This document shows, piece after piece, positions 1 to 64,000 of a stretch of 64,000 nt of DNA. Every line of letters begins with the position of its first letter. Within the stretch, counting starts at the first letter, position 1. The DNA is from a virus: the IMG/VR virus record IMGVR_UViG_3300009146_000001, positions 12,046 to 76,045 of that record, one strand, 5' to 3'. Below the pieces are notes generated by a model. That model saw nothing but the letters and a program-made list of their open reading frames with translations, had not been told where the DNA came from and made no database searches. The translations under genes were made by a program, and so were the position numbers.

Positions 1-749
1 GCCTCGATTGAAATCTCGTGCTGCGCGATGTCGAAGAACTGGACGTCCACCCGCTTGTTGGCCGTATCAATCGCGACGATGCCGGTGCGGGTTGGGCTGC
101 TCCTGACTCCGAGCCTGCCATCGAAGTAGAAGAAGGCTTCCAGCGGCACCGTGACCTCTGGAGGGAACGTGCCTATGACCTCGTACTCCAAGGGGATGAC
201 CTCCCCGTATTTGGCGGAGACGACCGACTTCCATTGGATGCGCCAGTCGCATGTCGACGGACCGGGCGGCGGAGGGGGATCCGGCGGAGGATCGGTCGGC
301 GGATCCGGGGGATCAACCGGGGGCTCCTCTTCGCTGGGCAGATCCGGCGGAGTATCCGAGAGACAATATTCCACCCCGAGCATCCATGCATTCCCAAGCT
401 GGGTCCAAGTCCTTGGGTAACCGGAGTCGCGCCACGCGGCCTCAAGCTGATCGGAATCGCAGTTGTAGTCCTGAAGCCTGCCCGCGCTGAGCCCGCCAGC
501 GGTCGATGCGTTGTAATCGAAATTCGTTGGGGTCCAGAACGGACCCTTCTTCGAGACGACGTACTTCTTGGGAACGGCATCATCAAACCCCTGCTCGGCC
601 TTCGCAGCGCGCTTGGCGAGAGCGGCATGGGCGCAGTCGAGTTCCGCCTGCGACAACACCTCCTGCGGGTTGACCGAGTTGCTCAGAAAGAACCAACATC
701 CGATGTCGGCTGATTCCGAATATCCGGGTGGGCAGGGCTCTTCAGGCAT
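1..749 (-). CDS. Partial virion/tail-associated protein, Cys- and Pro-rich (MPEEPCPPGYSESADIGCWFF...DPPDPPTDPPPDPPPPPGP...); runs off the left edge
   Basis: Translated manually. ATG at 749 overlaps the TGA of ORF 742-1143 and the frame stays open to position 1. Absent from the ORF track because it has no stop in the window. Confidence 0.7.
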   Translation of the reverse strand, partial: MPEEPCPPGYSESADIGCWFFLSNSVNPQEVLSQAELDCAHAALAKRAAKAEQGFDDAVPKKYVVSKKGPFWTPTNFDYNASTAGGLSAGRLQDYNCDSDQLEAAWRDSGYPRTWTQLGNAWMLGVEYCLSDTPPDLPSEEEPPVDPPDPPTDPPPDPPPPPGPSTCDWRIQWKSVVSAKYGEVIPLEYEVIGTFPPEVTVPLEAFFYFDGRLGVRSSPTRTGIVAIDTANKRVDVQFFDIAQHEISIE

Positions 750-1143
750 TGGAGTCGAAGATGACTACGCCGTCCCGGAACCAGCGGACACGGGTGGGCT
801 CGTTGTTCTCTCCGCCCTTCTTCCGCCACGCCAAGGTCACCGCCCCGGACGGGGCAGCGCCGACCGTCTCGATCCAGACCGACTCCGGAGGCGTGCATAC
901 CGCAGGCACGGTGCCGATGGCCTCGTCGAGCTTGTCGTGAAGATCCTGATTAACGAAGGCGTCGTTCGCCACCGCCTGCCACCCGAACCGGCGGAACCCG
1001 CCGAGTCGACGCATGCGGCCGGAGATATCCGCGATGGCGTTGGCCACCAATGCCCACTTCTGGCGGCCCAAGGATCCCGCCGGAGAGCGGGTATCCATCA
1101 GGTTGGCTAAGGTAGGTTGGTCGGTGCGCTTGTCGCATGCCAT
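742..1143 (-). CDS. Virion protein; possibly the N-terminal part of a tail-tube/P22 gp10-like protein
   Basis: 133-aa ORF in the structural operon; LMDTRS...N...GRMRRLGGFRRF resembles tail-tube/nozzle N-termini (recognised by eye). Confidence 0.5.
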   Translation of the reverse strand: MACDKRTDQPTLANLMDTRSPAGSLGRQKWALVANAIADISGRMRRLGGFRRFGWQAVANDAFVNQDLHDKLDEAIGTVPAVCTPPESVWIETVGAAPSGAVTLAWRKKGGENNEPTRVRWFRDGVVIFDSNA

Positions 1144-1160
1144 TCTCTTGGATCTCCCCT

Positions 1161-1898
1161 TTAGGACATCCGGCCGGTCCGGTAGGCTACGATCACAACG
1201 AAGTAAGGCGGCATGTTGGAGTGAGGCTTTCCACCTCCAACGGGATCCGTTTCTCCACCAATGACGTTATTCTTGTGAGTATCGTCATCTATGTTGGGAA
1301 CAAGCGGAAACGGGGAGTTCTCCAAGGCTGCATTGCCACCACCAGCAACCCGGCTATGAGCCCATCGCGTCATGACTTCATCGCCAAGCTCATGGGCATG
1401 CTCCGGCAACTCCTCAACGGAGAGGGTGATCTCCTTGTCCCCACCGGGCGGGGCAATACCCGTGAGGCCGGATGGGCTGTCTTCCTCCAGACCAAAGTCC
1501 GCCGCCAAGAGGAACCGGCCGGAAACATCTGGGCCGCCCTGCGCGTTCTCGGCGTTGGCGATCACCCAGAATGGCCGCACCGATGCGTGTACCGCAGGGT
1601 CACGGCTGTCGTAGCTGTCGATCTCCTCCTCGGTGAGCCAGATCGTTTCGATGGTCCGCGTGGCCTCCGCGAGGGACGTCCCCTCGGGGACGTGGAAGCT
1701 GGCGAGGAATCCCTGAGGGAAAGTGATGGCCCCAATCTCGCGGGCATGAACGATGGTGGGTAGACCCTCCTCGCCATAGAGGCTCTCGACCAGCATCGTG
1801 AGCTTCTCCACCGACTCAAGCAATGCCGACATGACGTCGCACGGCTCCATGGCCCCGCTGATCTTCGGGATGTCGTCGCCGGTTACTCCACTGGGCAT
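1161..1898 (-). CDS. Tail fibre/collar (baseplate Gp10-C-like) protein
   Basis: GRFLLA...GGDKEITLSVEELPEHAH...GGGKPHSNMPPYFVV is the typical collar/short-fibre C-terminal motif. Confidence 0.75.
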   Translation of the reverse strand: MPSGVTGDDIPKISGAMEPCDVMSALLESVEKLTMLVESLYGEEGLPTIVHAREIGAITFPQGFLASFHVPEGTSLAEATRTIETIWLTEEEIDSYDSRDPAVHASVRPFWVIANAENAQGGPDVSGRFLLAADFGLEEDSPSGLTGIAPPGGDKEITLSVEELPEHAHELGDEVMTRWAHSRVAGGGNAALENSPFPLVPNIDDDTHKNNVIGGETDPVGGGKPHSNMPPYFVVIVAYRTGRMS

Positions 1899-1899
1899 A

Positions 1900-2103
1900 T
1901 CACTCCTTGGTCTTCCGGACTACGTAGTCGTTCCACCACCTCCGGAACTCCTCATTGTACTTGCGGATGTTCTCAGCCTGCTGCCGGAAAGCCGACTCGA
2001 ACCTCGGGTCGATCTCGATGGTCGGCGGGATCACGGAATCCTCCGCACGAGGAAGGTCCGGCCTACCCCTGATCCTGCTCGCCTGTAATTCGGCCGGTGT
2101 CAT
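1900..2103 (-). CDS. Small hypothetical virion protein
   Basis: 67-aa ORF abutting or overlapping both neighbours. Confidence 0.6.
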   Translation of the reverse strand: MTPAELQASRIRGRPDLPRAEDSVIPPTIEIDPRFESAFRQQAENIRKYNEEFRRWWNDYVVRKTKE

Positions 2104-3314
2104 GGAGGAGTCACGGCCGCCAAATACATTGCTATCCTCTGGGTCAGAAGAATAACCCCGCTGTCGCTATGATAATCAACCGGGATGGCGTAGTAAGTAT
2201 CCGAAACCAAAGTAGGCTGGCCCGACGTAATATATCTGACCCACCTCGTGGAATCGTTCCAGTCCTGTAGATAAACCAATGACCCGGTTGGAATCTTATT
2301 AAGGACTTTGGTGTTGTCTGATCCGCCATTGCCCAGCTTGTGAACCAGCAGGGCCTTGGCCAGCGTGCCGTCGGCGTTGTCCCTGCGAATCTGGCCAGAG
2401 GCAGGCGGCGGTGGGTTGGGGTTGAAGTTGTAATCCAGAAATATCCCCTCCGCGCTGCCGACGTCCTCAGGCCACGCCGCGATCCTCACCCCGCCAAGGG
2501 TGATTCCTCCTGTCACAGTCAGTTCGTTTACTTCCATATCTTCCACGGGTTCGGTTGGGGGCGGCTCTACTGGTGGCGGTTCTGTCGGTGGCGGCACAGG
2601 CGTGGTCGGCACCGGCATGCACCAGCCCTGACTGAGGATCTCGGCAATGTAGGTGGGCAGGGGTGAGGGGTTCCGGATCTGGAAGTCCTCGGTCTTGAGC
2701 TTGGCCGCCTCGTCGACGAAGTCCTGCTTCGCAATGCCGATCCGGTTCTGGTCGCAGTTATCGTCCACCGCCGACTTCCAGAGGACGTAAAGCCGCAGGG
2801 CCTCAATCGCGGACTCGCCCCACCAGACGTCATTCGTCTCGCCCCAGTCCCGGACGATCCCGTTCCACCGGATCCCGATCTGCCACGGCGGCGGCACCCA
2901 CGGGTAGATCATGATGTCGCCCCGGTCCCGCGCCCAGACGACGTGCGCCTGCGGGTAGCACGGCAGCACCTTGGTGGCGTCACCGCAGAGGTTGACACGC
3001 GCCCAGTCGGCCTGCCTCTGCTGCACCTTCGGGTACGGCTCGAAGACGCAGAAGGTCGTCATGCAGTTCAGATTGCCCACCGCGACCTGCTCGATAAATC
3101 CCTGAGGGGCCGAGACGAGGGTTGCCCCCGAGACCATATATTCTGCCGTGGCGTTGAAGATCGTGGTGTTGGCGACGCGGAATCCCTCCACCCGCCGCTG
3201 CACCTCCGTGAGCCCATGCCGGACATGGTGCTCCTTCAGGGCCAGCATCGAGTGCCCGAACTTCTTCGGGAACGCCAGCGAGAGTACCCTGTCGACGATC
3301 TCGGAAACGGTCAT
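2100..3314 (-). CDS. Head-tail adaptor-like protein with a Pro linker and extra C-terminal domain
   Basis: Follows the capsid gene; MTVSEIVDRV...IMIYPWVP...EALRLYVLWK pattern typical of podovirus adaptors; PPPTEPPP linker. Confidence 0.55.
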   Translation of the reverse strand: MTVSEIVDRVLSLAFPKKFGHSMLALKEHHVRHGLTEVQRRVEGFRVANTTIFNATAEYMVSGATLVSAPQGFIEQVAVGNLNCMTTFCVFEPYPKVQQRQADWARVNLCGDATKVLPCYPQAHVVWARDRGDIMIYPWVPPPWQIGIRWNGIVRDWGETNDVWWGESAIEALRLYVLWKSAVDDNCDQNRIGIAKQDFVDEAAKLKTEDFQIRNPSPLPTYIAEILSQGWCMPVPTTPVPPPTEPPPVEPPPTEPVEDMEVNELTVTGGITLGGVRIAAWPEDVGSAEGIFLDYNFNPNPPPPASGQIRRDNADGTLAKALLVHKLGNGGSDNTKVLNKIPTGSLVYLQDWNDSTRWVRYITSGQPTLVSDTYYAIPVDYHSDSGVILLTQRIAMYLAAVTPP

Positions 3315-3790
3315 GGAGGAACGTGCCCAATGGAACGCTTCGACTTCACCACCCCGGAAGGAAGGACTCCCTTCGTGCGTGCAGAGACCACGGTCTTACG
3401 CTTGGCGGGAGAACGCTTAGGTTCTTCTGCCGCAACAGGAACGGGTGGCCTTGACGATCCGGGAGAGGATGGACTGTGTGGTCGGGTCTTTGGCCCCGGC
3501 GGGTCGTGCAGTGGATCGGTCCGCGTGTTGGCGCTGGGGAAGGTTGTCTTGGTTTTTTGAGGCGAATGGAACGCCGTGTTTTTTTTTGAATGAACCTCGT
3601 ACTCCTTCTTATCGAGCACGGACACGGGCGCTCCCGGCTTTTTGGTCCACCCATCCAAGACCTCGATCTCCTCCTCCTTGTTCGTCGCATACATCCCCAC
3701 CGATGTCCGGGCGATCCTCTCCCACTCGATGGGCTTCCCCCCAACCTCAATGGTCGGGAAGAAGATGTTCCGCTTGAGGTAGTACTTCAT
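3311..3790 (-). CDS. Hypothetical protein downstream of capsid (MKYYLKRNIFF...)
   Basis: ATG at 3790 follows the capsid terminator; ATGA-coupled to the next gene. Confidence 0.65.
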   Translation of the reverse strand: MKYYLKRNIFFPTIEVGGKPIEWERIARTSVGMYATNKEEEIEVLDGWTKKPGAPVSVLDKKEYEVHSKKNTAFHSPQKTKTTFPSANTRTDPLHDPPGPKTRPHSPSSPGSSRPPVPVAAEEPKRSPAKRKTVVSARTKGVLPSGVVKSKRSIGHVPP

Positions 3791-3805
3791 CACGGGTCTC
3801 CTAAC

Positions 3806-3839
3806 AAAACGGGGCGTAACCGACAAGGTCACGCCCCGT
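3806..3839 (-). terminator. Intrinsic terminator after the major capsid gene
   Basis: ACGGGGCGT/ACGCCCCGT stem followed by TTTTGTT on the minus strand. Confidence 0.7.
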
Positions 3840-3887
3840 CCCATGGAACCATCCCGCACCTGTCCAGAGAACGGAGCGGGCCTTGTT

Positions 3888-5645
3888 TTACGGAACCGCC
3901 GGATCGCAGTCGATGTTGTCGTCGTAAGGAATGCGTCCCATACCAAAGAAGGTCTGAGGACCGACCACCGGCTCAAGATAGGGAATATTCCAGATCATGA
4001 GCGAGCCGCCGGGGCACTCGACCACGTTCGTAAACGTCGTCGAAGTATGGCGATAGGTGGTCTGCTTGGTCTTCATGATGCAGAGCAGCTCCGCCGAGAC
4101 CCGCGCCATCTCCTGCACGTCGCCGGTCTTATTCGTGACCGAGTTCGAGGAGATAATCGCCTGATAGATCGTGGACCAGTCGATCATCCAGATGATATTG
4201 CCCTGCTGGGTGATCGCCGCATCGGCCTGCCGGTGCGCGTCCGCCCAGTCGTCGAAGAAGGGGTGGGTCATCACCCGGAGGATGACACCCGCCGGGAAAT
4301 CGAGGACGAAATCGCGGAAGTAGAACCCGAAGGGGCCTTGCTTCTGGGCACCCAAGTCCCAGTTCATCGCCAGCGTGTCGGCGGTCTGGGCCTTGTAATA
4401 CTTGATCATCGCCAACTGGAACAGCCGGGCGAAGGTCGTGTTCATGCAGACTTCGAAGACGTTGGACTCAACGCCGTTCTCCGACCGCACGCGCTGCATC
4501 GCGTAGATCTCCTCGAAGAGGTCGGTGAGGTCGAAGGCGGCGTCGTTGTTCGTGCCGCCCCAGTCGCGCACCCGATTGCACTCGTTGAGCTGGGAAACGA
4601 CACCCACCGGGTTGGCCTTGCGGCCGATGCAGGTGTCCTGACCAATCGTGTGCGGCCCGAGGAAGGTGCCGTAGTCCAAGGTGATCATGGGCAACTCGTC
4701 CCACTCGTCCTTGTTCTGCTTGTCCGAGAACGCCTTGCCGTAGAAGAACTGCTCCACCATCCGGCGCTGGAAGTCCTCGGTCACCTGCCGGGTGTACTCA
4801 ACGTCCGGGACGTGAATGTGCTGCCGGTAGAGCTTGTTGTCCTTGAGTACCCGCTGGATGAAATCGTTCTGGACCTCGGAGTCGCAGACCGAATACCGGG
4901 TCGTGCCCACCCAGAAGTACGCCTCCTGATTGGTGTTCAGAGCCGGGAGGATCGGGCAGTAGCTCTCGTAGTCCGAGACGTTGGGAACGCCACGGGTGAG
5001 GACGGTCTTCACATTGACCGCGCCCACGCCAGAGCTTGGAGCGGTATCCTCGGGGGACATCTCCACCCAGATCTTCAGGTCGGTCCCGACAATCTGGGCA
5101 TCGCGCACCACGCCCGCCGCGATCACGGTCTTCTTGTTGTCGGCCCGGCCGGAGAAGAACACCTGAATCCCCGGAGGGAACCACTGGACATTTGCCGGGA
5201 TGGAATCCGAGAGGGACTCGACAACATAAATATGCTGATCCTTCGCGGGAGGAGTGCCGGTGAGGACGCCGCCATATGTTGCAGTCCACCACTGGTTGTT
5301 GATCGGCCCCTTGCGGGACATCTTCACGAACGGCTCATATTCAAGGGAGCCATCCATGCGTTTGCGGTTGCCTTGAAACCCACGGCTCCACTGGCGGCGG
5401 GTAGCGGAAATGAAATCGTACAGCCCGTTGGATTTGGGCAGGCATGACTTGCCAACGAAGTCGGCCTCGGCGAGAGCCGAGTCCACACGGGGCATGCCGT
5501 TGTCGAGGTAGATCGTATCCCACTCGTCGGGCATGATCGGTTTGACACTGCAAACCGAGATGCCGCCGCAGCGGTCGAAATCTTCAACGACGTGTGGGCA
5601 GCATTTCTTCCATGCGGTTTCTGGGATTGAGACTGTTAAGGCCAT
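3888..5645 (-). CDS. Major capsid protein (585 aa)
   Basis: Order portal-small-scaffold-this gene-terminator; strongly GC3-biased codons; MVEQFFYGK and TTFTNVVECP resemble HK97-fold capsid elements. Confidence 0.75.
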   Translation of the reverse strand: MALTVSIPETAWKKCCPHVVEDFDRCGGISVCSVKPIMPDEWDTIYLDNGMPRVDSALAEADFVGKSCLPKSNGLYDFISATRRQWSRGFQGNRKRMDGSLEYEPFVKMSRKGPINNQWWTATYGGVLTGTPPAKDQHIYVVESLSDSIPANVQWFPPGIQVFFSGRADNKKTVIAAGVVRDAQIVGTDLKIWVEMSPEDTAPSSGVGAVNVKTVLTRGVPNVSDYESYCPILPALNTNQEAYFWVGTTRYSVCDSEVQNDFIQRVLKDNKLYRQHIHVPDVEYTRQVTEDFQRRMVEQFFYGKAFSDKQNKDEWDELPMITLDYGTFLGPHTIGQDTCIGRKANPVGVVSQLNECNRVRDWGGTNNDAAFDLTDLFEEIYAMQRVRSENGVESNVFEVCMNTTFARLFQLAMIKYYKAQTADTLAMNWDLGAQKQGPFGFYFRDFVLDFPAGVILRVMTHPFFDDWADAHRQADAAITQQGNIIWMIDWSTIYQAIISSNSVTNKTGDVQEMARVSAELLCIMKTKQTTYRHTSTTFTNVVECPGGSLMIWNIPYLEPVVGPQTFFGMGRIPYDDNIDCDPAVP

Positions 5646-5660
5646 GGTCAGGTTCGAGAT

Positions 5661-7226
5661 TTACTTCGGAACCTTAACCATCCCGATACTACGCATCAAC
5701 GCACCTATCCCATGCTGTGCCGGATTGGACCGCACCTGTTCCCCATATCCGACGTGACCTCGGCCTGAATCCCCACCGCCCGGTCCTACAACACTGGACG
5801 AGAACGGGTTAGAAGAACCATTCTCCTCTGGCTGAGGTGTGGGTTTCCGCACAGATACCGAGACCGTTCCCCCATTGCGGGACGAATACTTATCAAGCTG
5901 CGATTTTCTTTTTTCCCACTTCTTCACCGCAGTCTGCCGCGCCTCCTCGGCAATCCATGCCACCACCTCGTCGTGATTGATTGCCCAGAATCCCTGCTGC
6001 TCCTCGGGCTTCATCGCCACGAACTTCTCCAGCGGTACGAACCGCTTGCCGTCCCGGATCCGCTCATCCGCCGGGCGCGACTGGATGAATCGTTCGAGAC
6101 GTTCAAGGCTTTCCACCAAGGTGGCGTGGATCGGTTCCTTGGGGTTATAGGGAACGATCCGGTTGGCGATAAGCTGGTAGGTTCCGATCAGATCCGCAGC
6201 CGGTGTCGCCACCTCGTTGGCGATCTCCGCCTCCATCTCGAAATCCTCGGCGGTTTTCCGTAGGCTCTCCTTGTCCATCTTGAGGTCAGTGCCCTCGGGG
6301 AGAACGGCTTCGAACACGGTCTTGAGAAGGGATATCTCATCCTTCTCAATGGCGGGCAGGACGGTCGCCACCCGCGCCTCAACCTCCTTGCGCTCAAGCT
6401 GATCCCGGAGCGGCTTGACGTGCTCCTCGGCGACCCGCTTGGCCTCGGCTGAGAACTTGGCCTTCTGGACTTCCTCCTCGGCCTCGTCCACGTCGTCGAG
6501 GTCGATGTCCGGGAAGTTCTTGTTGTAGAATTCCGCGTGGTCCTCGTCATCGGCATCGAACTTCTCGCCCGGATTCTCCTCCTCCCACTTCGAAACGTAC
6601 TCCCGATGCTTCTGGTCGAAGGCGACGAGCCGCTCCTTGATGTCCCCGTACTGGTCCGGCTTGGCGACCGAGAGGTAATCGAAAACCTGTGCGTTCTGCC
6701 GGTACTCCTCGGGGTACTCCTTGGTGGATGACTTCTTGGCCGCATCCTTCTTCTCGGGCGCGGGCTGGCTTGACCGGATCGCCTTCACCGCCGCAGCCGA
6801 CGCCACCTCCGCCACCTGCTCCACCGACATTCCCTGCTTGGGCTCCAGCTTCTCCTCGGGCGCGGGCTCCTCCTTCTTGCCCTCCTCCCGCTTCTTGGGT
6901 TTGACCTTGAGGACCGCCTCGGCCGTGCGGTCGTCCGCCACCTTGCCGTCTTCAACCTTCTTGGCCGCAGCCGCATCCCCACCCTCCGCACTCTCCTCCT
7001 TCTTGGGCTTGGCCGCAGGCGCTTCCTTCTTGCCGAGAAGCCGACCGATGAAGGGAACCGCCTCCGACATGCCCTGCCGCACCGCACCAAGATCACCATC
7101 CGCCTTCGGCTCTGGCCTCGGCTTGGGCTCGTCCGGGATCTCGATATTGATGACCTTCGGAGCCTCTGCCCCCTTCAGTTCAACCTTCGTTTCCTCCACC
7201 GTCGTCGTCTTTTTGTCGGAAGCCAT
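5661..7226 (-). CDS. Capsid scaffolding protein
   Basis: 521 aa, highly charged (E/K/A), helical and low-complexity, directly upstream of the capsid gene. Confidence 0.7.
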   Translation of the reverse strand: MASDKKTTTVEETKVELKGAEAPKVINIEIPDEPKPRPEPKADGDLGAVRQGMSEAVPFIGRLLGKKEAPAAKPKKEESAEGGDAAAAKKVEDGKVADDRTAEAVLKVKPKKREEGKKEEPAPEEKLEPKQGMSVEQVAEVASAAAVKAIRSSQPAPEKKDAAKKSSTKEYPEEYRQNAQVFDYLSVAKPDQYGDIKERLVAFDQKHREYVSKWEEENPGEKFDADDEDHAEFYNKNFPDIDLDDVDEAEEEVQKAKFSAEAKRVAEEHVKPLRDQLERKEVEARVATVLPAIEKDEISLLKTVFEAVLPEGTDLKMDKESLRKTAEDFEMEAEIANEVATPAADLIGTYQLIANRIVPYNPKEPIHATLVESLERLERFIQSRPADERIRDGKRFVPLEKFVAMKPEEQQGFWAINHDEVVAWIAEEARQTAVKKWEKRKSQLDKYSSRNGGTVSVSVRKPTPQPEENGSSNPFSSSVVGPGGGDSGRGHVGYGEQVRSNPAQHGIGALMRSIGMVKVPK

Positions 7227-7257
7227 ATTATGGATTTGGGACCACGGTCAGAATTAA

Positions 7258-7554
7258 TCAAGCTGAAGTGCGGATAACCACACTCACAATGCTCGTATGT
7301 TGGAGCATTCTTTTCCCGGAGGCGTACTCCCGCATAACCTCGGCGGCGGTCCGGACTTTCTCGGAATCCCTGAGGAGACGCTTGATCTCGGACTCGTCGA
7401 GAGTCTCGGCCCGCATGCACCCGGCCTTGGCGGCCAGCCCATCCGCCTCCGAGTGCATCGCCTCGATCATGGCGTAGAACGGTGCCGAGCCGAAGAAGTC
7501 GTCTAACTCCCTCCGGACCGGGAGGGCCAAGTCTTTGCGGATGAGGTCGATCAT
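7258..7554 (-). CDS. Small protein between portal and scaffold
   Basis: 98-aa ORF overlapping the portal stop (ATGA); common podovirus arrangement. Confidence 0.65.
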   Translation of the reverse strand: MIDLIRKDLALPVRRELDDFFGSAPFYAMIEAMHSEADGLAAKAGCMRAETLDESEIKRLLRDSEKVRTAAEVMREYASGKRMLQHTSIVSVVIRTSA

Positions 7555-10052
7555 GCGCCCCCCATCGGGATCGGAGGCATCGGCATCTGGGGCAGCGCGG
7601 CGATGCGGCCCATGATCATCTCGATGGCCTGCATGAGCTGCTGGATCTGCTGGGTGTTGCCCTCGCCAGCCTGCTGAACCTGCTGGATCATCTCCTGTAG
7701 GGGCTCAATGACTTGCGTCTTGATGGTCTCGCCGAAGGCACCCATCTGCTGCTCCTGCATCTGGGCAACCATCTCCTGCACCCGCGCCATGATGTCGTCG
7801 GGTGAGGGGCCAGCCTGCTGCTGGGGAGGAGCGCCCTGAGGACCGGCCGGGGCACCACCGCCCCCGCCACCACCCGCTGCTGCGGCTGCGGCTGCCATCT
7901 CCGGGGGAACGCCACCGGCCGCCGCTGCCTCCTGAAGCTGCTGACGCTCCTTCGAAGGGGGCCTGATCTTCACGTTCTTCGGCAGGCCGGAGAACTGGGC
8001 AATCGTGTTGAAGGCGTCGACGATGCCCTCCGTGCCCATCGCATCCACCACCTGCGGCACCGAGAAGACCGTCTGCGCGAACTGCATGAGGCCCATCGCG
8101 AGCTGGGCATCGTCACCCCGGCGAACCCCTTCCCGGTCGGAAGCGAACGCCGAAACCGTGAGGGCCGACTTCGGGCCGATCACCCCGTAGGTCTTGCCGT
8201 CGCCCTCCTCGATCTCGAAGCCCATGTTGTCGAGAGCCTCCTTCGAAGCCCCATCGAGGTCAGCCACCTGCGCCATCACGAGGTCGTCGCCATAGGCCAT
8301 GAACCCGGCGTAGATCTGTTCCTTCCAAGCCTGTATCGAGCTGTCGATGAAGGAGTCGGTCAGGGCCACCCGCTTGCTGGTGTAGGTCTGGTTGACCTTG
8401 ATCTCCTCCGCCGTCTGGACGTGGCGGGCGGTGCTGCCGGTCTCCTGTGCGGTGAACCCGAGGATCCGCTCGACCATATCGAGGGTCGTGCTGATCCCCT
8501 GCATGATGTCGCTGATGTTCCCGTAGGCGAAGGCGACCGGGCGGAAAAGGTTCTGCGGCTCCCCGGCCGTCGGCTCGTAGCTCATGTCCCGGAAGGAAAT
8601 CGGGACGAAGTTCAAATCCGTATAAAGCTCCTTGCCCATCCGGTTCAGGCGCTCGATCACATCCGGCCCGACCGCGTCCTTGTTGTACCAGATGATGTTG
8701 ACGAGGTTCCGGCGGATCGTGAGGAGGAACTGGCTGAAGAGATTACTGAGCTGGTCTTGGTACGGAATGATGTCCGTGACCATCGAGCTGATGCGCCATA
8801 AGTTCTGGTCCGCATCGTAGGGGCAGGCCCGCACCGGCGTGTAGCAGAACGGCTCAACGAGGAGCGGCGTCCGGTCGTTGATCATGTGGAAGCAGAACCA
8901 GATCTGGGCGTCGTAATCGAAGAGGTCGAACTGCTTGGGGTTGATCTTCTGGTAGAGCTTCGCGACCACCGTGCCCTGATCGTGCTTGGTGTAGGTGTAA
9001 CGGTACGCCTCCTGCGACCGATCCACCTCCGACCGCTGCGAGTTCGAATCCCAGAGGGCATCCGGCATCGCTATCGTGCACGGGTACATGGTCGAATAAA
9101 GATCCCATGCCGAGTGCTCGATCCACGACAGCGAGCCCACCGCCTTCCCCGACTCCTTCTCCTCTTTCGTGAACCAGTACCGCTTGTTCGTCAGGATGTC
9201 CCCGTAGCGGTAGATATCCCAGTAACCGGCGTACTGGACCCCGGTGTCGGTGTTAACGCTGAGAACCCGGTGAGCGAGGTCGATGAAGGCCCGAGATGGA
9301 TGCGGGATGTCGTTTCGGATTCCCTCGCGAACCACCACGGGATCGAGGGTCTTCTCCCCCTTGTCGTTCTGAATCTGCCTGAGCTGGACGTCTCGATAGT
9401 ATGGCTCCTTGGCGAAAACAAGGGCCGTTCCATACTTGAGCATCGTAAGGATTTCCTGCCGGAAGTCAGCCCGGTATCCCATGTCCTGAGTCATCCGCTC
9501 CCCCCGCCAAGTGATGATCTGGGTGCGGAGGTGGTTCTCCCGCGAAGGCACCTGCGCCTCGTATTTGAGGAAGGGTGACTGGTCCCGCTGCTCCACCAAG
9601 GTTGCCCAGCGGATCTTCACGTACTGCGGACAGATCGGGACGTCGACGTTGAAGAAGGTCGGTAACTCCAGCTTCATCATCGGGCGGCCCGCCGAGTCCG
9701 TCATCGGCTGGCGGGTGATCGGATCCATCGCCGGGGTGAGCATCGAGGTGAGGCCCCAGTCCTTCACCACCGACATGAGGTTCGGCTGCTCGCGGCCACC
9801 GTTGGAGATGAGCCCCTTGGCCAAGGTCGTCGACACCTGCTGCTGCGAGACGTCGCAGGCTTGATCAATGCACCAGTACCACCGGGCGTTCCGTAGATTC
9901 CGATTAACCCCTTCCCGGACTCTGGACGAGGTGAGGTCGATCAACTCCTTGATCTTGGGATCCCACGCCGCCTCGCCGCCGTCTGGCTGGAACTTCTTTC
10001 TTAGCTTCTCGGGGTCATAGCCAGATGCCGCCAGAACCTTCGGGTCAATCAT
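7551..10052 (-). CDS. Portal protein (P22 gp1-like)
   Basis: About 833 aa; LKYGTA motif, HVQTAEEI motif, Q/A/P/G-rich C-terminal tail. Confidence 0.85.
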   Translation of the reverse strand: MIDPKVLAASGYDPEKLRKKFQPDGGEAAWDPKIKELIDLTSSRVREGVNRNLRNARWYWCIDQACDVSQQQVSTTLAKGLISNGGREQPNLMSVVKDWGLTSMLTPAMDPITRQPMTDSAGRPMMKLELPTFFNVDVPICPQYVKIRWATLVEQRDQSPFLKYEAQVPSRENHLRTQIITWRGERMTQDMGYRADFRQEILTMLKYGTALVFAKEPYYRDVQLRQIQNDKGEKTLDPVVVREGIRNDIPHPSRAFIDLAHRVLSVNTDTGVQYAGYWDIYRYGDILTNKRYWFTKEEKESGKAVGSLSWIEHSAWDLYSTMYPCTIAMPDALWDSNSQRSEVDRSQEAYRYTYTKHDQGTVVAKLYQKINPKQFDLFDYDAQIWFCFHMINDRTPLLVEPFCYTPVRACPYDADQNLWRISSMVTDIIPYQDQLSNLFSQFLLTIRRNLVNIIWYNKDAVGPDVIERLNRMGKELYTDLNFVPISFRDMSYEPTAGEPQNLFRPVAFAYGNISDIMQGISTTLDMVERILGFTAQETGSTARHVQTAEEIKVNQTYTSKRVALTDSFIDSSIQAWKEQIYAGFMAYGDDLVMAQVADLDGASKEALDNMGFEIEEGDGKTYGVIGPKSALTVSAFASDREGVRRGDDAQLAMGLMQFAQTVFSVPQVVDAMGTEGIVDAFNTIAQFSGLPKNVKIRPPSKERQQLQEAAAAGGVPPEMAAAAAAAGGGGGGGAPAGPQGAPPQQQAGPSPDDIMARVQEMVAQMQEQQMGAFGETIKTQVIEPLQEMIQQVQQAGEGNTQQIQQLMQAIEMIMGRIAALPQMPMPPIPMGGA

Positions 10053-10084
10053 GGACACATAGAATCAGCGACTGCGCAGGATCT

Positions 10085-10579
10085 TCAAGGGGGTTCAGGC
10101 ATGGCCTCGGGCGGCAATCGGTTCACCCGGTCAATCGCCACCGTGGCGCGGAAGTCACATCCGGGAACGAACATCTTCACCTTGGGCTGCGGCATCGCCC
10201 CGTGCGTGACGTCGTAGTCATCCCCGGTGGTCCGCAGCCTGCGCTTGTGCTCGTCGACGAGGTTCTGCGCCCGGATCCGGCCGCGAAGCTGGACCTTCAT
10301 CTTCTCGAACCGCAGGCGTCCCTCGCGGTGGAGCGTCAGCTCGAACCGGTTGTTGGCCTCATTGAGGAGCTGCAACGCCCTCGTCTTCTGGTTCATCAAC
10401 CGCTCGAAGTCCTCCGCCGACAGGTCCGGCCGGGCGAGGCGCTTATCAAACTGATCGAGGGTCTTGCGCAGATGTTCCCGAGTCCACTGCTGCATCCCCT
10501 CGATGCGGCCGTGCATCTGGTCGATGCGGGTGAAAACCTCATCTCTTCCAACCGATAGAGAGCCCCCGGTTTCTTGCAT
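10085..10579 (-). CDS. Hypothetical coiled-coil protein
   Basis: MQETGG start overlaps the end of the upstream gene; helical heptads. Confidence 0.55.
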   Translation of the reverse strand: MQETGGSLSVGRDEVFTRIDQMHGRIEGMQQWTREHLRKTLDQFDKRLARPDLSAEDFERLMNQKTRALQLLNEANNRFELTLHREGRLRFEKMKVQLRGRIRAQNLVDEHKRRLRTTGDDYDVTHGAMPQPKVKMFVPGCDFRATVAIDRVNRLPPEAMPEPP

Positions 10580-10913
10580 AACAGGTCTTCTTTGGGTAAC
10601 CGGCAACCAAGGGGAGGTAGCACCAACACCCCTCCTGATGCACCGCACTGTCGGGCTCCATCTTGCCGGGCGTCCCGCAGGTCTCGTACTCAGCGTCGTA
10701 GAACGGGCATTCGGTCCGGCAGGTGTTCAGCCGCTCGGCACCAAGCTCCTTGTCCGGGGAACTCCAGAGCGCCTTCGTCAGGCCCCAAGCCCCGCCAGCG
10801 ATGTGGCCAATCGCCTCGGGAAGCGGCAGCGATTTGAACGCTCCGTGGATGGCCGCCCATGTGGAGACCACGGGTTGCCACCACTTTCTTGTGTGCCTAA
10901 CCTCACTGGACAT
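10539..10913 (-). CDS. Cys-rich hypothetical protein
   Basis: RLNTCRTECPFYD...TCG...GCWCYL...TC cysteine pattern. Confidence 0.65.
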   Translation of the reverse strand: MSSEVRHTRKWWQPVVSTWAAIHGAFKSLPLPEAIGHIAGGAWGLTKALWSSPDKELGAERLNTCRTECPFYDAEYETCGTPGKMEPDSAVHQEGCWCYLPLVAGYPKKTCYARNRGLSIGWKR

Positions 10914-12402
10914 GTTGATTCAGCACGACGCTTGGCAGCCACCACTCCACCCAAAGGGAGCGGAGATTGTCAACGACCGCCATAGGTTCCTCCTCGTGAC
11001 CGGGGCCAAGCTGTCCACCAAGACTATCTCGATCTGCCACAAACTCACCAAGCATCTCTACGAACAGCGCGGGGCGCATATCGGGATCATCGTCAAGCGT
11101 CAGGAGGTAGGTCGGCTGGGCGTCTGGCCGGACATCACTGAATTCGTCATCCCCAAAATCTGGCAGGCAGACGCCGGGGTTGTCCCGTGGATCATCCGGC
11201 CCAAGGTGCTCTCGGATACCAAGCGGCGAATCTTCTCGGTCATGAACCACTGCGCCGACATCGGGCGGTGCTCGCTCATCTCCGCGTACCGTTCCAGCGA
11301 GATCGAGCAGCTCCTCAAGAACACGCGCTTCTCGATGATCTACGTCAATGAGGCTGACCAGTTCCCCGCCTCGATCTTCAATGCCTGCGCGGACCAGCTA
11401 CGAATGGAACATATGGGGGTTCCCTACGAAGCCCATCAGTTGATCCTCGATTGCAACCCGCCCAACGAGGGGGAAAAGCACTGGCTCCACAAGATCTTCT
11501 TCGACCCGGCGGAAAAGGATCAGGTCTGGTATCGGGACTACAAGGTCATCACCGCCACCATCGAAGACAACCCGTGGCTCAACCAGAAGGATCTGGAGTC
11601 ACTGATCCAGCGTTACCGCAATCACCCGCGACAGTACGCCCGGTACATTCTCTCCCAATGGGTTCCATCATCGGAGGGTTCAATCTTCGAGAACGTCTTC
11701 GAGGAGACAACCCACGTCGTCGGCGAGATCAATCCCGGCCAGCCACGCCACCTCTGGTCGGTCCTTATGCCGCCCATGGGAACCAACGAGATCATCCGGG
11801 GCTGGGACTTGGGCGACGTCAACCACTCCTGCGTCTTCATCACCAAGCGACTCTACGAGAACGCTTACTGCTACGACGTGATCGACGACCTCACCCTCAT
11901 CGACCGGCCAACCTCGATCCGCGAGTTCACCCGGCAAGTCATGGACAAGAGCGATTTCTGGCAGGACGTCCTGACCAAGCGGGGAGCGGACGGGGTTCGC
12001 TGGGTTGACTGGGCGGATCCGACCGCCTTCATCTTCCGGTCGAGCGGACAGGGATCGACTCACTCTGCGGAAGTCTATGCCGCATCCCGGAAACAAATCC
12101 GGCTGCGGCCAGTGAAGAAGGGACCGGGATCGGTCGCCGCCAGAGTCTCCCTCATGATGCGGCTTCTCCTTGATGGTCGACTCTCGTTATCGGTCCTGTC
12201 CCGCGCCTGCATCAACGCGATGATCGGCCTCAAGCCATCGTCATCCGGCGGGGTGAAACGCTCCCCGGAAATCCATGCCTTCGATGCGATGTCCTACGGT
12301 ATCGGCGGGGAAATCGGAGGCGACCTCCGGGATGAGGCCAACCAACCCGATGAGATAACGACTACCGTGGAGAACAGCTCAGTCGTTTCGGTCCGGCTTT
12401 AA
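10912..12402 (+). CDS. terL: Terminase large subunit
   Basis: Walker A-like GAKLSTKT, Walker B IYVNEAD, coupling motif DCNPP, DNPWL, nuclease GWDLGD...HAFDAMSY. Confidence 0.9.
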   Translation: MLIQHDAWQPPLHPKGAEIVNDRHRFLLVTGAKLSTKTISICHKLTKHLYEQRGAHIGIIVKRQEVGRLGVWPDITEFVIPKIWQADAGVVPWIIRPKVLSDTKRRIFSVMNHCADIGRCSLISAYRSSEIEQLLKNTRFSMIYVNEADQFPASIFNACADQLRMEHMGVPYEAHQLILDCNPPNEGEKHWLHKIFFDPAEKDQVWYRDYKVITATIEDNPWLNQKDLESLIQRYRNHPRQYARYILSQWVPSSEGSIFENVFEETTHVVGEINPGQPRHLWSVLMPPMGTNEIIRGWDLGDVNHSCVFITKRLYENAYCYDVIDDLTLIDRPTSIREFTRQVMDKSDFWQDVLTKRGADGVRWVDWADPTAFIFRSSGQGSTHSAEVYAASRKQIRLRPVKKGPGSVAARVSLMMRLLLDGRLSLSVLSRACINAMIGLKPSSSGGVKRSPEIHAFDAMSYGIGGEIGGDLRDEANQPDEITTTVENSSVVSVRL

Positions 12403-12668
12403 TTCCACTCAACCCCGGCCATGCCCTTGAAGATCTTCTGCCAAATCCTGCGGTCGCGCCTGACCTTGTCGCGCATCGGCTTGGGCATCTGGGCCTCCTG
12501 CCTTTTTGACACCTTCACCAGTCCTCCATTTCCAACCGCGTAAAGGTTCCCGCAGCCCGCGCAGATCCCGCATACGCCCGGCCGAACCTGATGGAACTCC
12601 AGATGCCTCTCCTGTCCACAGTGGGGACACGGGGCCACTACCACCATTTGAATTGCGCAGCAGTTCAT
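12399..12668 (-). CDS. Zn-ribbon protein
   Basis: CPHC...CAGC; similar in layout to ORF 28996-29301. Confidence 0.55.
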   Translation of the reverse strand: MNCCAIQMVVVAPCPHCGQERHLEFHQVRPGVCGICAGCGNLYAVGNGGLVKVSKRQEAQMPKPMRDKVRRDRRIWQKIFKGMAGVEWN

Positions 12669-12846
12669 ACCTCACCCTCCGAAACCGGCTCGTGAATCCA
12701 GCCATGCACCAGACCAGCCATGCCACAGCGGGCACCGTCAGGAACCCAAGGAAGAACCCAAAGCCAACAAGCCCAGCCAAGTATCCAAGGCGCATGAACG
12801 ACATGGCCGCCTCGAAGCTGAGGGATCTCATTCCGTGGCACGGATC

Positions 12847-13086
12847 TTACTTGGGCTCCAGCTCCACGATCTCACGCAGGATAGTCAGGGCGTCGCTCGC
12901 CTTCGCCAACCGCTTGAGCTGGGGTGACTCCTCGGGCGCGTTCTCGCATGTCATCCGCTCCCCATCCACGAGGGTCTCGAATAAGTCGACCGCCTCCATG
13001 AGGTCGTTGCCGTCACGGAAAGCTTCGGAATCCTCGCCAAATGGAGGCAACGGTTCGGCTTCAGCAGTCTTGGTTTTCTTTGCCAT
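12847..13086 (-). CDS. Hypothetical protein
   Basis: 79-aa ORF with phage-like codon usage. Confidence 0.6.
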   Translation of the reverse strand: MAKKTKTAEAEPLPPFGEDSEAFRDGNDLMEAVDLFETLVDGERMTCENAPEESPQLKRLAKASDALTILREIVELEPK

Positions 13087-13120
13087 TTGAAGTTCCTCGC
13101 ACGTTACGTCGCCGCGTCAA

Positions 13121-13351
13121 TCACAGAAGACCCTTCCGGTCGGCCAGCGACTCCGGCATGGTGATGACAAGCTCGGGCCAAGCGCCCTCTGGCGTCGGCC
13201 CGTAGGTGGAGATGTGCTCCAGCGGAGACCTCGGGATCCATACCATGTCCGTTGACGTAGGGTTGCGGTCGCGGGGCACGCGAGAGACCCGAATGGCTAG
13301 GAGGCTCTCCTCAACCTTCCAGCATCGCACCTTGGTAATCCCGTAGCTCAT
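13121..13351 (-). CDS. Hypothetical protein (MSYGITKVRC...VWIPRS)
   Basis: ATG at 13351 is ATGA-coupled to the beta-helix gene; the WIPRS motif is common in small phage proteins. Confidence 0.6.
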   Translation of the reverse strand: MSYGITKVRCWKVEESLLAIRVSRVPRDRNPTSTDMVWIPRSPLEHISTYGPTPEGAWPELVITMPESLADRKGLL

Positions 13352-14526
13352 GCTTCGAAAAGAACCTCGCCCGCAGGAGTCGGCGGATAAACCCCGGCGG
13401 TGGTCTGGCATCCATCCGGCAAGATGCACCCCCGGAACTTGATGTCCTCCACCTGCGTCCCCTTGATGCTGGCCGCGTAAAGATCCAGCGTGGCCGGTGG
13501 CGTGGGCGTTACCGCCGACCAGATGCAGTCCCGCACGATCACGTCCCCGAGATAGACCGGAGCCCCTCCCGTTTCCTCGGACTTGTCCTGAAGCAGGACA
13601 AGAATCGCGTGGTTGGTCGTCGGGTTGACCGTCCTGAAGATGCAGTCCGAAATCTGAATCCGCGCCCGGTCGAAGCCCGCGCTCGGGGCCGGGACATCTA
13701 CCCCGCAGTACCGGAAGTCCGCCTGACAACCAATGATCTGAACGTCCCGCACCGGCCCGGTGTCGCAGAAGAAGAAGCGGTCGGTGCCGCTGGACCGACA
13801 ACCTTGGATGATCGTCTTCTCGTTGGCCGAGTACGCCGCGTGCGTCTGCTTCGGAGCCCCGGCGGCCTCCGGGCTCGTGACGACGCAGTCGACAATGGCC
13901 GACCCCATGATGGCCCCGGTGTCGCTCGTGATTCCCAGATAGATGCAGGTGGCGTAATTCCCGCCCTCGGACGAAACCTCGCAGCCGTCAATCCGGCAGT
14001 TCCCGTGGACCGGCGACGTGGGCGACTTGTTGCAGAGGATCCCGAACGCCTCGATCATCGTGTTCCAGTCCCCGCCGATTCCGCGCACGGCCACGTCCTT
14101 GATCTGGGCGGACGTCGAATAGGTATGGAGCCCTGAGGATGGCAGCCCGCAGTCGCAGATGAAGCTGACCCCTTCGACCCGGACGTAGCTGCTCGCCCCG
14201 GAGCGCGACCCGGCGATGAAGGTCTCGATGTAGGTAGCTGGCTGGCCGCCCACCGTGTCCTCGTAGTCCGCCGCGAGCCTGATCTCGGTCACCTTCGACC
14301 CGGCCCCGATCAACTCACATCCCGGCCCGAGATTGCAGTAGTCCATCCCGTCGAAAGCCCACGCGCCACGGGTGTAATACGTACCGGGGTGAAGGATGAA
14401 TCGGGTGTCATCCCGGTACTTCATGAAGATCTCGTCGAACTCTTCGGCGTTGGCGATCCGCAGCGGGCTCGTCGAAGTGCCGTAGCCGAGCCCGTCGCCG
14501 GATTCCATTATGTGGATGATTCGCAT
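13348..14526 (-). CDS. Right-handed beta-helix (pectin-lyase-like) protein; tailspike/depolymerase candidate
   Basis: LHPGTYYT...ELIGAG followed by repeated I-x-x-C beta-helix rungs. Confidence 0.75.
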   Translation of the reverse strand: MRIIHIMESGDGLGYGTSTSPLRIANAEEFDEIFMKYRDDTRFILHPGTYYTRGAWAFDGMDYCNLGPGCELIGAGSKVTEIRLAADYEDTVGGQPATYIETFIAGSRSGASSYVRVEGVSFICDCGLPSSGLHTYSTSAQIKDVAVRGIGGDWNTMIEAFGILCNKSPTSPVHGNCRIDGCEVSSEGGNYATCIYLGITSDTGAIMGSAIVDCVVTSPEAAGAPKQTHAAYSANEKTIIQGCRSSGTDRFFFCDTGPVRDVQIIGCQADFRYCGVDVPAPSAGFDRARIQISDCIFRTVNPTTNHAILVLLQDKSEETGGAPVYLGDVIVRDCIWSAVTPTPPATLDLYAASIKGTQVEDIKFRGCILPDGCQTTAGVYPPTPAGEVLFEA

Positions 14527-14679
14527 GGAAGAAGATTAATCCCGCCGCCCGGCGAAGGCGCTGGTCTTGAGCCGCACCCGGCACACGCCGGACGGCGTCA
14601 TCCCAGTGCATAACAGAGAACGCACGGGGACAGGTTGTGATGATTCGTTCTTCACCGGGCGGCGGAAAGATTGTGAGGG

Positions 14680-15060
14680 CTACTTCCTGTTTAGCCACTC
14701 CTTGCCGTGGGCAACGAATGTCGCGGAGATTCTGGACCGCTCGTCCACCGGCAAGTCGTCAAGGAACCGGAACGCCTGATCCTTCCCGGCCGTGCGCAGG
14801 ATGTACTGCTTCCATCGCCATGGCTGACTGGCGAGCCCACATCCCTTCAGGAACCGGAACATGTCATCCACCAGTACGTCGTCCCATTGGCCCTTTGCGG
14901 CGATCTCCAGCACCTTGGGAAGCGGGAGCCCACTTCGTCTGGCGATCTCGGACTCGCGCAAAGGTCGGACATGGCGGCGGGGCTTTTGGATCGTGGTACG
15001 CGCCATCATTCGACAGATAAATGGCGGGAACTGGTTGAGGATTTGCCGGTTGATCCTCAT
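14680..15060 (-). CDS. HTH-like DNA-binding protein
   Basis: ESEIARRSGLPLPKVLEIA. Confidence 0.55.
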   Translation of the reverse strand: MRINRQILNQFPPFICRMMARTTIQKPRRHVRPLRESEIARRSGLPLPKVLEIAAKGQWDDVLVDDMFRFLKGCGLASQPWRWKQYILRTAGKDQAFRFLDDLPVDERSRISATFVAHGKEWLNRK

Positions 15061-15368
15061 GGGTCCGTGCTGAATTTGAGATATCCATGCTCTCGGGCTT
15101 CCTTAGGGTGGCTCATCACCCAGTTGTGGCAGCTTCTGCATAAGGCGATAAGATTCCTCGGGTCCAGAATCTTTCCGGGAGCGACGCTGCGGGGGACGAT
15201 ATGATGGGGATCCACGGATGGTCTCTTGCCGCACCGTTCGCATACGGGGTGGTCTGAAAGGTACTTCGTCGCGATCAGGCTGAACTCCGCCATCTGTGCC
15301 CGCCTTCGCGCCGAAACGCTCCGAACCCGCTTCCTCTTGCTGCTTGGTGTACGCCTCAATAACTCCAT
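15057..15368 (-). CDS. HNH endonuclease (small, packaging-associated type)
   Basis: CERC...DPHHIVPRS...NLIALCRSCHNWV; start uncertain (15368 ATG or 15359 TTG). Confidence 0.8.
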   Translation of the reverse strand: MELLRRTPSSKRKRVRSVSARRRAQMAEFSLIATKYLSDHPVCERCGKRPSVDPHHIVPRSVAPGKILDPRNLIALCRSCHNWVMSHPKEAREHGYLKFSTDP

Positions 15369-15582
15369 CGACGACAAGTTCACGGACGAAGGCGATGTGC
15401 TTGCAACGGACGGGCTGCTTGGTCTGCCCCTGAACCTGCTGCTTCCGAAACTCGAAGTCCTCGCAGGAGCACCAGCCATGCGGCGGATTCTCCGCGAGGT
15501 CCACCTCGTATGTGATGTTCCGGCCTCCAACGACATAGAACCTGAGCCCTTCCTTATGCTTGACGGACTTCTTGAACAACAT
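15103..15582 (-). CDS. SWIM zinc-finger protein
   Basis: YEVDL...WCSCEDF...CKHI; the C-terminal half overlaps the HNH gene. Confidence 0.7.
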   Translation of the reverse strand: MLFKKSVKHKEGLRFYVVGGRNITYEVDLAENPPHGWCSCEDFEFRKQQVQGQTKQPVRCKHIAFVRELVVDGVIEAYTKQQEEAGSERFGAKAGTDGGVQPDRDEVPFRPPRMRTVRQETIRGSPSYRPPQRRSRKDSGPEESYRLMQKLPQLGDEPP

Positions 15583-15585
15583 CGG

Positions 15586-15915
15586 TTACGGGATCTCATC
15601 CCGATCCTGAATTTGTTCCAGCGCCGGGATCCGACTCGCCTCAACGTCGTCGTCCGCCAGCCCGTCCGGCGATTCCAGCTCGTCCTGCTCGATCACCCGC
15701 GTCTCCCGGATCCTGCCAAGTGGAATCGTTATCGCCACGGTGTGCGGCGTATTCGCGTGGACCGTGGAGATGGTGATCCCCATCGTGATCTTGGCCATCC
15801 CCTGCTCGTGGTCCTGACCCGCCTGAGTGATTTGCTCCCAGTAGTCGTTCAGGAAAGAGCGGACCTTCATCCCGATGGCCTTGGCCACCACGTCAGCTTC
15901 GGTTGCAGTGCTCAT
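15586..15915 (-). CDS. Hypothetical protein
   Basis: 109-aa ORF coupled to the nuclease gene. Confidence 0.6.
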   Translation of the reverse strand: MSTATEADVVAKAIGMKVRSFLNDYWEQITQAGQDHEQGMAKITMGITISTVHANTPHTVAITIPLGRIRETRVIEQDELESPDGLADDDVEASRIPALEQIQDRDEIP

Positions 15916-16802
15916 GGGGGGTCGTCGGAACCGAGTCTTTCAATCCGTCCGAACTCACAGAATTCCCACACGTCGCAGTAGTATTTGCAACGGATCGACT
16001 CTGCCTTCCGCTCCTGAATGTCGTAGACGTCGCTCGGCTTCCCGGCCGCGCTGAGCGCCTGCTTGCGCAGGTTCATCTGCTCGGTGGCTTCCTTGGCGGT
16101 CTTGTAGATGCCAGTGGCCCGCTTGCCACCCGCCTTCATGAGGGCGTACTCGTTCGGCTTGGCCCACCGCTCATCGTGCGTGCACAGGGGATAGCTCTCC
16201 TCGTGCTGCGTAAGCCGGTACGAGATGTAGGCGTCGAGACTGTCGTCGGACCAGATCCTGATCGGGATCATCTTCACTGGACCCACCGGGTAGGTCGGAT
16301 CCCGGTATCGCTCGACCGGGGTGTAATCCCGGATCGCGGCGATGATGAACATCTCGGCAATCTCGATCCCATTGTCCCGCGCCAGCCGCCGGTAGCAGTT
16401 AAGCTGCGCCTCCCACTCCGGCTTGATCGGCCCCTGCACGGCACCTGCCCGCAACGTCTTGTAATCGTAAAGCTTGTGGTTCTCGATCAGGTCAAGAATC
16501 CCCGCCACTGACCACGTCCGATTGGTGCCAGTCCACTGGCTGAATAACTGGACCTCGGTGTGCGCCGTCGTCGACTTCGAGATGAACTCATGGAAGCCAG
16601 AGCCCCAGAGCGCGAAGAACCTGTCGATGACGTCGATGCTGATCTTGTCGCCGTAGGCATCGCGGAGCTGCTTGATCCGTGGCGGGCCGATCATCTCGGT
16701 GACCGAGATGTCCGCCCGTGATCGGCGCTCCTCCTGAGTCTGCCGGGGAACGACCGAATCGTAGATCGCCCCCGGCAGACCGAGTTGATTGGTGACCCTC
16801 AT
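15912..16802 (-). CDS. PD-(D/E)XK (Cas4/RecB-like) exonuclease
   Basis: ISVTEMIGPPRI, GILDL...YDYKT, QLNCY, C-terminal CKYYCDVWEFC. Confidence 0.85.
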   Translation of the reverse strand: MRVTNQLGLPGAIYDSVVPRQTQEERRSRADISVTEMIGPPRIKQLRDAYGDKISIDVIDRFFALWGSGFHEFISKSTTAHTEVQLFSQWTGTNRTWSVAGILDLIENHKLYDYKTLRAGAVQGPIKPEWEAQLNCYRRLARDNGIEIAEMFIIAAIRDYTPVERYRDPTYPVGPVKMIPIRIWSDDSLDAYISYRLTQHEESYPLCTHDERWAKPNEYALMKAGGKRATGIYKTAKEATEQMNLRKQALSAAGKPSDVYDIQERKAESIRCKYYCDVWEFCEFGRIERLGSDDPP

Positions 16803-17491
16803 GCTGCCGGTTCCGCCGTGGCTTCCGCAGGCATCTTCGCAAGCCAAGCCGTGGACGCCGCCCGGAGGTCTCGGAACTGAGGCGTGTCGGTTTTCGGATG
16901 GCGGGAGAACCACTGGATCGTCTCGCGCTTGAGTTTGCGCAGGGGCTGCCCCTTGTAGTTGCAGACGTAGTCCACGATGAAGTCGCCGGGATCCGGACCA
17001 TCTGTCGCGGCAGGCGGCTCAGGCTCCGGTTCTGGTTCAGGCTCAGGTTCAGGCGCTGGCGCGGGAGCGGGTTGAGCTGCTGCTGGCGCGGGCGCTGGTA
17101 CTGGCGCGGGCGCTGGCGCGGAGACGGGCGGAACAGGCTTCATCGCACGCTTCGCAGGCGCAGAAGCAGGAGGAGCGGTCGCGGCAGCCGGGGTCTCCGG
17201 GACCGACGGGGGCGGAGCCTTGATCGACGGGGCAACCACCGATGCCGGGAAGTAGGTGGCGAACATAAGCTCGACCTCCTTGCGGGCAGTGTTGAATGCC
17301 GTCGAAGCATTGCCCGCAGAATCCACCGGCATCATGATCCGGCCGGTGATCGGCGTATCGCCCATCATGATTCCCCAATGAACCCCGCTCACAGCCTGCC
17401 CGGCCGCCGATGTGGGGCTGGCCTCGGACACCTCGGATATCGGGACAATGATCCGTCCCAATTTGCGTACCATCTCGTCGAATTCGTGCAT
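16799..17491 (-). CDS. Putative ssDNA-annealing/recombination partner with a Pro-Ala linker
   Basis: Upstream of and coupled to the exonuclease; APAP/EPEP linker; C-terminal YKGQPLRKL domain. Confidence 0.45.
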   Translation of the reverse strand: MHEFDEMVRKLGRIIVPISEVSEASPTSAAGQAVSGVHWGIMMGDTPITGRIMMPVDSAGNASTAFNTARKEVELMFATYFPASVVAPSIKAPPPSVPETPAAATAPPASAPAKRAMKPVPPVSAPAPAPVPAPAPAAAQPAPAPAPEPEPEPEPEPEPPAATDGPDPGDFIVDYVCNYKGQPLRKLKRETIQWFSRHPKTDTPQFRDLRAASTAWLAKMPAEATAEPAA

Positions 17492-17531
17492 AGATTTACT
17501 TGGTGTGGTTTCCCACACATGGTTGTTTGGG

Positions 17532-17765
17532 TCAAGGAACTTCGTCAGTGAGATCTGGTATTTCCTGCGGGCTTTCCCGGATGGCCCATTCGCAGGTAAC
17601 TTCGCCCCGTGCGATGAGGCGGATAAGTGCCATGGTCTTGCGTCGGCCGGTCTTCGGGCCAGTCGGAGCGACCGGAACACCTAGCTCCCCGGCAATGATT
17701 TCAAGATTCTCCAGCTCCCTAAGGGACATCCCAATTTGTAAAACGGTAGTGTTGCTGTTGCTCAT
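17532..17765 (-). CDS. Small RHH-like regulator
   Basis: LQIGMS...LEIIAGELG...ALIRLIARGE; GGAGG RBS; paralogous to 17817-18170. Confidence 0.55.
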   Translation of the reverse strand: MSNSNTTVLQIGMSLRELENLEIIAGELGVPVAPTGPKTGRRKTMALIRLIARGEVTCEWAIRESPQEIPDLTDEVP

Positions 17766-17816
17766 GTCTATCGCCTCCATGGTTCTCCGCTGCGTCCGAC
17801 TGGGTACAAATCCCCC

Positions 17817-18170
17817 ATGAAAAATGGCCACCGGCCCAAACCGGAGGAGAATGGGCTCCCACCTTGGGCGTTGCCTGATCCCATTCCGATAGGTGGCAGG
17901 CCGGTAGTAGTGCCCCTTGGGGAGCAACGGCTTTCCTTGGGCATCCAACTCTCGGCCGCCCAGAATAGGCAGCTCCACCAGATCGCCTATGATTTTGGCT
18001 ATCTTTACGCCAACAGGCCCAGCCTTACCCAACTTATGAGGGCCATTGCCGACGGGGAGATGGTTGTCGTGCCGCGACATATGATCGTGAACCTTGACGA
18101 ACTCTGGGTCATCAAGGCGGGGCGGCCTCCAGAAGATATCCCTCACCCGACTGACGAATTCCCGCCTTGA
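17817..18170 (+). CDS. Small RHH-like regulator
   Basis: LGIQLS...LHQIAYDFG...QLMRAIADGE. Confidence 0.55.
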   Translation: MKNGHRPKPEENGLPPWALPDPIPIGGRPVVVPLGEQRLSLGIQLSAAQNRQLHQIAYDFGYLYANRPSLTQLMRAIADGEMVVVPRHMIVNLDELWVIKAGRPPEDIPHPTDEFPP

Positions 18171-19194
18171 CCCCGCCGGGAATCAAGGCCGCCGCCAGAC
18201 CTTCCCCGATCCAGACGCAAGCGAGGTATCCGCCGGAGGGGCCGATCCGTGCGTGGCCGCGAACTCTGGCGAGAACCCGACTGGCGGGCTCGGTGCGGCA
18301 GACAACCCGCCACGGCTGAACCCCTTCCCTGCGGCGACCGACCGGAACGTGCGTATCGAACGGGATCAGGCTCTGGTCACCAAGGTGAAGCCGGTCACCG
18401 TCGAAGCTGACCTCCACGCAGTCGCCAGCCGCCTTCGCCATCATCTCGCTGACGGCCTCGCCCTCCACCATCACCCAGTCCATGGCGTTGACGCTCTGCG
18501 AAACCTTGTCCCATGAGGACTTGTGCCCGTTTTCGCAATGACTGATGCGGTAGGCGCAGAAGCTGTCGCGCACCACGAGGTCATGGTCCTCGAACTGGAT
18601 CCTCGGCTCCACGCACCGACCAAGTTCGGACAGGATCGCCGACTTGGTGATGCAACTCAGCTTTTCCGGGCTCCGGTGACGATAGGCAATCTCAACCCCA
18701 GTGCCGCCAACCGTGCTGAAGCCCAGACTGGACCCGCCACAGAACACCTCCGTGAATGGATCCTCCGCCTTGAGCACGACGGCGAGTCCCACGTAGTCGC
18801 GTGGGCTTATTTCGAAGATGCGGCGGTCCCCGGAGAACTTGATGAGGCCATGCCCGTGCTTCATCGGTCTAGCCTTGATTTCCGCCCTGATCCCGTTGCG
18901 CAAGACCGAGAGGACACCGGGCTTATCCTGCTCGATGAACAACTCCTCGCAGCTCCGGTCGCAGACCGTCAGAAATTCAAGCAGAGGCACTGTGCATTTA
19001 CCGGATTCCGCTACCGCTACGAAATCCTTGGCTGCCTGAACGTCAACGCCATCGGCGGTGGCGGTGAAAACGACGCCACCCCCTTTTCTGGCTTCGATAT
19101 CCACGACCGGAGCTGGAGAACCTGCCGCCCGCACGAAACGGAGCATCCCCTTGAGGGAGCTGACCAATTCCCGGCGGATGACCATAAACTTCAC
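18112..19194 (-). CDS. Divergent DNA polymerase III beta-clamp-like protein
   Basis: GTG start (GTGA overlap) gives MKFMVIRRELVSSL...FTATADGVDV...GKCTVP; about 360 aa; ends AALIP, as expected for a DnaN fold. Confidence 0.5.
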   Translation of the reverse strand: MKFMVIRRELVSSLKGMLRFVRAAGSPAPVVDIEARKGGGVVFTATADGVDVQAAKDFVAVAESGKCTVPLLEFLTVCDRSCEELFIEQDKPGVLSVLRNGIRAEIKARPMKHGHGLIKFSGDRRIFEISPRDYVGLAVVLKAEDPFTEVFCGGSSLGFSTVGGTGVEIAYRHRSPEKLSCITKSAILSELGRCVEPRIQFEDHDLVVRDSFCAYRISHCENGHKSSWDKVSQSVNAMDWVMVEGEAVSEMMAKAAGDCVEVSFDGDRLHLGDQSLIPFDTHVPVGRRREGVQPWRVVCRTEPASRVLARVRGHARIGPSGGYLACVWIGEGLAAALIPGGVKAGIRQSGEGYLLEAAPP

Positions 19195-19625
19195 AGCGTT
19201 GTCTCCAAGCCGACCCGGACCAGCACCCCCTCCTCGCCGGAAGTCACCATCTGGCCATATTCCCACACGACCCTCGGGTCATTGTCCTTGATTCCGACAA
19301 TCTCGGCGATGCCATCGACGAATGCCTTCAGGGAGGCTCGGAGGTTGTCATGATCGTCGAGGAGTCGGCGTCGGAGCTGGACGATGGTGACGACAAGACG
19401 TGCCGTGCCGCCTCTAGAATTGCCAGAAGACTTGTGTCGGGTTCGTGGACGATCCTTTGGACCGCCCTTTTGGCGTCGGACCACGCCCCGACCTTCGATT
19501 TGACCCCTTTGATCCGATTGGGGCTGCGCGGCTTCCACGGGACGAAGCCGACTCTTGTGAGTATAACCTTGCGGCCCGAGGACGTAGCCATTGTCGGTCA
19601 ATTTCTTGATGAATTCCGGAATCAT
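19191..19625 (-). CDS. RusA-like Holliday junction resolvase
   Basis: RLLDDHDNLRASLKAFVDGI...DND. Confidence 0.75.
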   Translation of the reverse strand: MIPEFIKKLTDNGYVLGPQGYTHKSRLRPVEAAQPQSDQRGQIEGRGVVRRQKGGPKDRPRTRHKSSGNSRGGTARLVVTIVQLRRRLLDDHDNLRASLKAFVDGIAEIVGIKDNDPRVVWEYGQMVTSGEEGVLVRVGLETTL

Positions 19626-20002
19626 GGAGGATCCTCACCCAGTTCGTCCTCCGGCCGCCACTCGCCCCGGAAAACCGGGACGGCAACGGTCGTATCCTCG
19701 AAGAGAAGCCCGATCATAGGGCCGCCAAGATCCCATCCGAGCGTGGCATGGTTATGTTTGGCGTGATCGAGTAAGGTTTGCCTCACCATCCGGGTGCCGC
19801 TCTTGAGCCAAGTCCCGCCGGGGAAGTTTATCAGTGTTTCTTCCTTACTTGCTGAGGCATCGGGGTTTACTGCACGACTACGGGGGCGCATCTTCGGTGT
19901 TTCTCCAATGATTGTGAACGTGGACCCCGGAGCGGTCCAGATATCTCCGGAGGATCGTTCTGGTTTCGTTGTACGGACGTAATTTTCGCACGGTCTGGCC
20001 AT
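19622..20002 (-). CDS. Hypothetical protein
   Basis: 126-aa ORF coupled to the RusA-like gene; start uncertain. Confidence 0.45.
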   Translation of the reverse strand: MARPCENYVRTTKPERSSGDIWTAPGSTFTIIGETPKMRPRSRAVNPDASASKEETLINFPGGTWLKSGTRMVRQTLLDHAKHNHATLGWDLGGPMIGLLFEDTTVAVPVFRGEWRPEDELGEDPP

Positions 20003-20471
20003 CCATCCGGCGCGTGGTCAGGAAAACCGACAGGAGTTCCTCTTTGAGTTCGAGGATTTTGGCCCCGGAGCCCTTCTTGTGGGCGACCAGAGCCGCAAAC
20101 CGGGCTGTGATGGGTCCAACCTTCTCGATTGCCACGGCTTGGAGCTTCGTAATCTCGGCAACCTCCTCCTTCTCCTCCATCGCCTTGCCGAAAAGTCGTT
20201 CCAGACGGCCACGGAAGCCAGAGATGAGCCGGTCGGCGTCACTTTCGAGATCCCGGAGGGTGTGCCGCCACTCCGCGCAGTCCTCGCAGACGATAATCCG
20301 GGACAGTTGCTCAATCGCCGGGTTCAACTTGAAGGCCCGGAGGTCAACTTCAGGCCGGATCGCCTTCCCGCAGTCCTTGCAGGTGTCCGGGTAGGAGTAC
20401 ATCTCCGGCTTGGTGGCCACGGGAACGGGGATCTGCGCGCCCCTGAGGGCTTCAGCAGCAGTTTTCACCAT
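19878..20471 (-). CDS. Zn-binding hypothetical protein
   Basis: CKDC...CEDC; ATG overlaps the upstream stop region. Confidence 0.55.
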   Translation of the reverse strand: MVKTAAEALRGAQIPVPVATKPEMYSYPDTCKDCGKAIRPEVDLRAFKLNPAIEQLSRIIVCEDCAEWRHTLRDLESDADRLISGFRGRLERLFGKAMEEKEEVAEITKLQAVAIEKVGPITARFAALVAHKKGSGAKILELKEELLSVFLTTRRMDGQTVRKLRPYNETRTILRRYLDRSGVHVHNHWRNTEDAPP

Positions 20472-20950
20472 GCCCCCTGATCTTTTGCCCGCAGGTACGC
20501 CGCACGCGCCTGAGCGGTTGCGTCGGCGGGCAGTCGTCGGCTGAGGTCGGGCAGAACCGCCCGCCTCCAGTGTTTGGCAAGAGCGTTTACGGTCATAGCA
20601 TTCTTCGGCCAGTGGGTTAACAGGTTCCGCCAACGGTGGATGATGTCCTCCGGCATGACGCCGGGCTCGATCTGGCGGATGTCCTTTAGGATTTTCGCGT
20701 ACCGGGAAACTTCGGGGCCTCCAACCGAGCATACCTGCTCGCCAGCCTCACACGTCGCCAGCGCGCAGATGAGAGCGTCGTTGGCACGCTGGGCCTCGGT
20801 GCGCTTCTCGGGCTCAGGCGGATTGTCCGGCAACGGGAGGGACTTAAACGGACGGCCCTTCTTGTTGCGCAGAGACCTTTCGATGTCGTCCAGCCGTTGC
20901 TCGATCCTGACGAGGACAAAGAGGATTTGCTGGTAGGGCTCGGCTTCCAT
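20465..20950 (-). CDS. Hypothetical protein, possibly replication-initiator-like
   Basis: MTVNALAKHW resembles C-terminal motifs of phage replisome organisers; position after the SSB-like gene. Confidence 0.4.
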   Translation of the reverse strand: MEAEPYQQILFVLVRIEQRLDDIERSLRNKKGRPFKSLPLPDNPPEPEKRTEAQRANDALICALATCEAGEQVCSVGGPEVSRYAKILKDIRQIEPGVMPEDIIHRWRNLLTHWPKNAMTVNALAKHWRRAVLPDLSRRLPADATAQARAAYLRAKDQGAW

Positions 20951-20951
20951 A

Positions 20952-21548
20952 TCAGAAAGGCGGCTCGTCATCGTCCTCGTTGATCGCGCCACGCTGCTGC
21001 TCGGGCGGAGTCGCTCCCTCCTGATTGATGGCCCACGCCTTGATCGCCCCGTCCCAAAGGAAGTTGAGGAGGTCGGTGTCGTCCCAGACCTTGACCCCCT
21101 TCACCGTCAACTCCTTGAGCCGGGGAAGTTCCTCCTTCGTGTACGCGGCAGGAATGCGGGCCTTCTGCTGCATCATCGTCCACCCGCGCCTGATCTTGTC
21201 CGGCTGATCCTCCGGCGTGAATGCGTAGGGCCGGAAAGCCACCGGCACCTCGGGATCAAAGTTGGGATAGCAGGACAGGAACCCGGTCGTGTACCGGGAC
21301 GACCACGGCACCTTAATGATGTCGCTGCCGTCCAGCTCAATCATGAGCTGCTTACCGAACTTTGAATCCTGCGCCTCAAAGTGGGAGATCACCCCTTCGA
21401 GCTGGTCGTAGTATTTCTCCCAGACTTCCTTGCCGAGTTTGTTGGTCCGCCTGAATGCGCCCAGCGCATTGGCTTGAGTCCGGGTGGCGAACCGTCCGGA
21501 ATATATGGTCCAGTACGTCCGCCGTTCGTAATCACTTGCTGTTGCCAT
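20952..21548 (-). CDS. ssDNA-binding protein
   Basis: Acidic-aromatic C-terminal tail EDDDEPPF; located in the replication cluster. Confidence 0.65.
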   Translation of the reverse strand: MATASDYERRTYWTIYSGRFATRTQANALGAFRRTNKLGKEVWEKYYDQLEGVISHFEAQDSKFGKQLMIELDGSDIIKVPWSSRYTTGFLSCYPNFDPEVPVAFRPYAFTPEDQPDKIRRGWTMMQQKARIPAAYTKEELPRLKELTVKGVKVWDDTDLLNFLWDGAIKAWAINQEGATPPEQQRGAINEDDDEPPF

Positions 21549-21927
21549 GTGGTGCTTTGGATGATGCTTTTGCCCAGTTGTAGAAAGTGGAGCGGGAGAT
21601 CCCGGCCTCCCGGCAGTATGCGACCACGGTCTTCTTGCGTTCCGCGCCGGTCTTCCCATACCGGACTCCGTGGGCGCAGCCGCAGGACCGGGTGTTGCCA
21701 GTGCGCAGATTGTTCAGGCGAACCTCAACCGACCGGCCGCAAGCGCACAGGCACTTCGCCATCGACACGCGCCGATTCCCGGAAGACTGTCTTGGGAGGA
21801 TACCCGTGACCGTGAGGCGACCGAAGACCGAGCCAGCCCACCTGTTCTCCTGCTTGCGCCAGTACCGCTTCCAATACTCCGCCATCGCCTTGCGACGCTT
21901 CCAGTGGATGGTTTTCTTTTCCGTCAT
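21532..21927 (-). CDS. Homing-endonuclease-derived Zn domain plus HTH; no nuclease domain
   Basis: FGRLTV...CLCACG...NLRTGNTRSCGC followed by YCREAGISRSTFYNW. Confidence 0.7.
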   Translation of the reverse strand: MTEKKTIHWKRRKAMAEYWKRYWRKQENRWAGSVFGRLTVTGILPRQSSGNRRVSMAKCLCACGRSVEVRLNNLRTGNTRSCGCAHGVRYGKTGAERKKTVVAYCREAGISRSTFYNWAKASSKAPHGNSK

Positions 21928-21986
21928 AAGGTGCCGCGAGGATCGGACTCAACGGCCACCTTGTCAAGCGTAAGTTCACTAATACC

Positions 21987-23282
21987 TCAGGCGGGCACCT
22001 TCGTATTTCCGCATGCCTTTAGCGCGGTTTCCCACCGACTGATATTCCCCAGCTTCCCGGCACCGATAGTCTTGCCAAGGCCCTCAAGCATCTGACGCCG
22101 CGCTTGCCAGACCTCAGGATCATTCCATTGTTTCCCACGACTGCCGCAGAAATCGGAGAACGCAAGGATGTCGCGGATGAACCCGTAGATTTCCCTCCCC
22201 TCCGGATCGTTGCCAGTGAATACCTCCCATCCTGCCGCCGGGGTAATAATCCATCCACTCTGCTGAACTGCGTGCTTGGCCACGCCATCCCTATCCAGAG
22301 GGCGTCCATTGAGTAAGTCCTGCGCCTTGGACCGATGAAGAACCTGCTGGGGCTCCTCGGCGATTTTCCTCCACTTGGCGATTTCGAAGCACCCCTTCTC
22401 AACGAAGAACTCCACCGCATTGTCTGCCAGTTCCGGCACGAACTGACCAAGGTGAATCGCATTCCTGTGGACATTATAGGCAACTCGCTTGCCATCCATG
22501 ATCATACTATCTGCCTCGGCACGAAACTCCGGCGGAAGTACGGCATGCATTCGAGCGTAACGTGGCCAATCCTTCCCGATCACCTTTTTCATATTGTCAG
22601 TGAGATCAGATGGCAACTTATCCACAAGCCTACTGGCCTTGTTCTGTTCCCTCTTCTCTATTCTTCCCTTAGATATGGGTGGAGGTTGCTTGGCCACGTA
22701 GAGTTTTTTCTTGCCATCGGGCTCCGTCACAGACCGTACTCGTAATTCACCACTGATTAGTTTGTCAGGGATACTTGGATCTTTCTCGGCAGCCTTGGCG
22801 GCAGCTTGTACGAGGTCTCTACTGGCCCCCACAACAGCGGCAGCTTGTTCGATGGCTTTGCCGGAATCGGGTAGTACTCCGGGAGTGCTACCCGATTCTT
22901 TGTATGACTCACTCTTCTTGTCCCCGCCGCCAGCCTTCATCCTCTCCGCCGCCTGTTTCTTATAGTAGGGAAGTATCTTAACTGCGACGCCTGCCTTCTG
23001 GCTGGCATTGAGATGCCTCCGACTGAGGTTGGCCCTTAGCGCGAAAGCAAAAATGGCTTCCTCGCTCTCGAAGTCGATGTTGTTCCATGCGGGCTCTATG
23101 CCGAGTCTCTGCGCCATCTCAAGGCGATTACGCCCATCCACAAGCACGGTCTCTCCGCCGATCTTGGTCGTGGTGATCGGGAACGCCGGGTCGAATCCAT
23201 TCTTCTTCATGTCCTTCTCCATCTCAAGGAAGTCATCGCCTTCGATTGCCGGGAACAATGTAACTACAGCGTGGTATTTCAT
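21987..23282 (-). CDS. ParB/Srx-domain protein
   Basis: LVDGRNRL, NLSRRHLNASQKA, HTH-like AAAVVGASRDLV. Confidence 0.85.
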   Translation of the reverse strand: MKYHAVVTLFPAIEGDDFLEMEKDMKKNGFDPAFPITTTKIGGETVLVDGRNRLEMAQRLGIEPAWNNIDFESEEAIFAFALRANLSRRHLNASQKAGVAVKILPYYKKQAAERMKAGGGDKKSESYKESGSTPGVLPDSGKAIEQAAAVVGASRDLVQAAAKAAEKDPSIPDKLISGELRVRSVTEPDGKKKLYVAKQPPPISKGRIEKREQNKASRLVDKLPSDLTDNMKKVIGKDWPRYARMHAVLPPEFRAEADSMIMDGKRVAYNVHRNAIHLGQFVPELADNAVEFFVEKGCFEIAKWRKIAEEPQQVLHRSKAQDLLNGRPLDRDGVAKHAVQQSGWIITPAAGWEVFTGNDPEGREIYGFIRDILAFSDFCGSRGKQWNDPEVWQARRQMLEGLGKTIGAGKLGNISRWETALKACGNTKVPA

Positions 23283-23288
23283 TTGGTG

Positions 23289-23321
23289 AAAAAAGGGGCG
23301 GCCCCCGTGAGGAAGCCGCCC
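23289..23321 (-). terminator. Intrinsic terminator
   Basis: GGGCGGC/GCCGCCC stem followed by a T-tract on the minus strand. Confidence 0.7.
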
Positions 23322-23342
23322 GGTGCTAATCTCAGGATCTAA

Positions 23343-24302
23343 TTAGGCGGCTGCGGCCAAAGGCGGAGGAACTGCAACCGCGCTGGGTTCGGTGCTCGGC
23401 CACGAAGGGACACTCACCTTGCCCTTCTTGTTCTTGCCCCTGACCAGAGCCTTGATGGTCTTCGATCCGGGACCACCCTTCGCGAAGTGCGTGAAGCACT
23501 CGACGAGTGCGGCCCACCGATGGCGAGACGTATATCCCGATGACGCTTCCTCGCGTGCCTTGATGAGTTCGTTGCCAAGGCGGCTCGGAACTGAACCGTC
23601 GTCCTCATTGGCCACGAGCGCGTCAAGGAACGACTCGATGGTCGCCACGGGGCATCCTGCACGGATCGCGCTGTAATGCCACGCCGCCACCTCGCGATTG
23701 GTGACGACATCGGAGTTGGGGTACTTGTTGAAGAGCGCCGTAGTAAACGCAACGCTCGCCTTGAGTTCTGCCTCATGCAGCGCCGAGTAGGTGACAACGT
23801 CGAATACCGAGACGTTCCCCTTCGATTCACCGATCCGAAGGATCAGCGTGACAGCACCAGAGACGATGTCGCTGTTGCTGACCTTGCGAAGCGAGAGAGC
23901 CTCGCTCGGAGTTCGGCGGCGACCCGGACCGTCGATGAAGATGATCGCATCCTCCGGAAAATTCGGAATGATGACGACATCGAGGGTATAGCCCGCCTTC
24001 ACGGCGGCGTCGAGCCGGTGCTGGCCATCAGCCAGACCTTTTCCCGGATAGAACCGGATCGCATCTCCGGTATAGGTCCACTCGCCGCGCTTCATGACAT
24101 CGGCGTAGTGCGTTGAGGTGACAGCAAACAACGGCCGGTTGTGGCGGTTGTAATCCCGGAGGATGACCGCTGCCATCTCCGGCGTGATTTGAACCCGCTT
24201 CGGATCGTTGCCCGCAAGGATCGCGACGAGGAGTTCAGGGGTGAGGGTGGGAACAACTGGAGCAGTCGGAACTGCAACCGACGGAACTGTGGATACACTC
24301 AT
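23343..24302 (-). CDS. DGQHR-type ParB-like domain protein
   Basis: ITPEMA...NRHNRPL...GEW...DGQHRLDA. Confidence 0.8.
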   Translation of the reverse strand: MSVSTVPSVAVPTAPVVPTLTPELLVAILAGNDPKRVQITPEMAAVILRDYNRHNRPLFAVTSTHYADVMKRGEWTYTGDAIRFYPGKGLADGQHRLDAAVKAGYTLDVVIIPNFPEDAIIFIDGPGRRRTPSEALSLRKVSNSDIVSGAVTLILRIGESKGNVSVFDVVTYSALHEAELKASVAFTTALFNKYPNSDVVTNREVAAWHYSAIRAGCPVATIESFLDALVANEDDGSVPSRLGNELIKAREEASSGYTSRHRWAALVECFTHFAKGGPGSKTIKALVRGKNKKGKVSVPSWPSTEPSAVAVPPPLAAAA

Positions 24303-24577
24303 GATGTTCTGCATGCCGGGTATGGGGTTCGCGCTTTGCGCTCGGACAACGGGCAGCCTTAATTGGCGTTTCGTCATCCACCACACCTGACAGTGCGTAA
24401 GGAAACACTGGTGATTCACCGCGTCAACCACTTTCGTGTGGTAATCCACACCAGCCTTTGGGATTCTTTTCTTGCGATGGAATGTGACCCCATGTACGCA
24501 GGTATCGCGCCTCCCGTGGCGCTCTTCATGGACCGGGGGCTGGTTCTCAGGGGTGCTTGCCAGCTCCCGGTTTATCT

Positions 24578-24763
24578 ATGAAACGGACCACCTGCAAGAC
24601 ACCCCAAGTCCGGCTCGATGAAGACATCGCGGCATGGATCCAGCAGCAGGCGGACGCCGAACACCGCAGCTTGGGCCAGATGACGAACCTGCTCATCAGG
24701 AGGATGAGGAAGGTGCTCCACGAGAAGAAGGTCGAAGACCAGATGGACCAATTCCTGCCATGA
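24578..24763 (+). CDS. Arc/MetJ-type ribbon-helix-helix repressor
   Basis: PQVRLDEDIAAWIQQQADAEHRSLGQMTNLLI. Confidence 0.8.
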   Translation: MKRTTCKTPQVRLDEDIAAWIQQQADAEHRSLGQMTNLLIRRMRKVLHEKKVEDQMDQFLP

Positions 24764-25005
24764 CCACCAGCGATCAGAAAAACCTCCTTGAGGCGAAGAT
24801 GAAGGAGGCGATCCAGCTCATCTCCGATCACTGCGACGCCTGCGTGATCATCGCGTCGTGGGACGACGAGAACGACACCCTGCGGTTCACCAAGAGCCGG
24901 GGGAACCTCCATGCCTGCCGCTGGCTGGTCCACGAGGCGGCGATGGAACAAGAGGAACTCCAGCGGTCGATCACCCGGAAGGCATTCGAGAACCCCGAGG
25001 AATGA
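24760..25005 (+). CDS. Hypothetical protein
   Basis: ATGA-coupled ORF MTTSDQK... Confidence 0.6.
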   Translation: MTTSDQKNLLEAKMKEAIQLISDHCDACVIIASWDDENDTLRFTKSRGNLHACRWLVHEAAMEQEELQRSITRKAFENPEE

Positions 25006-25238
25006 ACGTGTACGACCTGAATGTTGGCGACGAGGTTGAGAAGATCAGCGGCGACTACCGTTTCCGTGGCCACATCGTCTCGGTCTTCCTCAAGCGCAGC
25101 GGCCAGACCCGGTACGTCGTCGAGAACCCAGACGGCATCCTCCATATATTCTCAAGGGGGAATCTCACCCTCGTGAGCCGCAAGCAGCCCGCGACCTACG
25201 CCGAGGCGATGGCCAGCTTCCTACCACCCGTCCCATGA
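25002..25238 (+). CDS. Small SH3-like beta-barrel hypothetical protein
   Basis: VGDEVEKISGDYRFRGHIV...RYVVE; ATGA-coupled. Confidence 0.6.
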   Translation: MNVYDLNVGDEVEKISGDYRFRGHIVSVFLKRSGQTRYVVENPDGILHIFSRGNLTLVSRKQPATYAEAMASFLPPVP

Positions 25239-25630
25239 ATCATATCTCCGACTACGAAGCCTATTGCCTGAGGTGGTTCCGGGAGAATCCCGGACCCTGC
25301 GAGACCACGATCACGCCCATCCACATGGACCCCACCGAAAAAACCGAATACTACTACGTCGCCCTGAAAATGACCTTCCCCGAGCTGGTAGAGGCCGAGC
25401 TGAAGAACGCCCGCGCCAAGCACCAACCCATCCAGTCGGCCCACGAAGGTTATGCAGTGATCGCCGAGGAAGTCGAAGAGTTCTGGGACGAGGTGAAGAA
25501 GAAGCGGCAGGACCGGGATAAGACCCTCATGCTCCACGAACTCGTCCAGCTCGCCGCGATGGCGCGTCGCACCGCCGAGGACTGCGGACTCGTCTCCATC
25601 GGCAATGCCTCAATGCCCCCGGTGCCATGA
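25235..25630 (+). CDS. MazG-like NTP pyrophosphatase
   Basis: SAHEGYAVIAEEVEEFWDEV...ELVQLAAMA (ExxE...ExxQ). Confidence 0.65.
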   Translation: MNHISDYEAYCLRWFRENPGPCETTITPIHMDPTEKTEYYYVALKMTFPELVEAELKNARAKHQPIQSAHEGYAVIAEEVEEFWDEVKKKRQDRDKTLMLHELVQLAAMARRTAEDCGLVSIGNASMPPVP

Positions 25631-25908
25631 ACCGACGGGGCTTCATCCGCAACCTTGCCGGGATCGGTGTCTTCTCGATCCTGCCCGGCGCTGGCCGCAT
25701 CTGGAAGGCCCGCAGGCCGCACAGCCTGTATGAGCTGATGTTCCTTCCTCAGTTTCCCCCGTCTCCGCTGCCGCTGGATCTGAAGAAAATCTTCGAAGAG
25801 CTGTATGCGCTCAAACGCAGGAGAGAGTTGGAGCGCACTGAGGACGAGATCCGCTGGTACGCGCCGCCCCTACCTCACCCTTGGGACACGGATATCGCCA
25901 GCGGGTAG
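25627..25908 (+). CDS. Small protein with a twin-arginine signal-like N-terminus and a capsid-like helix
   Basis: MNRRGFIRNLAG...; DLKKIFEELYALKRRR matches capsid DLTDLFEEIYAMQRVR. Confidence 0.65.
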   Translation: MNRRGFIRNLAGIGVFSILPGAGRIWKARRPHSLYELMFLPQFPPSPLPLDLKKIFEELYALKRRRELERTEDEIRWYAPPLPHPWDTDIASG

Positions 25909-26070
25909 GACGCCGATCAGCCAGAGGATCCAGATCACAAGGAGCACGACGACGACGATGTTCAGGAGCTTCTTGATGTTCGCCTGCATCGGGATGTAGG
26001 TGTTCACCGCCCACATCAGAACCCCGATGAGGACGATGATGACGATCAGGGAGATGATGCTCACGCCCAT
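25870..26070 (-). CDS. Thivi_2564-like small membrane protein
   Basis: Two TM helices around WAVNTYIPMQANIKKLLN. Confidence 0.75.
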   Translation of the reverse strand: MGVSIISLIVIIVLIGVLMWAVNTYIPMQANIKKLLNIVVVVLLVIWILWLIGVLPAGDIRVPRVR

Positions 26071-26166
26071 CGTTTACCACGGTGGTCCCTGAAAAGAAAT
26101 GACCCCGATCCCACTAGCGGAAAATCCGCTAGCAGAACCGGGGTCACCCAAGGGCGGAGTTGTGAT

Positions 26167-26742
26167 CTACCGCTTAGGCTGTGCTCCGGGGGCGATGGGC
26201 TGGTCGGGCCGCACGGGGGGAGTAGGAAGAGGCTGGCCGCCAACTACCTGCTCGACCCAAGCCCACTTGAAGTTGCCGGGGCCGATGGCGACCAGAGCCT
26301 TCGTGTAGGTCTTCACCGGGTCAGGCTTGTCTCCTTCGGGAGGAGGAGAAACCGATTGCTGCCCAGTGGCAGGCGAGATAAGCCACGGCAGGAGCCAGAG
26401 AAGAGGATGGCGAGGACCGGGATGACCGACACCCCAGCCGGGATCAACCGGGCCTTCACCGAACGGAGGGGGAAGCTCATTATTCGGTCGGTCCGGGCGT
26501 CCCCCGCCCCACCAAGGATGACCGCCGCCACCGGGGAGTTCGTTGCTCGGTCGGTCGGGACGCTGGCCACCCCACCAAGGATGACCGCCGCCACCCTCTG
26601 GGCGACCATAGCCGGGATCAACCGGACCGCCGCCCCATCCGGGGAGGGCGTTACTGGGATAGTTGGGAGGACCGGGAGGAAGCCCTTGATCGGGACGACT
26701 GCCATCGGGAACTGGGACAAGATAATACGCTTGAGGAGGCAT
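26167..26742 (-). CDS. Pro/Gly-rich repeat protein
   Basis: Repeats PDQGLP, PVDPG(Y/W)G and GGGHPWWGG.RPDRP.NELP; GGAAA leader. Confidence 0.7.
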   Translation of the reverse strand: MPPQAYYLVPVPDGSRPDQGLPPGPPNYPSNALPGWGGGPVDPGYGRPEGGGGHPWWGGQRPDRPSNELPGGGGHPWWGGGRPDRPNNELPPPFGEGPVDPGWGVGHPGPRHPLLWLLPWLISPATGQQSVSPPPEGDKPDPVKTYTKALVAIGPGNFKWAWVEQVVGGQPLPTPPVRPDQPIAPGAQPKR

Positions 26743-26879
26743 GGATTTCCTTTTGTTTTCTGAAATTGGCTGGAGTGAAGACTACATGATGTGGCTAAAA
26801 GCAAAAGCCCCGATCCCTTTCGAGACCGGGGCTCTTCCTGCGCCAGCACCCCCAAGCAGGTTAGGGGAGAAGAGGCAGC

Positions 26880-27593
26880 TCAGAAGCGCCGTCGCAGAAT
26901 CGGAAGGCTGATCAGGCCAAGGCCCATGAGCCCGAGGGTCCAACCCCCATCGGGGCAGGAGATTTCCAGCTTGGAAACCCGGACATCGAGGTTCGCGAGG
27001 GCCGAGGCGTCCACGAAGATGGCGACTGCGCCGACGTTCGCGTAATCCACCGACCCGACAACCACCGAGGGGCTCGACAGATCCACCGAGTAGTCGGCCA
27101 GCCCGACAGCGAGGTTGATGTTGTAGAGGTTGTAGTTCCCGGCATCCGTCGCGATTGCGATTTGCAGCACGGCGGTCGGGAGATCCGCAAAGGCGGACAC
27201 CTCGATGGTGCCGTTCTGGCATTCGCTGATGTCGAGATCCAGACCGTAGTCCAGCTCGTTGGCGGTGATCCGGTTGTTGGCGTTCGCGTCCGTGATCCCG
27301 GCGACACCGTCCCAGACGATCCCACCCTCACCGCGACCGGCGAAGGAGGCGTAACCGCCAGCGTTGAACGCGACACCCGTCGCGAAGATACCTGCCGAGG
27401 TGGACCAGACCGCCGCGTCACGGATACCGCCGACTGCACCGGGGTGGGCGAAGGTTCCCGTCGCGATCTGCGGCGGGGTGAGGGAGTTCAGCATGACGAT
27501 ATGGGGACCGCCCAAGAAGTCGTCGATGACGATGGTTGAGGCCGACGCGGACAACGCCGCGCTGAGGCCGAGGACTGACAGGAGTCTCTTCAT
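26880..27593 (-). CDS. PEP-CTERM (VPDSG-CTERM-like) surface protein
   Basis: Signal peptide; C-terminal CPDGGWTL + TM helix + RRRF. Confidence 0.85.
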   Translation of the reverse strand: MKRLLSVLGLSAALSASASTIVIDDFLGGPHIVMLNSLTPPQIATGTFAHPGAVGGIRDAAVWSTSAGIFATGVAFNAGGYASFAGRGEGGIVWDGVAGITDANANNRITANELDYGLDLDISECQNGTIEVSAFADLPTAVLQIAIATDAGNYNLYNINLAVGLADYSVDLSSPSVVVGSVDYANVGAVAIFVDASALANLDVRVSKLEISCPDGGWTLGLMGLGLISLPILRRRF

Positions 27594-27632
27594 ACTACGA
27601 GTGGGGACTATTCTGAGTTTGGGTTTACCGAA

Positions 27633-28328
27633 TTACCGGCGAAGGCGGCGGCCAGCGAAGCCGAGGCCGACGAGACCGCCACCGAGGAGCACCAAGGTCG
27701 AGCCAGCGTCAGGCGTCGGGATGATGACGGTCGGGTTGATGAACGGTCCGCCAACCGGGCCAGCGATCCAGCCAGATCCGCCATTGGGCGTGTTCTGGAT
27801 ATGGGCCGCGCCAGCGAAGGGACCGTGGCCGCCCGCGTCGAGCGACAGGAACTGGAAGTCGGTCGGGCTCAGGCTGCCGTCAGAATCCGTGAAAAACAGC
27901 ACGAGGGATTCATTTGCGCCGAAGGTCTTGGCGAGATTTCCGCCCTGCGCGAAGTCGATCAGGATGTCGAAGAATCCGTCGCCGTCCGCCTTGAAGGCAT
28001 TCTCGGACAGGGACACCGTGGGATTATCGAACGTGCCGACCTTGGTCCCGAGCGACACCGAGATCGTGGTCAGGTCGAGAAGGTCGTTGTAGTTGATCGA
28101 GGTCTCGTCGTTGTTCTCGCTGCCGAGGAGGCCGACGTTGTTGATCGTCAGCTTGACCGTGCCCGCAGGCTGGGCGACATCGGTCAGGCTGAGCGTGACC
28201 CACGGAGCCGGGCCAGCGGGAGCGGTCCCGCCGGAGAACTCCGCGTTCATGTTGTAGTTCAGGGTGATGCCACTGGCCGACAGCGCGGAGGCGGCGGCGA
28301 TGGCGGTAAGGATGGTTAGGGTTTTCAT
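27633..28328 (-). CDS. PEP-CTERM (VPDSG-CTERM-like) surface protein
   Basis: Signal peptide; C-terminal TPDAGSTL + TM helix + RRLRR. Confidence 0.9.
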   Translation of the reverse strand: MKTLTILTAIAAASALSASGITLNYNMNAEFSGGTAPAGPAPWVTLSLTDVAQPAGTVKLTINNVGLLGSENNDETSINYNDLLDLTTISVSLGTKVGTFDNPTVSLSENAFKADGDGFFDILIDFAQGGNLAKTFGANESLVLFFTDSDGSLSPTDFQFLSLDAGGHGPFAGAAHIQNTPNGGSGWIAGPVGGPFINPTVIIPTPDAGSTLVLLGGGLVGLGFAGRRLRR

Positions 28329-28423
28329 TCTGAGTCACAGAATAAGCAACCCCAATACCACCGCAGTACAAACGACTTAGCTACCCGGAATGTAAGAATT
28401 CCCTGAACTGCGGTCGGAATTCC

Positions 28424-28999
28424 TTACTGCTTGATGACTTCGAACTTCTCGGTACGGACGGTGCCGGTGACCTGCTCGGTGACACAGTCCAAGGTCTTCC
28501 GGATACGCAAAGTCTCGTAGACTCGCGGAGTAATCACTGCCGTTGCGGTCTGGCGCGTCAGCGGAATGTCGATCACGACATCGCTCTCGCCCCACTGGGT
28601 CGTCGGTGCCCCGGAGCCGGGAATACGTTCCACAACGTAGTCTTCCCGGCAGACCTCGATGGGAACGGACTTCTGCTCGGAGACGACGTACTTCCGGATC
28701 CGGACCGATCCATTCGAGACCGTCTTCTTGTCGACAGTCAGATCCTCGGCCTTGAGTTCCAGAGTCTCCCCGGCGACCAGATTGGTCACGGTTTCCACGG
28801 GGTGGCTTTGGGGAACGGGCGGAGAATACAACGGCAGGGGCGTGTTGAGGACGGAATCGCGGTCCCGCCCCTTTGTGCCTCCCCGGTGCTCAGAACACTC
28901 CAGCGGAGTCGTGGTGCGTTTGTGGCAGTGTTCCCGGTCATAGGTTCGACACCCGGCGGACAGGGAAGCGATGGCGAGGAGCAATAGGAGTTGCTTCAT
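28424..28999 (-). CDS. YsnF/AvaK (DUF2382) domain lipoprotein
   Basis: Lipobox LSAGC; LKAEDLTVDK...GSVRIRKYVVSEQKSVPIEV.REDYVVER. Confidence 0.8.
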   Translation of the reverse strand: MKQLLLLLAIASLSAGCRTYDREHCHKRTTTPLECSEHRGGTKGRDRDSVLNTPLPLYSPPVPQSHPVETVTNLVAGETLELKAEDLTVDKKTVSNGSVRIRKYVVSEQKSVPIEVCREDYVVERIPGSGAPTTQWGESDVVIDIPLTRQTATAVITPRVYETLRIRKTLDCVTEQVTGTVRTEKFEVIKQ

Positions 29000-29301
29000 A
29001 GGAAGGAAGGGTAGCTTTTCCCCCTGCGTGCGGCCAGTTCGCTTATGCACTGACGGATGCTGAGGAGGGTGCACTGGTTGGACGGGTGAAGCATCCTGAA
29101 TTCCCCGGAGCGCAGGAGGCGAATGCCTCCACCCTCCGTGAAGGCAAGGAAGGTGCCGCACTCCCTGCAAACCGTGAGATCACCCGTCTTCGGCGCGCAG
29201 ACCTCGCCCGGAGTGGCGTTGGTTGCCGCGCTGAGTTTCGCGTGGCAGACCGGGCAGGCGAAGGGATCAAGCAGGTGGGTGTTCACGGTGTTTCCTCGCA
29301 A
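28996..29301 (-). CDS. Zn-ribbon protein
   Basis: CPVC...GDLTVCREC. Confidence 0.6.
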   Translation of the reverse strand: MRGNTVNTHLLDPFACPVCHAKLSAATNATPGEVCAPKTGDLTVCRECGTFLAFTEGGGIRLLRSGEFRMLHPSNQCTLLSIRQCISELAARRGKSYPSFL

Positions 29302-29449
29302 TCTCCAGTTCCATGTACCGCTTCAGTTCCTCCCACTGCGGGATGCTTAAGGTGATGGTGTCGACGCCATACTCGTTCGCGGCCGTGACTTGAAGGAAGA
29401 ACCCGTCGAATTCGGCGGTGATGTTCCCGCCAAGGAATGTCTCGGTCAT
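29267..29449 (-). CDS. Hypothetical protein
   Basis: 60-aa coupled ORF. Confidence 0.6.
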   Translation of the reverse strand: MTETFLGGNITAEFDGFFLQVTAANEYGVDTITLSIPQWEELKRYMELEIARKHREHPPA

Positions 29450-29712
29450 GGCTCGGCCTTCGTCTGGTAGATATCCGGGATTGTCGCATGTGCCATAAGC
29501 TCTAGGCAGATGGCGTGGTGAACCTCCGGGCCGCCGGGCACCATCGTCAGCTTCTCCATGTTCGACGGGATGTAATCCTCGCCGAAGAGTTCCCAGACGA
29601 TGGTCTTCATCGGCCCGGTCTCGGCACTGCGCTCGGGCCGCTCCTCGATGGTCGAGACCTTGAAGACCCGGTGCCCGCAGAACACCTTCGAGATCCAGAT
29701 TGATTCAGTCAT
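29446..29712 (-). CDS. Hypothetical protein
   Basis: ATGA-coupled ORF MTESIWISK... Confidence 0.55.
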   Translation of the reverse strand: MTESIWISKVFCGHRVFKVSTIEERPERSAETGPMKTIVWELFGEDYIPSNMEKLTMVPGGPEVHHAICLELMAHATIPDIYQTKAEP

Positions 29713-30029
29713 GGCGGGAAGGCCGGGATCGGCGGTGGCTTTGGCTTTGTCATCGGCGGGATTGTTGTCGGGACGAAGGCGTTGACGTCCCACGCGATGG
29801 CGTCCTCGCCGGTTACCGTGCAGGTGCGGACGCCGGTGTTGTAGACGCAGCCGATGCGTTCGAGTTCACTGCAACGCTTCCACATTCCGGCCGTGCGCGT
29901 GTTGCGTTCGAGTTCCTTCCCGGTGAGCGGGCCATTCAGGAAGAGTTCCCGGTACGCCTCCCACCTCCGTTGCGACAGGATGCCGGAGGATTCGATCCGG
30001 TGGTATGCGTCGATGGATGTCTGACGCAT
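29709..30029 (-). CDS. Winged-helix-like hypothetical protein
   Basis: TSIDAY...GPLTGKEL...KRCSELERIG. Confidence 0.65.
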   Translation of the reverse strand: MRQTSIDAYHRIESSGILSQRRWEAYRELFLNGPLTGKELERNTRTAGMWKRCSELERIGCVYNTGVRTCTVTGEDAIAWDVNAFVPTTIPPMTKPKPPPIPAFPP

Positions 30030-30053
30030 GGCCTTAAAACTTCACCATTGGCT

Positions 30054-30467
30054 CTAGGACGAGGTTTTCGCCTGTTCCTGCTGCTGTTTAGCCAAGGCAC
30101 CCTCCAAGGCTGACTTGAGGGAATCCAGAAGATGGCTGGGGCCAGTCTTGCATTCCTCGATCCGGAGAACCCAGCGGCTGTAGCCGCACTCGAAGGTGAT
30201 CGACTCCGCCTTGATCGAGGTGGTGCTGATCAGGGGATCGCGTTCAATGTTCGAGGCGATGATGCCGAGGACGAAGGAGCGGTTGGCGAGGGCGCGGGCC
30301 TCGTCATGGGTCATCATCTTCTCGGGCGGCTTCTCCGTCTTGCGATTGGGATCATCGGGGACTTTGTCCTTCATCTGGCCGTAGTCTTTGTCGGCTGCTT
30401 CGTCGGTGGGGGTGTTCATGGGTTTGATCATCTCTGCGATGCGCTCTTTGTACTCTTCGAGGGTCAT
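30054..30467 (-). CDS. Hypothetical protein
   Basis: 137-aa coupled ORF. Confidence 0.55.
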   Translation of the reverse strand: MTLEEYKERIAEMIKPMNTPTDEAADKDYGQMKDKVPDDPNRKTEKPPEKMMTHDEARALANRSFVLGIIASNIERDPLISTTSIKAESITFECGYSRWVLRIEECKTGPSHLLDSLKSALEGALAKQQQEQAKTSS

Positions 30468-31021
30468 GGCTTGGGTTCGTTCCGCGCTATGGCGGCATTG
30501 GCCATCATCATGGCGTGGTCGAGGTGGGTGAGGCAGGTGTTGCGTTCACGGCTGTCCGGGGCATTCGAGCAGATGAGGACGGCGACCTTGAAGATTTCAT
30601 CCCGGATCCTGCCATAGCGTTCGGGCTGGTCGCCGTGGGGAGCGTGGTACATGAAGCGGCTGACGAGGTCGGCTTTGAGTTTCTCCCCGATGGCGTACTT
30701 CGGCATGGTCAGGACCGGGGGAGTAACGACGGGCTCGGGCGGGATTTTGATCGGGGGGATTCCGGCGGCCAGCATCTGGCCTGCACCCATCCAAGTCCCG
30801 CCGGTCATGGTGCAGGCTCCGGGGGTGGAGCCGATGGTGGGGACGTACTGGTAATCCCGCCCAATGTAGCCTGATTCGTCCAGCTTGCCGTAGAGGCAGG
30901 AATGCCCGGTGAAGTCGCCGGTGGGTGTTCCGTCGCGGAGGAGGACGTAGTGGCTGCCGGTGGTGTCGTAGGTGAATTCCGGCCAGCCGGACTTGGTCGT
31001 CGAAGGAGGGAAATTTGACAT
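30464..31021 (-). CDS. Protein with a C-terminal Acb2/Tad1-like helical hairpin domain
   Basis: RFMYHAPHGDQPERYGRIR...PDSRERNTCLTHLDHAMMMANAAIARN. Confidence 0.6.
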   Translation of the reverse strand: MSNFPPSTTKSGWPEFTYDTTGSHYVLLRDGTPTGDFTGHSCLYGKLDESGYIGRDYQYVPTIGSTPGACTMTGGTWMGAGQMLAAGIPPIKIPPEPVVTPPVLTMPKYAIGEKLKADLVSRFMYHAPHGDQPERYGRIRDEIFKVAVLICSNAPDSRERNTCLTHLDHAMMMANAAIARNEPKP

Positions 31022-31052
31022 CGAGACGTATAGTGTGGATTGTCACACTACT

Positions 31053-31502
31053 ATGGCAAGCAGGAAAGTACATCCGTCCTTGGCGGGGTTGCAGATTCTG
31101 GGCCGGGCTCGGGATGTGACCTTGGATCCGGGGCCGACGCCTCAGGAGCGGCTCAGGGCCTTGAATGCCAAGATCGAGGCCAAGCAGGCGGAGAAGCTGA
31201 AAGCCTCGGAGGAACTTGGGCGGAAGTGGGCGGCAAATGCGGCCAAGTCCAAGGCGCGGATGGCGGAGCTGGAGCGGGAGTCGGCGGCGAAGCAGGCGGC
31301 CTTTGATCTGGACCGGAAGCGGCGGCCTTGGCGGTACTGGTTTCCCCCCGGCGGTGGTGGCGGTAGTGGTCCTTCCACCCAGTGGCCCCTCCAGCTTGCC
31401 ATCCTGCTCAGTCTTTCCCTCTACGGGCTGGGTGCCCTCTTCCTCGTCATCAAGCTGGCCGGGAAGGTCTTCGGCTTGGATCTGCCCCTGTACCTTCAGT
31501 AG
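31053..31502 (+). CDS. Coiled-coil protein with a C-terminal TM helix
   Basis: MASRK start; TTGACA at 31015; hydrophobic C-terminus. Confidence 0.55.
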   Translation: MASRKVHPSLAGLQILGRARDVTLDPGPTPQERLRALNAKIEAKQAEKLKASEELGRKWAANAAKSKARMAELERESAAKQAAFDLDRKRRPWRYWFPPGGGGGSGPSTQWPLQLAILLSLSLYGLGALFLVIKLAGKVFGLDLPLYLQ

Positions 31503-31504
31503 GG

Positions 31505-31908
31505 GGACGATTAATCGGCCGTTCAGGACACGACGGCAAGGGACAGTCCACCCCGGTCAGGGTGAACTGCCCCCGGAACGAAGAATCGTCCGCTTCAGGT
31601 ATCAGGCTTTAGGTGCAGTGCGGGGTTAACCGCGCAGGAACCACTTCAGTTCGAAGAGGCCGGGGTCATGCTGTCGGCCGTTCCTGTCCACTGGGATCAT
31701 GACGGTGCCGGGCCGCTACCCGGTATCCTCCTGCCGCGCTTCGCGGTCCTCGCGGACGCGCAGGTTTTTGTTGGGTTCCCCGGCACGGAGCATTACCGAT
31801 TGGGGAGAACATAAAGTTGGGGTTGACTGTCCCGCCAAAGTCCGGCAAATTGAGGCCGTTATTACGTTGTTGGCCCACTGGTAAGCCGAAAGGCCCCAGT
31901 GGGTCAAC
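31505..31908. ncRNA. Candidate large structured RNA
   Basis: Long intergenic stretch with many helices, e.g. 31505-12/31584-91, 31540-54/31819-33, 31705-12/31778-85, and a terminal hairpin with a GAAA tetraloop. Confidence 0.35.
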
Positions 31909-32267
31909 TCGTTTCTACGGATAGCTTCCTTCCCCCCTTCCCACTCCCCCAGTCATACGTTCCTACCCGGCTTCGAGGCAAAGTACCCCCCGGTGACCCT
32001 CGTCACCCCCGCTTTATATTAGGCCAGAGAAGGGCGACATACCCCCAAACCCCCTTAAGCCAGAGGGGCTTGCGACCCGACCCGCCCCGTCAAAAGCCAT
32101 GGTCTGAATTATTGCGCACAACAAGCATTATATTCACTTCCTTAGCGGTTTTTCCGCTAGCGGGGAGTGGAAAGCATGAGCCGGAATTGTAGGGGTGACT
32201 TGCCATAGTGGGGGAACCTCACAACGAGGCAACCCTGACACAATCAAACCTAGATAGACTGGAAATT

Positions 32268-33020
32268 ATGAAGGAAGCAAAGTCGAAGAACGCCACTAAG
32301 GCGAACGTCGAAATCATTCAACCGGCAACTGAGCCCACCGTCATTCCGGCAACTGAGCCCACCGTAGAGATTGGCCCGTTGCCCCTTGTTGGCGGCGAAT
32401 ATTCACCCGAAACGTCGAAAGACTTTTCGCTGGATATCACCTACACGGAAGGAACCGTATCGGATTTTGCCGCGCAATCGGAAAACCAATTGGCTGCACT
32501 GGAAAACCTTAAGACGGCCGTTAAGGGCATGGCGAATGGTCGCATTGCTATCATCGCGGCAGTTAAGGCTGCACTGGCAACAGGCTGTCCTGTCGCAATC
32601 GTGCGGCATACGTTCGTAGAGTGCTGGATTGCGAATGGGGGAACAAAAACCTACGCGAACGAAATCATGTTAGGTTGCGGGATTCGTTTGCGCGCCGTGC
32701 GCAAGGACGCTGGCAAGTCCAAGGGGACAACGCCTGCAACGCCTAATCCCGCAACGCCGGGACAGCCTGCAACGCCTCAGACGCCTGCAACGCCGGGACA
32801 GCCTGCTAGCGGAAATGCCGCTAGCGTGGAAACGCCGGTTGCCGGGACGGCAACGGTGGAAACGCCAGTCCCGACAGTCAACCTTGAAACGGTCAAGGAT
32901 TTGACTCCTGAGGAAATTGGCAAGGCAATCGGTGCCTCTATCCTTGCGCAGTATGGCAAGGACAAGGCTAAGGAAGTTGCCCGTCACGTCATGGCAACGA
33001 TTCATCAGGCATCAGCCTGA
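32268..33020 (+). CDS. First gene of the putative early region; PATP/PATE repeats
   Basis: 250 aa; atypical A/T-ending codons; internal tandem repeats; followed by a terminator. Confidence 0.75.
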   Translation: MKEAKSKNATKANVEIIQPATEPTVIPATEPTVEIGPLPLVGGEYSPETSKDFSLDITYTEGTVSDFAAQSENQLAALENLKTAVKGMANGRIAIIAAVKAALATGCPVAIVRHTFVECWIANGGTKTYANEIMLGCGIRLRAVRKDAGKSKGTTPATPNPATPGQPATPQTPATPGQPASGNAASVETPVAGTATVETPVPTVNLETVKDLTPEEIGKAIGASILAQYGKDKAKEVARHVMATIHQASA

Positions 33021-33027
33021 CAACGAA

Positions 33028-33058
33028 GAGATCACTCGCGAGAGTGGTCTCTTTTTTT
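33028..33058 (+). terminator. Intrinsic terminator
   Basis: GAGATCACTC-GCGA-GAGTGGTCTC followed by T7. Confidence 0.85.
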
Positions 33059-33295
33059 GTGCCCTTATCCGGCATGGTCCCGCGACCCCGGTGCCGCCAG
33101 CATCCTGCCCCATCGGGGCATGGGGGCGGTGCGCGATAGCCGGGCCGCACACGCGGGATTGGGGGCGGTGCGGAATTCTAGGGGTGACTTGCATATATGT
33201 GGAGACGCTCACCGATATGTTTCGGCGGGGCGAACCACTAAACCTTAGCGGAAATTCCGCTAGCAAACACAACTGACAGGAAGAAAGCAGAACAT

Positions 33296-33511
33296 ATGGC
33301 AGCAATCGTAGCAGCACTGATCGGTAAGTTCGTTACCGTCAAGACCGCAGGCAACACGTCGATCTTCGGCAGCCTCAAGGAACTCCCCGATAACGGAGGC
33401 TTCGAGATCTGGTCGAACCCGGCAATGAGCACAAGCTTCGGCTTGCGCTTCGGGGTCAAGGCCATCGCCACGGTCACGGCCGGGGAAACCATCGTCATCA
33501 ACCTCAAGTAA
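33296..33511 (+). CDS. Small early protein
   Basis: 71 aa, directly after a leader cassette. Confidence 0.7.
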   Translation: MAAIVAALIGKFVTVKTAGNTSIFGSLKELPDNGGFEIWSNPAMSTSFGLRFGVKAIATVTAGETIVINLK

Positions 33512-33665
33512 CTGACCATGGACGGGCAAGACGCGGAACACGCCGCCTTCATCGAAGGCATCATCGTCATCGAACTCCTCATCGCACTCGGCGAGATGCC
33601 TCCCACACGGGAGCGCGTCTCGGAGGAGGATCTCTCGATCTCAATAGCAGAATAACCGCTAACAT

Positions 33666-33881
33666 ATGAAGCAAATCCTGATCGTCATCCTCTCCGTGCT
33701 GTGCCTCCTCGGGTGCCGCACGCGACAGCCGCAGCCGACACCGGCCGCGCTCTACGCCGAACTCGTCCGCGTCTACGGTGCGGCCGACGCTGCCTCCATC
33801 TGGGAGGAACGCGGCTTCGCTCCGGTTCATCCCCGTGACTGGGGCGACGTGACCGGGAAGACCGGCACAATCTCGGACTGA
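33666..33881 (+). CDS. Small lipoprotein
   Basis: Signal peptide with lipobox LLGC; a palindrome copy ends 3 nt before the ATG. Confidence 0.65.
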   Translation: MKQILIVILSVLCLLGCRTRQPQPTPAALYAELVRVYGAADAASIWEERGFAPVHPRDWGDVTGKTGTISD

Positions 33882-34059
33882 ACCTTATGTATAAAACCAC
33901 TGTCATCATAAGCACGGAGTTCAACGCGGCGGAGTTCACGCTGGATGAACTGGTGCATCATGTGAACATCAATGGCGCGCAGCTCCTCTCGATGACCACC
34001 GAGAGCGACCGACCACCGGAATCCTATCCGCCTATGTCGGAGCCGAACGACTGAACCAG

Positions 34060-34091
34060 CCCAGCCTCCTTCACCGGGGGCTGGGTTTTTT
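34060..34091 (+). terminator. Intrinsic terminator
   Basis: CCCAGCCTCC/GGGGGCTGGG stem followed by T6. Confidence 0.8.
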
Positions 34092-34216
34092 CGTGCCCAA
34101 ATCTAGGGGTGACTTGCAATGGTAGATGGGACTCGCTCGGGATTGATTCCGCAGGCGACCAGCCCGAAATGACAGCAACCAATAGCGGAAATTCTGCTAG
34201 CAGATGACAGGAACAT

Positions 34217-35101
34217 ATGGACATCAACGGTAACATCATCGCCGGTCTACTCACCGGCCGGGTCGAATGCACCTTGGGGTGCGGCCAATCCAAGAAGCTG
34301 AAGGAAGCATCGCGGGATGCATCGGTCAGCCTCGGCGCGGTCGATCCCTTCGGCAAGCCGAACGGAAGCGTCGACGTCAGCGCCAAGCTCTGGAACACAG
34401 CGCCGAGGGTGAAGCGCCTGATCCTCGACATGGCGAACATCAGGCCAGCGGCTCAGGACATGGCTCTCCCGTGGGTGGAGAAGGCCATCATCTTCCGGGT
34501 CGCAAGGGCGCAGGAGATCAAGCGCAGGGTCGACGCGCTGATGGACGGGCTCACGCCTCGGATCGACGACATCGAACTCAACTTCGACGAGGAAGTGCGT
34601 GCCGCAATGGCCGGGTATCCGGGCGGGGCGGAGCGGGATTTCTACCCGTTAGACGGGCAGGATTTCCGCAGCGGCATCGTCCGCAAGTTCGTGGTGTCGG
34701 CGGTGCCGTCGTCGTCGGCGATCATCCAGCTCCTCGGGGAGGACGTGGGCACCAGCCTTGCAGCGGAGCGCGAGGATGACATGCGCCAGAACCTCGCCAA
34801 GTCGCAGGCCGTGGTCGTGGCCCGGCTGCACGCGGCGATGGAGCGCATCGTCGCAGCCTGCGATCCCGGCAAAGACCGGGTCAGGATCACGCAAGGTCTG
34901 CTCGGTGACATGAATGAGTTGATGGATACGGTTCCCAACTTGTTGCTCATCCCCGATCCCAAGATCGAGGACTTGGCCAGCGATATCCGGCTGGCGTTCT
35001 CGGGGATATCCCGAGAGGACTTGGCGGAAGACAAGGGGGCACGGGCCTCCGCCCACACACTGGCGAAATCCTTCGCCTCAACCCTCGCCGCCATAATCTA
35101 G
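34217..35101 (+). CDS. DUF3150-like protein
   Basis: Helical 294-aa protein (LPW...FYP...PNLLLIPDP) immediately upstream of the AAA+/VWA pair, the usual context of this family. Confidence 0.55.
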   Translation: MDINGNIIAGLLTGRVECTLGCGQSKKLKEASRDASVSLGAVDPFGKPNGSVDVSAKLWNTAPRVKRLILDMANIRPAAQDMALPWVEKAIIFRVARAQEIKRRVDALMDGLTPRIDDIELNFDEEVRAAMAGYPGGAERDFYPLDGQDFRSGIVRKFVVSAVPSSSAIIQLLGEDVGTSLAAEREDDMRQNLAKSQAVVVARLHAAMERIVAACDPGKDRVRITQGLLGDMNELMDTVPNLLLIPDPKIEDLASDIRLAFSGISREDLAEDKGARASAHTLAKSFASTLAAII

Positions 35102-35245
35102 GGGTGGGTTGCATAGGTAGTAACCGATAGAGCGTGGCCCAAGGGACGGTTCCCTTGGTTCCCACTCTGACGGTAACCAATCCTTCAGACGCTAACGGAA
35201 ATTCCGCTAGTGCAACTGACACACACTGACGGGAAAGCATTTGGT

Positions 35246-36346
35246 ATGATATTCGAAGTTAACTACGCGGAGTTGGGTGACCACATCGACAACAGCATCG
35301 ACAGCGGCATGGCCGCAGCGGTCATCAGCCACCCCGGTGTCGGCAAGACCACGTTCATCAAGGCCGTGGCCAACAAGCGCAACATCGCCATGGGTGGCAA
35401 GCGCATCGGCGACACCTTCGGGCGGCGGGAGATGCTCGGCTTCCTCTATGAGCCGGTCGACTTCCGGGGACTCATGGTTCCGCAGCAGGATGGCAGCACC
35501 AAGGTGTTCCCCTTGGACAAGTGGCCGTTCGAATCCTTGGTGCAGAAGGGACTCATCCCTGAGCACGGCGTGTTCGTTCTCGACGACATGCTCAACGCAC
35601 CTCGCTCGGTGCTGGATGCATTCGCCGAGCCCTTGTGCGAGCACACGGTCAACGGGGAAAGGTTGGCTCCCGGCTGGACGATCATCGCAACCGGGAACCA
35701 TATCGGTGGAGGCAGCTCGGCCAAGCCGATGCCCAACCACGTCACGAACCGGCTCGCAATCCTTGCGCTCAAGCCGGACTGGGAATCATGGGCTAGCTGG
35801 GCCGTCGGCAATATCGCGCCGGAGTTGCTGGGGTATTTCGAACTCCAGAAGGGGGCGGACCTCTTCGCATACGACCCCAAGCTGCGCGCTGAGCGGCCGA
35901 ACGAGCCGTACCTCACGCCGAGATCATGCGAGCACCTGTCTCGACGCATCGAGGCGTGGCGTGCGAACCGGGGCGACAAGCCGCCGATGCATTTGTATGC
36001 ATCCGTGGTCGGTGACTACGGAGCCAAGCTCTGGGCCACGCTGGATTACATTCACGAGCTTGCACCTTGGGAAGAGGTGCTCGCGGATCACAAGGCAGCG
36101 CGTCTGCCGGTGTCCGCCGGGGCGAAGTTCGCCCAGATCAGCATCCTCTTGGGAGGCTTGCAGCAGAACTGCCCGGAAGGGATGAGCATCCCGCGTCCCA
36201 TCGCCGCAGCGGTGGGCGGGTACATGAACCGCCTGCCCAACGAGGTGCAGGCCGTCGCCCATAACCGGGCGATGAGGCTGCGCAAGGAGTGGAGCCGGAC
36301 GGACGAGTGCACGAAGTGGTTCGTGAAGAACCAATCGGAAATCTAG
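35246..36346 (+). CDS. MoxR/AAA_5-like AAA+ ATPase
   Basis: HPGVGKT (Walker A), FVLDD (Walker B), IIATGN, NRL, TPRS. Confidence 0.85.
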   Translation: MIFEVNYAELGDHIDNSIDSGMAAAVISHPGVGKTTFIKAVANKRNIAMGGKRIGDTFGRREMLGFLYEPVDFRGLMVPQQDGSTKVFPLDKWPFESLVQKGLIPEHGVFVLDDMLNAPRSVLDAFAEPLCEHTVNGERLAPGWTIIATGNHIGGGSSAKPMPNHVTNRLAILALKPDWESWASWAVGNIAPELLGYFELQKGADLFAYDPKLRAERPNEPYLTPRSCEHLSRRIEAWRANRGDKPPMHLYASVVGDYGAKLWATLDYIHELAPWEEVLADHKAARLPVSAGAKFAQISILLGGLQQNCPEGMSIPRPIAAAVGGYMNRLPNEVQAVAHNRAMRLRKEWSRTDECTKWFVKNQSEI

Positions 36347-36463
36347 GGGTGAGTTACACCTATGGAGCGGGCGATCAGCGTCTGCTCCATACGTGTGTCT
36401 CAACACTGAGATACTGCTAACGGAAATTCCGCTAGCGAACCAACCAAGAAAGGGAACTGACGG

Positions 36464-37858
36464 ATGGATAACACAACACCGGCTGTCTTGCGAAAGGCAG
36501 TCAACCAGATCTTCCTCAAGGCAATCTGGGTCACGGAGATCGGCTTCGAACGCTGCGTCTTCATCGAGATGCCGGAACTCATGGCCTCGAACGGGCAAGG
36601 CACGATGGCGACGGACGGAAGGGTAGTCTACTACCACCCGTCCTGCCTCAGGTGGCAGCCTGCGTTCATCGAAGGCGTGATCGTGCATGAGTGGCTTCAC
36701 GGTGCACTGATGCATCCGGAGAGGTTCGCGGTGCTCCCGGAGAAGAACCACAAGGTGGCCAACATCGCGATGGACGCCATCGTCAACGCGATGTGCATCG
36801 AGTGGGGATTCAAGCTGCCGGAAGGTGCCATCGACATGCCCGAGGGGCGGACGCATACGTTCGAGCAACTCTACGCCAAGCTCATGGGCAAGCAGAAGCA
36901 GCAGCCGGAGCCGCAGCGTGGCAAGGGCAAGGGCGGCGACCAGCAGGGTGAATCCGAGGGCGATCAGGGTGGAGACTCTGACGGGGATGGTGAGGGCGAG
37001 GGCTCCGGGTCAGGAGATCAGGAGGATTCCGATCAGGATCGGGAGGGCGATGGCGGAGGTGGCGACGAGGAGAAGGACGGGGACGGGGATAAGGAAGGCA
37101 AGGGCAAATCCGGTAACGGAAAATCCGCTAAGGATGCAAAGCCCGAGCCCGCCAAGGGTCCGCCCAAGCCGACGCTCGGCGAGAGGGACATCCACAAGGC
37201 TCCGTCTCGTGGATCCCAAGCCGAGGACAAGACAGCGGAGGAGCGGGCCAATGCCGCCATCGTCCGTGCCGTGGCCACAGCCAAGGCGCATGGCAAGGAT
37301 CCGCTCGGGCTCGGCCTCGCCGTCGCAGGCTGGGGAGAGTCGAAGGTATCATGGCGCGAGCAGCTTGCTGCCTACGCCACGCAGCGGACCAACGAGGACT
37401 GGTCTTACATGAAGGCCAACGGTTCCTACGCTGCCATGAACGTGATCGTTCCGGGCAGGTACAGCAAAACAATCGGGGACGTGATCGTCGTCCGCGATAC
37501 ATCGGGCTCGCTCTATTCGAGGCAGAAGGAAGTCATGACCGAGGTGGCCGGGATCATCACCCAGTGCACGCCAACCCGGATCATCCTCATCGACTGCGAT
37601 GCAGAGGTGCACCGCGTCCTCGAACTCGAACCGTGGCAGCCCTTGCCCACGGATGCACTCGGCGGAGGCGGGACGGATTTCCGTCCGGTCTTCGAGGAGG
37701 TGGCCAAGCGTTATCCAGACGTGGGCCTGATGGTATTCATCACGGACCTCATGGGTTCGTTCCCGGATCAGGCTCCGCCCTACCCGGTGATCTGGTGCGG
37801 CATCGAGAACGGCAATCTCAAGCCGCCGTTCGGTGACTTCGTGGAAGTCGCAGACTAA
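36464..37858 (+). CDS. DUF2201-like metallopeptidase plus VWA domain protein
   Basis: TMATDG, HEWLH, NIAMDAIVN, acidic Gly linker, MIDAS DTSGS, GGGGTDFRPVF, FITDLMG. Confidence 0.9.
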   Translation: MDNTTPAVLRKAVNQIFLKAIWVTEIGFERCVFIEMPELMASNGQGTMATDGRVVYYHPSCLRWQPAFIEGVIVHEWLHGALMHPERFAVLPEKNHKVANIAMDAIVNAMCIEWGFKLPEGAIDMPEGRTHTFEQLYAKLMGKQKQQPEPQRGKGKGGDQQGESEGDQGGDSDGDGEGEGSGSGDQEDSDQDREGDGGGGDEEKDGDGDKEGKGKSGNGKSAKDAKPEPAKGPPKPTLGERDIHKAPSRGSQAEDKTAEERANAAIVRAVATAKAHGKDPLGLGLAVAGWGESKVSWREQLAAYATQRTNEDWSYMKANGSYAAMNVIVPGRYSKTIGDVIVVRDTSGSLYSRQKEVMTEVAGIITQCTPTRIILIDCDAEVHRVLELEPWQPLPTDALGGGGTDFRPVFEEVAKRYPDVGLMVFITDLMGSFPDQAPPYPVIWCGIENGNLKPPFGDFVEVAD

Positions 37859-38048
37859 GCGGAAATTCCGCTAGTGGATAAGCCCGAGGGGCGGGCAGCG
37901 GTGTCTGCCCTTCAGGCTTAGCTACTTCCCATCATACCCGGTTGTCTCCGGGGAGGTGGGCTTCTGTCAGGTGGTTGTGTCCGAGGGGAGGGCAGGTGTC
38001 CTCCCCTCTGACGTGTCCAAATGAATGGACCGAAACAAATGAGAAGCG

Positions 38049-38453
38049 ATGAACAAATATGACAAGGCGATAGAGACCTATCGTAAATTGCAGGAGCTTC
38101 ACGCCAAGCGCGATGAACTCTTCCGGGAGTTGGGCTTCTGCCTTGAATGGGCACGGGCTCTCGATCTGCTGGCGCTCAAGCCAGAGCACGCATCGGGTAT
38201 TCACCGGGCGCAGGACATGGCGAGCGTGGACGCGAACTCGCTGCCGCATGGCAGCGCACGATTCGTTTGGCAGAGGTACAAACTCAGGTATCCCAACGCT
38301 GTGGTTGGGGCGCACCTCAAGAGTGGTGGGATCGTCATCTTCCTCAACCCGATACCGGCGCGCTCCGGACTCGGGGCCGGGCAAGGGGTGCCTACCTACG
38401 CAGAGTTCAGTGAGAAATTAAAACAACAACAAGAAAGGAATAGTCATGGCTAA
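38049..38453 (+). CDS. Hypothetical protein
   Basis: 134-aa ORF in the plus-strand operon. Confidence 0.55.
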   Translation: MNKYDKAIETYRKLQELHAKRDELFRELGFCLEWARALDLLALKPEHASGIHRAQDMASVDANSLPHGSARFVWQRYKLRYPNAVVGAHLKSGGIVIFLNPIPARSGLGAGQGVPTYAEFSEKLKQQQERNSHG

Positions 38454-38703
38454 CTGTATTGCAAAGTGCTGCGGCATCGACAGCTCGCGGCGAAAGGAAG
38501 AACACCGGCTCGGCAGCGAGGCTGCACTGGTCGAGGCGAACACATGGCACACGTCCGCCGTCGCCTACGTGAAGAAGGACGGGAGCGGCCACGTCAATGT
38601 GACGCAGAACGGGAAGGAGATCCTTGGCTTCACGTTCGGGCCGGAGACCGTGCCGCATAAACCGGACGAGGACGACGACATCGAGCAGGAGGAAACCAAG
38701 TGA
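38446..38703 (+). CDS. Hypothetical protein
   Basis: AGGA RBS, 85 aa. Confidence 0.65.
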   Translation: MANCIAKCCGIDSSRRKEEHRLGSEAALVEANTWHTSAVAYVKKDGSGHVNVTQNGKEILGFTFGPETVPHKPDEDDDIEQEETK

Positions 38704-38906
38704 ACGAGATCACACTACATCTCCAGCCCGGAGAGATCCAGACCCTCATCGGATTGGTGCGGGTCGAAGCCGCCAAGTGGCGGGGCAGGATCTGGCGACA
38801 CCCGGACAGGAACACGAGCGGCCCGCCTGCCGGGTGGCAGGAGCACGTCGATCAACTCGACGCACTGAACGACCGGCTCGTGACACAGCTAACACTTAGC
38901 ACTTGA
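38700..38906 (+). CDS. Hypothetical protein
   Basis: GGAGG RBS, GTGA overlap. Confidence 0.6.
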   Translation: MNEITLHLQPGEIQTLIGLVRVEAAKWRGRIWRHPDRNTSGPPAGWQEHVDQLDALNDRLVTQLTLST

Positions 38907-39028
38907 CAATCTAGGGGTGGGTTGGACTATCGTGACCACGGTTCACGCCGTGGGTTCACGTCTACGCTAACGGAATTTCCGCTAGTGCAGACCTGAACCT
39001 TAACACACAACTGACAGGAGTAGTTATT

Positions 39029-39667
39029 ATGGGACGACGAAGAAGAAGGAAGCTGCTGTTCATCGACACGAATGCCTACCCAACGGCGACGCCGACGAAC
39101 ACGCTGGCCGGGATACAACGACGGGTATGGTGGAGCTACGCTGCCTACTTCAGGAAGTGGCCACGCGATCTGATCTGCTCGAACCCCGCCACACTGATGG
39201 GGAAGAACCCATTCGGCACGAACCCCGGATGGGCGGAGAGAAGCGATGACGTCCAGCGAGACCTCACCTGTCTCTACATGGACTACCTCGAAGCGCGGGA
39301 CAACCCACGCTGGACCGAAGGGGTGGATGAATCCGTCCGGTCCGATCTGCCGTGCCGGGTCATGAACTGGCGGCGTACCGACCTCGAACTGCCGCCATGC
39401 ATGGGCATCCTCTGGGGCTGGGGAACCCGGATGGCCACGGTCATGGCCGCACTGCGCAAGACAGGCATCCAGTATTACAAGGCACCAGCCTCCGTGAACT
39501 GGCTGCACTTCGTGGTGGATGGGCTGAACAAGCACACCATGAACTTCAGGAAGTCGACGACGGTCATCGTCTTCCCGTTATACAAGACGCGGGAAGTGGA
39601 GATTGCACTGACCACCTACTTCCCGTGGAAGGACATCGGGGAAGGGCAGCCGGACTACTTCGAATAA
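39029..39667 (+). CDS. Hypothetical protein (paralog A)
   Basis: Follows a leader cassette; similar to the next ORF. Confidence 0.65.
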   Translation: MGRRRRRKLLFIDTNAYPTATPTNTLAGIQRRVWWSYAAYFRKWPRDLICSNPATLMGKNPFGTNPGWAERSDDVQRDLTCLYMDYLEARDNPRWTEGVDESVRSDLPCRVMNWRRTDLELPPCMGILWGWGTRMATVMAALRKTGIQYYKAPASVNWLHFVVDGLNKHTMNFRKSTTVIVFPLYKTREVEIALTTYFPWKDIGEGQPDYFE

Positions 39668-39668
39668 C

Positions 39669-40229
39669 ATGAGCACGAAGTATTCAGCGGCGGGCATCCG
39701 TAAGTTGGTATGGAAGAAGTTCTACATACTCTACGGATGCCTGCCCGGCTATACGCGGCACGACAAATGGACCGAGCCGTATCCCGATAATGCATTCCTG
39801 ACCGATGAGGCTATGCAGAAGAAGCTCGTCGAGATCTACATGCATCACACGCTCATCACCTCAGAGGGCAGGCCGCACATCTGGGACGAGCGCAACGACG
39901 AGTGGTCCTTGAGGGAAACCCTCACCATCGGGGGCCTTTACGAACACTCGGAGCGGGTATGGAAAGCGATGCAGAGCGAGGGCCTCGCGGCCGATTGGCC
40001 TGAGCACTTGGTCGCCCGCCGGATCCGGTACATCACGCATCACAAGCCGCACGGACTCAACCTGCGCAGCGTCCGCACTACGCCACGTGGTGGGAAGGTG
40101 CCGACCCGCCGGATATTCCTGCCGTACCTGCCGTACAAACCCTACCAAGTGGAGAATCTGTTAGCGCGGATGCTCCCGCTCCTGTCCACCAACCTCGATC
40201 CCAACAAGATCAATGAGCCAGCCGAATAA
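39669..40229 (+). CDS. Hypothetical protein (paralog B)
   Basis: Shares AGI..VW, Q..L..YM and YK..VE..L...P with paralog A. Confidence 0.65.
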   Translation: MSTKYSAAGIRKLVWKKFYILYGCLPGYTRHDKWTEPYPDNAFLTDEAMQKKLVEIYMHHTLITSEGRPHIWDERNDEWSLRETLTIGGLYEHSERVWKAMQSEGLAADWPEHLVARRIRYITHHKPHGLNLRSVRTTPRGGKVPTRRIFLPYLPYKPYQVENLLARMLPLLSTNLDPNKINEPAE

Positions 40230-41217
40230 GATTCATGAACTCATGGGCAACAGCGTTGCCTTGGAGATTCTCAAGCAACTCGCGCCGGAAACTAAGGAGA
40301 CTTTCCGGATCAAGCGGTATCTCCCGGTGCCGGGATACCTCTCGCCCAACGTGGTCACGACCAACCTCGTGACCAATACACTTATCTCCCTGAGCCAAGG
40401 GCCGGAGACGATGGACGGGTCAGCCGCAGCACTGGCAGCGATGACGTGCTGGCAGACCGCGCACTTCTGGCCGATGTACGCGGTGACGCAGGAGCTGACC
40501 GAAGCCATGCTCCAGACCGAGCCACCGGACGACGTGGTATGGAAGGATCTGTCGTGGCCCATCCCGGCCGCGACCTTCCTCCTGCCGGATACCAAGGAGG
40601 TGCGTGAGCATTTCCTAACCTCGGCACCGCTGGCGATTTCAGCGGGCCGGGTCAGCACCGCGCCGGTGAACCTCACCAAGGACGCGAGGCACCTGATGGA
40701 TCTGATAAGGATGCCGCAGAACGAAACCGAGCGGGACATGATCGTCCTCACCTACTTCGACGACAAGGTGGGGGTGCCGTGTTGCCACGACCTGACCGTG
40801 AAACCGACGTGGACCTTGGCGGAATCCACAATGATGGCGCACGACCGCAAGACGCAGCATCCCTATCAGTACCCGGTCGAGCCGATTGATCTGCAACGGA
40901 TGCGCCGCTGTGCCCAGATGTTGATCAACCTCCTGTCCTTCTGCTCATCGGACTACATGCCGAAGGTGGAAGAGCACGGCCCGATCATCCTCCGAAGAGA
41001 GAAGACAGCCAAGGACGGGAAGGTGAAGCAGGAAGGACTGGCCGGGGTGCGCTGGCTTGGCGTGGGCTACGTCCGCAAGCGCACTACCTTGGGCGGTCAT
41101 CACGCCAGTCCGGAGGATCCGTTCTGGCGCAAGGGCCATCACCGATGGCAGCCCTATGGTCCGGGGCGCACACTCAAGCGGCTCATCTGGATTGAGCCAG
41201 TCCTCTGCTGCGTATGA
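40213..41217 (+). CDS. Conserved phage protein with a C-terminal HWRRGH-type motif
   Basis: HASPEDPFWRKGHHRWQPYGPGR...WIEP. Confidence 0.7.
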   Translation: MSQPNKIHELMGNSVALEILKQLAPETKETFRIKRYLPVPGYLSPNVVTTNLVTNTLISLSQGPETMDGSAAALAAMTCWQTAHFWPMYAVTQELTEAMLQTEPPDDVVWKDLSWPIPAATFLLPDTKEVREHFLTSAPLAISAGRVSTAPVNLTKDARHLMDLIRMPQNETERDMIVLTYFDDKVGVPCCHDLTVKPTWTLAESTMMAHDRKTQHPYQYPVEPIDLQRMRRCAQMLINLLSFCSSDYMPKVEEHGPIILRREKTAKDGKVKQEGLAGVRWLGVGYVRKRTTLGGHHASPEDPFWRKGHHRWQPYGPGRTLKRLIWIEPVLCCV

Positions 41218-41651
41218 CGCACCGACACAAAGCTAACTGGCTTCCTGCCAATACCCTGAGTCGCCTGAGTTTCTATCGGTGGATGACGCCCACCGAGATG
41301 AGGAAATTCCACATCACCATCGGGGGCAACATCGTCGGCCGGTCAACGGACGTGCTCTGCCGGGGAATGAAGTGGCGGGTCATCCGCAGCGACAGCACAC
41401 CCGACAAGGACTTCGTCGCCCACGTGGCGATGATCTCGTGGTTATTGCAACGGCCGCACCGGCAGCAGTTCGGACAAAGCATCAGGATCGTGCAGGTGCC
41501 GAAGGCGGGACGCATGGTCTACCATCCGCTCTTCATGGGCGGGACGCAGAAGGGCAGGGAGTTCGACTCGATGGCCGAAGCCATCGGGTGGACGAGTTAC
41601 CTATTGGAACTGGCAAAGAATGAAGCACCTGATATTCAGCACGCTACTTAA
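41214..41651 (+). CDS. Hypothetical protein
   Basis: ATGA-coupled, 145 aa. Confidence 0.55.
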   Translation: MTHRHKANWLPANTLSRLSFYRWMTPTEMRKFHITIGGNIVGRSTDVLCRGMKWRVIRSDSTPDKDFVAHVAMISWLLQRPHRQQFGQSIRIVQVPKAGRMVYHPLFMGGTQKGREFDSMAEAIGWTSYLLELAKNEAPDIQHAT

Positions 41652-41761
41652 CCTCATCACCATCGCCGTGTTTCTCTACGCGATATGGTGGTTCGTCGTC
41701 CTCCTCTTCTCCTTGTGGTGAAGGCGGAGGCATCAACACAAAACCAAACTGACAGTGACAA

Positions 41762-42304
41762 ATGAAACTCGAAGGAATGCTAGGATACATTGAAGCAAGA
41801 AGACGGATGGACATCGAGTGCGAGCGGCCGGGGTACGGCACGCTCTTGGCGGAACACGGGGTGCTCTTCCCCAAGATCGGCAGGCGGCCGAAGGGGATGC
41901 GGAAGATGAAGCTGGGCATGTGCTATCGGAACGCCAGCACCATAACCAACTTCCCTTGGGGTGGCGTCGACCTCCTGTACTGCGAAGGATATTCAGCACG
42001 GGCCAGTCTGGGTATCCCGCTCCTCCATGCGTGGACCTTGAACCCGGTGACCATGGAGGTGATCGACCCGACGTGGGATGACGGTGCCGAATACTACGGC
42101 TGGGTCTACACGCGGGAGATCATCGCCGAGGCAATGGTCGGGACGATGGAGTACGGGATCATCGACTCCGATCATCCGAATGGGTGGGAACGGATCCGCC
42201 GGATGATCACCGGGGAAATCCCGGCCGCGCACTGGCGGCACGAGATCACCGACATGGTGAAGGCACTAACGGAAAAACCGCTAGAGATATGCGAGTCAAC
42301 CTGA
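41762..42304 (+). CDS. Transglutaminase/papain-like Cys-His-Asp protein
   Basis: CYRNA...YCEGY...HAW...IDPTW. Confidence 0.7.
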   Translation: MKLEGMLGYIEARRRMDIECERPGYGTLLAEHGVLFPKIGRRPKGMRKMKLGMCYRNASTITNFPWGGVDLLYCEGYSARASLGIPLLHAWTLNPVTMEVIDPTWDDGAEYYGWVYTREIIAEAMVGTMEYGIIDSDHPNGWERIRRMITGEIPAAHWRHEITDMVKALTEKPLEICEST

Positions 42305-42501
42305 CCAAGAACCAGATCGCCAACGCCAAGGTAGCGTTGGTCTACCGTTCGAACAGCATCCGCGAACGCCTCAATGACCTCAATGATTTCGGGGCATCAG
42401 CCTCGGTCATCCGCAGGGAATACACGCTGCTCAATGATTGCGAGGGCGCTATCGCAGCCTTGGATAAAGCACTGAGCACAGACTCGGACGTCATGCCATG
42501 A
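42289..42501 (+). CDS. Hypothetical protein
   Basis: ATG 4 nt after palindrome copy 42266-42284. Confidence 0.6.
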   Translation: MRVNLTKNQIANAKVALVYRSNSIRERLNDLNDFGASASVIRREYTLLNDCEGAIAALDKALSTDSDVMP

Positions 42502-42725
42502 ACCCGGAGCGACCGAGGACGTGCCCGAGATACAGGGGGCACTGGTGGGTCATCGTCTATCCGGACGGCGACTGCTACCGGGAGTTGATCGACAACGAGG
42601 AGGCCGCAGAGTTCATGCTGCAATGCCTCAGCAAAAGATGCCCCGGTGCGAAGCTGCTTCGGGTCCGCCTGATGTCGGCCGTAAGGCCACCGGGAAAGAT
42701 CAACAAGCCGAAGATGAAACTATGA
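42498..42725 (+). CDS. Hypothetical protein
   Basis: ATGA-coupled. Confidence 0.5.
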   Translation: MNPERPRTCPRYRGHWWVIVYPDGDCYRELIDNEEAAEFMLQCLSKRCPGAKLLRVRLMSAVRPPGKINKPKMKL

Positions 42726-42832
42726 AGCGATGCAGGCACAGATGGAGTGAGTGGATGGTCAGCCAAGGCATTCGCTGGCGGTTCTGTTTCCGGTGCAGGC
42801 GATGCCAAAGAAAAGAATCTGAAGCTTGTACT

Positions 42833-42891
42833 TGACAGTCACAGACGACCGTGTTACGCTGCTCACATGATCAGCGTGGCACGGTTTTTTT
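42833..42891 (+). promoter_or_regulatory. Sigma70-like promoter (TTGACA-17-TACGCT) overlapping a terminator hairpin
   Basis: ACCGTGTTACGCTG/CAGCGTGGCACGGT stem followed by a T-tract. Confidence 0.5.
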
Positions 42892-42917
42892 GTGCCCGGA
42901 TATAACCACTGGAACCT

Positions 42918-43226
42918 ATGGGAATGGATCTTGAACCGGCGCGCCCGACGAAGGACTTGCCGAAGGACACGATGGACGGCAAGCCCTACTGGCAGCACTA
43001 CAACTGGGCAGGCTGGTCGTTCCTCTTGGATCACCTTGAGAAATGGGGCGTGAGCATGGATGGATTCTCCGGGGTCAACGACGGCATCCTCATCCGGGCT
43101 GAGAAGTGCAGGGAGGTAGCCGACGCAATCGAGAAGCACCTGCCCGAGCTGAGCGAACGCCATCAGGAATGGCTGCAACCCCACATCATCTTCTGGAGAA
43201 ACTGCGGCGGATGCCGCCAATGGTAA
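42918..43226 (+). CDS. Hypothetical protein
   Basis: 102 aa, MGMDL start. Confidence 0.65.
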   Translation: MGMDLEPARPTKDLPKDTMDGKPYWQHYNWAGWSFLLDHLEKWGVSMDGFSGVNDGILIRAEKCREVADAIEKHLPELSERHQEWLQPHIIFWRNCGGCRQW

Positions 43227-43504
43227 CAATGAAACCCAAGCGCAAGAAGCACGTAACTCTGGACGAGATCTTCAGTGCCATCCCCCAGCCCACACGGCGG
43301 AAGATCGTCGCCCTCCTGAAGGAGCACTACCCGAACAGCTCCGGGGAAATCAACCGCCTGCTCAAGCCGGAGTTAAATTCCGTCGCGGATGAACTGAGGG
43401 AGATCGGACTCGTGCCGGACTATGCGGCCTACCTGATTCCTTACTCGGTCTACATCGCCGCAGGAAGCGCGGACCACATCGACCTTCTGGATAGCACGAC
43501 ATAA
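43220..43504 (+). CDS. Hypothetical protein
   Basis: Coupled ORF. Confidence 0.55.
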   Translation: MVTMKPKRKKHVTLDEIFSAIPQPTRRKIVALLKEHYPNSSGEINRLLKPELNSVADELREIGLVPDYAAYLIPYSVYIAAGSADHIDLLDSTT

Positions 43505-43522
43505 AATCCCAACCAAACTGAT

Positions 43523-43738
43523 ATGGATCTACCTCACTTCGGACCCACTGGAAAATTCCCCGACGGCAAGCTTGACCCGAGCGACGAAGGTGAACTCGCC
43601 ATCGGCATCGCGACCGACAAGAAGAACGGCGTCATCCGCATTCACTTCGGCAAGCCGATAGCGTGGTTCGCGCTCAAGAAGGATGAGGCCATGCGCCTCT
43701 CCAAGTGGATCGCCGAACGCGCCGAGGATCTGCCATGA
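43523..43738 (+). CDS. Conserved small phage protein
   Basis: GPTGKFPDGKL...DEGEL...FGKPIAW. Confidence 0.7.
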   Translation: MDLPHFGPTGKFPDGKLDPSDEGELAIGIATDKKNGVIRIHFGKPIAWFALKKDEAMRLSKWIAERAEDLP

Positions 43739-43899
43739 AAGACTACGTCATCGGCATCCTCATAGGCACCGCGATATTCCTGCTCATCATACTCATCCCG
43801 TCCCCGGCGGAGGCGCGCAAGGACGAGATGAACCTGCAACTACGCCGCATCGCGGATGCCCTTGAAGTCATCGTCGCCGAGACGAAGAGGAACCAATGA
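43735..43899 (+). CDS. Small membrane protein
   Basis: N-terminal TM helix; LRRIADALE. Confidence 0.55.
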   Translation: MKDYVIGILIGTAIFLLIILIPSPAEARKDEMNLQLRRIADALEVIVAETKRNQ

Positions 43900-44008
43900 A
43901 AAATCCGCGCTGGTTCACCATCGGCGAGAAGATCATCCACTCGCTGATGTGGATCACCATCGCCGCCCTTATCTTCGTCGCTATCAAAGTTGTTTTTAAT
44001 CTGTAACC

Positions 44009-44332
44009 ATGCAACGACCAACAATCCAAGCTGAGGGTGTGGTGTATATGGCACCGCAACTCAGGGACTTTCCCGGTCAGGAACCCTACGTCGAATTCGT
44101 TCTGGAGCTGGAGCCACGGACCAACAGCTTGGGCAGGGAATACCGTGAGCGAGTCTACGTCCGCCTCTTCGGGATACGCGGGATGAATGCGCTCGTCGAG
44201 ATCAAGCTGGGCAACTACGTCAGCGTCGCCGGGGAAGCGGACAAGAAGATGTTCACCGCACCGGACGGCCGCAACTTCGCCAACCTCGTCGTCATCACCA
44301 ACGGCTACAAGGTTCTCTTCCGCCCGACATGA
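44009..44332 (+). CDS. OB-fold SSB-like protein
   Basis: PQLRDF...VRLFG...KLGNYVSVAGE. Confidence 0.65.
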   Translation: MQRPTIQAEGVVYMAPQLRDFPGQEPYVEFVLELEPRTNSLGREYRERVYVRLFGIRGMNALVEIKLGNYVSVAGEADKKMFTAPDGRNFANLVVITNGYKVLFRPT

Positions 44333-45708
44333 CAACCCCACATCCCGCCTACGCCCGGCTCGAAACCCTGCGGCCCAAGCTTCTGCCTTGGCAGCCGGAG
44401 GCGTGCGAGAAACTGATCGGGTCCATCCTCCGCCATGGCTCTGCCCTCGATAGCTCCGACACCGGGGTGGGCAAGACCGCGCACGCGATTGCCTGCGGCT
44501 ACGCCCTCGGCATGCCGTTGGCCATCGTCTGCTCGAAGTGGGCCAAGCCGCAGTGGAAGTACATGGCATGGATGCTCGGCAATACGAACATCGCCGGGGT
44601 CCATCACTGGGAGGAGGTGCGGCTGGGCAAGACGCCCTTCGGCAACTGGGTCAACCCGGATGCCAAGGAGAACTTCCAGTGGAAGCTGCCGCCCCATTCC
44701 CTCGTGGTCTTCGACGAGGTTCACAAGGCCGGGGGATTCAAGACGCAGAACTCGTGGATCATGATATCGGCCAAGCGCAACGGCCACTCCGTCCTCGGGC
44801 TGTCCGCCACGGTAGCGGATACGCCGCTAAGGATGTTCGCCCTGAGCTACGTGCTCGGGCTTGTACCAACGACTCGTGCCTACTGGCCGTGGCTCATGTG
44901 CAACGGGTGCCAGCGCAACCAGTGGAACGGGATGGAGTTCAGGGATCCATCGGGGCGGCACACGGCACGGATCCACGACATGATCTTCAAGGCGGGCAGA
45001 GGGGTGCGGGTGAAGAAGGATGAGATCCCCGGTTTCCCGGACATCCTCATCGACGTCGAGACGATGGACTGCTCCGACGCCACGGAGGAAATCGCCAAGG
45101 CGTACAAGGAAATCGAGGAAGCCTTGGGTGAGTACACGGCCAAGATCATCTCCGCCACGAGTGCGGCCGAGATCGTGATCCGGATGCGCCAGAAGATCGA
45201 GCTGCTCAAGATCCCGGCCACGGTCAGCATGGTCGAGGACATCGAGGATGACGGAGGTGCGGCCGTCATCTTCGTCAACTACCGGGAGACGGCGATCAAG
45301 CTATGGTCGGCACTCAACTTCAGCTCGAAGGGCGAGGTTGGTCTCATGATCGGAGGGATGAAGGAGTCGGATATCCAGAAGCACATCCAAGCCTTTCAGG
45401 ATCAGGCGACCCACCGGCTCGTCGCCACCTACGGGTGCGGCTCGGAGTCCATCAACCTTCAAGACCTGACCGGGCAACGGCCGCGCACGGAGTTACTCTT
45501 CCCGACGCACTCGTCGCGCCAGATCAGGCAGGCGCAAGGGAGGATCCACCGGGCTGGCGGCAAGAGCTTGGCCAACGTGCGCTTCGTCTTCGCGGCCGAC
45601 ACCATCGAGGAACACCTGATGCGGACGATCCGGGACAAACTCCTGCGCCTCGACACGCTTCAGGACGGCGTCGCTTTGCCGATGCCCCTTCCTCCGGAGA
45701 TAGAGTAG
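44329..45708 (+). CDS. Superfamily 2 (SNF2-like) helicase
   Basis: LLPWQ, TGVGKT, DEVH, SAT, ESINL, QAQGRIHR. Confidence 0.9.
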   Translation: MTTPHPAYARLETLRPKLLPWQPEACEKLIGSILRHGSALDSSDTGVGKTAHAIACGYALGMPLAIVCSKWAKPQWKYMAWMLGNTNIAGVHHWEEVRLGKTPFGNWVNPDAKENFQWKLPPHSLVVFDEVHKAGGFKTQNSWIMISAKRNGHSVLGLSATVADTPLRMFALSYVLGLVPTTRAYWPWLMCNGCQRNQWNGMEFRDPSGRHTARIHDMIFKAGRGVRVKKDEIPGFPDILIDVETMDCSDATEEIAKAYKEIEEALGEYTAKIISATSAAEIVIRMRQKIELLKIPATVSMVEDIEDDGGAAVIFVNYRETAIKLWSALNFSSKGEVGLMIGGMKESDIQKHIQAFQDQATHRLVATYGCGSESINLQDLTGQRPRTELLFPTHSSRQIRQAQGRIHRAGGKSLANVRFVFAADTIEEHLMRTIRDKLLRLDTLQDGVALPMPLPPEIE

Positions 45709-45744
45709 AATGATTTACCGGCATGCTCGCTGCCCCACTGCCGC

Positions 45745-45919
45745 CGGTCTCCCGTGTGTTGCTTCACGGGCGGGGATCAGGTGCGACTTCGGCATGGACC
45801 TGAGCATTGCAACAGGGGAGGGGCCTGCCCTTGGTTTAATAGGGCCAAGGGATCCATCCCTCAGCCTCGGTTGAAGGGGCGGCAACCGGGGTAACGCTCC
45901 CCGCCAATGCCGAAGACCG
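45745..45919 (+). ncRNA. Candidate structured RNA with a pseudoknot
   Basis: Nested helices and a 9-bp loop-distal pairing (see findings). Confidence 0.45.
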
Positions 45920-46037
45920 CCCCACTTTTCCTCACCATAAATTCAGTGAAGTGCTCATTGACTCTTGACATATATTCCCCTAGTTAAGGGGCATATGATC
46001 AAGTGGCTAGATGAACAACGTAGGATCCTCGCGGAAC

Positions 46038-49000
46038 CTATGCGAAAGCCGCCGGGCGCATCTTCCGTCCCCGTGATCGGCCCACCGCATAACGTAAGAG
46101 TCCACGGTCGGAAGCGGAACGGCGTCGTCCGGCCCCTCGTCTTCCGAGCAAGGAGCGACGTGACGCTTGGCGGCCACCTTGAAGCTTTGGAACTGCGACA
46201 GCGGGTGCACGACGCAGTGCTCGAACGGCTGGCAGCTTAGCGGATTTTCCGCTAGCGGATGACGACTTGGCGAGGCGGATCCCACCTCCGCCTCCGCCAC
46301 CCCCGCCTCCACCCCAGCTTGCGGCACGGCCACTGCCTCCGCCCTTGGAGAGGGCTTTAATCGCCGCCTCCCGGTGCTGTACCGCCGTAAATTGCTTCGG
46401 CGTCAGCCGCTTCAGCGTGTCCTCCTTCTCATCCTCCTCGGGCACGTTGTCATACATTCGCCAGACGGATCGGGAGGCCACCGCTTGGTTGACCCGCTTC
46501 GCCGCCGCCGACTGGTCGATCCCCTTCTTGTGCATGAGCTGGCGGATCCCCTCGGCCTTCTCCTCCTCCGACTTGCGCTTGGCCTCGGGGTCGCCGGTCC
46601 GCTCGTACTCAATCCCCCACTTGATCGCCCGCTCCACGTTGTCGGAAGCCGGGTTCTGGGACACCTGACCGAAGGGGCGATGCGCAATCTTGGTACCGTA
46701 GTCGATGCCGGGGATGGCTTCGACGAGCGTGCCGACTATGCCCGGAGGCGCGGACATGGCGCGGATCGAGGCGGCTGCCTCCCGGTACTCACGGTGCGCC
46801 GGGTCGTTCAGGTTCCAGAGGACACCAACGATGGGCAGACGACGGGCAAGGAACTTCCCCGTCTGCGTCATGATGACATCCTTGGTCGCCTTGATATCGG
46901 TGAAGTCCGCTCCACCAATGATCGCCTTGAAGGCATAGACGGCATCGGCCAAGAAGCCCAGCACGGGCGAGAAGGCACCAATCTCCAGCGTGCCTTCGCC
47001 GAACCCGGCGAAGAGGTCATCGTAGAATTGCCCGAGCGGGATCGAGGCGAGTAGCGCACCCGTGAAGACGATCAGCCCGGTGCGAAGGTCCGGGTTCCGA
47101 ATGAAGTTCTCGACGGTCCACCCCGGAGTGCGCAACCCCAAGGCCCCCAAGCCCCACGAAACCCCGAGCGTACCGATGGCTCCGCTGCCGAGCAGCAGGA
47201 AGAGGAGGCCAAGGATGTTCGCAATCTCCCTCGGGTAGCGGTAGTACCACGGCATCTTGTGCCGGGGCATCTTGAAGATTTCCCCGGTGACGATGCTGTA
47301 GAAGTTCGCACTGTTCCACACCTTGAGGGCGGCGAACGACCGGGCCACCTTGCCCTTCCATCCCTTGATGAACGCCACGGGTGGACGTTCCCGCAGGGTC
47401 TGGACCTGACTCTCGGTCAGGTAGTTGTTCATCCATGCGGTAATCGCAGGTTTCGGCAGCTCGGTCTGGACCGCCTCCTCCATCGACTTGCCCGTGGCGA
47501 TGGTCTGGTTGTAGAGGTTGATCATCACCGACTCCAAGGATCCACCGCCGGTCAGCCAGCGCCGGGCCATCCGGACATTCGCCCGGTTCATCCCGAGTTC
47601 CTTCTCGGTGAATGGGTAGAGCGGGTCCAAGGGATCGTCGGTCCACACCCCCTTCTTCTTCCGCTGGTCGAGTGCGCGCAACGCCTTCTGCTTGAGCCTG
47701 CGCAGATCGGCGACGGCCGTGTCCGCGAAGGTCATGTTGTTGATGTCCTCGGCGATGGTCCGGCTTTCCCTCGTGGCCCAGATTACAGCCTTGCCGAACG
47801 GCACGCGGGTGATCGCCGTGCTGATCCAGCGTTCGACGCCCTTGAAGAATCCGGACTGGCCGCGCTCGTACTCCAAGGCCCCGGTCACAGCCCATATGTT
47901 TCCCGAGGTCTTCTGGAGAAGGCGCTCATCGTAGAGCGTCATCCCACGGATGATGCCCCGGTCGCTCATCTCGACGATTGCACTGACCGACTTGTGGTAG
48001 GCCGGGGCAAGGATCGGGATGTGCCGGAGCATGGCGCGCAGCCACTTCGTCCTCCCAGCGCGGGTGTTGCTCAGATGGTAGACCGTGATCTTGGCGGCGT
48101 TCTTCATCCACCGCGCCACCGCCTTGGCCGTGCACAGCGGGAAGATGACGTGGCTCCAGAGAAGCTTCTGCTGGCGGTAGATGCCCGTGGTCAGGGTGAG
48201 TACCGTGTCCTTAATTACGGACAGGCTATTCCACAGGCCGGAAACCAAGGGTGCCACGCCAAGCATGGAACCCCAGCGAAACGTATCGTGGATGTGCTGC
48301 TCTGGATCGAGTGAAGCCTTGGCAAATTCCTCCATCAACGCGACCGACTGGTGCATGATCTTGTGAATCCGCTCCAGCTCTTCGAGATTGAGTGCCGTCT
48401 CCTCCTGAAACTTCTTCTGCACGAGTGTGTCGGCCTTCCCACCCGGAGTACCGACCGCCTTGTTCGCCTCGGAAATCTGGGCGACGACCACCGCGTCGAT
48501 CACCGACATCGCCTTGGCGAGGTTCGTCGAGTGATGATTCAGGACAACACCGTGCAGGGTGTTCATCGCCTGATGCGATGTGAGTCCGTACTCGTAGAAG
48601 CCCGACGGGGCTTCCATATCTCCACGCGGGGTAATGAAGCTGCTCTTGGTATCCGTCGATGTGCTGGACTTGGACTGCCGCTGCATGTCGAAGTCGTCCA
48701 TCTTCTCCTGCGCCAAGAGGAGCTTGTCCGCGTACTCGTTCTCGATCTCCTGCCGGATCTCGGCCGGTGTCCCCGTGGCCTTGCCCGATGCGACGACGCG
48801 GGCGGTCAGGTCGTCGATGATCTCGTTGAACGAGGTCACCGTCTTCTTGCCCTTCTTCAGATCCCTCCTGAGTTCATTGTAGTAATCCTCCATCCCGAAC
48901 CCGGCGTTGGCCCCCATGAGTTGTGAGTTCACCCGAGCGCGGTATCTCGGGTTCGAGGTCATGATGAATGAGTGGACCAGATGCTGGAAGGTCAGTGGCT

Positions 49001-52000
49001 TCGTCGCCTCATCGGTATGGCGGAGGACATTGTTGATATAGTCCGCACGGAACCCGGTCGGATCCGCAACCATCGTGCGCTTGTTCTTGTCGTCGCGCCT
49101 CTGCTGCTGCCCCTGCCTCGCCTTGCGGAAGTCTTCGAGGAGCATGCCCAGACGCTCCGGAACCACGAGGGACCGGGACATGATCATCGGCCCGCCACCA
49201 AAGGCCAGACGCTTGCGCTCCTTGTATGCCTCGGCCTTGCCCGGTGCCATCTCGTGCACCTCCAAGAGGTCGGCCGTCTCCGTCGTCAATTCCCCGGTCT
49301 GGCCGGAGACCTGCTTGCCAATCCCGCGCTCGTAAGCGGCCTGCGCATGGGCGGCGGCGATATCGGCGGGACTCACCGTGATCCAGCCCGTCGGGGAGAT
49401 GTGCCGACCCGCGTCGTACAGCCTGTCCCCCGCCACAACCGGGTCATCGTATGCCTCCTGATACGAATCGAGGATTACCTCGGTGACGAGCCAGCGGTAC
49501 GCATCCCGGTCTGCCTGCATCCTCGCCTGCGGATTGCGCATGTTCCGGATCAGGTCACCCCAGATCTCGGGCTCGACGTGCAGCTTATGGCCCTCCATCG
49601 CCTTGAATATCTTCTCGAAGACAATCCCCTGCTTGCGCTTGAGGCCCTGCTCGTGGATCCCCCAGTTGACGTAGGCCACCATCGCCTTGCTGTAGACGTG
49701 CCTGCCAAACCCCTTGATGGAATCCTCAACATCCTTGAGGACCGGGTTGAGAATTTCCCGGATGAAGTCGAGATTGATAAGCCCCTTGGCCCCCTGCCAG
49801 AAGAGACCCGCCTCGTCGATGGTGTGATTCGAGATCGCGTTCTGCGGATCGAGGAACACGGAGAGTTCCCGGATCACCTGCTCGTAACTCTGGAGAACGA
49901 CCGGGTCGGCCGTGTTGTAGTTGGCCGTGATCCAGTTGGTAATGTCCGTGATCGCCTGAATGATATCCACCCGAGCCTTCTCGGTCGGGAACTTCATCAC
50001 GGAGATCGAGAAGTTGCGCACCTCCCGGTCCTCAATCGTCTGGCCAGTCGCCGGATCCTTCCGCTCCATGAGGGGCATGACCAACGTGACGCTGCCGAAG
50101 GGTTCACCCTTGTGGGGTTCCTTCATCCGGATGATGTCGTTGGCCCGGCGGTGGATGAGGGCGACCGCCTGATTGACCGCTGCCCGGTAGTCCTTCGAGG
50201 CGGCGACGGACTCCATCATCTTGATCGCATCGTCGGTGGCTTCCCTCCTCAGGGCCGCTACCTCGGACGCCTTACTCAACCGGCGCAACCGCTCCAGCTT
50301 CTTGCCGGAATTGGTGGCCACCATCCGGAAGTTATTGAGCGCCCGGCGCACCGAGAACTTGTCCGGGTTCTTCTTCGACAGTGGATCAAGGACCGTGGCC
50401 AACGCCTGCATCTCCGCCTTGTCCACGGCGAAGTTGGAGGCCAGTTCCTGAAGATCGAGGATGATCGAGTACCCCGGACTCCATGCCTGAAGCGGAGGCA
50501 GCCCACCCGCCAGTGATGTCGTCGCCATCGCCACGGCCGCCGACTTCGTGAGGCCCGTCTTGGTGATGACGTCCGCCAAGATCCCGGTCTTGGAGATGTG
50601 ATCAAAGAAGTCGTGCGTCGTTGGGATAAGCCCGTTGAAGGCTGCCTGAATACTGGCTGGGTCCAGCCTTGGATCCGCTGCCAGAGCGTTGAACAACGCC
50701 TTGAGGTCGGAGAGGGATTGGGCCTGTCCCAAGAGACTCGCTGCCCCTTCCAGTGCCCGCTTGTCCTCGGCCATCCCGGTTGAATCCCAGTCGATGGGAT
50801 CGAATGCGGTGCTCGCCACCTTCGTACCCGTCCGGGCCTTGAGCCGAACGAGGTCGACGAGGGAATCGCGGATGCCGTCGATGCGGTTGGACACGCGCTG
50901 CCGGTACTGATCCTCGGTCGCTCCCTTGAGGAAGGTCTGCAACTCGCTGAGGGCGTCGGCCTCCGCTTGGGTGAGATTCTCTAACGAGGTCTTGGCCCCA
51001 TTGAGGTCGGCCATGAGCCGCTCGTGCGCGGCCGTGACACCGGCGGAGGCGTGAATGATCTCGGCAATCTCATCATCGGATAGCTCCGTCGCCTTGACCG
51101 TCCCGGCGAGGACGCGCTCCCAAGCCGAGAGCTTGGTCCCGGTCGGGGGTGGCGTTGCCGTCGCGATGTTCCTCGCCTCGGCAAGGCTGCGCAGGGTGTG
51201 GCCCGTACCCAATCCCGCCAAGGTCATGCGGGCTCTCCTCCGGTCCTTGGCCATCGCCCGGCGGGTAGCCAGTGGTGTGCCCTTGGGTGGCGGCGCGGCC
51301 GTGGCCCGTGCCTCAAGGTCGTTGATCATGGTCGTCACCGCCGGGTCGACCATCAATCCCTGCGCCCGCGTATGCTCCTCCAAGATCCGCTGGCCGAGCG
51401 GACCGACGTTCGAGGACGCCTTGAACTTGTCGTACTGATCCTTGTTGAAGACCGTGGACTGGAGCCGCTGTGCCGCCTCCTGTGCCGCCGCCGACACCTC
51501 GGTCTTCCCGGCCGTGAGGACGCTGGGCTTGCCCTCCTTCACCTCGTCGACGAATCCGGGTGCCGCCACCTTGGTGGCATCGCTTGCCCGGCGCTGGGTC
51601 TCCGTCCACTCCAAGAGGTTGTCGACCTGATCCCGCAGCCTGACGATGGCCTCGGGCATGAAGTGCTCGGTGACCCCCGTCTTCGGATCGGTGTACTTGT
51701 CCGCGAATGCCCGGTGCAGCCATGACTGGAACCGGCGGAAGAAGGTGATGAGGTTCTCCTTGATCGTCCCGATGAAGGTGACTTCCTCGGTGAGCCCGAC
51801 GCCGCCGCCGACCGGCCGCTTCGACGCCATCCGCAGGAGTTCCATCATCCATGCGGCCGGGGTGACCAGTCCGGGGTACGCCTCTTCCATCCCCTTCTCC
51901 AAGGCGGAGAGCTTGTCCGCCGGGATAAGTGTGCGGAGTTCCCGGAGGTGACGGCTGATCTTGTGCTGGAGGGAGCCCGGCTTGAGATGAAGGTCATCCC

Positions 52001-55000
52001 TGAGGAAGGCCACCAGCGCCATATGTTTGACCTCCTCGTCGAGCATCGCCCGCACCTTGGGTGAATCGAGGTGATCAACCTTGTCGCGATTAAGGGTAAG
52101 GATCGTCTTATCCCCTTCGACCGAGAGCACCATCGCCTTGGCCGTGGGGTCATCGGATAGCCGAACCTCATCCAGCCCGAGTAACTTGAGGTCCACGAGC
52201 GCCTCGCGCAGGGCTGCGCGTGATGCCTCAAGGTGAACATCCATCCGCTGGACGAGGGCATCCACGGTCTTCGGGATGTCGTCGATGGCCAGCCTCTTGA
52301 TCGCGTCCTCCAGCGGGGTCCGCCGCCTCTGCTCCTCCTCCGTCACCTCGGTCTTGGATCGCAGCGCGGCTGCCATCCTGAGCTGCTTGGTAACCTCGCT
52401 CTCGCTTTGGCTGATCCGCTGGCGCACCGGGTAGGAGATCCAGTCGCCTTCCTTCATCTGGCCGGACTCGACCTGTGACTCGAAGCGTTCCTCCAAGGAC
52501 ACGAGACGGCCGCCGTTCCCGTAGGCGAAGGTCTCCAGCTTGTCCGCCTCGGCAATCGGGATACCGATGCGGGCGGCTACACTCATGAGAATCGAGCGCG
52601 CCTCGTTCTCGTTCTTTTCGATGGTTGACCAGTAGCGATACGCCTCCGGCTCGGTCAGGACGCTGGTCTCATAGGTGTAGTCGAACTTGCCCGCCTGCGT
52701 GGAGAGCATGGCCTGCATGTACTCCTCATGCTCCTCGGTCTTCTTCTTGCCCAAGACGTCGCCGTAGACCCAGCGGAAGTAGGTGTCCCACTCATGCATC
52801 TTCCAGTCCCATGGCGACGCCCACGGAGCGGCGAGCGCATTGAGCTTGGCCTTGATGAGTTCGCTGCGGGTGACCTTCTCACCCCTGAGGAACTTCTCCT
52901 TCTTGACCTTCCTCTCCCCCTCCTCGGTGATGACCTCGGTTCGGACGGTGGTCGGCTCCTCCCAGATGTGGGTGATGAAAGCCTCCGGGGCCAACTTGAC
53001 CCCCTTCCTCTTCAGCTCTTCAGCCTTCTTTCTCTCGCTGACGACGGTGTTGAGCGCGGCCACCTCGGTAGTCTCCTGCTTCAGGGCAGGCTTGGTCGGA
53101 TCGGTGAGCAACTCCGGATCAAAGAACGTGGCGAGGTAGACCGGCTGCACCGTCCCGGTGAACTTCGGTGCCTCCTTGTTCAACGAAACCTGCTGCCGCT
53201 CCATGATCCCGCGAGGATCCGGACGGATAACGCCCTTCCACCGATCCGTGATCTCGCCTTCCCGATCAAGGACATGCTCGGCGAGGGCCGACCTCGGCAT
53301 GACCCAGTAGGGGATTCCCGTGGGATCATTGATGCGGAGGACTTCGTCGGTGCCCACCTTCCTGACCACCTTGACCGTGGCCTCGGGGGACAGGTGTTGC
53401 TGGAGATTCCCCAAAGCTGACCGGCGAATAACAAGGGTCTGGATTTTGGGGTGGCGGATCATCTGCCACCGCCCAGACCGCAAGCCCTTGGCCGCAGGCA
53501 GAAGCGGCACAGCCTCAAGGCCCTTGCGCCCAAGCTTGAGATGTTTCTCGCGCCACTTGCGGTACGCCCTCCACGCCGAGATTGGTGCTCCGCTGCTGGG
53601 AGTCACCCCCATCGGGTGCTCCGGGCTGGTCATGTGGGTGGTCGCGGACAGATCCCGCGTGGCATTGACCAGCAGGGGCTGAGGCAGTGTCGATAGTTCC
53701 CCCTCAACCAGACGCTGCGACTCCGCAATCGTGAGCGGGACCAAGCTGGATTTCTCCCATGTGAACTCCAGTTCCCAAGGTTCCAGATCGTGGCTCTTGG
53801 CTTCCTTCTTCGGATACCGGCCACGACGCACCTTCTCCTCCTCACGCCGTGCCTCCATCCGCATCCGCCGCAGTTCCTCGATACGTTCGGCTGCGGTTTC
53901 CTTGGCACGGACGCGGGAGGGAAGAAGCCTCATCCGGTCCATCCACGGGATCATCCACGGGAAGAGCCGCCCGCGCCGGGACACAGCGCGCTCTAACGCC
54001 TTGCCCTTCTCCTCGCTCAGTTGCCGGTACGCTTCGCGAGGAGATAATCTCCTGCCTTGCCCACGTCGGCGGCGATACCCGACAGCCGGGAAGAGTCGCC
54101 GGGTGACGCCTTTTTCAAGACCCGGCTTAAAGCGTTCAGCAATACCCCTTTGGCTTGCACGTTCGCCGGGCTTAGCACCTTCCCTGAGGAGTTCGGATTT
54201 TGCTGCTTCATTGTAAGCGTCAGTAGCTGCGTCGCCGATCTGTTCTACCAGCCATTCCTTGAAAGCTTCTGGGTCGGTGTAGACGTTGACCGGGACTCCT
54301 TTGACAATCTTGAGCGCGCCTCCCCCGATCTGTTCAGCCTCGGCCCATTCCGCGACGGCATCATGGAGGGCACGAACCACCTCCTTCATGTCGCTCGTCA
54401 CCTCGGTGCCGGTCTTCCCGCCGAAGAGAAGATCGCGCATCACCTGCCGCGCCCACCCGGCTACGCCCTCCCGATCCGTCGGCATGTCGGGCGTATCCAC
54501 CTGCTCGACGATGGAGTTGACGACGCCACGGGCGACGTCGGCCATGGTGATATCCCGCTCCATCTCGGCTTCGAGCTGGCGAAGGGGAATCCCCTCCTCT
54601 CTTGCGATGGCCTCGCGCTCCTCCTTCGTGGTCGTAGCTTCGAGTTCAGCCCGCGCACGGCTGATCTCCATCTGGGATTCGATCCGGCCAGTGGTTTCGC
54701 CAGCCTCAACCACCCCGGCGGTCTCAGCCTCAAGCCGGTCACGCTCCTGAGCATTGGCCTCCGCCTCCATCTCTGCGGTGGCGTCCTCGTTGGCGATGTA
54801 GACTCCCTCGTCCTTGCGCCGGGACACCTTGGTGGTGGTCTCCGTGTATAGCGCGGGTTCCGAAAAGGCGTCCTCAATCCACTGCTTCTGGAGGTTTCCG
54901 ATGTGATCGGCGAACTCCAGAAACTTGAGCATCGGCCATTCCATCGGATCGAGCCACTCCTCGGCGCGGGCCGTCGGGATCCGCATGGTGCCCAAGAACT

Positions 55001-58000
55001 CCGGCTTGTTCCAACGGTACTTCCCCATCCACTTGTCGATGCTCTTGCGGGTGTTCGACTTACCTTCCCGCTTGGCGAATGGATCGCCAATCATCACCCG
55101 CTGATCGACCCTCTTCTTGGTATCGTCGGTGCGGTACACCGGGAGCAGGTAGACCCGGCCCGTCTCCGGCCCTTCGTTGAAGGTGACGAATACCCAGCGG
55201 GCCGTCTGCTGCATCTCCTTGTTGCCGTTCCGGGAGTACCGGAGGATGTCATCGAACCAGCGTTGCGGATCCTCCCATGGGGCAGGGATGCCGTGGAACG
55301 GCCGGGCCAGTGGCCACTCCGAAGGCTGGAGATGCATCGCCTTCTCCATCTCCTCCTTCTCCTCGTCGGATGTTCCACGTGGAGCACCGAAGCGCGGGTC
55401 ATATGGATACCGCTGATCCTCTTTCTGCTCGGCCGCCATCCGGTCCAGACGGTGCCGCTGCCACAGTGGCACGTTGTCCCGCATGTTGATCTGCAAGGCC
55501 GTCGGCAGAAGGTCGGCATCGGTGGCCAGCCAGTAGCCGATGGTCTCGCTGATCTTCTTTATCGAGTCGCGCCTGAGTCCGCCGGTCCCGGCCTCCTTGA
55601 ACTTCTTGATCGAGTTCTCGTGCGCGGCCAGAGCGATGGCGATGTAGTCATCCCGGAGGCCGTACTCACCCGGAGCGCCCTCCTTCTTCGCCATGTCGAT
55701 GAGCTGCTTTAACCCCTTGAGGTAGTCGTCAACCGTGTAGGCCCCGGTCTGCTTGGCGAAGGCCAGAAGGAATCCGGTCCGCGATTGGATAAGGGCCGTG
55801 ATCTGGTCCTTGTCCATGAAGTCAAAGAGGCGCACACCCCCCTCCTTGTTCGGATTCGGAGGCGGCTTCTGGTAAGGCTTGGGCTTCTCCCCCGGCTCCG
55901 GCGGTGTCGCCCTCGGGTTGAGCGCCTCGGCCTGCTTGGCGGCATCCTTGGCCACCGCCTGATCGAAGGCTTCTCCAAGGTTGGAAAGGCCCCCTGATGG
56001 AGCCGGTTCTTCCTGAGCTGCTGCGGCGAGAGGCCCCTCCCCCTTCTCTGCCTTGGCCTTGTTCCGGGCGATGGCCTTCTCCTGCGCGGCCAGCTTCTTG
56101 GCCAGAGACTTATCGGCAACCGGCAACCCTACGGAGGCGACGATCTTATTCCCCTCAGCCAGCCAACGCTCGGCTTCGCTCAGCTCCTCTTTTTTTTTAC
56201 CCGGAGCCTCGGCCGCTGCGGCTGGCGCGGCGGGCTTGGCCGGTGCCATCTTCCGCTTGCGCTTCGTGGCGGCGGCCTTGGGTGGGTATAACCCATTTAC
56301 AAACGCATCGACTTCCTGCTTTTTGACTTGGGGCAACCTCCCCTTCACCTCCTCGGCAAACTTGCGAATCTCGGCCTCGCCATGGTTTGCCATCTTCATC
56401 TGCTGAATAAAATACAGGTCAGAATCCAAGGCGTCTCCGAGTTCACCTTCGCCTTCATCGACTGGAGCTGCTGGGCCAGCTTTCCGAACTACCCGCTTGC
56501 CCGTTGGCCTACCCGGACCTTCGTCCGTGTACCTCGGAGCCGGGAGCATCCGACGAGCTGGAGTTATCGGCTTACCCGGCAACCTGCGCCCCCCGTCCGT
56601 GTACCTCGGAGCCGGGAGCATCCGGCGCTTGGGAGTCGCTGCCGCCGGGGTCGCCGCTGCTGGAACAATGCTCCCGTTGTCGACGTAAACCTCGCTACCA
56701 TCCGGCCAAGTAACAATCGACAGGTTGGGATTCTGGCCTTCGGGCCTTAGATAGGTCACCACGCGAGGGGATCCATCTGCCATCATGACCGTGATCTTCG
56801 TGCCCGGTACTGGCGGGGTGAACTGCGCTGGTGTCGCTGCCGGGGTCGCTACTGGCGGTGTTGCCGCTGGAGTCGCTAGCGATTCTCCCGCTAGTGCGGT
56901 ACCAAGGCCAGCCGATGGTCCGGCCGCAGCCGGAGTTACCACAGCAGGATTCATGGGATCCCCGAGTTTCGCCTTGGAGATCCACGGATGACTACCCGCC
57001 AACCACTGCTCGTAGGTTGGCATCCAGCTACCCTTGCTTTGAACCTCCGCTTGAGGGGTGTCTCCCTGAGCTGCGGCCCTTGCCTTGTATTCCGCCTCAA
57101 GCTGTCCCCACCTCGCCAAGGCAGCCGCATCCCGCCTCTTATTCCTCTCCCCGATGTCCTCCTCTGGTGTCGCTAGCGGTTCTCCCGCTAGTGCGGGACC
57201 GATGCCACCCGTCTGCACCGGGCCAGCCGCCACCGGCCCGACCGCAATCGGAGGTTGACCAGTCGGGATCCGGACACTGGGCACGTTGCCGGTCGGTGCC
57301 CCTGTGCCGGTCGCCACCGGGCCAGCGGCCACAGGTGGCTGCGCGGCCTCATCCCTGCGCAGTTGTGCCTCCTCTGCCGCCACCTGCGCGGCAAGGCGAC
57401 GGCGCTCGCGCTCGTCCTGAACCTGCGTGATCGCGGCACGGATCTCAGCGATGCGCGTCTTGCGTTCTTCAATCGCCCGGCGCGTAGCGCGCTGGCCGGG
57501 AACCGACGCCGCACCGAAGACCGCTCCACCGATGGCACCGCCGACAAACTCCTGAAGCCTCTTCTTGGCAAAGTCCTTGAGGGCATTCGGATCCGCCCCG
57601 GTCAGGTACACGGCGGACAGATCGCCGAGGATGCCGGAGATATTTTCCTCCACCCCCTCGCTCAACATGCTGATCCCGAGTTCGCCAGAGGCGGATTCCA
57701 AGATCGGCTTGAGGTAGTTCTTTACGTCGTCATTGACCGTCCTCACCCGAGCCGACGCCTTCTCCCACGTGGTGGTCGGAATCCGTGGCGGCTGCGCGGC
57801 CTCGCGCTCGACGGCCTGCCGGAGTGACGCCATCCGTGGCGTCTCGCCGATCACGGGCGGAGCCCCTTCCCTGACCGCCCGGCGCATGGCCGCCAGTTCC
57901 TCGACCGTGCTGGCCCCGAGGCGCTCGGCATCACGGAGGGCGGTCGTCGCCGCCCGGCGCGCACCGATGGTACGGAGGGCCTTGCCCGGCGCACCGAGGG

Positions 58001-58733
58001 CGTACTCCGATGCGGCTTCGAGACCGGACTCGATCCCGGCCTGAGCAAGCGACCTCTCCGGGGAGACCCCCTGCTCGCGGAGTTCCGAGAACCGTGGACC
58101 GAAGGTCTGGCCTGCGCCCATGCCGACCAACCCGGCCACCCCAGTTGGCATCGTGGCCGCGAACTGAAGGGCCGACCCGATGGAGGTGCCGATGGGTTTA
58201 ACCATCTCGGCCAGTTCCGGATACTGCTCAGCCCCTTCGGCCGTCCAGTATTTGGCCATGTCCCCACGCCAATCCTTGGCCGCCTGCACCGTGGGACTGA
58301 ACCGTGCCGACTCCGCCATCTGGGCAGCGAAGGACGCCGGGTTCATCGGTGCGCGACCCGCCCGCGCTGACTCGTAGGCGTGCCGGGCATAGGCCGCAGC
58401 CGCCATGGGTGAACCGATCTGGTATGCGGCGGCCCCGGACTCGACGAGGTTGGGAACCGTCGACGACAAGGTCGACATCGTGTCCGACGCGACCAAGGCA
58501 GGGATGCTCGGGACTGGCGGAATATATTGCCTGACCGCTGAGGCCCGTTCCTCTGGTGATGCCCCGACGGATCTGGAGATGGCCGACTCCCGCGCCCGGC
58601 GCTCGATCTCCTGACTCTCCCGCTGCCGGGCGATGCTCGCGTTGATGAACTGCGGGGTGAGTTGAGCCGTTGAGGCAACCTCGATGTCGAAGGGGGTTCC
58701 AGTGGAACGCTCCCGGACGGTGACGATAGGCAT
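46038..58733 (-). CDS. Giant 4231-aa internal virion/ejection protein (large polyvalent type)
   Basis: Last gene of the ejection cluster; Gly/Ala helical N-terminus, hydrophobic C-terminal helices, degenerate zincin-like LDEEVKH...ELLRM. Confidence 0.75.
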   Translation of the reverse strand: MPIVTVRERSTGTPFDIEVASTAQLTPQFINASIARQRESQEIERRARESAISRSVGASPEERASAVRQYIPPVPSIPALVASDTMSTLSSTVPNLVESGAAAYQIGSPMAAAAYARHAYESARAGRAPMNPASFAAQMAESARFSPTVQAAKDWRGDMAKYWTAEGAEQYPELAEMVKPIGTSIGSALQFAATMPTGVAGLVGMGAGQTFGPRFSELREQGVSPERSLAQAGIESGLEAASEYALGAPGKALRTIGARRAATTALRDAERLGASTVEELAAMRRAVREGAPPVIGETPRMASLRQAVEREAAQPPRIPTTTWEKASARVRTVNDDVKNYLKPILESASGELGISMLSEGVEENISGILGDLSAVYLTGADPNALKDFAKKRLQEFVGGAIGGAVFGAASVPGQRATRRAIEERKTRIAEIRAAITQVQDERERRRLAAQVAAEEAQLRRDEAAQPPVAAGPVATGTGAPTGNVPSVRIPTGQPPIAVGPVAAGPVQTGGIGPALAGEPLATPEEDIGERNKRRDAAALARWGQLEAEYKARAAAQGDTPQAEVQSKGSWMPTYEQWLAGSHPWISKAKLGDPMNPAVVTPAAAGPSAGLGTALAGESLATPAATPPVATPAATPAQFTPPVPGTKITVMMADGSPRVVTYLRPEGQNPNLSIVTWPDGSEVYVDNGSIVPAAATPAAATPKRRMLPAPRYTDGGRRLPGKPITPARRMLPAPRYTDEGPGRPTGKRVVRKAGPAAPVDEGEGELGDALDSDLYFIQQMKMANHGEAEIRKFAEEVKGRLPQVKKQEVDAFVNGLYPPKAAATKRKRKMAPAKPAAPAAAAEAPGKKKEELSEAERWLAEGNKIVASVGLPVADKSLAKKLAAQEKAIARNKAKAEKGEGPLAAAAQEEPAPSGGLSNLGEAFDQAVAKDAAKQAEALNPRATPPEPGEKPKPYQKPPPNPNKEGGVRLFDFMDKDQITALIQSRTGFLLAFAKQTGAYTVDDYLKGLKQLIDMAKKEGAPGEYGLRDDYIAIALAAHENSIKKFKEAGTGGLRRDSIKKISETIGYWLATDADLLPTALQINMRDNVPLWQRHRLDRMAAEQKEDQRYPYDPRFGAPRGTSDEEKEEMEKAMHLQPSEWPLARPFHGIPAPWEDPQRWFDDILRYSRNGNKEMQQTARWVFVTFNEGPETGRVYLLPVYRTDDTKKRVDQRVMIGDPFAKREGKSNTRKSIDKWMGKYRWNKPEFLGTMRIPTARAEEWLDPMEWPMLKFLEFADHIGNLQKQWIEDAFSEPALYTETTTKVSRRKDEGVYIANEDATAEMEAEANAQERDRLEAETAGVVEAGETTGRIESQMEISRARAELEATTTKEEREAIAREEGIPLRQLEAEMERDITMADVARGVVNSIVEQVDTPDMPTDREGVAGWARQVMRDLLFGGKTGTEVTSDMKEVVRALHDAVAEWAEAEQIGGGALKIVKGVPVNVYTDPEAFKEWLVEQIGDAATDAYNEAAKSELLREGAKPGERASQRGIAERFKPGLEKGVTRRLFPAVGYRRRRGQGRRLSPREAYRQLSEEKGKALERAVSRRGRLFPWMIPWMDRMRLLPSRVRAKETAAERIEELRRMRMEARREEEKVRRGRYPKKEAKSHDLEPWELEFTWEKSSLVPLTIAESQRLVEGELSTLPQPLLVNATRDLSATTHMTSPEHPMGVTPSSGAPISAWRAYRKWREKHLKLGRKGLEAVPLLPAAKGLRSGRWQMIRHPKIQTLVIRRSALGNLQQHLSPEATVKVVRKVGTDEVLRINDPTGIPYWVMPRSALAEHVLDREGEITDRWKGVIRPDPRGIMERQQVSLNKEAPKFTGTVQPVYLATFFDPELLTDPTKPALKQETTEVAALNTVVSERKKAEELKRKGVKLAPEAFITHIWEEPTTVRTEVITEEGERKVKKEKFLRGEKVTRSELIKAKLNALAAPWASPWDWKMHEWDTYFRWVYGDVLGKKKTEEHEEYMQAMLSTQAGKFDYTYETSVLTEPEAYRYWSTIEKNENEARSILMSVAARIGIPIAEADKLETFAYGNGGRLVSLEERFESQVESGQMKEGDWISYPVRQRISQSESEVTKQLRMAAALRSKTEVTEEEQRRRTPLEDAIKRLAIDDIPKTVDALVQRMDVHLEASRAALREALVDLKLLGLDEVRLSDDPTAKAMVLSVEGDKTILTLNRDKVDHLDSPKVRAMLDEEVKHMALVAFLRDDLHLKPGSLQHKISRHLRELRTLIPADKLSALEKGMEEAYPGLVTPAAWMMELLRMASKRPVGGGVGLTEEVTFIGTIKENLITFFRRFQSWLHRAFADKYTDPKTGVTEHFMPEAIVRLRDQVDNLLEWTETQRRASDATKVAAPGFVDEVKEGKPSVLTAGKTEVSAAAQEAAQRLQSTVFNKDQYDKFKASSNVGPLGQRILEEHTRAQGLMVDPAVTTMINDLEARATAAPPPKGTPLATRRAMAKDRRRARMTLAGLGTGHTLRSLAEARNIATATPPPTGTKLSAWERVLAGTVKATELSDDEIAEIIHASAGVTAAHERLMADLNGAKTSLENLTQAEADALSELQTFLKGATEDQYRQRVSNRIDGIRDSLVDLVRLKARTGTKVASTAFDPIDWDSTGMAEDKRALEGAASLLGQAQSLSDLKALFNALAADPRLDPASIQAAFNGLIPTTHDFFDHISKTGILADVITKTGLTKSAAVAMATTSLAGGLPPLQAWSPGYSIILDLQELASNFAVDKAEMQALATVLDPLSKKNPDKFSVRRALNNFRMVATNSGKKLERLRRLSKASEVAALRREATDDAIKMMESVAASKDYRAAVNQAVALIHRRANDIIRMKEPHKGEPFGSVTLVMPLMERKDPATGQTIEDREVRNFSISVMKFPTEKARVDIIQAITDITNWITANYNTADPVVLQSYEQVIRELSVFLDPQNAISNHTIDEAGLFWQGAKGLINLDFIREILNPVLKDVEDSIKGFGRHVYSKAMVAYVNWGIHEQGLKRKQGIVFEKIFKAMEGHKLHVEPEIWGDLIRNMRNPQARMQADRDAYRWLVTEVILDSYQEAYDDPVVAGDRLYDAGRHISPTGWITVSPADIAAAHAQAAYERGIGKQVSGQTGELTTETADLLEVHEMAPGKAEAYKERKRLAFGGGPMIMSRSLVVPERLGMLLEDFRKARQGQQQRRDDKNKRTMVADPTGFRADYINNVLRHTDEATKPLTFQHLVHSFIMTSNPRYRARVNSQLMGANAGFGMEDYYNELRRDLKKGKKTVTSFNEIIDDLTARVVASGKATGTPAEIRQEIENEYADKLLLAQEKMDDFDMQRQSKSSTSTDTKSSFITPRGDMEAPSGFYEYGLTSHQAMNTLHGVVLNHHSTNLAKAMSVIDAVVVAQISEANKAVGTPGGKADTLVQKKFQEETALNLEELERIHKIMHQSVALMEEFAKASLDPEQHIHDTFRWGSMLGVAPLVSGLWNSLSVIKDTVLTLTTGIYRQQKLLWSHVIFPLCTAKAVARWMKNAAKITVYHLSNTRAGRTKWLRAMLRHIPILAPAYHKSVSAIVEMSDRGIIRGMTLYDERLLQKTSGNIWAVTGALEYERGQSGFFKGVERWISTAITRVPFGKAVIWATRESRTIAEDINNMTFADTAVADLRRLKQKALRALDQRKKKGVWTDDPLDPLYPFTEKELGMNRANVRMARRWLTGGGSLESVMINLYNQTIATGKSMEEAVQTELPKPAITAWMNNYLTESQVQTLRERPPVAFIKGWKGKVARSFAALKVWNSANFYSIVTGEIFKMPRHKMPWYYRYPREIANILGLLFLLLGSGAIGTLGVSWGLGALGLRTPGWTVENFIRNPDLRTGLIVFTGALLASIPLGQFYDDLFAGFGEGTLEIGAFSPVLGFLADAVYAFKAIIGGADFTDIKATKDVIMTQTGKFLARRLPIVGVLWNLNDPAHREYREAAASIRAMSAPPGIVGTLVEAIPGIDYGTKIAHRPFGQVSQNPASDNVERAIKWGIEYERTGDPEAKRKSEEEKAEGIRQLMHKKGIDQSAAAKRVNQAVASRSVWRMYDNVPEEDEKEDTLKRLTPKQFTAVQHREAAIKALSKGGGSGRAASWGGGGGGGGGGGIRLAKSSSASGKSAKLPAVRALRRAPAVAVPKLQGGRQASRRSLLGRRGAGRRRSASDRGLLRYAVGRSRGRKMRPAAFA
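55371..55386. promoter_or_regulatory. parS-like site TGTTCCACGTGGAGCA
   Basis: One mismatch to the bacterial parS palindrome TGTTCCACGTGGAACA. Confidence 0.4.
56522..56624. repeat. 31-bp direct repeat (RRMLPAPRYTD x2)
   Basis: 56522-56552 is identical to 56594-56624. Confidence 0.85.
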
Positions 58734-58741
58734 ATGGGTTC

Positions 58742-60127
58742 CTACTCGTAGCCAACAATGTCGTAGCCTGAGGCTTCCAAAGCCGCCCGCTGTTCCGCTT
58801 CCCGCTGCATGCGCTGCTGCTCCATGGCGTCATAGTTCGGAGCACCAAACATCCCCGTCCCGCCAGCGCCGATGTAAGCCGGGCCACGGTTAACTGGCGC
58901 AGGGGGTCGGAGGATCCCGCTACCCGGCATGGTGGGTGCGATGCCGAGCGAGGAACCGAGGCCACCTCCGCCACCGAAGTCCCCACCGCCACCATAGGCC
59001 ATGTGATCGCTGTCGGTGATCGGAACCTCAGGGCCGTACATCGGACCGGCAGGGGGAGCCTCTGGACCGTACATCGGACCGGCAGGTGGGGCCTCTGGTC
59101 CATACATCGGACCGGCAGGTGGGGCTGATGGGCGACCAAAGAAGTTCGCGGCTGCCTGCCCCGCCCTGACCATCATGGGAACACGGGAACTTCCGTCGAA
59201 CATGGGGCCAAGCGCCTGCCCTGCCCTGATCGACAATGGAATTCCTGCACCTGCAAAAGGTGGTGTAGCGACTGTAGGCCGACCCGGTGCAAGGGCTGGA
59301 CCAATACCTCTGCCACCCCCACCCCCCGGTGGGTTGGGCGCGACGACCGGGGGAGCTGCTGCGACAACTGCTGACTGCCGGACCCCACCCGACTTCCGTG
59401 ACACTGGGCCACCGAAGCTTGGCATCCCAGCCAACCAATTCGCCGCAGTTGGACCGCCCGCAATCGCCGCGCCCGTACCCGGAGGAAGAGCCTGAGCAGC
59501 CGGTGCCCCAGACTCCTCCACCGAAAGCATCTTGATGTAGTCGTCCTCCGACTTGATCAGCCGGTCGAACTCGTCCCCCTTGAAAATGACAGAACCGTCA
59601 GGATTCAAATCCACATACTGCCGGATCGAGGCGGGGAGATTCCCACCGTAGTTCAGGATCTTGGCGTCGAGCGCCTGAATGTCCTCCGGCTTGGTCGCCG
59701 CCTTACGCTGGGCCTTGAGCCTCTCAAGCTGCGCGTTATGGGCCTTGGCATACCCCTCAACCTGAGCGCGGTTGGAGACGAGATCCTCCTTGCGGCGACG
59801 AGCAGTCAACCTCTCCCCGTACAGGGTGCTCGCCTTCTGGCGCTTGAACTCCTGCTCGCCGATCTTGTCCTGCAAGGCGGCCTGAGACTTCAGGGACTCG
59901 CCATGCATCCGCTCCTGAGCCTCGCGGTACTTGATCGCCTCGGCCTGCTCTGCGGCCTGCGCCTCCTTCTCGGCCGCCAGTTCGGCCGCCCGCTGCATCG
60001 CCTCCATCTCGGCCAGCCTGCGGTTGGCGATGATCTGGCGGCGCTCGCTTAGCGCCTGCTCCAAGACGTGCCGGGAGTCGCGCTCCGGATCAATTATCCT
60101 GCCGTGGATCGCATCTAGGAACGCCAT
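58742..60127 (-). CDS. Internal virion/ejection protein
   Basis: Coiled-coil N-terminus and Gly/Pro C-terminus; lies between the pilot-like and giant genes. Confidence 0.65.
   Translation of the reverse strand: MAFLDAIHGRIIDPERDSRHVLEQALSERRQIIANRRLAEMEAMQRAAELAAEKEAQAAEQAEAIKYREAQERMHGESLKSQAALQDKIGEQEFKRQKASTLYGERLTARRRKEDLVSNRAQVEGYAKAHNAQLERLKAQRKAATKPEDIQALDAKILNYGGNLPASIRQYVDLNPDGSVIFKGDEFDRLIKSEDDYIKMLSVEESGAPAAQALPPGTGAAIAGGPTAANWLAGMPSFGGPVSRKSGGVRQSAVVAAAPPVVAPNPPGGGGGRGIGPALAPGRPTVATPPFAGAGIPLSIRAGQALGPMFDGSSRVPMMVRAGQAAANFFGRPSAPPAGPMYGPEAPPAGPMYGPEAPPAGPMYGPEVPITDSDHMAYGGGGDFGGGGGLGSSLGIAPTMPGSGILRPPAPVNRGPAYIGAGGTGMFGAPNYDAMEQQRMQREAEQRAALEASGYDIVGYE
59031..59125. repeat. 33-bp tandem repeat x3 (APPAGPMYGPE)
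   Basis: Seen directly in DNA and protein. Confidence 0.85.
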
Positions 60128-60131
60128 ATGT

Positions 60132-61205
60132 TTACTCCCAAGTTGAACCGGCGGGGACGTTTGATCGGCCGTACATCTGGGCCTGTTCGAAGGCCGCCAT
60201 CTGAGCCGGGGTCATCCGGTTGACGTCGACGGCACCGGGTCTGCCCATGCCATAGGAAGCCGGGTTGTACCCACCCCACCTTCCCATCGCGGCCATGTTC
60301 GGATTCGTGATCGAACCCATGAGGCCGCCCATCCCGCCTGCCATGTTGCCCATCCCGCCCATGAAGTTACCCGCTCCACCCATTGCCCCCATGACGGGTG
60401 AGATTGCGCCACCGAGGAAGCTGCCACCACTCACGAGACCACCCACGGAACCGGCGGCGTCAGAGAGGTTCCCGGCGGCTCCGGCGATTGCGCCCGTGCT
60501 ATCGGTCAGGTAATCGAAGATCCCCCGCTTCTTCGTCACATCCATCCCGGCGAAGTTCTTCTTCACCGCGTCGGCGAGACCGCCCAAGGCACCGACCTCT
60601 CCCTGAAGGGCGAGCTGCTCAGCTTCGAGCGGGGCCAGCCCCATCTTCAGGAGCTGGTTGTAGAGCTGCGGCCGTGACATCGCCATGTCCTTAAGCCCAC
60701 CGGCCTGCTCGGAAACCTGCCGCCCGAGGATGCCGGTATCCCGGCCGAGCCCGGAGAAGATCTGCCCGGCCACGGGAGCAAACCCGGCGGCCAGCCCGGA
60801 AGATCGCAGGATATCCCGCGCCGAGGATCGTGGCCGACCGGCCAGACCCAGCCGCGCCGAAGCTGCCGCCTCCTGCCTGCGGCCCACGCCGGAGAGCATA
60901 TCGGTCAGGCCGGTGAGGGCACCGAGGTTGCCTGATCGCACCCGCTCATAGGCCGCCATCGGGTTGAATTCCTTGAGCATCCGCGACCCGGCCGCGATGT
61001 CCTTTTCCCCCTCCCCGATGGAAGCTTCCACCTTAGGTAAGGTCCGACTAGTGAGTCCGGCATAGTCGTCGAGAATGCCCCCACTTCGCTTCCGATAACG
61101 GTCCAGTGAAGCCCCGGAGGTCGTGTCGATGGACTTCTGGAGGGGGTCCGAAATCCTTATTGGTTTCGTCGTAGTCTTACCGAAAAGCGTATCTTCGAAT
61201 CCCAT
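60132..61205 (-). CDS. DNA pilot/ejection protein (P22 gp7-like)
   Basis: Gly/Ala/Met-rich with glycine-zipper segments; follows the tail-tube-like gene. Confidence 0.6.
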   Translation of the reverse strand: MGFEDTLFGKTTTKPIRISDPLQKSIDTTSGASLDRYRKRSGGILDDYAGLTSRTLPKVEASIGEGEKDIAAGSRMLKEFNPMAAYERVRSGNLGALTGLTDMLSGVGRRQEAAASARLGLAGRPRSSARDILRSSGLAAGFAPVAGQIFSGLGRDTGILGRQVSEQAGGLKDMAMSRPQLYNQLLKMGLAPLEAEQLALQGEVGALGGLADAVKKNFAGMDVTKKRGIFDYLTDSTGAIAGAAGNLSDAAGSVGGLVSGGSFLGGAISPVMGAMGGAGNFMGGMGNMAGGMGGLMGSITNPNMAAMGRWGGYNPASYGMGRPGAVDVNRMTPAQMAAFEQAQMYGRSNVPAGSTWE

Positions 61206-61224
61206 AGGGTCAGGGGGAGAAAGG

Positions 61225-63042
61225 TTACTTCAGGGACGTGGGATCACTGGTGTAGAAGCTGTACCCGATGAAGGCGACCGGGCCGATATTCTCCGGGCCG
61301 CCGCACCAGAATCGGAATCCGACATAGTGCCCCTCCACGTCCAGTTGGAGCACGGGGTTCTCCTCGCCGAGGAGGTAACTCTTGCGGGCCACGTTCGCGG
61401 GCACGCAGTTGAAATCGTCGGTGAAGTCCTCACTCCAGTCGCTGCACCGCGCCGAGGCCGCAGCCGCACCCTGACCATGGAAGGTCCAAGGCATGGCCGC
61501 TGTCTCGTCGGTGGCTTCATGGTCGAGCCGGGTGAGGGCTGGCTCGATGGTCCCGAGGGCGGTGTTATATTCCCGCCCGAGGATCATGTCCGACTGGAAG
61601 AGGGTCGCGTAGTTGCGCAGATCGTAGACGGCTTCCGATGCCGGGTTCGCACCCTCCGCCTCGTCCGGGAACTTCTGCGGATCGGTGGGGATATTGTTCC
61701 AGTCACCCGAAGCCTCGATTCCCGCTATCATTTCCCGGCGGTCAAATTCCCACGCAAACTCCTTGATCGCATAGTCTTCGGACGAGGCCATGATCAAACG
61801 TGAAGGGCCATGGCAGGGCGGGCAAACCGTCAGGCATGTACCCGCCAGACGGGAACACCACGAATCAGGCGATGGAGGTAACGAGGGATCCTCCGTGTCG
61901 TTATAGATGTGGTCGGGCGGATTCTCCGGAGGCGACAGGGATGCAAAGGGATCATGCTCGTTGATCGCGGGGTGCGCCGGACAGGCGAGTTCGTCGAAGA
62001 TCCACTTCCGGTAGGTCATCCGTTCCCCGGAGACGGGCTGGCGCGTCATCGAACCGGCGGTGAACCCATGGTCGACGACGCACGAGGTCCGGTGGATGAG
62101 GGAGAAGGCGACCGTCCATTCCGGGTTCGCGTCCGGGGTGCTGTCCTGCCAGCTCAGGTAGACAATCGAATCGTTCGAGTCGAAGAACATGCATGGCTTG
62201 GCGCACTCCGGGCCAACCTTGCTGTCCGGGAGAACGAGAACCCCTGCGGGCAGATCGGCGAGGAGTTCCGGCCGTGGCCTCTGGTAGACGATCCCGGACA
62301 GGTCATCCAACCAAGGAAGGAGCCGGGGCTGGCGCTCCCCACGGAGCAGCATGAAGAGGGTGTTCGCCCCCATGTAGACGTGGGCATCCCCGACGTCCGC
62401 GATGGCGCGTGGGTAGAACGGCACCTGATCCCCGGAGTAGATCCGTTCGAAGGCCCAGACCGATTCATCCCCGGTGTAGGCACCGATCCAGATCGAGCGG
62501 TTGCAGTAGACGATGAGCGAGTTGCCCATCGGCATGAGAGCGACGATATGATCGCTGCCGAAAGAGACGTACCCCGCCTGCGACTCGCCCCCCGGAATCC
62601 ACGCGGCCGGGCCTTCGAAGTCCGACCAGTGCAGGAGCGATGGGTCATTGACCCCGTCCACCTTCAGGTTGCCCGCGAAGAAGAAGCCCTTGAGCTGGGC
62701 CACGCACTGGGCCTGCTCGATCCCGAGGACGATGAGGTCATCGACTTGGCGCGCATACGAGTACGTGCCGTGGCCGTCGTCCTCGGCCGAATCCCCGGTG
62801 GTGTAGGTCCAGAATCCCCCACGGGTGTGGCCGATGAAGAAGACCCCGGCCAGTTGCGCCACCAAGAACCGGGAGGCGTACCGCTCCCCGTCGTCGCAGT
62901 TGTGCGACGCCATGATCATCACCCACGACCCGTCCGGCGTGTGCCGGTAGAGACGGTCGAACGTCCCGGCCAGAAGGATCGGTGTCGTTCCCTCGGTTCC
63001 CTGCGAGGGATCCTCGTGGAGGAGCGTGATCGGGGCCTGCAT
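61225..63042 (-). CDS. Tail tube/nozzle (P22 gp10, T7 gp12-like) protein
   Basis: Beta-propeller-like pattern: FFFAGNL...LHWSDF...W...AG...IVALMPMGNSLIVY. Confidence 0.7.
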   Translation of the reverse strand: MQAPITLLHEDPSQGTEGTTPILLAGTFDRLYRHTPDGSWVMIMASHNCDDGERYASRFLVAQLAGVFFIGHTRGGFWTYTTGDSAEDDGHGTYSYARQVDDLIVLGIEQAQCVAQLKGFFFAGNLKVDGVNDPSLLHWSDFEGPAAWIPGGESQAGYVSFGSDHIVALMPMGNSLIVYCNRSIWIGAYTGDESVWAFERIYSGDQVPFYPRAIADVGDAHVYMGANTLFMLLRGERQPRLLPWLDDLSGIVYQRPRPELLADLPAGVLVLPDSKVGPECAKPCMFFDSNDSIVYLSWQDSTPDANPEWTVAFSLIHRTSCVVDHGFTAGSMTRQPVSGERMTYRKWIFDELACPAHPAINEHDPFASLSPPENPPDHIYNDTEDPSLPPSPDSWCSRLAGTCLTVCPPCHGPSRLIMASSEDYAIKEFAWEFDRREMIAGIEASGDWNNIPTDPQKFPDEAEGANPASEAVYDLRNYATLFQSDMILGREYNTALGTIEPALTRLDHEATDETAAMPWTFHGQGAAAASARCSDWSEDFTDDFNCVPANVARKSYLLGEENPVLQLDVEGHYVGFRFWCGGPENIGPVAFIGYSFYTSDPTSLK

Positions 63043-63049
63043 CGGGGGT

Positions 63050-63181
63050 TCAGTAGCCCCCTTCCTTGGCGGCTTTCTTGGCGGCGGGACTCGCCTTACC
63101 GAACGTGAATGGCGGCTTCTTGCCCGCCTTCTTCTTGCCCGCCTTCTTCTGGAACAATGTGAACTTGTTACCCTTGCTCAT
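63050..63181 (-). CDS. Tiny Lys-rich protein ([22 protein letters not shown]...)
   Basis: Translated manually, 43 aa; ATGA-coupled. Confidence 0.55.
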
Positions 63182-63315
63182 CGTTTATCTTTCTTTGCTT
63201 TGCCCGCCATCTTCATGGCGATAGCGATTGCCTGCTGCTGAGGTTTTCCGTGGCGAACCTCGGTGGCTATGTTCTGGCTGATCACTTCACGGCTTCGGCC
63301 TTTCTTGAGTGGCAT
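63178..63315 (-). CDS. Small basic conserved phage protein ([33 protein letters not shown]...)
   Basis: Translated manually, 45 aa; resembles the widespread DUF6496-like motif. Confidence 0.75.
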
Positions 63316-63320
63316 ATGAT

Positions 63321-63971
63321 TTACAATTCCGGGTCGTGGATGAACACGGCCCCCTCCCCGACGCCCCCACCAAGAGTGTTGTCCTGACCGATGATCGCTT
63401 GGGCTTCATCCATGAAGATGTTCGCGGTCAGGTAGATGTGTGATTCGGTGTCGATGGGTAGGGGCTTCTGGACGATCAAATGCTTGGCCGGGGCAGCCCG
63501 GCTCAGGATACAGAAGGACAGGCTGACCGCACCGGCCGCCTCGGTGAAGAGGCAAGCCGCTGTCGGCAGGTTGAACTCGCAGTCCTCGAAGCGCGCCACC
63601 GGGATGGAGCTGTCGTCGGCGAGGATCGAGACCAGACGCTTGGCCTCACCCTTGAAGCTCAGATTGCGGAAGCTGACCGTGCCCGGCGGATCAAAGGTCT
63701 GAACCAAGATCAGGTCATTGATGTCATCGGCCAGCAGTGTCGAGACCCCGATGCCATCACCAGTGAGGTGAAGGTTCGAGGCCGGGACGACCAAGCCGGG
63801 AGCGCCGATCAGGTAGACCCCGGCAGGGAAGTAGACTACCCCGTCCTCGGTGTCGTCGATGACCCGCTGGATTGCCTCGCGGTCGTTGGTGACGCCATCG
63901 CCCGCCGCTCCTAGCTGACGGACGTTGATAACCAGCTTACTGGCCGCAGAGTAATCGCGGGTGATAACCAT
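63321..63971 (-). CDS. Pectate_lyase_3-type beta-helix protein
   Basis: [21 protein letters not shown]...VYFPAGVY. Confidence 0.85.
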
Positions 63972-64000
63972 CAGGCACTTTCCTCGGAGACCTCGCCGTC

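Follow-up and report, generated by a model that had tools for sequence, protein, structure and literature searches.

Composite box, hairpin and palindrome cassettes in the early region of a 76-kb phage genome: candidate start signals and recombination points

Six composite units, each with a short oriented box, a hairpin region and a palindrome, occur in the 76-kb genome, with direct terminal repeats, of a novel, uncultured phage, where they would act as regulatory cassettes punctuating the rightward gene block in its accessory (early) part. We interpret them as PeSL-like composite cassettes, in which a start-signal box, a 5' RNA hairpin and an operator palindrome would be combined and the repeats would serve as recombination points; this reading is held tentatively, at a probability of about 0.45. 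Mobile regulatory cassettes are already known from T4-type phages, and the non-sigma-70 form proposed here would be new. The original prediction, made on the window (the whole analysed stretch of 64,000 nucleotides, whose numbering is used below), had described a four-part unit. The repeated stack of box, hairpin and palindrome is real, but its parts are separable, the palindrome and the AACTGAC motif being found also without a box, and the unit is put together from independent modules, not one indivisible whole.

The box and its transcriptional setting

A search for TCTAGGGGTGRSTT with up to two mismatches returned six matches in the window, at the six predicted places (32188, 33177, 34102, 35097, 36342 and 38910) and on the plus strand only, against a mean of 0.93 in shuffled sequences, none of which (0/100) reached six. 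A scan of the whole 76,045-bp genome found no further copies outside 32.2-38.9 kb. In the alignment of the six units A-T-TAGGGGTG--TT is invariant and conservation fades until approximately position 24, with firm conservation spanning just 14-16 nt. The boxes, located by motif scan, and the intrinsic terminators between them are as follows:

32188-32207, plus strand: box of unit 1, the TGTAGGGGTGACTTGC variant, heading the plus-strand gene block
33025-33061, plus strand: intrinsic terminator at the end of transcription unit 1, with a 13-bp stem, a T7 run and then GTGCCC
33177-33196, plus strand: box of unit 2
34058-34093, plus strand: intrinsic terminator closing transcription unit 2, with tail TTTTTCGTGCCC
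34102-34121, plus strand: box of unit 3
35097-35116, plus strand: box of unit 4; the 294-aa ORF stops at its TAG, 35099-35101
36342-36361, plus strand: box of unit 5; the AAA+ ATPase ORF stops at its TAG, 36344-36346
38910-38929, plus strand: box of unit 6, 3 nt past the stop codon of a 68-aa ORF

The predicted use of the box TAG as the stop codon of the preceding gene is thereby confirmed for the ORFs 34217-35101 and 35210-36346. Likewise, both the promoter scan and the box alignment agree with the earlier statement that the box matches neither the sigma-70 nor the sigma-54 pattern. Sigma-70-like promoters are not enriched (four in 29-47 kb versus 4.5 expected) and none lies within the units; upstream of unit 1 there are a sigma-70-like site at 31993-32020 and a -10-like TATATT at approximately 32124-32129, just before the unit 1 palindrome.

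Box 1 precedes the first gene of the plus-strand block, downstream of a 765-nt gene-free gap, and is followed by one gene and a terminator; box 2 is followed by four genes and a terminator, the tail of which ends 5-8 nt before box 3 (5 nt to the AAT-extended box at 34099, 8 nt to the core box at 34102). For genes behind a canonical terminator, a new start signal is therefore required at just the position of the box. This terminator argument is weakened by the gene at 42918 and by the gene at about position 513 of the relative L034, which start right behind a terminator and have no cassette, so that read-through or antitermination must exist. Between the two readings offered originally, a private promoter with 5' hairpin and operator or attC-like recombination sites, the former remains the best-fitting on the sequence evidence, since the boxes head transcription units, lie directly behind intrinsic terminators and match neither sigma pattern. 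The box would be an oriented start signal of ~16-24 nt, read either by the host RNA polymerase redirected by a putative phage factor or by a putative phage polymerase. Initiation would take place ~20-24 nt past the first T of the box, at a point where an A/T-rich triplet and then a G-rich run occur in all units; from unit to unit, this putative distance shifts by 1-4 nt.

As had been noted for RNA polymerase, none is recognisable among the 88 ORFs, and neither a sigma factor nor a DNA-binding regulator was detected among them. Searches of the genome for an integrase, a tyrosine or serine recombinase, a transposase, an HUH protein and an N- or Q-like antitermination protein were likewise negative. 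Within the gene trio originally labelled DUF3150/AAA+/VWA, the AAA+ and VWA/DUF2201 assignments hold, while the 294-aa protein gave no match to DUF3150.

Hairpins, palindromes and translation starts

Despite their unrelated sequences, the hairpins start 19-26 nt from the first T of the box in all units. Dinucleotide shuffling gave the following z-scores:

32208-32239, plus strand: unit 1 hairpin, z = -2.75; its GTG 32208 is in frame with ATG 32268
33199-33238, plus strand: unit 2 hairpin, z = -2.61
34127-34166, plus strand: weak hairpin region of unit 3, z = +0.07
35115-35184, plus strand: unit 4 hairpin, z = -2.58
36356-36412, plus strand: unit 5 hairpins, z = -5.59
38924-38963, plus strand: unit 6 hairpin, z = -2.12

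The hairpin thought to be kept in every unit thus beats the shuffled sequences in five out of six, with unit 3 at chance level. The plus-sense RNA folds more stably than the antisense in 7/8 segments, and no Rfam family matches the hairpins. They are not terminators, because no U-run follows them; instead, each could form the 5'-terminal stem-loop of an mRNA and serve as a stabiliser or processing structure.

Sites of the form TAGCGG-N5-CCGCTA (up to one mismatch) number 16, where 0.11 are expected, and seven of these lie inside ORFs. The 17-19-bp dyad is built of conserved 6-bp half-sites, the right one better conserved, around a free A/T-rich 5-nt spacer, and could fold into an 8-bp stem with a 3-nt loop. 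All six units contain the 19-mer palindrome described originally, 58-96 nt past the start of the box except in unit 1, where it lies 45 nt before the box; as a part of the unit it stands, but it is not confined to it, some copies having no box and some lying within tolerant coding linkers, in either gene orientation. The copies, located by motif scan and given without strand unless stated, are:

26115-26131: stand-alone palindrome between minus-strand genes
32143-32159: unit 1, TAGCGGTTTTTCCGCTA, upstream of the box
32807-32823: in a low-complexity linker of the first early ORF
33246-33262: unit 2, perfect
33645-33661: weak copy at an internal gene junction, 5 nt before ATG 33666
34183-34199: unit 3, one mismatch, followed by TGAC 34205 and ATG 34217
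35193-35209: unit 4, followed by AACTGAC 35214, ACTGAC 35225 and ATG 35246
36418-36434: unit 5, followed by AACTGAC 36455 and ATG 36464
37114-37130: in a linker of the VWA protein rich in Gly/Asp; the reading frame matches that of the 32807 copy
37857-38019, plus strand: seventh, box-less cassette; its palindrome (37857-37873) overlaps the VWA stop codon, hairpins follow at 37874-37925 (z = -6.3) and 37928-38019 (z = -3.5), and ATG 38049 lies downstream
38968-38984: unit 6, followed by AACTGAC 39009 and ATG 39029
42267-42283: near the 3' end of ORF 41762-42304
44813-44829: half-sites inside the helicase gene
46238-46254: near the 3' end of the 4231-aa gene
56877-57190: a pair of copies with spacer TTCTC, at 56877-56893 and 57174-57190, where the 4231-aa gene has repeated low-complexity coding sequence

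We propose that TAGCGG-W5-CCGCTA is an operator for a putative dimeric DNA-binding regulator, in which case the 16 palindromes would form a genome-wide, stoperator-like set.

AACTGAC has eight genomic copies, six of them on the plus strand 8-32 nt upstream of start codons. The element predicted for every unit is present in units 2-6, reduced to TGAC in unit 3, but is missing from unit 1, and two box-less starts have it as well. Besides the copies given above, the motif scan located:

33271-33277, plus strand: AACTGAC of unit 2, 25 nt before ATG 33296
33510-33516, plus strand: AACTGAC without box, 8 nt before ATG 33518
41747-41753, plus strand: AACTGAC without box, 15 nt before ATG 41762

Most genes of this phage have no Shine-Dalgarno (SD) sequence and carry GGAACC, TGACC or TAACC before the ATG instead; AACTGAC may be part of a translation-initiation region.

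Relatives and alternative explanations

The relative L034, 46% identical, has the same architecture in unrelated sequences: a stop codon is followed by a conserved long hairpin, an optional 20-bp palindrome ending in CTAG, a CA-rich leader and the ATG, and these modules are found together or singly. Its conserved element is a long two-tier hairpin of ~20 bp with mutually paired flanks (z = -3.6 to -4.0). Shared genes of the two phages are limited to the ATPase trio, the helicase and the giant gene, all small genes between the cassettes being different, and tandem paralogues in L034 have one cassette ahead of each. Its near-identical sibling L035 is 98% identical up to a cassette and then continues with a gene located 1.4 kb further on in L034; L035 is without this 1.4-kb block of five genes, and the crossover lies inside the cassette, within a plain homology stretch, the CA-rich leader, as expected for homologous recombination. 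Relatives had been suggested as the place to look for gain and loss at unit edges, and this indel, from another lineage, is such a case; the window phage's own lineage gives only weak single-contig hints, loose ends at 32163 and 34102. The predicted shuffling of early genes by cassettes is therefore supported, by way of ordinary repeat recombination. Because the modules recur between unrelated small genes, they could offer matching stretches at which recombination inserts, deletes or duplicates blocks of genes. The other mode originally envisaged, attC-like or other site-specific sites at which a dedicated recombinase cuts and joins single-stranded hairpins and so moves gene cassettes, would also be compatible with the indel and the wholly different inter-cassette gene content of L034, and a variable hairpin between conserved flanks bears a superficial likeness to such sites. 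Yet none of the enzymes searched for was found in the genome, the flanks are not inverted core sites, the complement of the box is not conserved after the hairpin, the crossover lies in plain homology, and the units are upstream of genes and co-oriented with them, which leaves the attC-like mode with a next to negligible probability.

Two other explanations place the signal in the RNA. A long early transcript could start from one or a few promoters of host type between 31.5 and 32.2 kb, in the gap where the two sigma-70-type signals occur; box and hairpin would then be an RNA signal, either a site of cleavage by an endonuclease or RNase III-type enzyme, by which each mRNA is left with a 5' hairpin, or a nut/put-like antitermination site before each terminator. 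RNase III substrates such as the T7 R sites are long paired hairpins, and processing occurs between T7 early genes. The ~20-bp two-tier hairpin of L034 resembles such a substrate, plus-sense folds are the more stable, terminators 1 and 2 are each preceded by the box of the same number, and the cassette-less genes directly behind terminators imply read-through or antitermination. However, the window hairpins differ in sequence, length and shape, so that no single hairpin-specific protein can read them all; at 13-17 bp, most stems are on the short side for RNase III, little transcript would arrive at box 3, so close behind a strong terminator, without antitermination, and neither an Rfam match nor an N- or Q-like protein was found, and we consider RNA-level punctuation somewhat unlikely. 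It is improbable, in our view, that the box is instead a very strong SD driving a uORF through the hairpin to an end at or just before the palindrome, whereby translation of the uORF would unfold the hairpin or supply the main start with ribosomes (standby or reinitiation). GGGGTGA does pair with 7 nt of the canonical 16S 3' end, GGAGGGTGA or AAGGAGTGA serves as SD in the few genes of this phage that have one, 5/6 units show a start codon 6-14 nt past GGGGTGA (post-hoc binomial p ~0.009), the uORFs of units 2, 3, 5 and 6 have 12-17 codons and end 0-11 nt before the palindrome, and GTG 32208 shares its frame with the first gene. This does not account, however, for the conserved AATCTAG and TTGC flanking the SD core; the unit 4 ORF has only 3 codons, the uORF peptides are unrelated, the main starts lie 70-130 nt further on in a non-SD context of their own, the SD-like core is absent from the L034 cassettes, and the ATG/GTG triplets are also simply hairpin-closing bases. 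Finally, N4-style structured promoters would require that the 4231-aa ORFan is an unrecognisable, virion-packaged and ejected polymerase, for which the box gives specificity and an extruded DNA hairpin (variable hairpin or palindrome) the entry point. The genome type fits, at 76 kb with direct terminal repeats and with a giant gene that ends the leftward virion block and faces the early block, no other polymerase is detectable, and N4 vRNAP hairpins tolerate free non-conserved stem bases if paired (PMC4496689). The giant protein, however, has no T7/N4 motif (T/DxxGR with A, B, C), no DxDxD motif and no PDB, Pfam or PHROG match; for its central 1200 aa, 1.84 billion representatives contain no homologue, the N-terminal 1000 aa are of low complexity, and the C-terminal 1700 aa, common to L034, look like a membrane-inserting ejection protein. 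N4 also requires specific loop bases, and palindromes occur inside late genes too, all of which makes such promoters highly improbable here.

Comparison with known systems

The PeSL cassettes of T4-type phages are a precedent for a dual regulatory and recombination role (PMC2839356, PMC4122927). Like the units proposed here as PeSL-like, they are composite, ~100 bp long, placed between small, mostly orphan early genes and composed of start signal, stem-loop and translation start region; their copies are crossover points, relatives differing by cassette-bounded gene blocks, as L034 does from L035. Unlike the box, PeSL promoters have the sigma-70 consensus with an AT-rich upstream element, and their stem-loops are terminators overlapping the promoter, whereas the hairpin here follows the box and separate canonical terminators exist. 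PeSLs furthermore have no operator-like palindrome and no start-linked motif, and their phage lineage is unrelated.

In T7, an RNA hairpin follows directly on several promoters (the R1.1, R3.8, R6.5 and R13 sites, RNase III). T7-group promoters also share with the box a single conserved, oriented sequence (in T7 a private 23-bp promoter) in short gaps before many genes, behind the stop codon of the preceding one (T7 record). They differ in that no single-subunit RNA polymerase is detected here and the inferred start distance is not fixed, and among the promoters testable none showed sequence identity to the box. The conserved bases, hairpin with variable stem bases and giant virion gene recall N4 virion-RNAP promoters (PMC4496689), which are, however, three in number at the genome end and have short stem-loops with specific purines in a small loop, while the hairpins here measure 13-25 bp, have arbitrary loops and are not accompanied by polymerase motifs. 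Similarly, the stoperators of cluster A mycobacteriophages (PMC9283540, PMC6550527) are present in many genome-wide copies, in numbers well above those of classical operators; most sit in short gaps at gene boundaries, and the site sequences have diverged in relatives. They are asymmetric 13-mers oriented with transcription and bound by a monomeric immunity repressor, in contrast to the dyad described here, in a genome with no repressor or integrase found and no sign of lysogeny. A short asymmetric motif just upstream of many start codons is likewise known as SAS/ESAS from cluster K mycobacteriophages, where about half of the SAS are preceded by an imperfect inverted repeat with variable spacer and the consensus differs between subclusters (PMC3203893). 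SAS are dissimilar in sequence, have no extra upstream box or hairpin, measure 13 bp, include the ribosome-binding site and lie 3-8 bp from the start, whereas AACTGAC has 7 bp and lies 8-32 nt away.

The box and the layout of the early region

The virus record is complete (76,045 bp with 123-bp direct terminal repeats, the window being bases 12046-76045) and belongs to a tailed phage with recognisable terminase, virion and tail proteins, helicase, SSB, exonuclease, an Acb2/Tad1-like protein and a VPDSG-CTERM protein, the last of which hints at a verrucomicrobium as possible host. Identical fragments of this phage are contained in soil, rhizosphere and sediment metagenomes, and in none of the RNA runs. 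Most of the genome consists of leftward genes; a single rightward block spans window 32208-45708, and the cassettes, six full units and one box-less unit within 6.9 kb, occupy its first 7 kb. Stop-codon recoding was rejected, since long ORFs are intact under table 11. Searches of 87 ORFs against Pfam and PHROGs returned no RNA polymerase, sigma factor, DNA polymerase, integrase or helix-turn-helix regulator, and the 4231-aa ORF likewise matched none of these families, which bears out the original prediction that no RNA polymerase is recognisable. The window contains no tRNA or tmRNA and, as a whole, no Rfam family at gathering threshold, the stretch 31.4-39.2 kb giving one chance miRNA match at E <= 1; blastn of the cassette region against 50,697 phage records found no match, and an exhaustive k-mer listing was uninformative.

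The box, TCTAGGGGTGRSTT, occurs six times (starts at 32188, 33177, 34102, 35097, 36342 and 38910), one copy having one mismatch, always on the + strand and nowhere else in the genome; none of 100 shuffles reached six, and the six-fold repetition originally described therefore stands. In the alignment of the six boxes (A4) an invariant A-T-TAGGGGTG--TT is usually followed by GC, an A/T-rich triplet and a G-rich run. Firm conservation covers 14-16 nt and becomes weaker to about position 24, the A/T triplet and G at positions 20-24 not being fixed in position among units. An IMG/VR scan with the box sequence gave single chance matches only. As had been noticed before, the TAG of the box doubles as stop codon of the ORF for a 294-aa protein and of the adjacent AAA+ ATPase. 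A 12-nt direct repeat, GGGGGCGGTGCG, is present at 33121-33132 and 33161-33172 in the 116-nt spacer from terminator 1 to box 2, its second copy ending 4 nt upstream of that box.

The claim that the box fits neither sigma-70 nor sigma-54 was confirmed. A sigma-70 promoter was rejected because alignment A4 lacks a hexamer pair and no unit has a -35/-10 pair; in 18 kb, four sigma-70-like sites were found against 4.5 expected, none inside a cassette. Sigma-54 promoters have GG and GC exactly 10 nt apart (-24/-12), and in the boxes, aligned on TTGC, the GG is 2 nt too close and the GC element is missing from units 5 and 6. An ECF or sigma-28 type promoter was dismissed for want of a second conserved element 16-17 nt away, and replication iterons, pac or parS sites on account of the ~1 kb spacing and the lack of ParB.

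Three canonical terminators delimit the layout:

33025-61, + strand: terminator 1, ending the first rightward gene
34058-93, + strand: terminator 2, ending the four small genes headed by box 2
42847-92, + strand: terminator 3

Box 1 precedes the first rightward gene, past a gene-free gap of 765 nt, box 3 begins 5-8 nt past the tail of terminator 2, and boxes 4-6 lie 0-3 nt past the preceding stop codon. The main argument for regarding the box as a putative start signal is this arrangement of promoter, gene and terminator. Gene 42918 of the window and one gene of a relative (L034, see below) begin immediately past a terminator, no cassette intervening, so that read-through or antitermination must occur.

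Some further details of these regions were recorded. All three terminators share the tail T6-7 (G/C)GTGCCC (33053-33064, 34087-34098 and 42886-42897). A sigma-70-like site, TTGACA-17-TACGCT, overlaps the 5' arm of the third (42832-42897), and gene 42918 begins 25 nt past its T-run; this region may yield a tiny transcript or act as an attenuator. In the gap 31503-32140 there is a sigma-70-like site at 31993-32020 and a TATATT ~13 nt upstream of dyad 1, both candidate host-type early promoters with dyad 1 as operator.

Dyad, start motif and hairpins

The palindrome (dyad) of the cassettes is best written TAGCGG-N5-CCGCTA with an A/T-rich spacer, and its 16 copies (0.11 expected) all lie inside the window, nine at gene boundaries and seven inside ORFs. 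They include:

Units 1-6: six dyads, within the cassettes
37857: dyad at the stop codon of the VWA gene, with strong hairpins and no box
33645: weak dyad at an internal gene junction
26115: dyad between leftward genes
32807-32823, 37114-37130, 56877-56893 and 57174-57190: dyads in low-complexity coding linkers of three proteins, in both gene orientations and in frame

The linker dyads are either selected binding sites or a small palindromic element inserting where coding tolerates it. The right half (CCGCTAG) is more conserved than the left. Conserved half-sites around a free spacer, copies without a box and occurrence in genes of either orientation speak for recognition by a dimeric DNA-binding protein and against a role as RNA hairpin. 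An activator site at -41.5 or -55 was rejected because the distance from dyad to ATG is variable (26-53 nt). IMG/VR scans with the window dyad and with that of L034 gave only single chance matches, and the 93 single matches of the palindrome among genome contigs are about the chance number and hence no host signal. CTAG is 6.7-fold depleted genome-wide (40 observed vs 268 expected), and almost half of the surviving copies belong to box or dyad; the box core CTAGGGG resembles the half-site CTAGCGG, CTAGNGG being common to the box and a half-site of the dyad, TAGCGGAAATTCCGCTA.

AACTGAC has eight copies in the genome. Six of them are 8-32 nt upstream of + strand starts, two of these without a box, and four of the six have a dyad upstream. 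Since most genes of this phage have no Shine-Dalgarno (SD) sequence but GGAACC, TGACC or TAACC 0-4 nt upstream of the ATG, an unusual start context that may reflect the host, AACTGAC appears to belong to the local signals for translation start.

The unit hairpins begin 19-26 nt past the first T of the box and are mutually unrelated in sequence. Against dinucleotide shuffles, five have the better fold (z = -2.1 to -5.6) and that of unit 3 has not (z = 0.07), so that the hairpin predicted behind every box holds for five units. In 7 of 8 segments the + sense RNA gives a stabler fold than its antisense, which argues weakly for an RNA role; no U-run follows any unit hairpin, and no conserved complement of the box was found behind it. 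The four parts of the predicted unit are all present, not as an indivisible whole: box, hairpin, dyad and AACTGAC are independent modules, as seen from the 16 dyads and the box-less AACTGAC copies.

Relatives and recombination at the cassettes

Homologues of the ATPase with 44-47% identity occur on metagenomic contigs, close relatives being rare; in IMG/VR, ATPase protein and profile retrieved nothing beyond unrelated phages of 30% identity that carry no cassettes, and no ATPase relative was found among genome contigs. Two relatives were compared, L034 (16.4 kb) and its near-identical sibling L035 (3.1 kb). L034 has in common with the window the trio of 294-aa protein, ATPase and VWA protein, the helicase, and the C-terminal 1700 aa of the giant 4231-aa protein, and nothing else; every small gene between these differs.

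Neither box nor window dyad was found in L034. It possesses an element A of ~65 nt, in eight copies located 0-6 nt past stop codons; A folds as a conserved two-tier hairpin whose loop varies (z = -3.6 to -4.0), and a CA-rich leader comes next. An element P, a 20-bp dyad of sequence CTAGTGC-N6-GCACTAG, is present six times, and each of the two elements is found alone as well as beside the other. A further hairpin module, CCTGCA...TGCAGG (z = -3.1), located after the dyad at 1200-1250, 3600-3650 and 4315-4338, is another interchangeable part of this cassette set. At the junction of 294-aa gene and ATPase L034 has only P, and its ATPase and VWA genes overlap, whereas the window has a full cassette at both places. 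CTAG stands at both ends of the dyad in either phage, which suggests that the binding proteins are homologous and have diverged in specificity. L034 also contains two tandem paralogues, 81% identical and each headed by element A. These genes (1970-3576) consist mostly of a 15-nt (5-residue) ATGGTGGCACCATCT-like repeat, ~30 copies each, and probably encode a beta-helical repeat protein.

Throughout the gene trio (294-aa protein, ATPase, VWA protein), up to and into the element A behind the VWA gene, L035 matches L034 at 98% identity. Past that A it continues with a homologue (84% identity) of the L034 gene behind another A, 1.4 kb downstream, the intervening five small genes and one element A being absent. 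A three-way alignment maps the switch to the CA-rich 3' part of element A. Because the junction falls within plain homology and no gene for a recombinase is present, we attribute it to homologous recombination between the repeats. The search for genes gained or lost precisely at cassette edges, proposed as a check of the original prediction, is thus positive in the L034/L035 lineage. In the lineage of the window there are weak hints: single low-depth contigs from one soil run show similarity that starts exactly at box 3 (34102) or ends 4 nt past dyad 1 (32163), and three indels in these contigs lie within hairpin 3. Contigs from four soil and rhizosphere runs were mostly 100%-identical short pieces, with no covariation and weak loose ends only.

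Readings of the cassettes and known systems

We read the cassettes, with a probability of roughly 45%, as composite cassettes like the PeSLs (promoter-early stem-loop mobile regulatory cassettes) of T4-type phages, combining putative start box, 5' hairpin, operator dyad, start motif and recombination repeats. The box would be a transcription start signal of non-canonical type, the hairpin a 5'-terminal RNA structure on each message, the dyads an operator set of stoperator-like distribution and AACTGAC a start-region motif, and the cassette repeats would also be recombination substrates. Of the two proposals in the original prediction, promoter with hairpin and operator is accordingly the best, if putative, reading, and attC-like sites did not hold up. 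Punctuation at the RNA level, i.e. RNase III-type processing or nut/put-like antitermination of a long transcript from the upstream gap, is a weaker contender, which draws on the long and conserved hairpin of L034 and on the terminators needing read-through. We consider it rather improbable that the box is a phage-private promoter (~20 nt contiguous, hairpin-coupled) of an apparatus invisible to current profiles, with a co-evolving dyad operator. Its reader would then be a polymerase in the 4231-aa ORFan or another orphan, or a new factor retargeting host RNA polymerase, and the operator would differ between relatives, being CTAGCGG-N5-CCGCTAG in the window and CTAGTGC-N6-GCACTAG in L034.

A translational leader, with the box as SD driving a uORF, is more doubtful still, even though GGGGTGA is a 7-nt match to a canonical anti-SD and, in 5 of 6 units, has a start codon 6-14 nt downstream (post-hoc p ~0.009), opening uORFs of 12-17 codons that end 0-11 nt upstream of the dyad. 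Structured promoters of the N4 style, with the polymerase hidden in the giant ORFan (window 46038-58733, minus strand, 4231 aa), appear very unlikely: the N4 vRNAP promoter is a short hairpin with conserved loop purines, whereas loops and stems of the unit hairpins are arbitrary, and the T/DxxGR, A, B and C motifs of N4 vRNAP were not found in the ORFan by motif and homologue searches. No polymerase was detected in it with Pfam, PHROGs, PDB, motif regexes or searches of 5.8 billion and 1.84 billion proteins. Ala/Pro-rich sequence of low complexity makes up its N-terminal 1000 aa, a search of 1.84 billion representative proteins found no homologue of its central 1200 aa, and its C-terminal 1700 aa, with hydrophobic segments and 32% identity to an L034 protein, look like a membrane-inserting ejection protein. 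The first early protein (250 aa) has a poor predicted fold (pLDDT 50) and meaningless Foldseek matches, and the orphan proteins of 835 aa and 678 aa have no PDB match; no binding protein was pinpointed. Integron-like attC sites are hardly credible: these have inverted core sites (R''/L'' with L'/R') and a tyrosine-recombinase integrase, and here no inverted core sites surround the hairpin, no recombinase family occurs in the genome, the box complement is not conserved past the hairpin and the L034/L035 junction lies in plain homology.

Several known systems share single traits with the cassettes. T7-group promoters are likewise placed before many genes, but they require a T7-like RNA polymerase, of which neither the 87 ORFs nor the giant ORF has an RNA_pol family match. 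The T7-type box is contiguous over ~23 bp at a fixed distance to the G start; in the window 14-16 nt are firm, conservation continues more weakly to about 24, and the A/T triplet with its G varies over positions 20-24. The SAS/ESAS of cluster K mycobacteriophages, an asymmetric motif before many starts with an optional upstream inverted repeat, its function being unknown (PMC3203893), are analogous in layout to AACTGAC plus dyad, but differ in sequence, length and spacing (PMC3203893). The stoperators of cluster A mycobacteriophages are many dispersed copies at gene boundaries (PMC9283540), where 9 of the 16 window dyads also lie; they are, however, asymmetric 13-bp sites that all face one way and have a cognate immunity repressor, in contrast to the 6-bp + 6-bp dyad. 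Pfam and PHROGs searches of the 87 ORFs detected no repressor or integrase.

To our knowledge, repeated promoter/stem-loop cassettes that both regulate and shuffle early genes have been documented experimentally only in T4-type phages. The same logic is now met in an uncultured phage of soil and sediment that is unrelated to these, with a putative start signal of no known sigma type and, beyond the PeSL logic, a putative genome-wide operator set; its 16-nt box and 17-nt dyad offer a compact handle on how transcription is controlled in a host group about whose promoters next to nothing is known. PeSLs are functionally the closest known system (PMC2839356, PMC4122927). Both are repeated composite motifs in gaps before small early or ORFan genes (those here not shared with L034), and both contain a stable stem-loop (5 of 6 units here). 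PeSL copies bound indels between close relatives and act by homologous recombination (PMC2839356); a cassette-bounded indel is seen in L034/L035, and the window's own lineage shows the two single low-depth contig ends. Unlike PeSLs, the cassettes lack a sigma-70 consensus early promoter with AT-rich upstream element (PMC2839356, PMC4122927), and since the lineage is also unrelated, they are a variant of the PeSL kind and not a member. These findings, including the same architecture rebuilt in L034 out of other sequences, suggest that punctuating early regions with cassettes is a general solution among phages.

What the first reader, a model, noticed from the sequence alone, without database searches (positions are those of the whole stretch)
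45709..45935. Compact multi-helix RNA with a 9-bp pseudoknot after the helicase gene
Seen pairings on the + strand: CGGTCT 45745-50/AGACCG 45914-19; hairpin CCCGTG/CACGGG 45751-70; GGCGGGGA 45769-76/TCCCCGCC 45898-905; and hairpin TCAGGT/ACCTGA 45777-803, whose loop CTTCGGCAT (45787-95) is perfectly complementary to ATGCCGAAG (45907-15). Inner hairpins CCCTTGG/CCAAGGG and CCTCGGTTG/CAACCGGGG complete it. G-U wobbles favour the + strand. Most of about 175 nt is paired, at the convergence of early and late transcription. I cannot match it to tRNA, tmRNA, RNase P, introns or known riboswitches. Inference: an undescribed phage ncRNA or ribozyme.
Basis: partly seen in the sequence, partly recalled or inferred. 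Interest (0 to 1): 0.7.

Follow-up and report, generated by a model that had tools for sequence, protein, structure and literature searches.

The report
Doubly pseudoknotted phage RNA after helicase
A roughly 175-base stretch just after a phage helicase gene folds into a compact RNA with two pseudoknots, and a distant relative keeps the same fold with different letters, so it is probably a new structured RNA whose function is still unknown.

Summary
The window alone does not show that they are more than chance. The MFE z-score is -0.94, and helix counts against shuffles give P of about 0.03-0.10.

The support comes from one homologue, L082, a metagenome contig whose helicase is 52% identical. 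It carries the same element at the same place.
- On a MAFFT alignment not fitted to structure, P3, P4 and the 9-bp pseudoknot keep 95% of cells paired. Six pairs changed on both sides. Slid controls give 34-49% paired and no such pairs.
- Hairpins P2, P5a and P6 recur at the same positions with unrelated sequence.
The P6 loop pairs with the 7 nt lying one A after the first pseudoknot's 3' strand. Chance P is 0.003 in the window and 0.0002 in L082.

Rfam 15, ARAGORN, ORF tests and a reverse-transcriptase search give no known identity.

Verdict: a real, apparently undescribed RNA fold at the 3' end of the helicase transcript. Only two members are known, there is no expression data, and function is unknown. 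Ribozyme activity was not tested.

The parts
44329..45708 (+). SF2 helicase gene (459 aa). The RNA element starts about 40 nt after its stop codon.
   Evidence: Pfam Helicase_C/DEAD/ResIII and PHROG 62 DNA helicase. Homologues at 88% and 52% identity exist.
45709..45750 (+). Leader between the stop codon and the conserved fold. Poorly conserved; its pairings are unresolved.
   Evidence: 38% identity to L082. Different MAFFT runs align it differently. CGGTCT/AGACCG has no counterpart in L082.
45751..45770 (+). P2 hairpin, CCCGUG-8 nt-CACGGG.
   Evidence: L082 has CCAGCCC-14 nt-GGGCUGG at the same position (4387-4414).
45771..45776 (+). P3 5' strand CGGGGA. It pairs with 45898-45903 and closes the P4/P5/P6 junction.
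   Evidence: On the unfitted alignment 5 of 6 pairs are kept in L082. A-U becomes G-C, G-C becomes G-U, and there is one C/C mismatch.
45777..45803 (+). P4 hairpin (CAGGU/ACCUG, plus C45784-G45797). Its loop carries the PK1 5' strand.
   Evidence: Three pairs changed on both sides in L082 (C-G to U-A, A-U to G-C, G-C to C-G). The outermost U-A is not kept.
45787..45795 (+). PK1 5' strand CUUCGGCAU in the P4 loop. It pairs with 45907-45915.
   Evidence: L082 has UCCGGUAU/AUACCGGA. Eight of 8 aligned pairs are kept and two changed on both sides.
45804..45817 (+). Junction J4/5. It holds the motif GCAUU-NN-AACAG-N-GG, shared by both copies and unpaired in the model.
   Evidence: Alignments A3, A4 and A7. 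Both copies match the spaced pattern exactly.
45818..45862 (+). P5 (GAGGGG/UCCCUC) with the inner hairpin P5a (CCCUUGG.../...CCAAGGG).
   Evidence: L082 has GGG/CCC and an 8-bp hairpin GCAUG(G)UCA/UGACAUGC at the same place.
45865..45891 (+). P6 hairpin CCUCGGUUG-9 nt-CAACCGGGG. Its loop carries the PK2 5' strand.
   Evidence: L082 has a 10-bp bulged hairpin at 4509-4536 with unrelated sequence.
45876..45882 (+). PK2 5' strand GGGGCGG in the P6 loop. It pairs with 45917-45923.
   Evidence: L082 P6 loop UGGAGUA pairs with UACUCCA at 4557-63. In both copies the 3' strand starts one A after PK1's 3' strand. Chance P is 0.003 and 0.0002.
45898..45903 (+). P3 3' strand UCCCCG.
45907..45915 (+). PK1 3' strand AUGCCGAAG.
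45917..45923 (+). PK2 3' strand CCGCCCC.
45924..45931 (+). ACUUUUCC directly after PK2. A weak U tract and possibly the 3' end of the transcript (inferred).
   Evidence: Sequence. L082 has a strong hairpin (-20.7 kcal/mol) plus UUUUUGUUU one nt after its PK2. The simple terminator scan found none in either.
45965..46003 (.). Imperfect palindromic hairpin between the element and the stop codon of the giant gene. Possibly a two-way terminator or operator. Not part of the conserved fold.
   Evidence: z = -3.1 on + and -3.25 on -. No U tract follows on either strand.
46038..58733 (-). Convergent 4231-aa ORF (context).
   Evidence: No Pfam or PHROG match. Its C-terminal part is conserved in L082.

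Best explanation
The stretch 45751-45923 (+) encodes a conserved RNA domain of about 175 nt, apparently a new family. Helix P3 closes a junction of three arms (P4, P5/P5a, P6), and hairpin P2 precedes it. The 3' tail leaving P3 pairs first with the P4 loop (PK1, 8-9 bp). One A later it pairs with the P6 loop (PK2, 5-7 bp). The tail therefore ties two arms together, and the 3' end is buried in the fold.

The domain has no promoter-like site of its own. It is most likely made by read-through from the helicase gene as the last part of the replication-module transcript, and the transcript probably ends right after PK2.

What is shown: the pairings, their conservation with compensatory changes in one relative, the lack of coding potential, and the lack of any Rfam match.

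What is inferred:
- Transcription on the + strand and the position of the 3' end.
- The function. Both copies share the unpaired junction motif (GCAUU-NN-AACAG) and the CGG/CCG core of PK1. This points to a specific binding or catalytic core rather than a generic stabilising hairpin. My best guess is a stable 3'-terminal ncRNA that acts as a specific binding scaffold for a protein or small ligand.

My odds: the fold is real, about 0.85. It is a + strand RNA, about 0.85. It works as a binding scaffold rather than one of the rivals below, about 0.4.
For: - The MAFFT alignment A7 was not fitted to structure. On it, the 21 pairs of P3, P4 and PK1 have 95.1% of cells paired, and 6 pairs changed on both sides. 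Structures slid by 1-3 columns give 34-49% paired and 0 such pairs.
- PK2 recurs with unrelated sequence at the same spacing. Chance P is 0.003 in the window and 0.0002 in L082.
- P2, P5a and P6 recur as hairpins at the same positions with different letters.
- A covariance model built from the window alone finds L082 at 34.6 bits, E about 1e-8. On that fitted alignment 92.9% of cells are paired and 13 pairs changed on both sides.
- The two copies are well diverged: helicase 60.6% nt identity, element 52%, core 67%.
- Strand. There are 5 and 4 G-U pairs. The nested fold is 12 and 6 kcal/mol better on + than its mirror on -. L082 has a + strand hairpin of -20.7 kcal/mol plus a U tract one nt after PK2. 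No promoter-like site lies between the helicase gene and the element.
- Not coding. The frames over the core differ between the copies, with 1-nt indels. The 54-aa ORF has no relative among 5.8 billion proteins.
- Both pseudoknots have workable H-type geometry: linkers of 1-4 nt before stem 2 and 0-2 nt after it (my reading).
Against: - Only two members are known, so no R-scape-type statistic is possible. The shuffle control with two rows has little power (8/500).
- In the window alone neither the folding energy (z = -0.94) nor helix counts (P 0.03-0.10) stand out.
- Two cells are broken: the outermost P4 pair and a C/C mismatch in P3.
- PK2's 5' strand lies in a loop that cannot be aligned by sequence. 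Its homology therefore rests on position, and I noticed it after inspecting helix lists, which is post hoc.
- I drew the helices on the + strand, so the strand energy comparison is biased.
- No RNA-seq run was listed, so transcription and RNA ends are unshown.
- The window has no canonical terminator after the element.
- Nothing found here bears directly on function.
Confidence: 0.65

Rival explanations
1. A cis-acting 3'-end module. The knotted fold only protects the helicase-operon mRNA from 3' exonucleases, or helps end transcription where the two gene blocks converge. It has no specific partner.
For: It sits at the very end of the + strand gene block in both genomes. The 3' tail is fully paired. 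In the window PK2 is followed by ACUUUUCC, so PK2 could act as a terminator stem. L082 has a terminator one nt after PK2.
Against: A generic block needs neither the shared unpaired 12-nt junction nor a four-arm fold with two pseudoknots. L082 already has a strong ordinary terminator hairpin. The window's U tract is short, and the scan called no terminator.
Confidence: 0.2
2. A self-cleaving ribozyme that processes the 3' end of the transcript.
For: It is a compact, doubly pseudoknotted fold with a conserved junction, as in the HDV-like and glmS ribozymes (my knowledge of those families). Small ribozymes are common in phage genomes (PMC3088659).
Against: No ribozyme family in Rfam 15 matches either copy at E <= 10. 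A hand test of the HDV-like topology fails. The spacer between the would-be P4 and P2 is 31 nt, there is no P1.1, and the leader pairings are not kept in L082. No cleavage data exist.
Confidence: 0.12
3. A riboswitch-type sensor that sets read-through at the terminator behind it.
For: It looks like an aptamer: a junction closed by pseudoknots with conserved unpaired bases. In L082 a terminator abuts its 3' strand. In the window PK2 plus a U tract could be the terminator itself.
Against: What lies downstream is not conserved. In the window it is the end of a convergent gene. In L082 it is a second hairpin with a U tract (my reading of the sequence; the fold does not reproduce it) and then a relocated PEP-CTERM-like gene. 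There is no Rfam riboswitch match. I found no convincing antiterminator.
Confidence: 0.08
4. Not a functional RNA. The inverted repeats are chance in GC-rich DNA, or are DNA-level sites such as protein-binding repeats or an origin.
For: Single-sequence statistics are marginal. There are only two sequences. Background 4-5 bp 'conserved' helices with one double change are common in the same alignment. The site lies at the end of the replication module.
Against: Crossing helices are kept through six double changes on an unfitted alignment. A second pseudoknot has identical spacing. G-U pairs fit only the + strand. The element is single-copy in the genome.
Confidence: 0.1
5. A small protein gene (the 54-aa ORF 45710-45874, with a GGAG 10 nt upstream).
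For: An ATG with a Shine-Dalgarno-like GGAG follows the helicase stop.
Against: In L082 the ORF that starts at the stop codon reads the conserved core in another frame. 1-nt indels break every frame. No protein shares words with the ORF among 5.8 billion, and it was not called as a gene in its own record.
Confidence: 0.02

Closest known systems
Orphan candidate structured RNAs of phages and metagenomes (csRNAs, PMC10690425; 'motif' RNAs, PMC2864571)
   Same: An intergenic, conserved secondary structure found by comparison, with no known function. It occurs in uncultured phage genomes and is sometimes next to a terminator.
   Different: It has two crossing H-type pseudoknots and four arms in about 175 nt, and only two members. 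It is not in Rfam 15. I could not check it against the csRNA lists.
Riboswitch aptamers in which a hairpin loop pairs with the 3' tail outside the closing helix (for example SAM-IV; from my knowledge of that family)
   Same: A multi-helix junction closed by one stem, a loop-to-3'-tail pseudoknot, conserved junction bases, and a terminator directly behind (L082).
   Different: No sequence or profile match. It has two loop-to-tail pseudoknots. It lies after a gene rather than before a conserved regulated gene.
Doubly pseudoknotted self-cleaving ribozymes (HDV-like, glmS; from my knowledge of those families)
   Same: A compact fold held by two pseudoknots, of similar size.
   Different: The order of strands differs. 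Both pseudoknots here use one 3' tail, and there is no P1/P1.1/P2 nesting. There is no Rfam match. Cleavage was not tested.
Flavivirus exonuclease-resistant RNAs (xrRNA; from my knowledge)
   Same: A junction plus a loop-to-downstream-tail pseudoknot in a 3' untranslated region.
   Different: xrRNAs are about 70 nt, form a ring around their 5' end and block a 5'-3' exonuclease. Here the 3' end is the one tied in, and the host is a bacterium.

Membership tests
Any Rfam 15 family | Score at or above the family's gathering threshold | tested here: not met
   There are no matches in the whole window. At E <= 10 the two homologues get only weak, mutually different hits of 10-18 bits.
tRNA / tmRNA | Cloverleaf or tRNA-like domain detected by ARAGORN | tested here: not met
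   No genes in the window or in L082. The junction spacers (0, 14, 2 and 6 nt) and arm sizes do not fit a tRNA.
H-type pseudoknot (structural class) | Hairpin-loop bases pair with a downstream strand, and the linker lengths can span the stems | tested here: met
   For PK1 the linkers are 4 nt before and 1-2 nt after. For PK2 they are 2 nt and 0 nt in the window, and 1 and 1 nt in L082 if the pairing is read as 5 bp. Both are kept in L082.
HDV-like ribozyme | Nested P1/P2 double pseudoknot with a 2-bp P1.1 and a short J4/2 | tested here: not met
   Tested by hand. ACCGGC/GCCGGU and AUGCUC/GAGCAU could mimic P1 and P2 in the window. But the would-be J4/2 is 31 nt, there is no P1.1, and the arrangement is not kept in L082.
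HDV-like or other self-cleaving ribozyme | Site-specific self-cleavage | not testable with these tools
   Needs an in vitro transcript.
Transcription-terminating riboswitch | Aptamer upstream of the same regulated gene(s) in different genomes | tested here: not met
   Downstream is the end of a convergent gene in the window. In L082 it is a relocated PEP-CTERM-like gene.
Transcription-terminating riboswitch | Intrinsic terminator overlapping or abutting the aptamer's 3' strand | tested here: inconclusive
   L082 has a -20.7 kcal/mol hairpin plus U tract one nt after PK2. The window has only ACUUUUCC after PK2. The scan called none.
Transcription-terminating riboswitch | Ligand-dependent structural change | not testable with these tools
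   Needs in-line probing.
Retron / DRT / UG27-type template ncRNA | A reverse transcriptase gene in the same element | tested here: not met
   No RVT_1 match in the whole 76-kb genome at E <= 0.1, while the control genomes matched. The family is described in bioRxiv 10.64898/2026.09.22.753630.
Small protein-coding gene | Reading frame and peptide conserved between homologues | tested here: not met

The most novel reading that the evidence does not exclude
The element founds a new class of catalytic or ligand-sensing RNA (a ribozyme or riboswitch-like aptamer) carried by an uncultured lineage of soil and sediment phages. Its active core would be the GCAUU-NN-AACAG junction, held in place by two pseudoknots formed with one 3' tail.
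Probability: 0.18. Interest if true: 0.8.

Novelty: new variant of a known kind. Interest (0 to 1): 0.55.

Why it matters
Folds this intricate, with four arms and two crossing pseudoknots in about 175 nt, are rare among bacterial and phage RNAs. When studied, such folds have usually turned out to be ribozymes, riboswitches or specific protein partners.

This one sits in a phage lineage with no cultured relative and almost no annotated genes. Its role could therefore expose an unknown step of infection.

The case is still thin. There are two sequences and no transcript data. Thousands of orphan phage RNA candidates are already listed (PMC10690425). For now it is a well-supported candidate, not a discovery of function.

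Tried and rejected
Tools and slips
I could not fetch the contigs of the closest helicase relatives: P0002 (88% identical), P0003 and P0004 (52%).
- One search used a pattern with the wrong spacing (5 N instead of 4). Its empty result means nothing.
It printed only lengths, and no result from it is used.

Searches for more homologues, all empty
- Correctly spaced core patterns gave only chance hits in viral contigs: 23 loci, none with the pseudoknot, and one unrelated family.
- In genome contigs there were 5 hits, all coding, such as LuxR-type sequence.
- blastn and nhmmer of the intergenic region against 80 loci with 30-37% identical helicases found nothing. Neither did the INPHARED phage collection.
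- Covariance models R1 and R2 found nothing in 83-85 loci. There is no second copy in the genome. Nothing was found in 150 sampled genomes of one phylum.
- A helicase profile found nothing in 401 genomes of that phylum. tblastn against cultured phages gave at best 24% identity.

Sequencing runs
- No RNA holder was listed.
- Logan contigs of four soil, rhizosphere and sediment runs were short pieces identical to the window, with no variants.

Ideas rejected
- Stop-codon read-through. The frame after the stop is open for 62 codons in the window but only about 15 in L082.
- A promoter of the element's own: none found.
- A leader hairpin ACCGGC/GCCGGU and a leader-to-junction helix AUGCU/AGCAU (AUGCC/GGCAU in L082). 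The leader alignment is unstable and the arrangement differs between the copies, so I left these unresolved.
- A common non-coding slot after the helicase gene in distant relatives. The gaps range from overlap to about 640 nt, so there is none.

Full report
Where it lies. The window is bases 12046-76045 of a 76,045-bp IMG/VR virus record with direct terminal repeats. The finding lies between two convergent genes. One is an SF2 helicase gene (44329-45708, +; Pfam Helicase_C/DEAD/ResIII, PHROG 62). The other is a 4231-aa ORF on the minus strand that ends at 46038 and has no Pfam or PHROG match. The + block upstream holds an ATPase and an HNH-like gene. The - block holds a virion structural protein. 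'Replication block meets structural block' is therefore reasonable. 'Early' and 'late' are inferences.

Checking the observation. Some bases are used twice: G45769-70, and 45914-15. In the window alone the signal is weak. The MFE z-score is -0.94 on + and -0.23 on -. Against 1000 dinucleotide shuffles, the longest perfect helix (9 bp) has P = 0.10, and the sum of the five longest has P = 0.03.

Known families. Rfam 15 gives nothing at gathering score in the whole window. At E <= 10 it gives nothing relevant in or around the element. ARAGORN finds no tRNA or tmRNA.

The homologue. 
- Its region after the helicase stop aligns with the window's.
- Synteny holds. Upstream genes, the helicase and the C-terminal part of the giant gene all match.
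- L082 carries an extra + strand gene between the RNA and the giant gene. That gene is homologous to window 26880-27593.
- Nucleotide identity is 60.6% for the helicase, 52% for the element and 67% for its core. The copies are far enough apart for pairing to be informative.

Covariation on an unfitted alignment. On the plain MAFFT alignment A7, the 21 pairs of P3 (45771-76/45898-903), P4 (45777-82/45798-803) and the pseudoknot PK1 (45787-95/45907-15) have 95.1% of cells paired.
- Six pairs changed on both sides: one in P3, three in P4 and two in PK1.
- One pair changed on one side, to G-U.
- Two cells are broken.
- Structures slid by 1-3 columns give 34-49% paired and no double changes.
- In a blind list of all helices kept in both rows, P4 (5 bp, 3 doubles) and PK1 (8 bp, 2 doubles) rank first. 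The rest are 4-5 bp with at most 1-2 doubles, which is the background level.

Hairpins and the covariance model. Hairpins P2, P5a and P6 cannot be aligned by sequence. But L082 has a hairpin at each of the three positions: 4387-4414, 4476-4496 and 4509-4536. A covariance model built from the window alone with the nested helices (R1) finds L082 4392-4561 at 34.6 bits, E about 1e-8. On that alignment 92.9% of cells pair and 13 pairs changed on both sides. This alignment is fitted to the structure, so it leans towards it.

A second pseudoknot, and the outer helix rejected. In L082 the P6 loop UGGAGUA (4519-25) is complementary to UACUCCA (4557-63). That strand starts one A after PK1's 3' strand. 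In the window the P6 loop GGGGCGG (45876-82) is complementary to CCGCCCC (45917-23), again one A after PK1's 3' strand. The chance that a random 12-nt tail of the same composition holds a complement this long to that loop is 0.003 (window) and 0.0002 (L082). I take it to be spurious.

Strand and transcript ends.
- The model has 5 (window) and 4 (L082) G-U pairs. These would be A-C mismatches on the other strand.
- The nested fold is -65.3 against -53.4 kcal/mol (window) and -40.1 against -34.5 (L082) for + against the mirrored - strand. This comparison is biased, because I drew the helices on +.
- In L082 a -20.7 kcal/mol hairpin followed by UUUUUGUUU starts one nt after PK2 on the + strand. 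The simple scan missed it because of a 1x1 internal loop.
- The window has only ACUUUUCC after PK2. A palindromic hairpin follows at 45965-46003 (z about -3.1 on both strands).
- No promoter-like site lies between the helicase gene and the element.
I infer co-transcription with the helicase gene and a 3' end just after PK2. No RNA run was available to test this. Logan contigs of four soil, rhizosphere and sediment runs were identical short pieces.

Not coding, not a reverse-transcriptase partner. The 54-aa ORF that begins after the helicase stop is not conserved. The corresponding L082 ORF reads the core in another frame, and 1-nt indels interrupt every frame. No protein among 5.8 billion shares words with it. 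The genome has no reverse transcriptase. That rules out retron-, DRT- or UG27-type template RNAs.

How widespread it is. Correctly spaced core patterns gave only chance hits in IMG/VR and in GTDB genomes. Models R1 and R2 found nothing in 83-85 loci of distant relatives. The genome holds one copy. Nothing was found in 150 sampled bacterial genomes. There are no cultured relatives. The family has two known members. Close relatives may have been withheld by the tools or be out of reach.

What it does. This is inference. Both copies share an unpaired 12-nt junction (GCAUU-NN-AACAG) and the CGG/CCG core of PK1, all inside a junction locked by two pseudoknots. That pattern suggests a specific binding or catalytic core. 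My ranking is:
- a stable 3'-terminal ncRNA that serves as a binding scaffold, about 0.4;
- a plain 3'-end protection or termination module, 0.2;
- a ribozyme, 0.12;
- not functional, or a DNA-level feature, 0.1;
- a riboswitch, 0.08, disfavoured because the downstream context differs between the two genomes;
- a small protein, 0.02.

Novelty and score. The fold matches no curated family and differs in topology from the double-pseudoknot ribozymes I compared by hand. But orphan structured RNAs in phages are a known and crowded category (PMC10690425). I rate it a new variant of a known kind, with interest 0.55.

Noticed in passing
window 46038-58733 (-): A single 4231-aa ORF with no Pfam or PHROG match at all. 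Its C-terminal part is conserved in L082.
   Followed up: partly
L005 2189-2348: In one distant relative (helicase 36% identical), tRNA-Ala and tRNA-Thr genes sit directly after the helicase gene, in the slot the structured RNA occupies here.
   Followed up: no
window 45965-46003: An imperfect palindrome (UUGACAUAUAUUCCCCUAGUUAAGGGGCAUAUGAUCAA) folds well on both strands (z about -3.1). It has no U tract. It may be the two-way terminator or an operator between the convergent blocks.
   Followed up: partly
L082 4735-5465 versus window 26880-27593: The secreted PEP-CTERM-like gene, which lies 18 kb away on the minus strand in the window, sits on the + strand right after the RNA and its terminator in L082. 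It looks like a relocated moron-like gene.
   Followed up: partly
window 45958-45971; L082 4666-4685: Both genomes have paired TTGAC motifs just downstream of the RNA: TTGACTCTTGACA in the window and GTCAATCCGTTGACA in L082. These may be a promoter or operator.
   Followed up: no
window 46236-46258: A copy of the palindrome CTTAGCGG-N5-CCGCTAG lies inside the 3' end of the giant ORF. Other first-stage notes report about 15 copies of this palindrome across the genome.
   Followed up: no
window 44900-46300 (runs X1-X5): Short contigs identical to the window turn up in rhizosphere and soil metagenomes from different studies. The phage therefore appears widespread at low abundance. Evidence is thin: contigs of 150-300 nt.
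   Followed up: partly
window 45721-45727, 45791-45796, 45803-45807, 45907-45911: The motif GCAU/AUGC recurs in the leader, the P4 loop, junction J4/5 and the PK1 3' strand, in both homologues. This allows mutually exclusive pairings: leader with loop, leader with junction, or loop with tail. It could be a folding switch or mere coincidence.
   Followed up: partly
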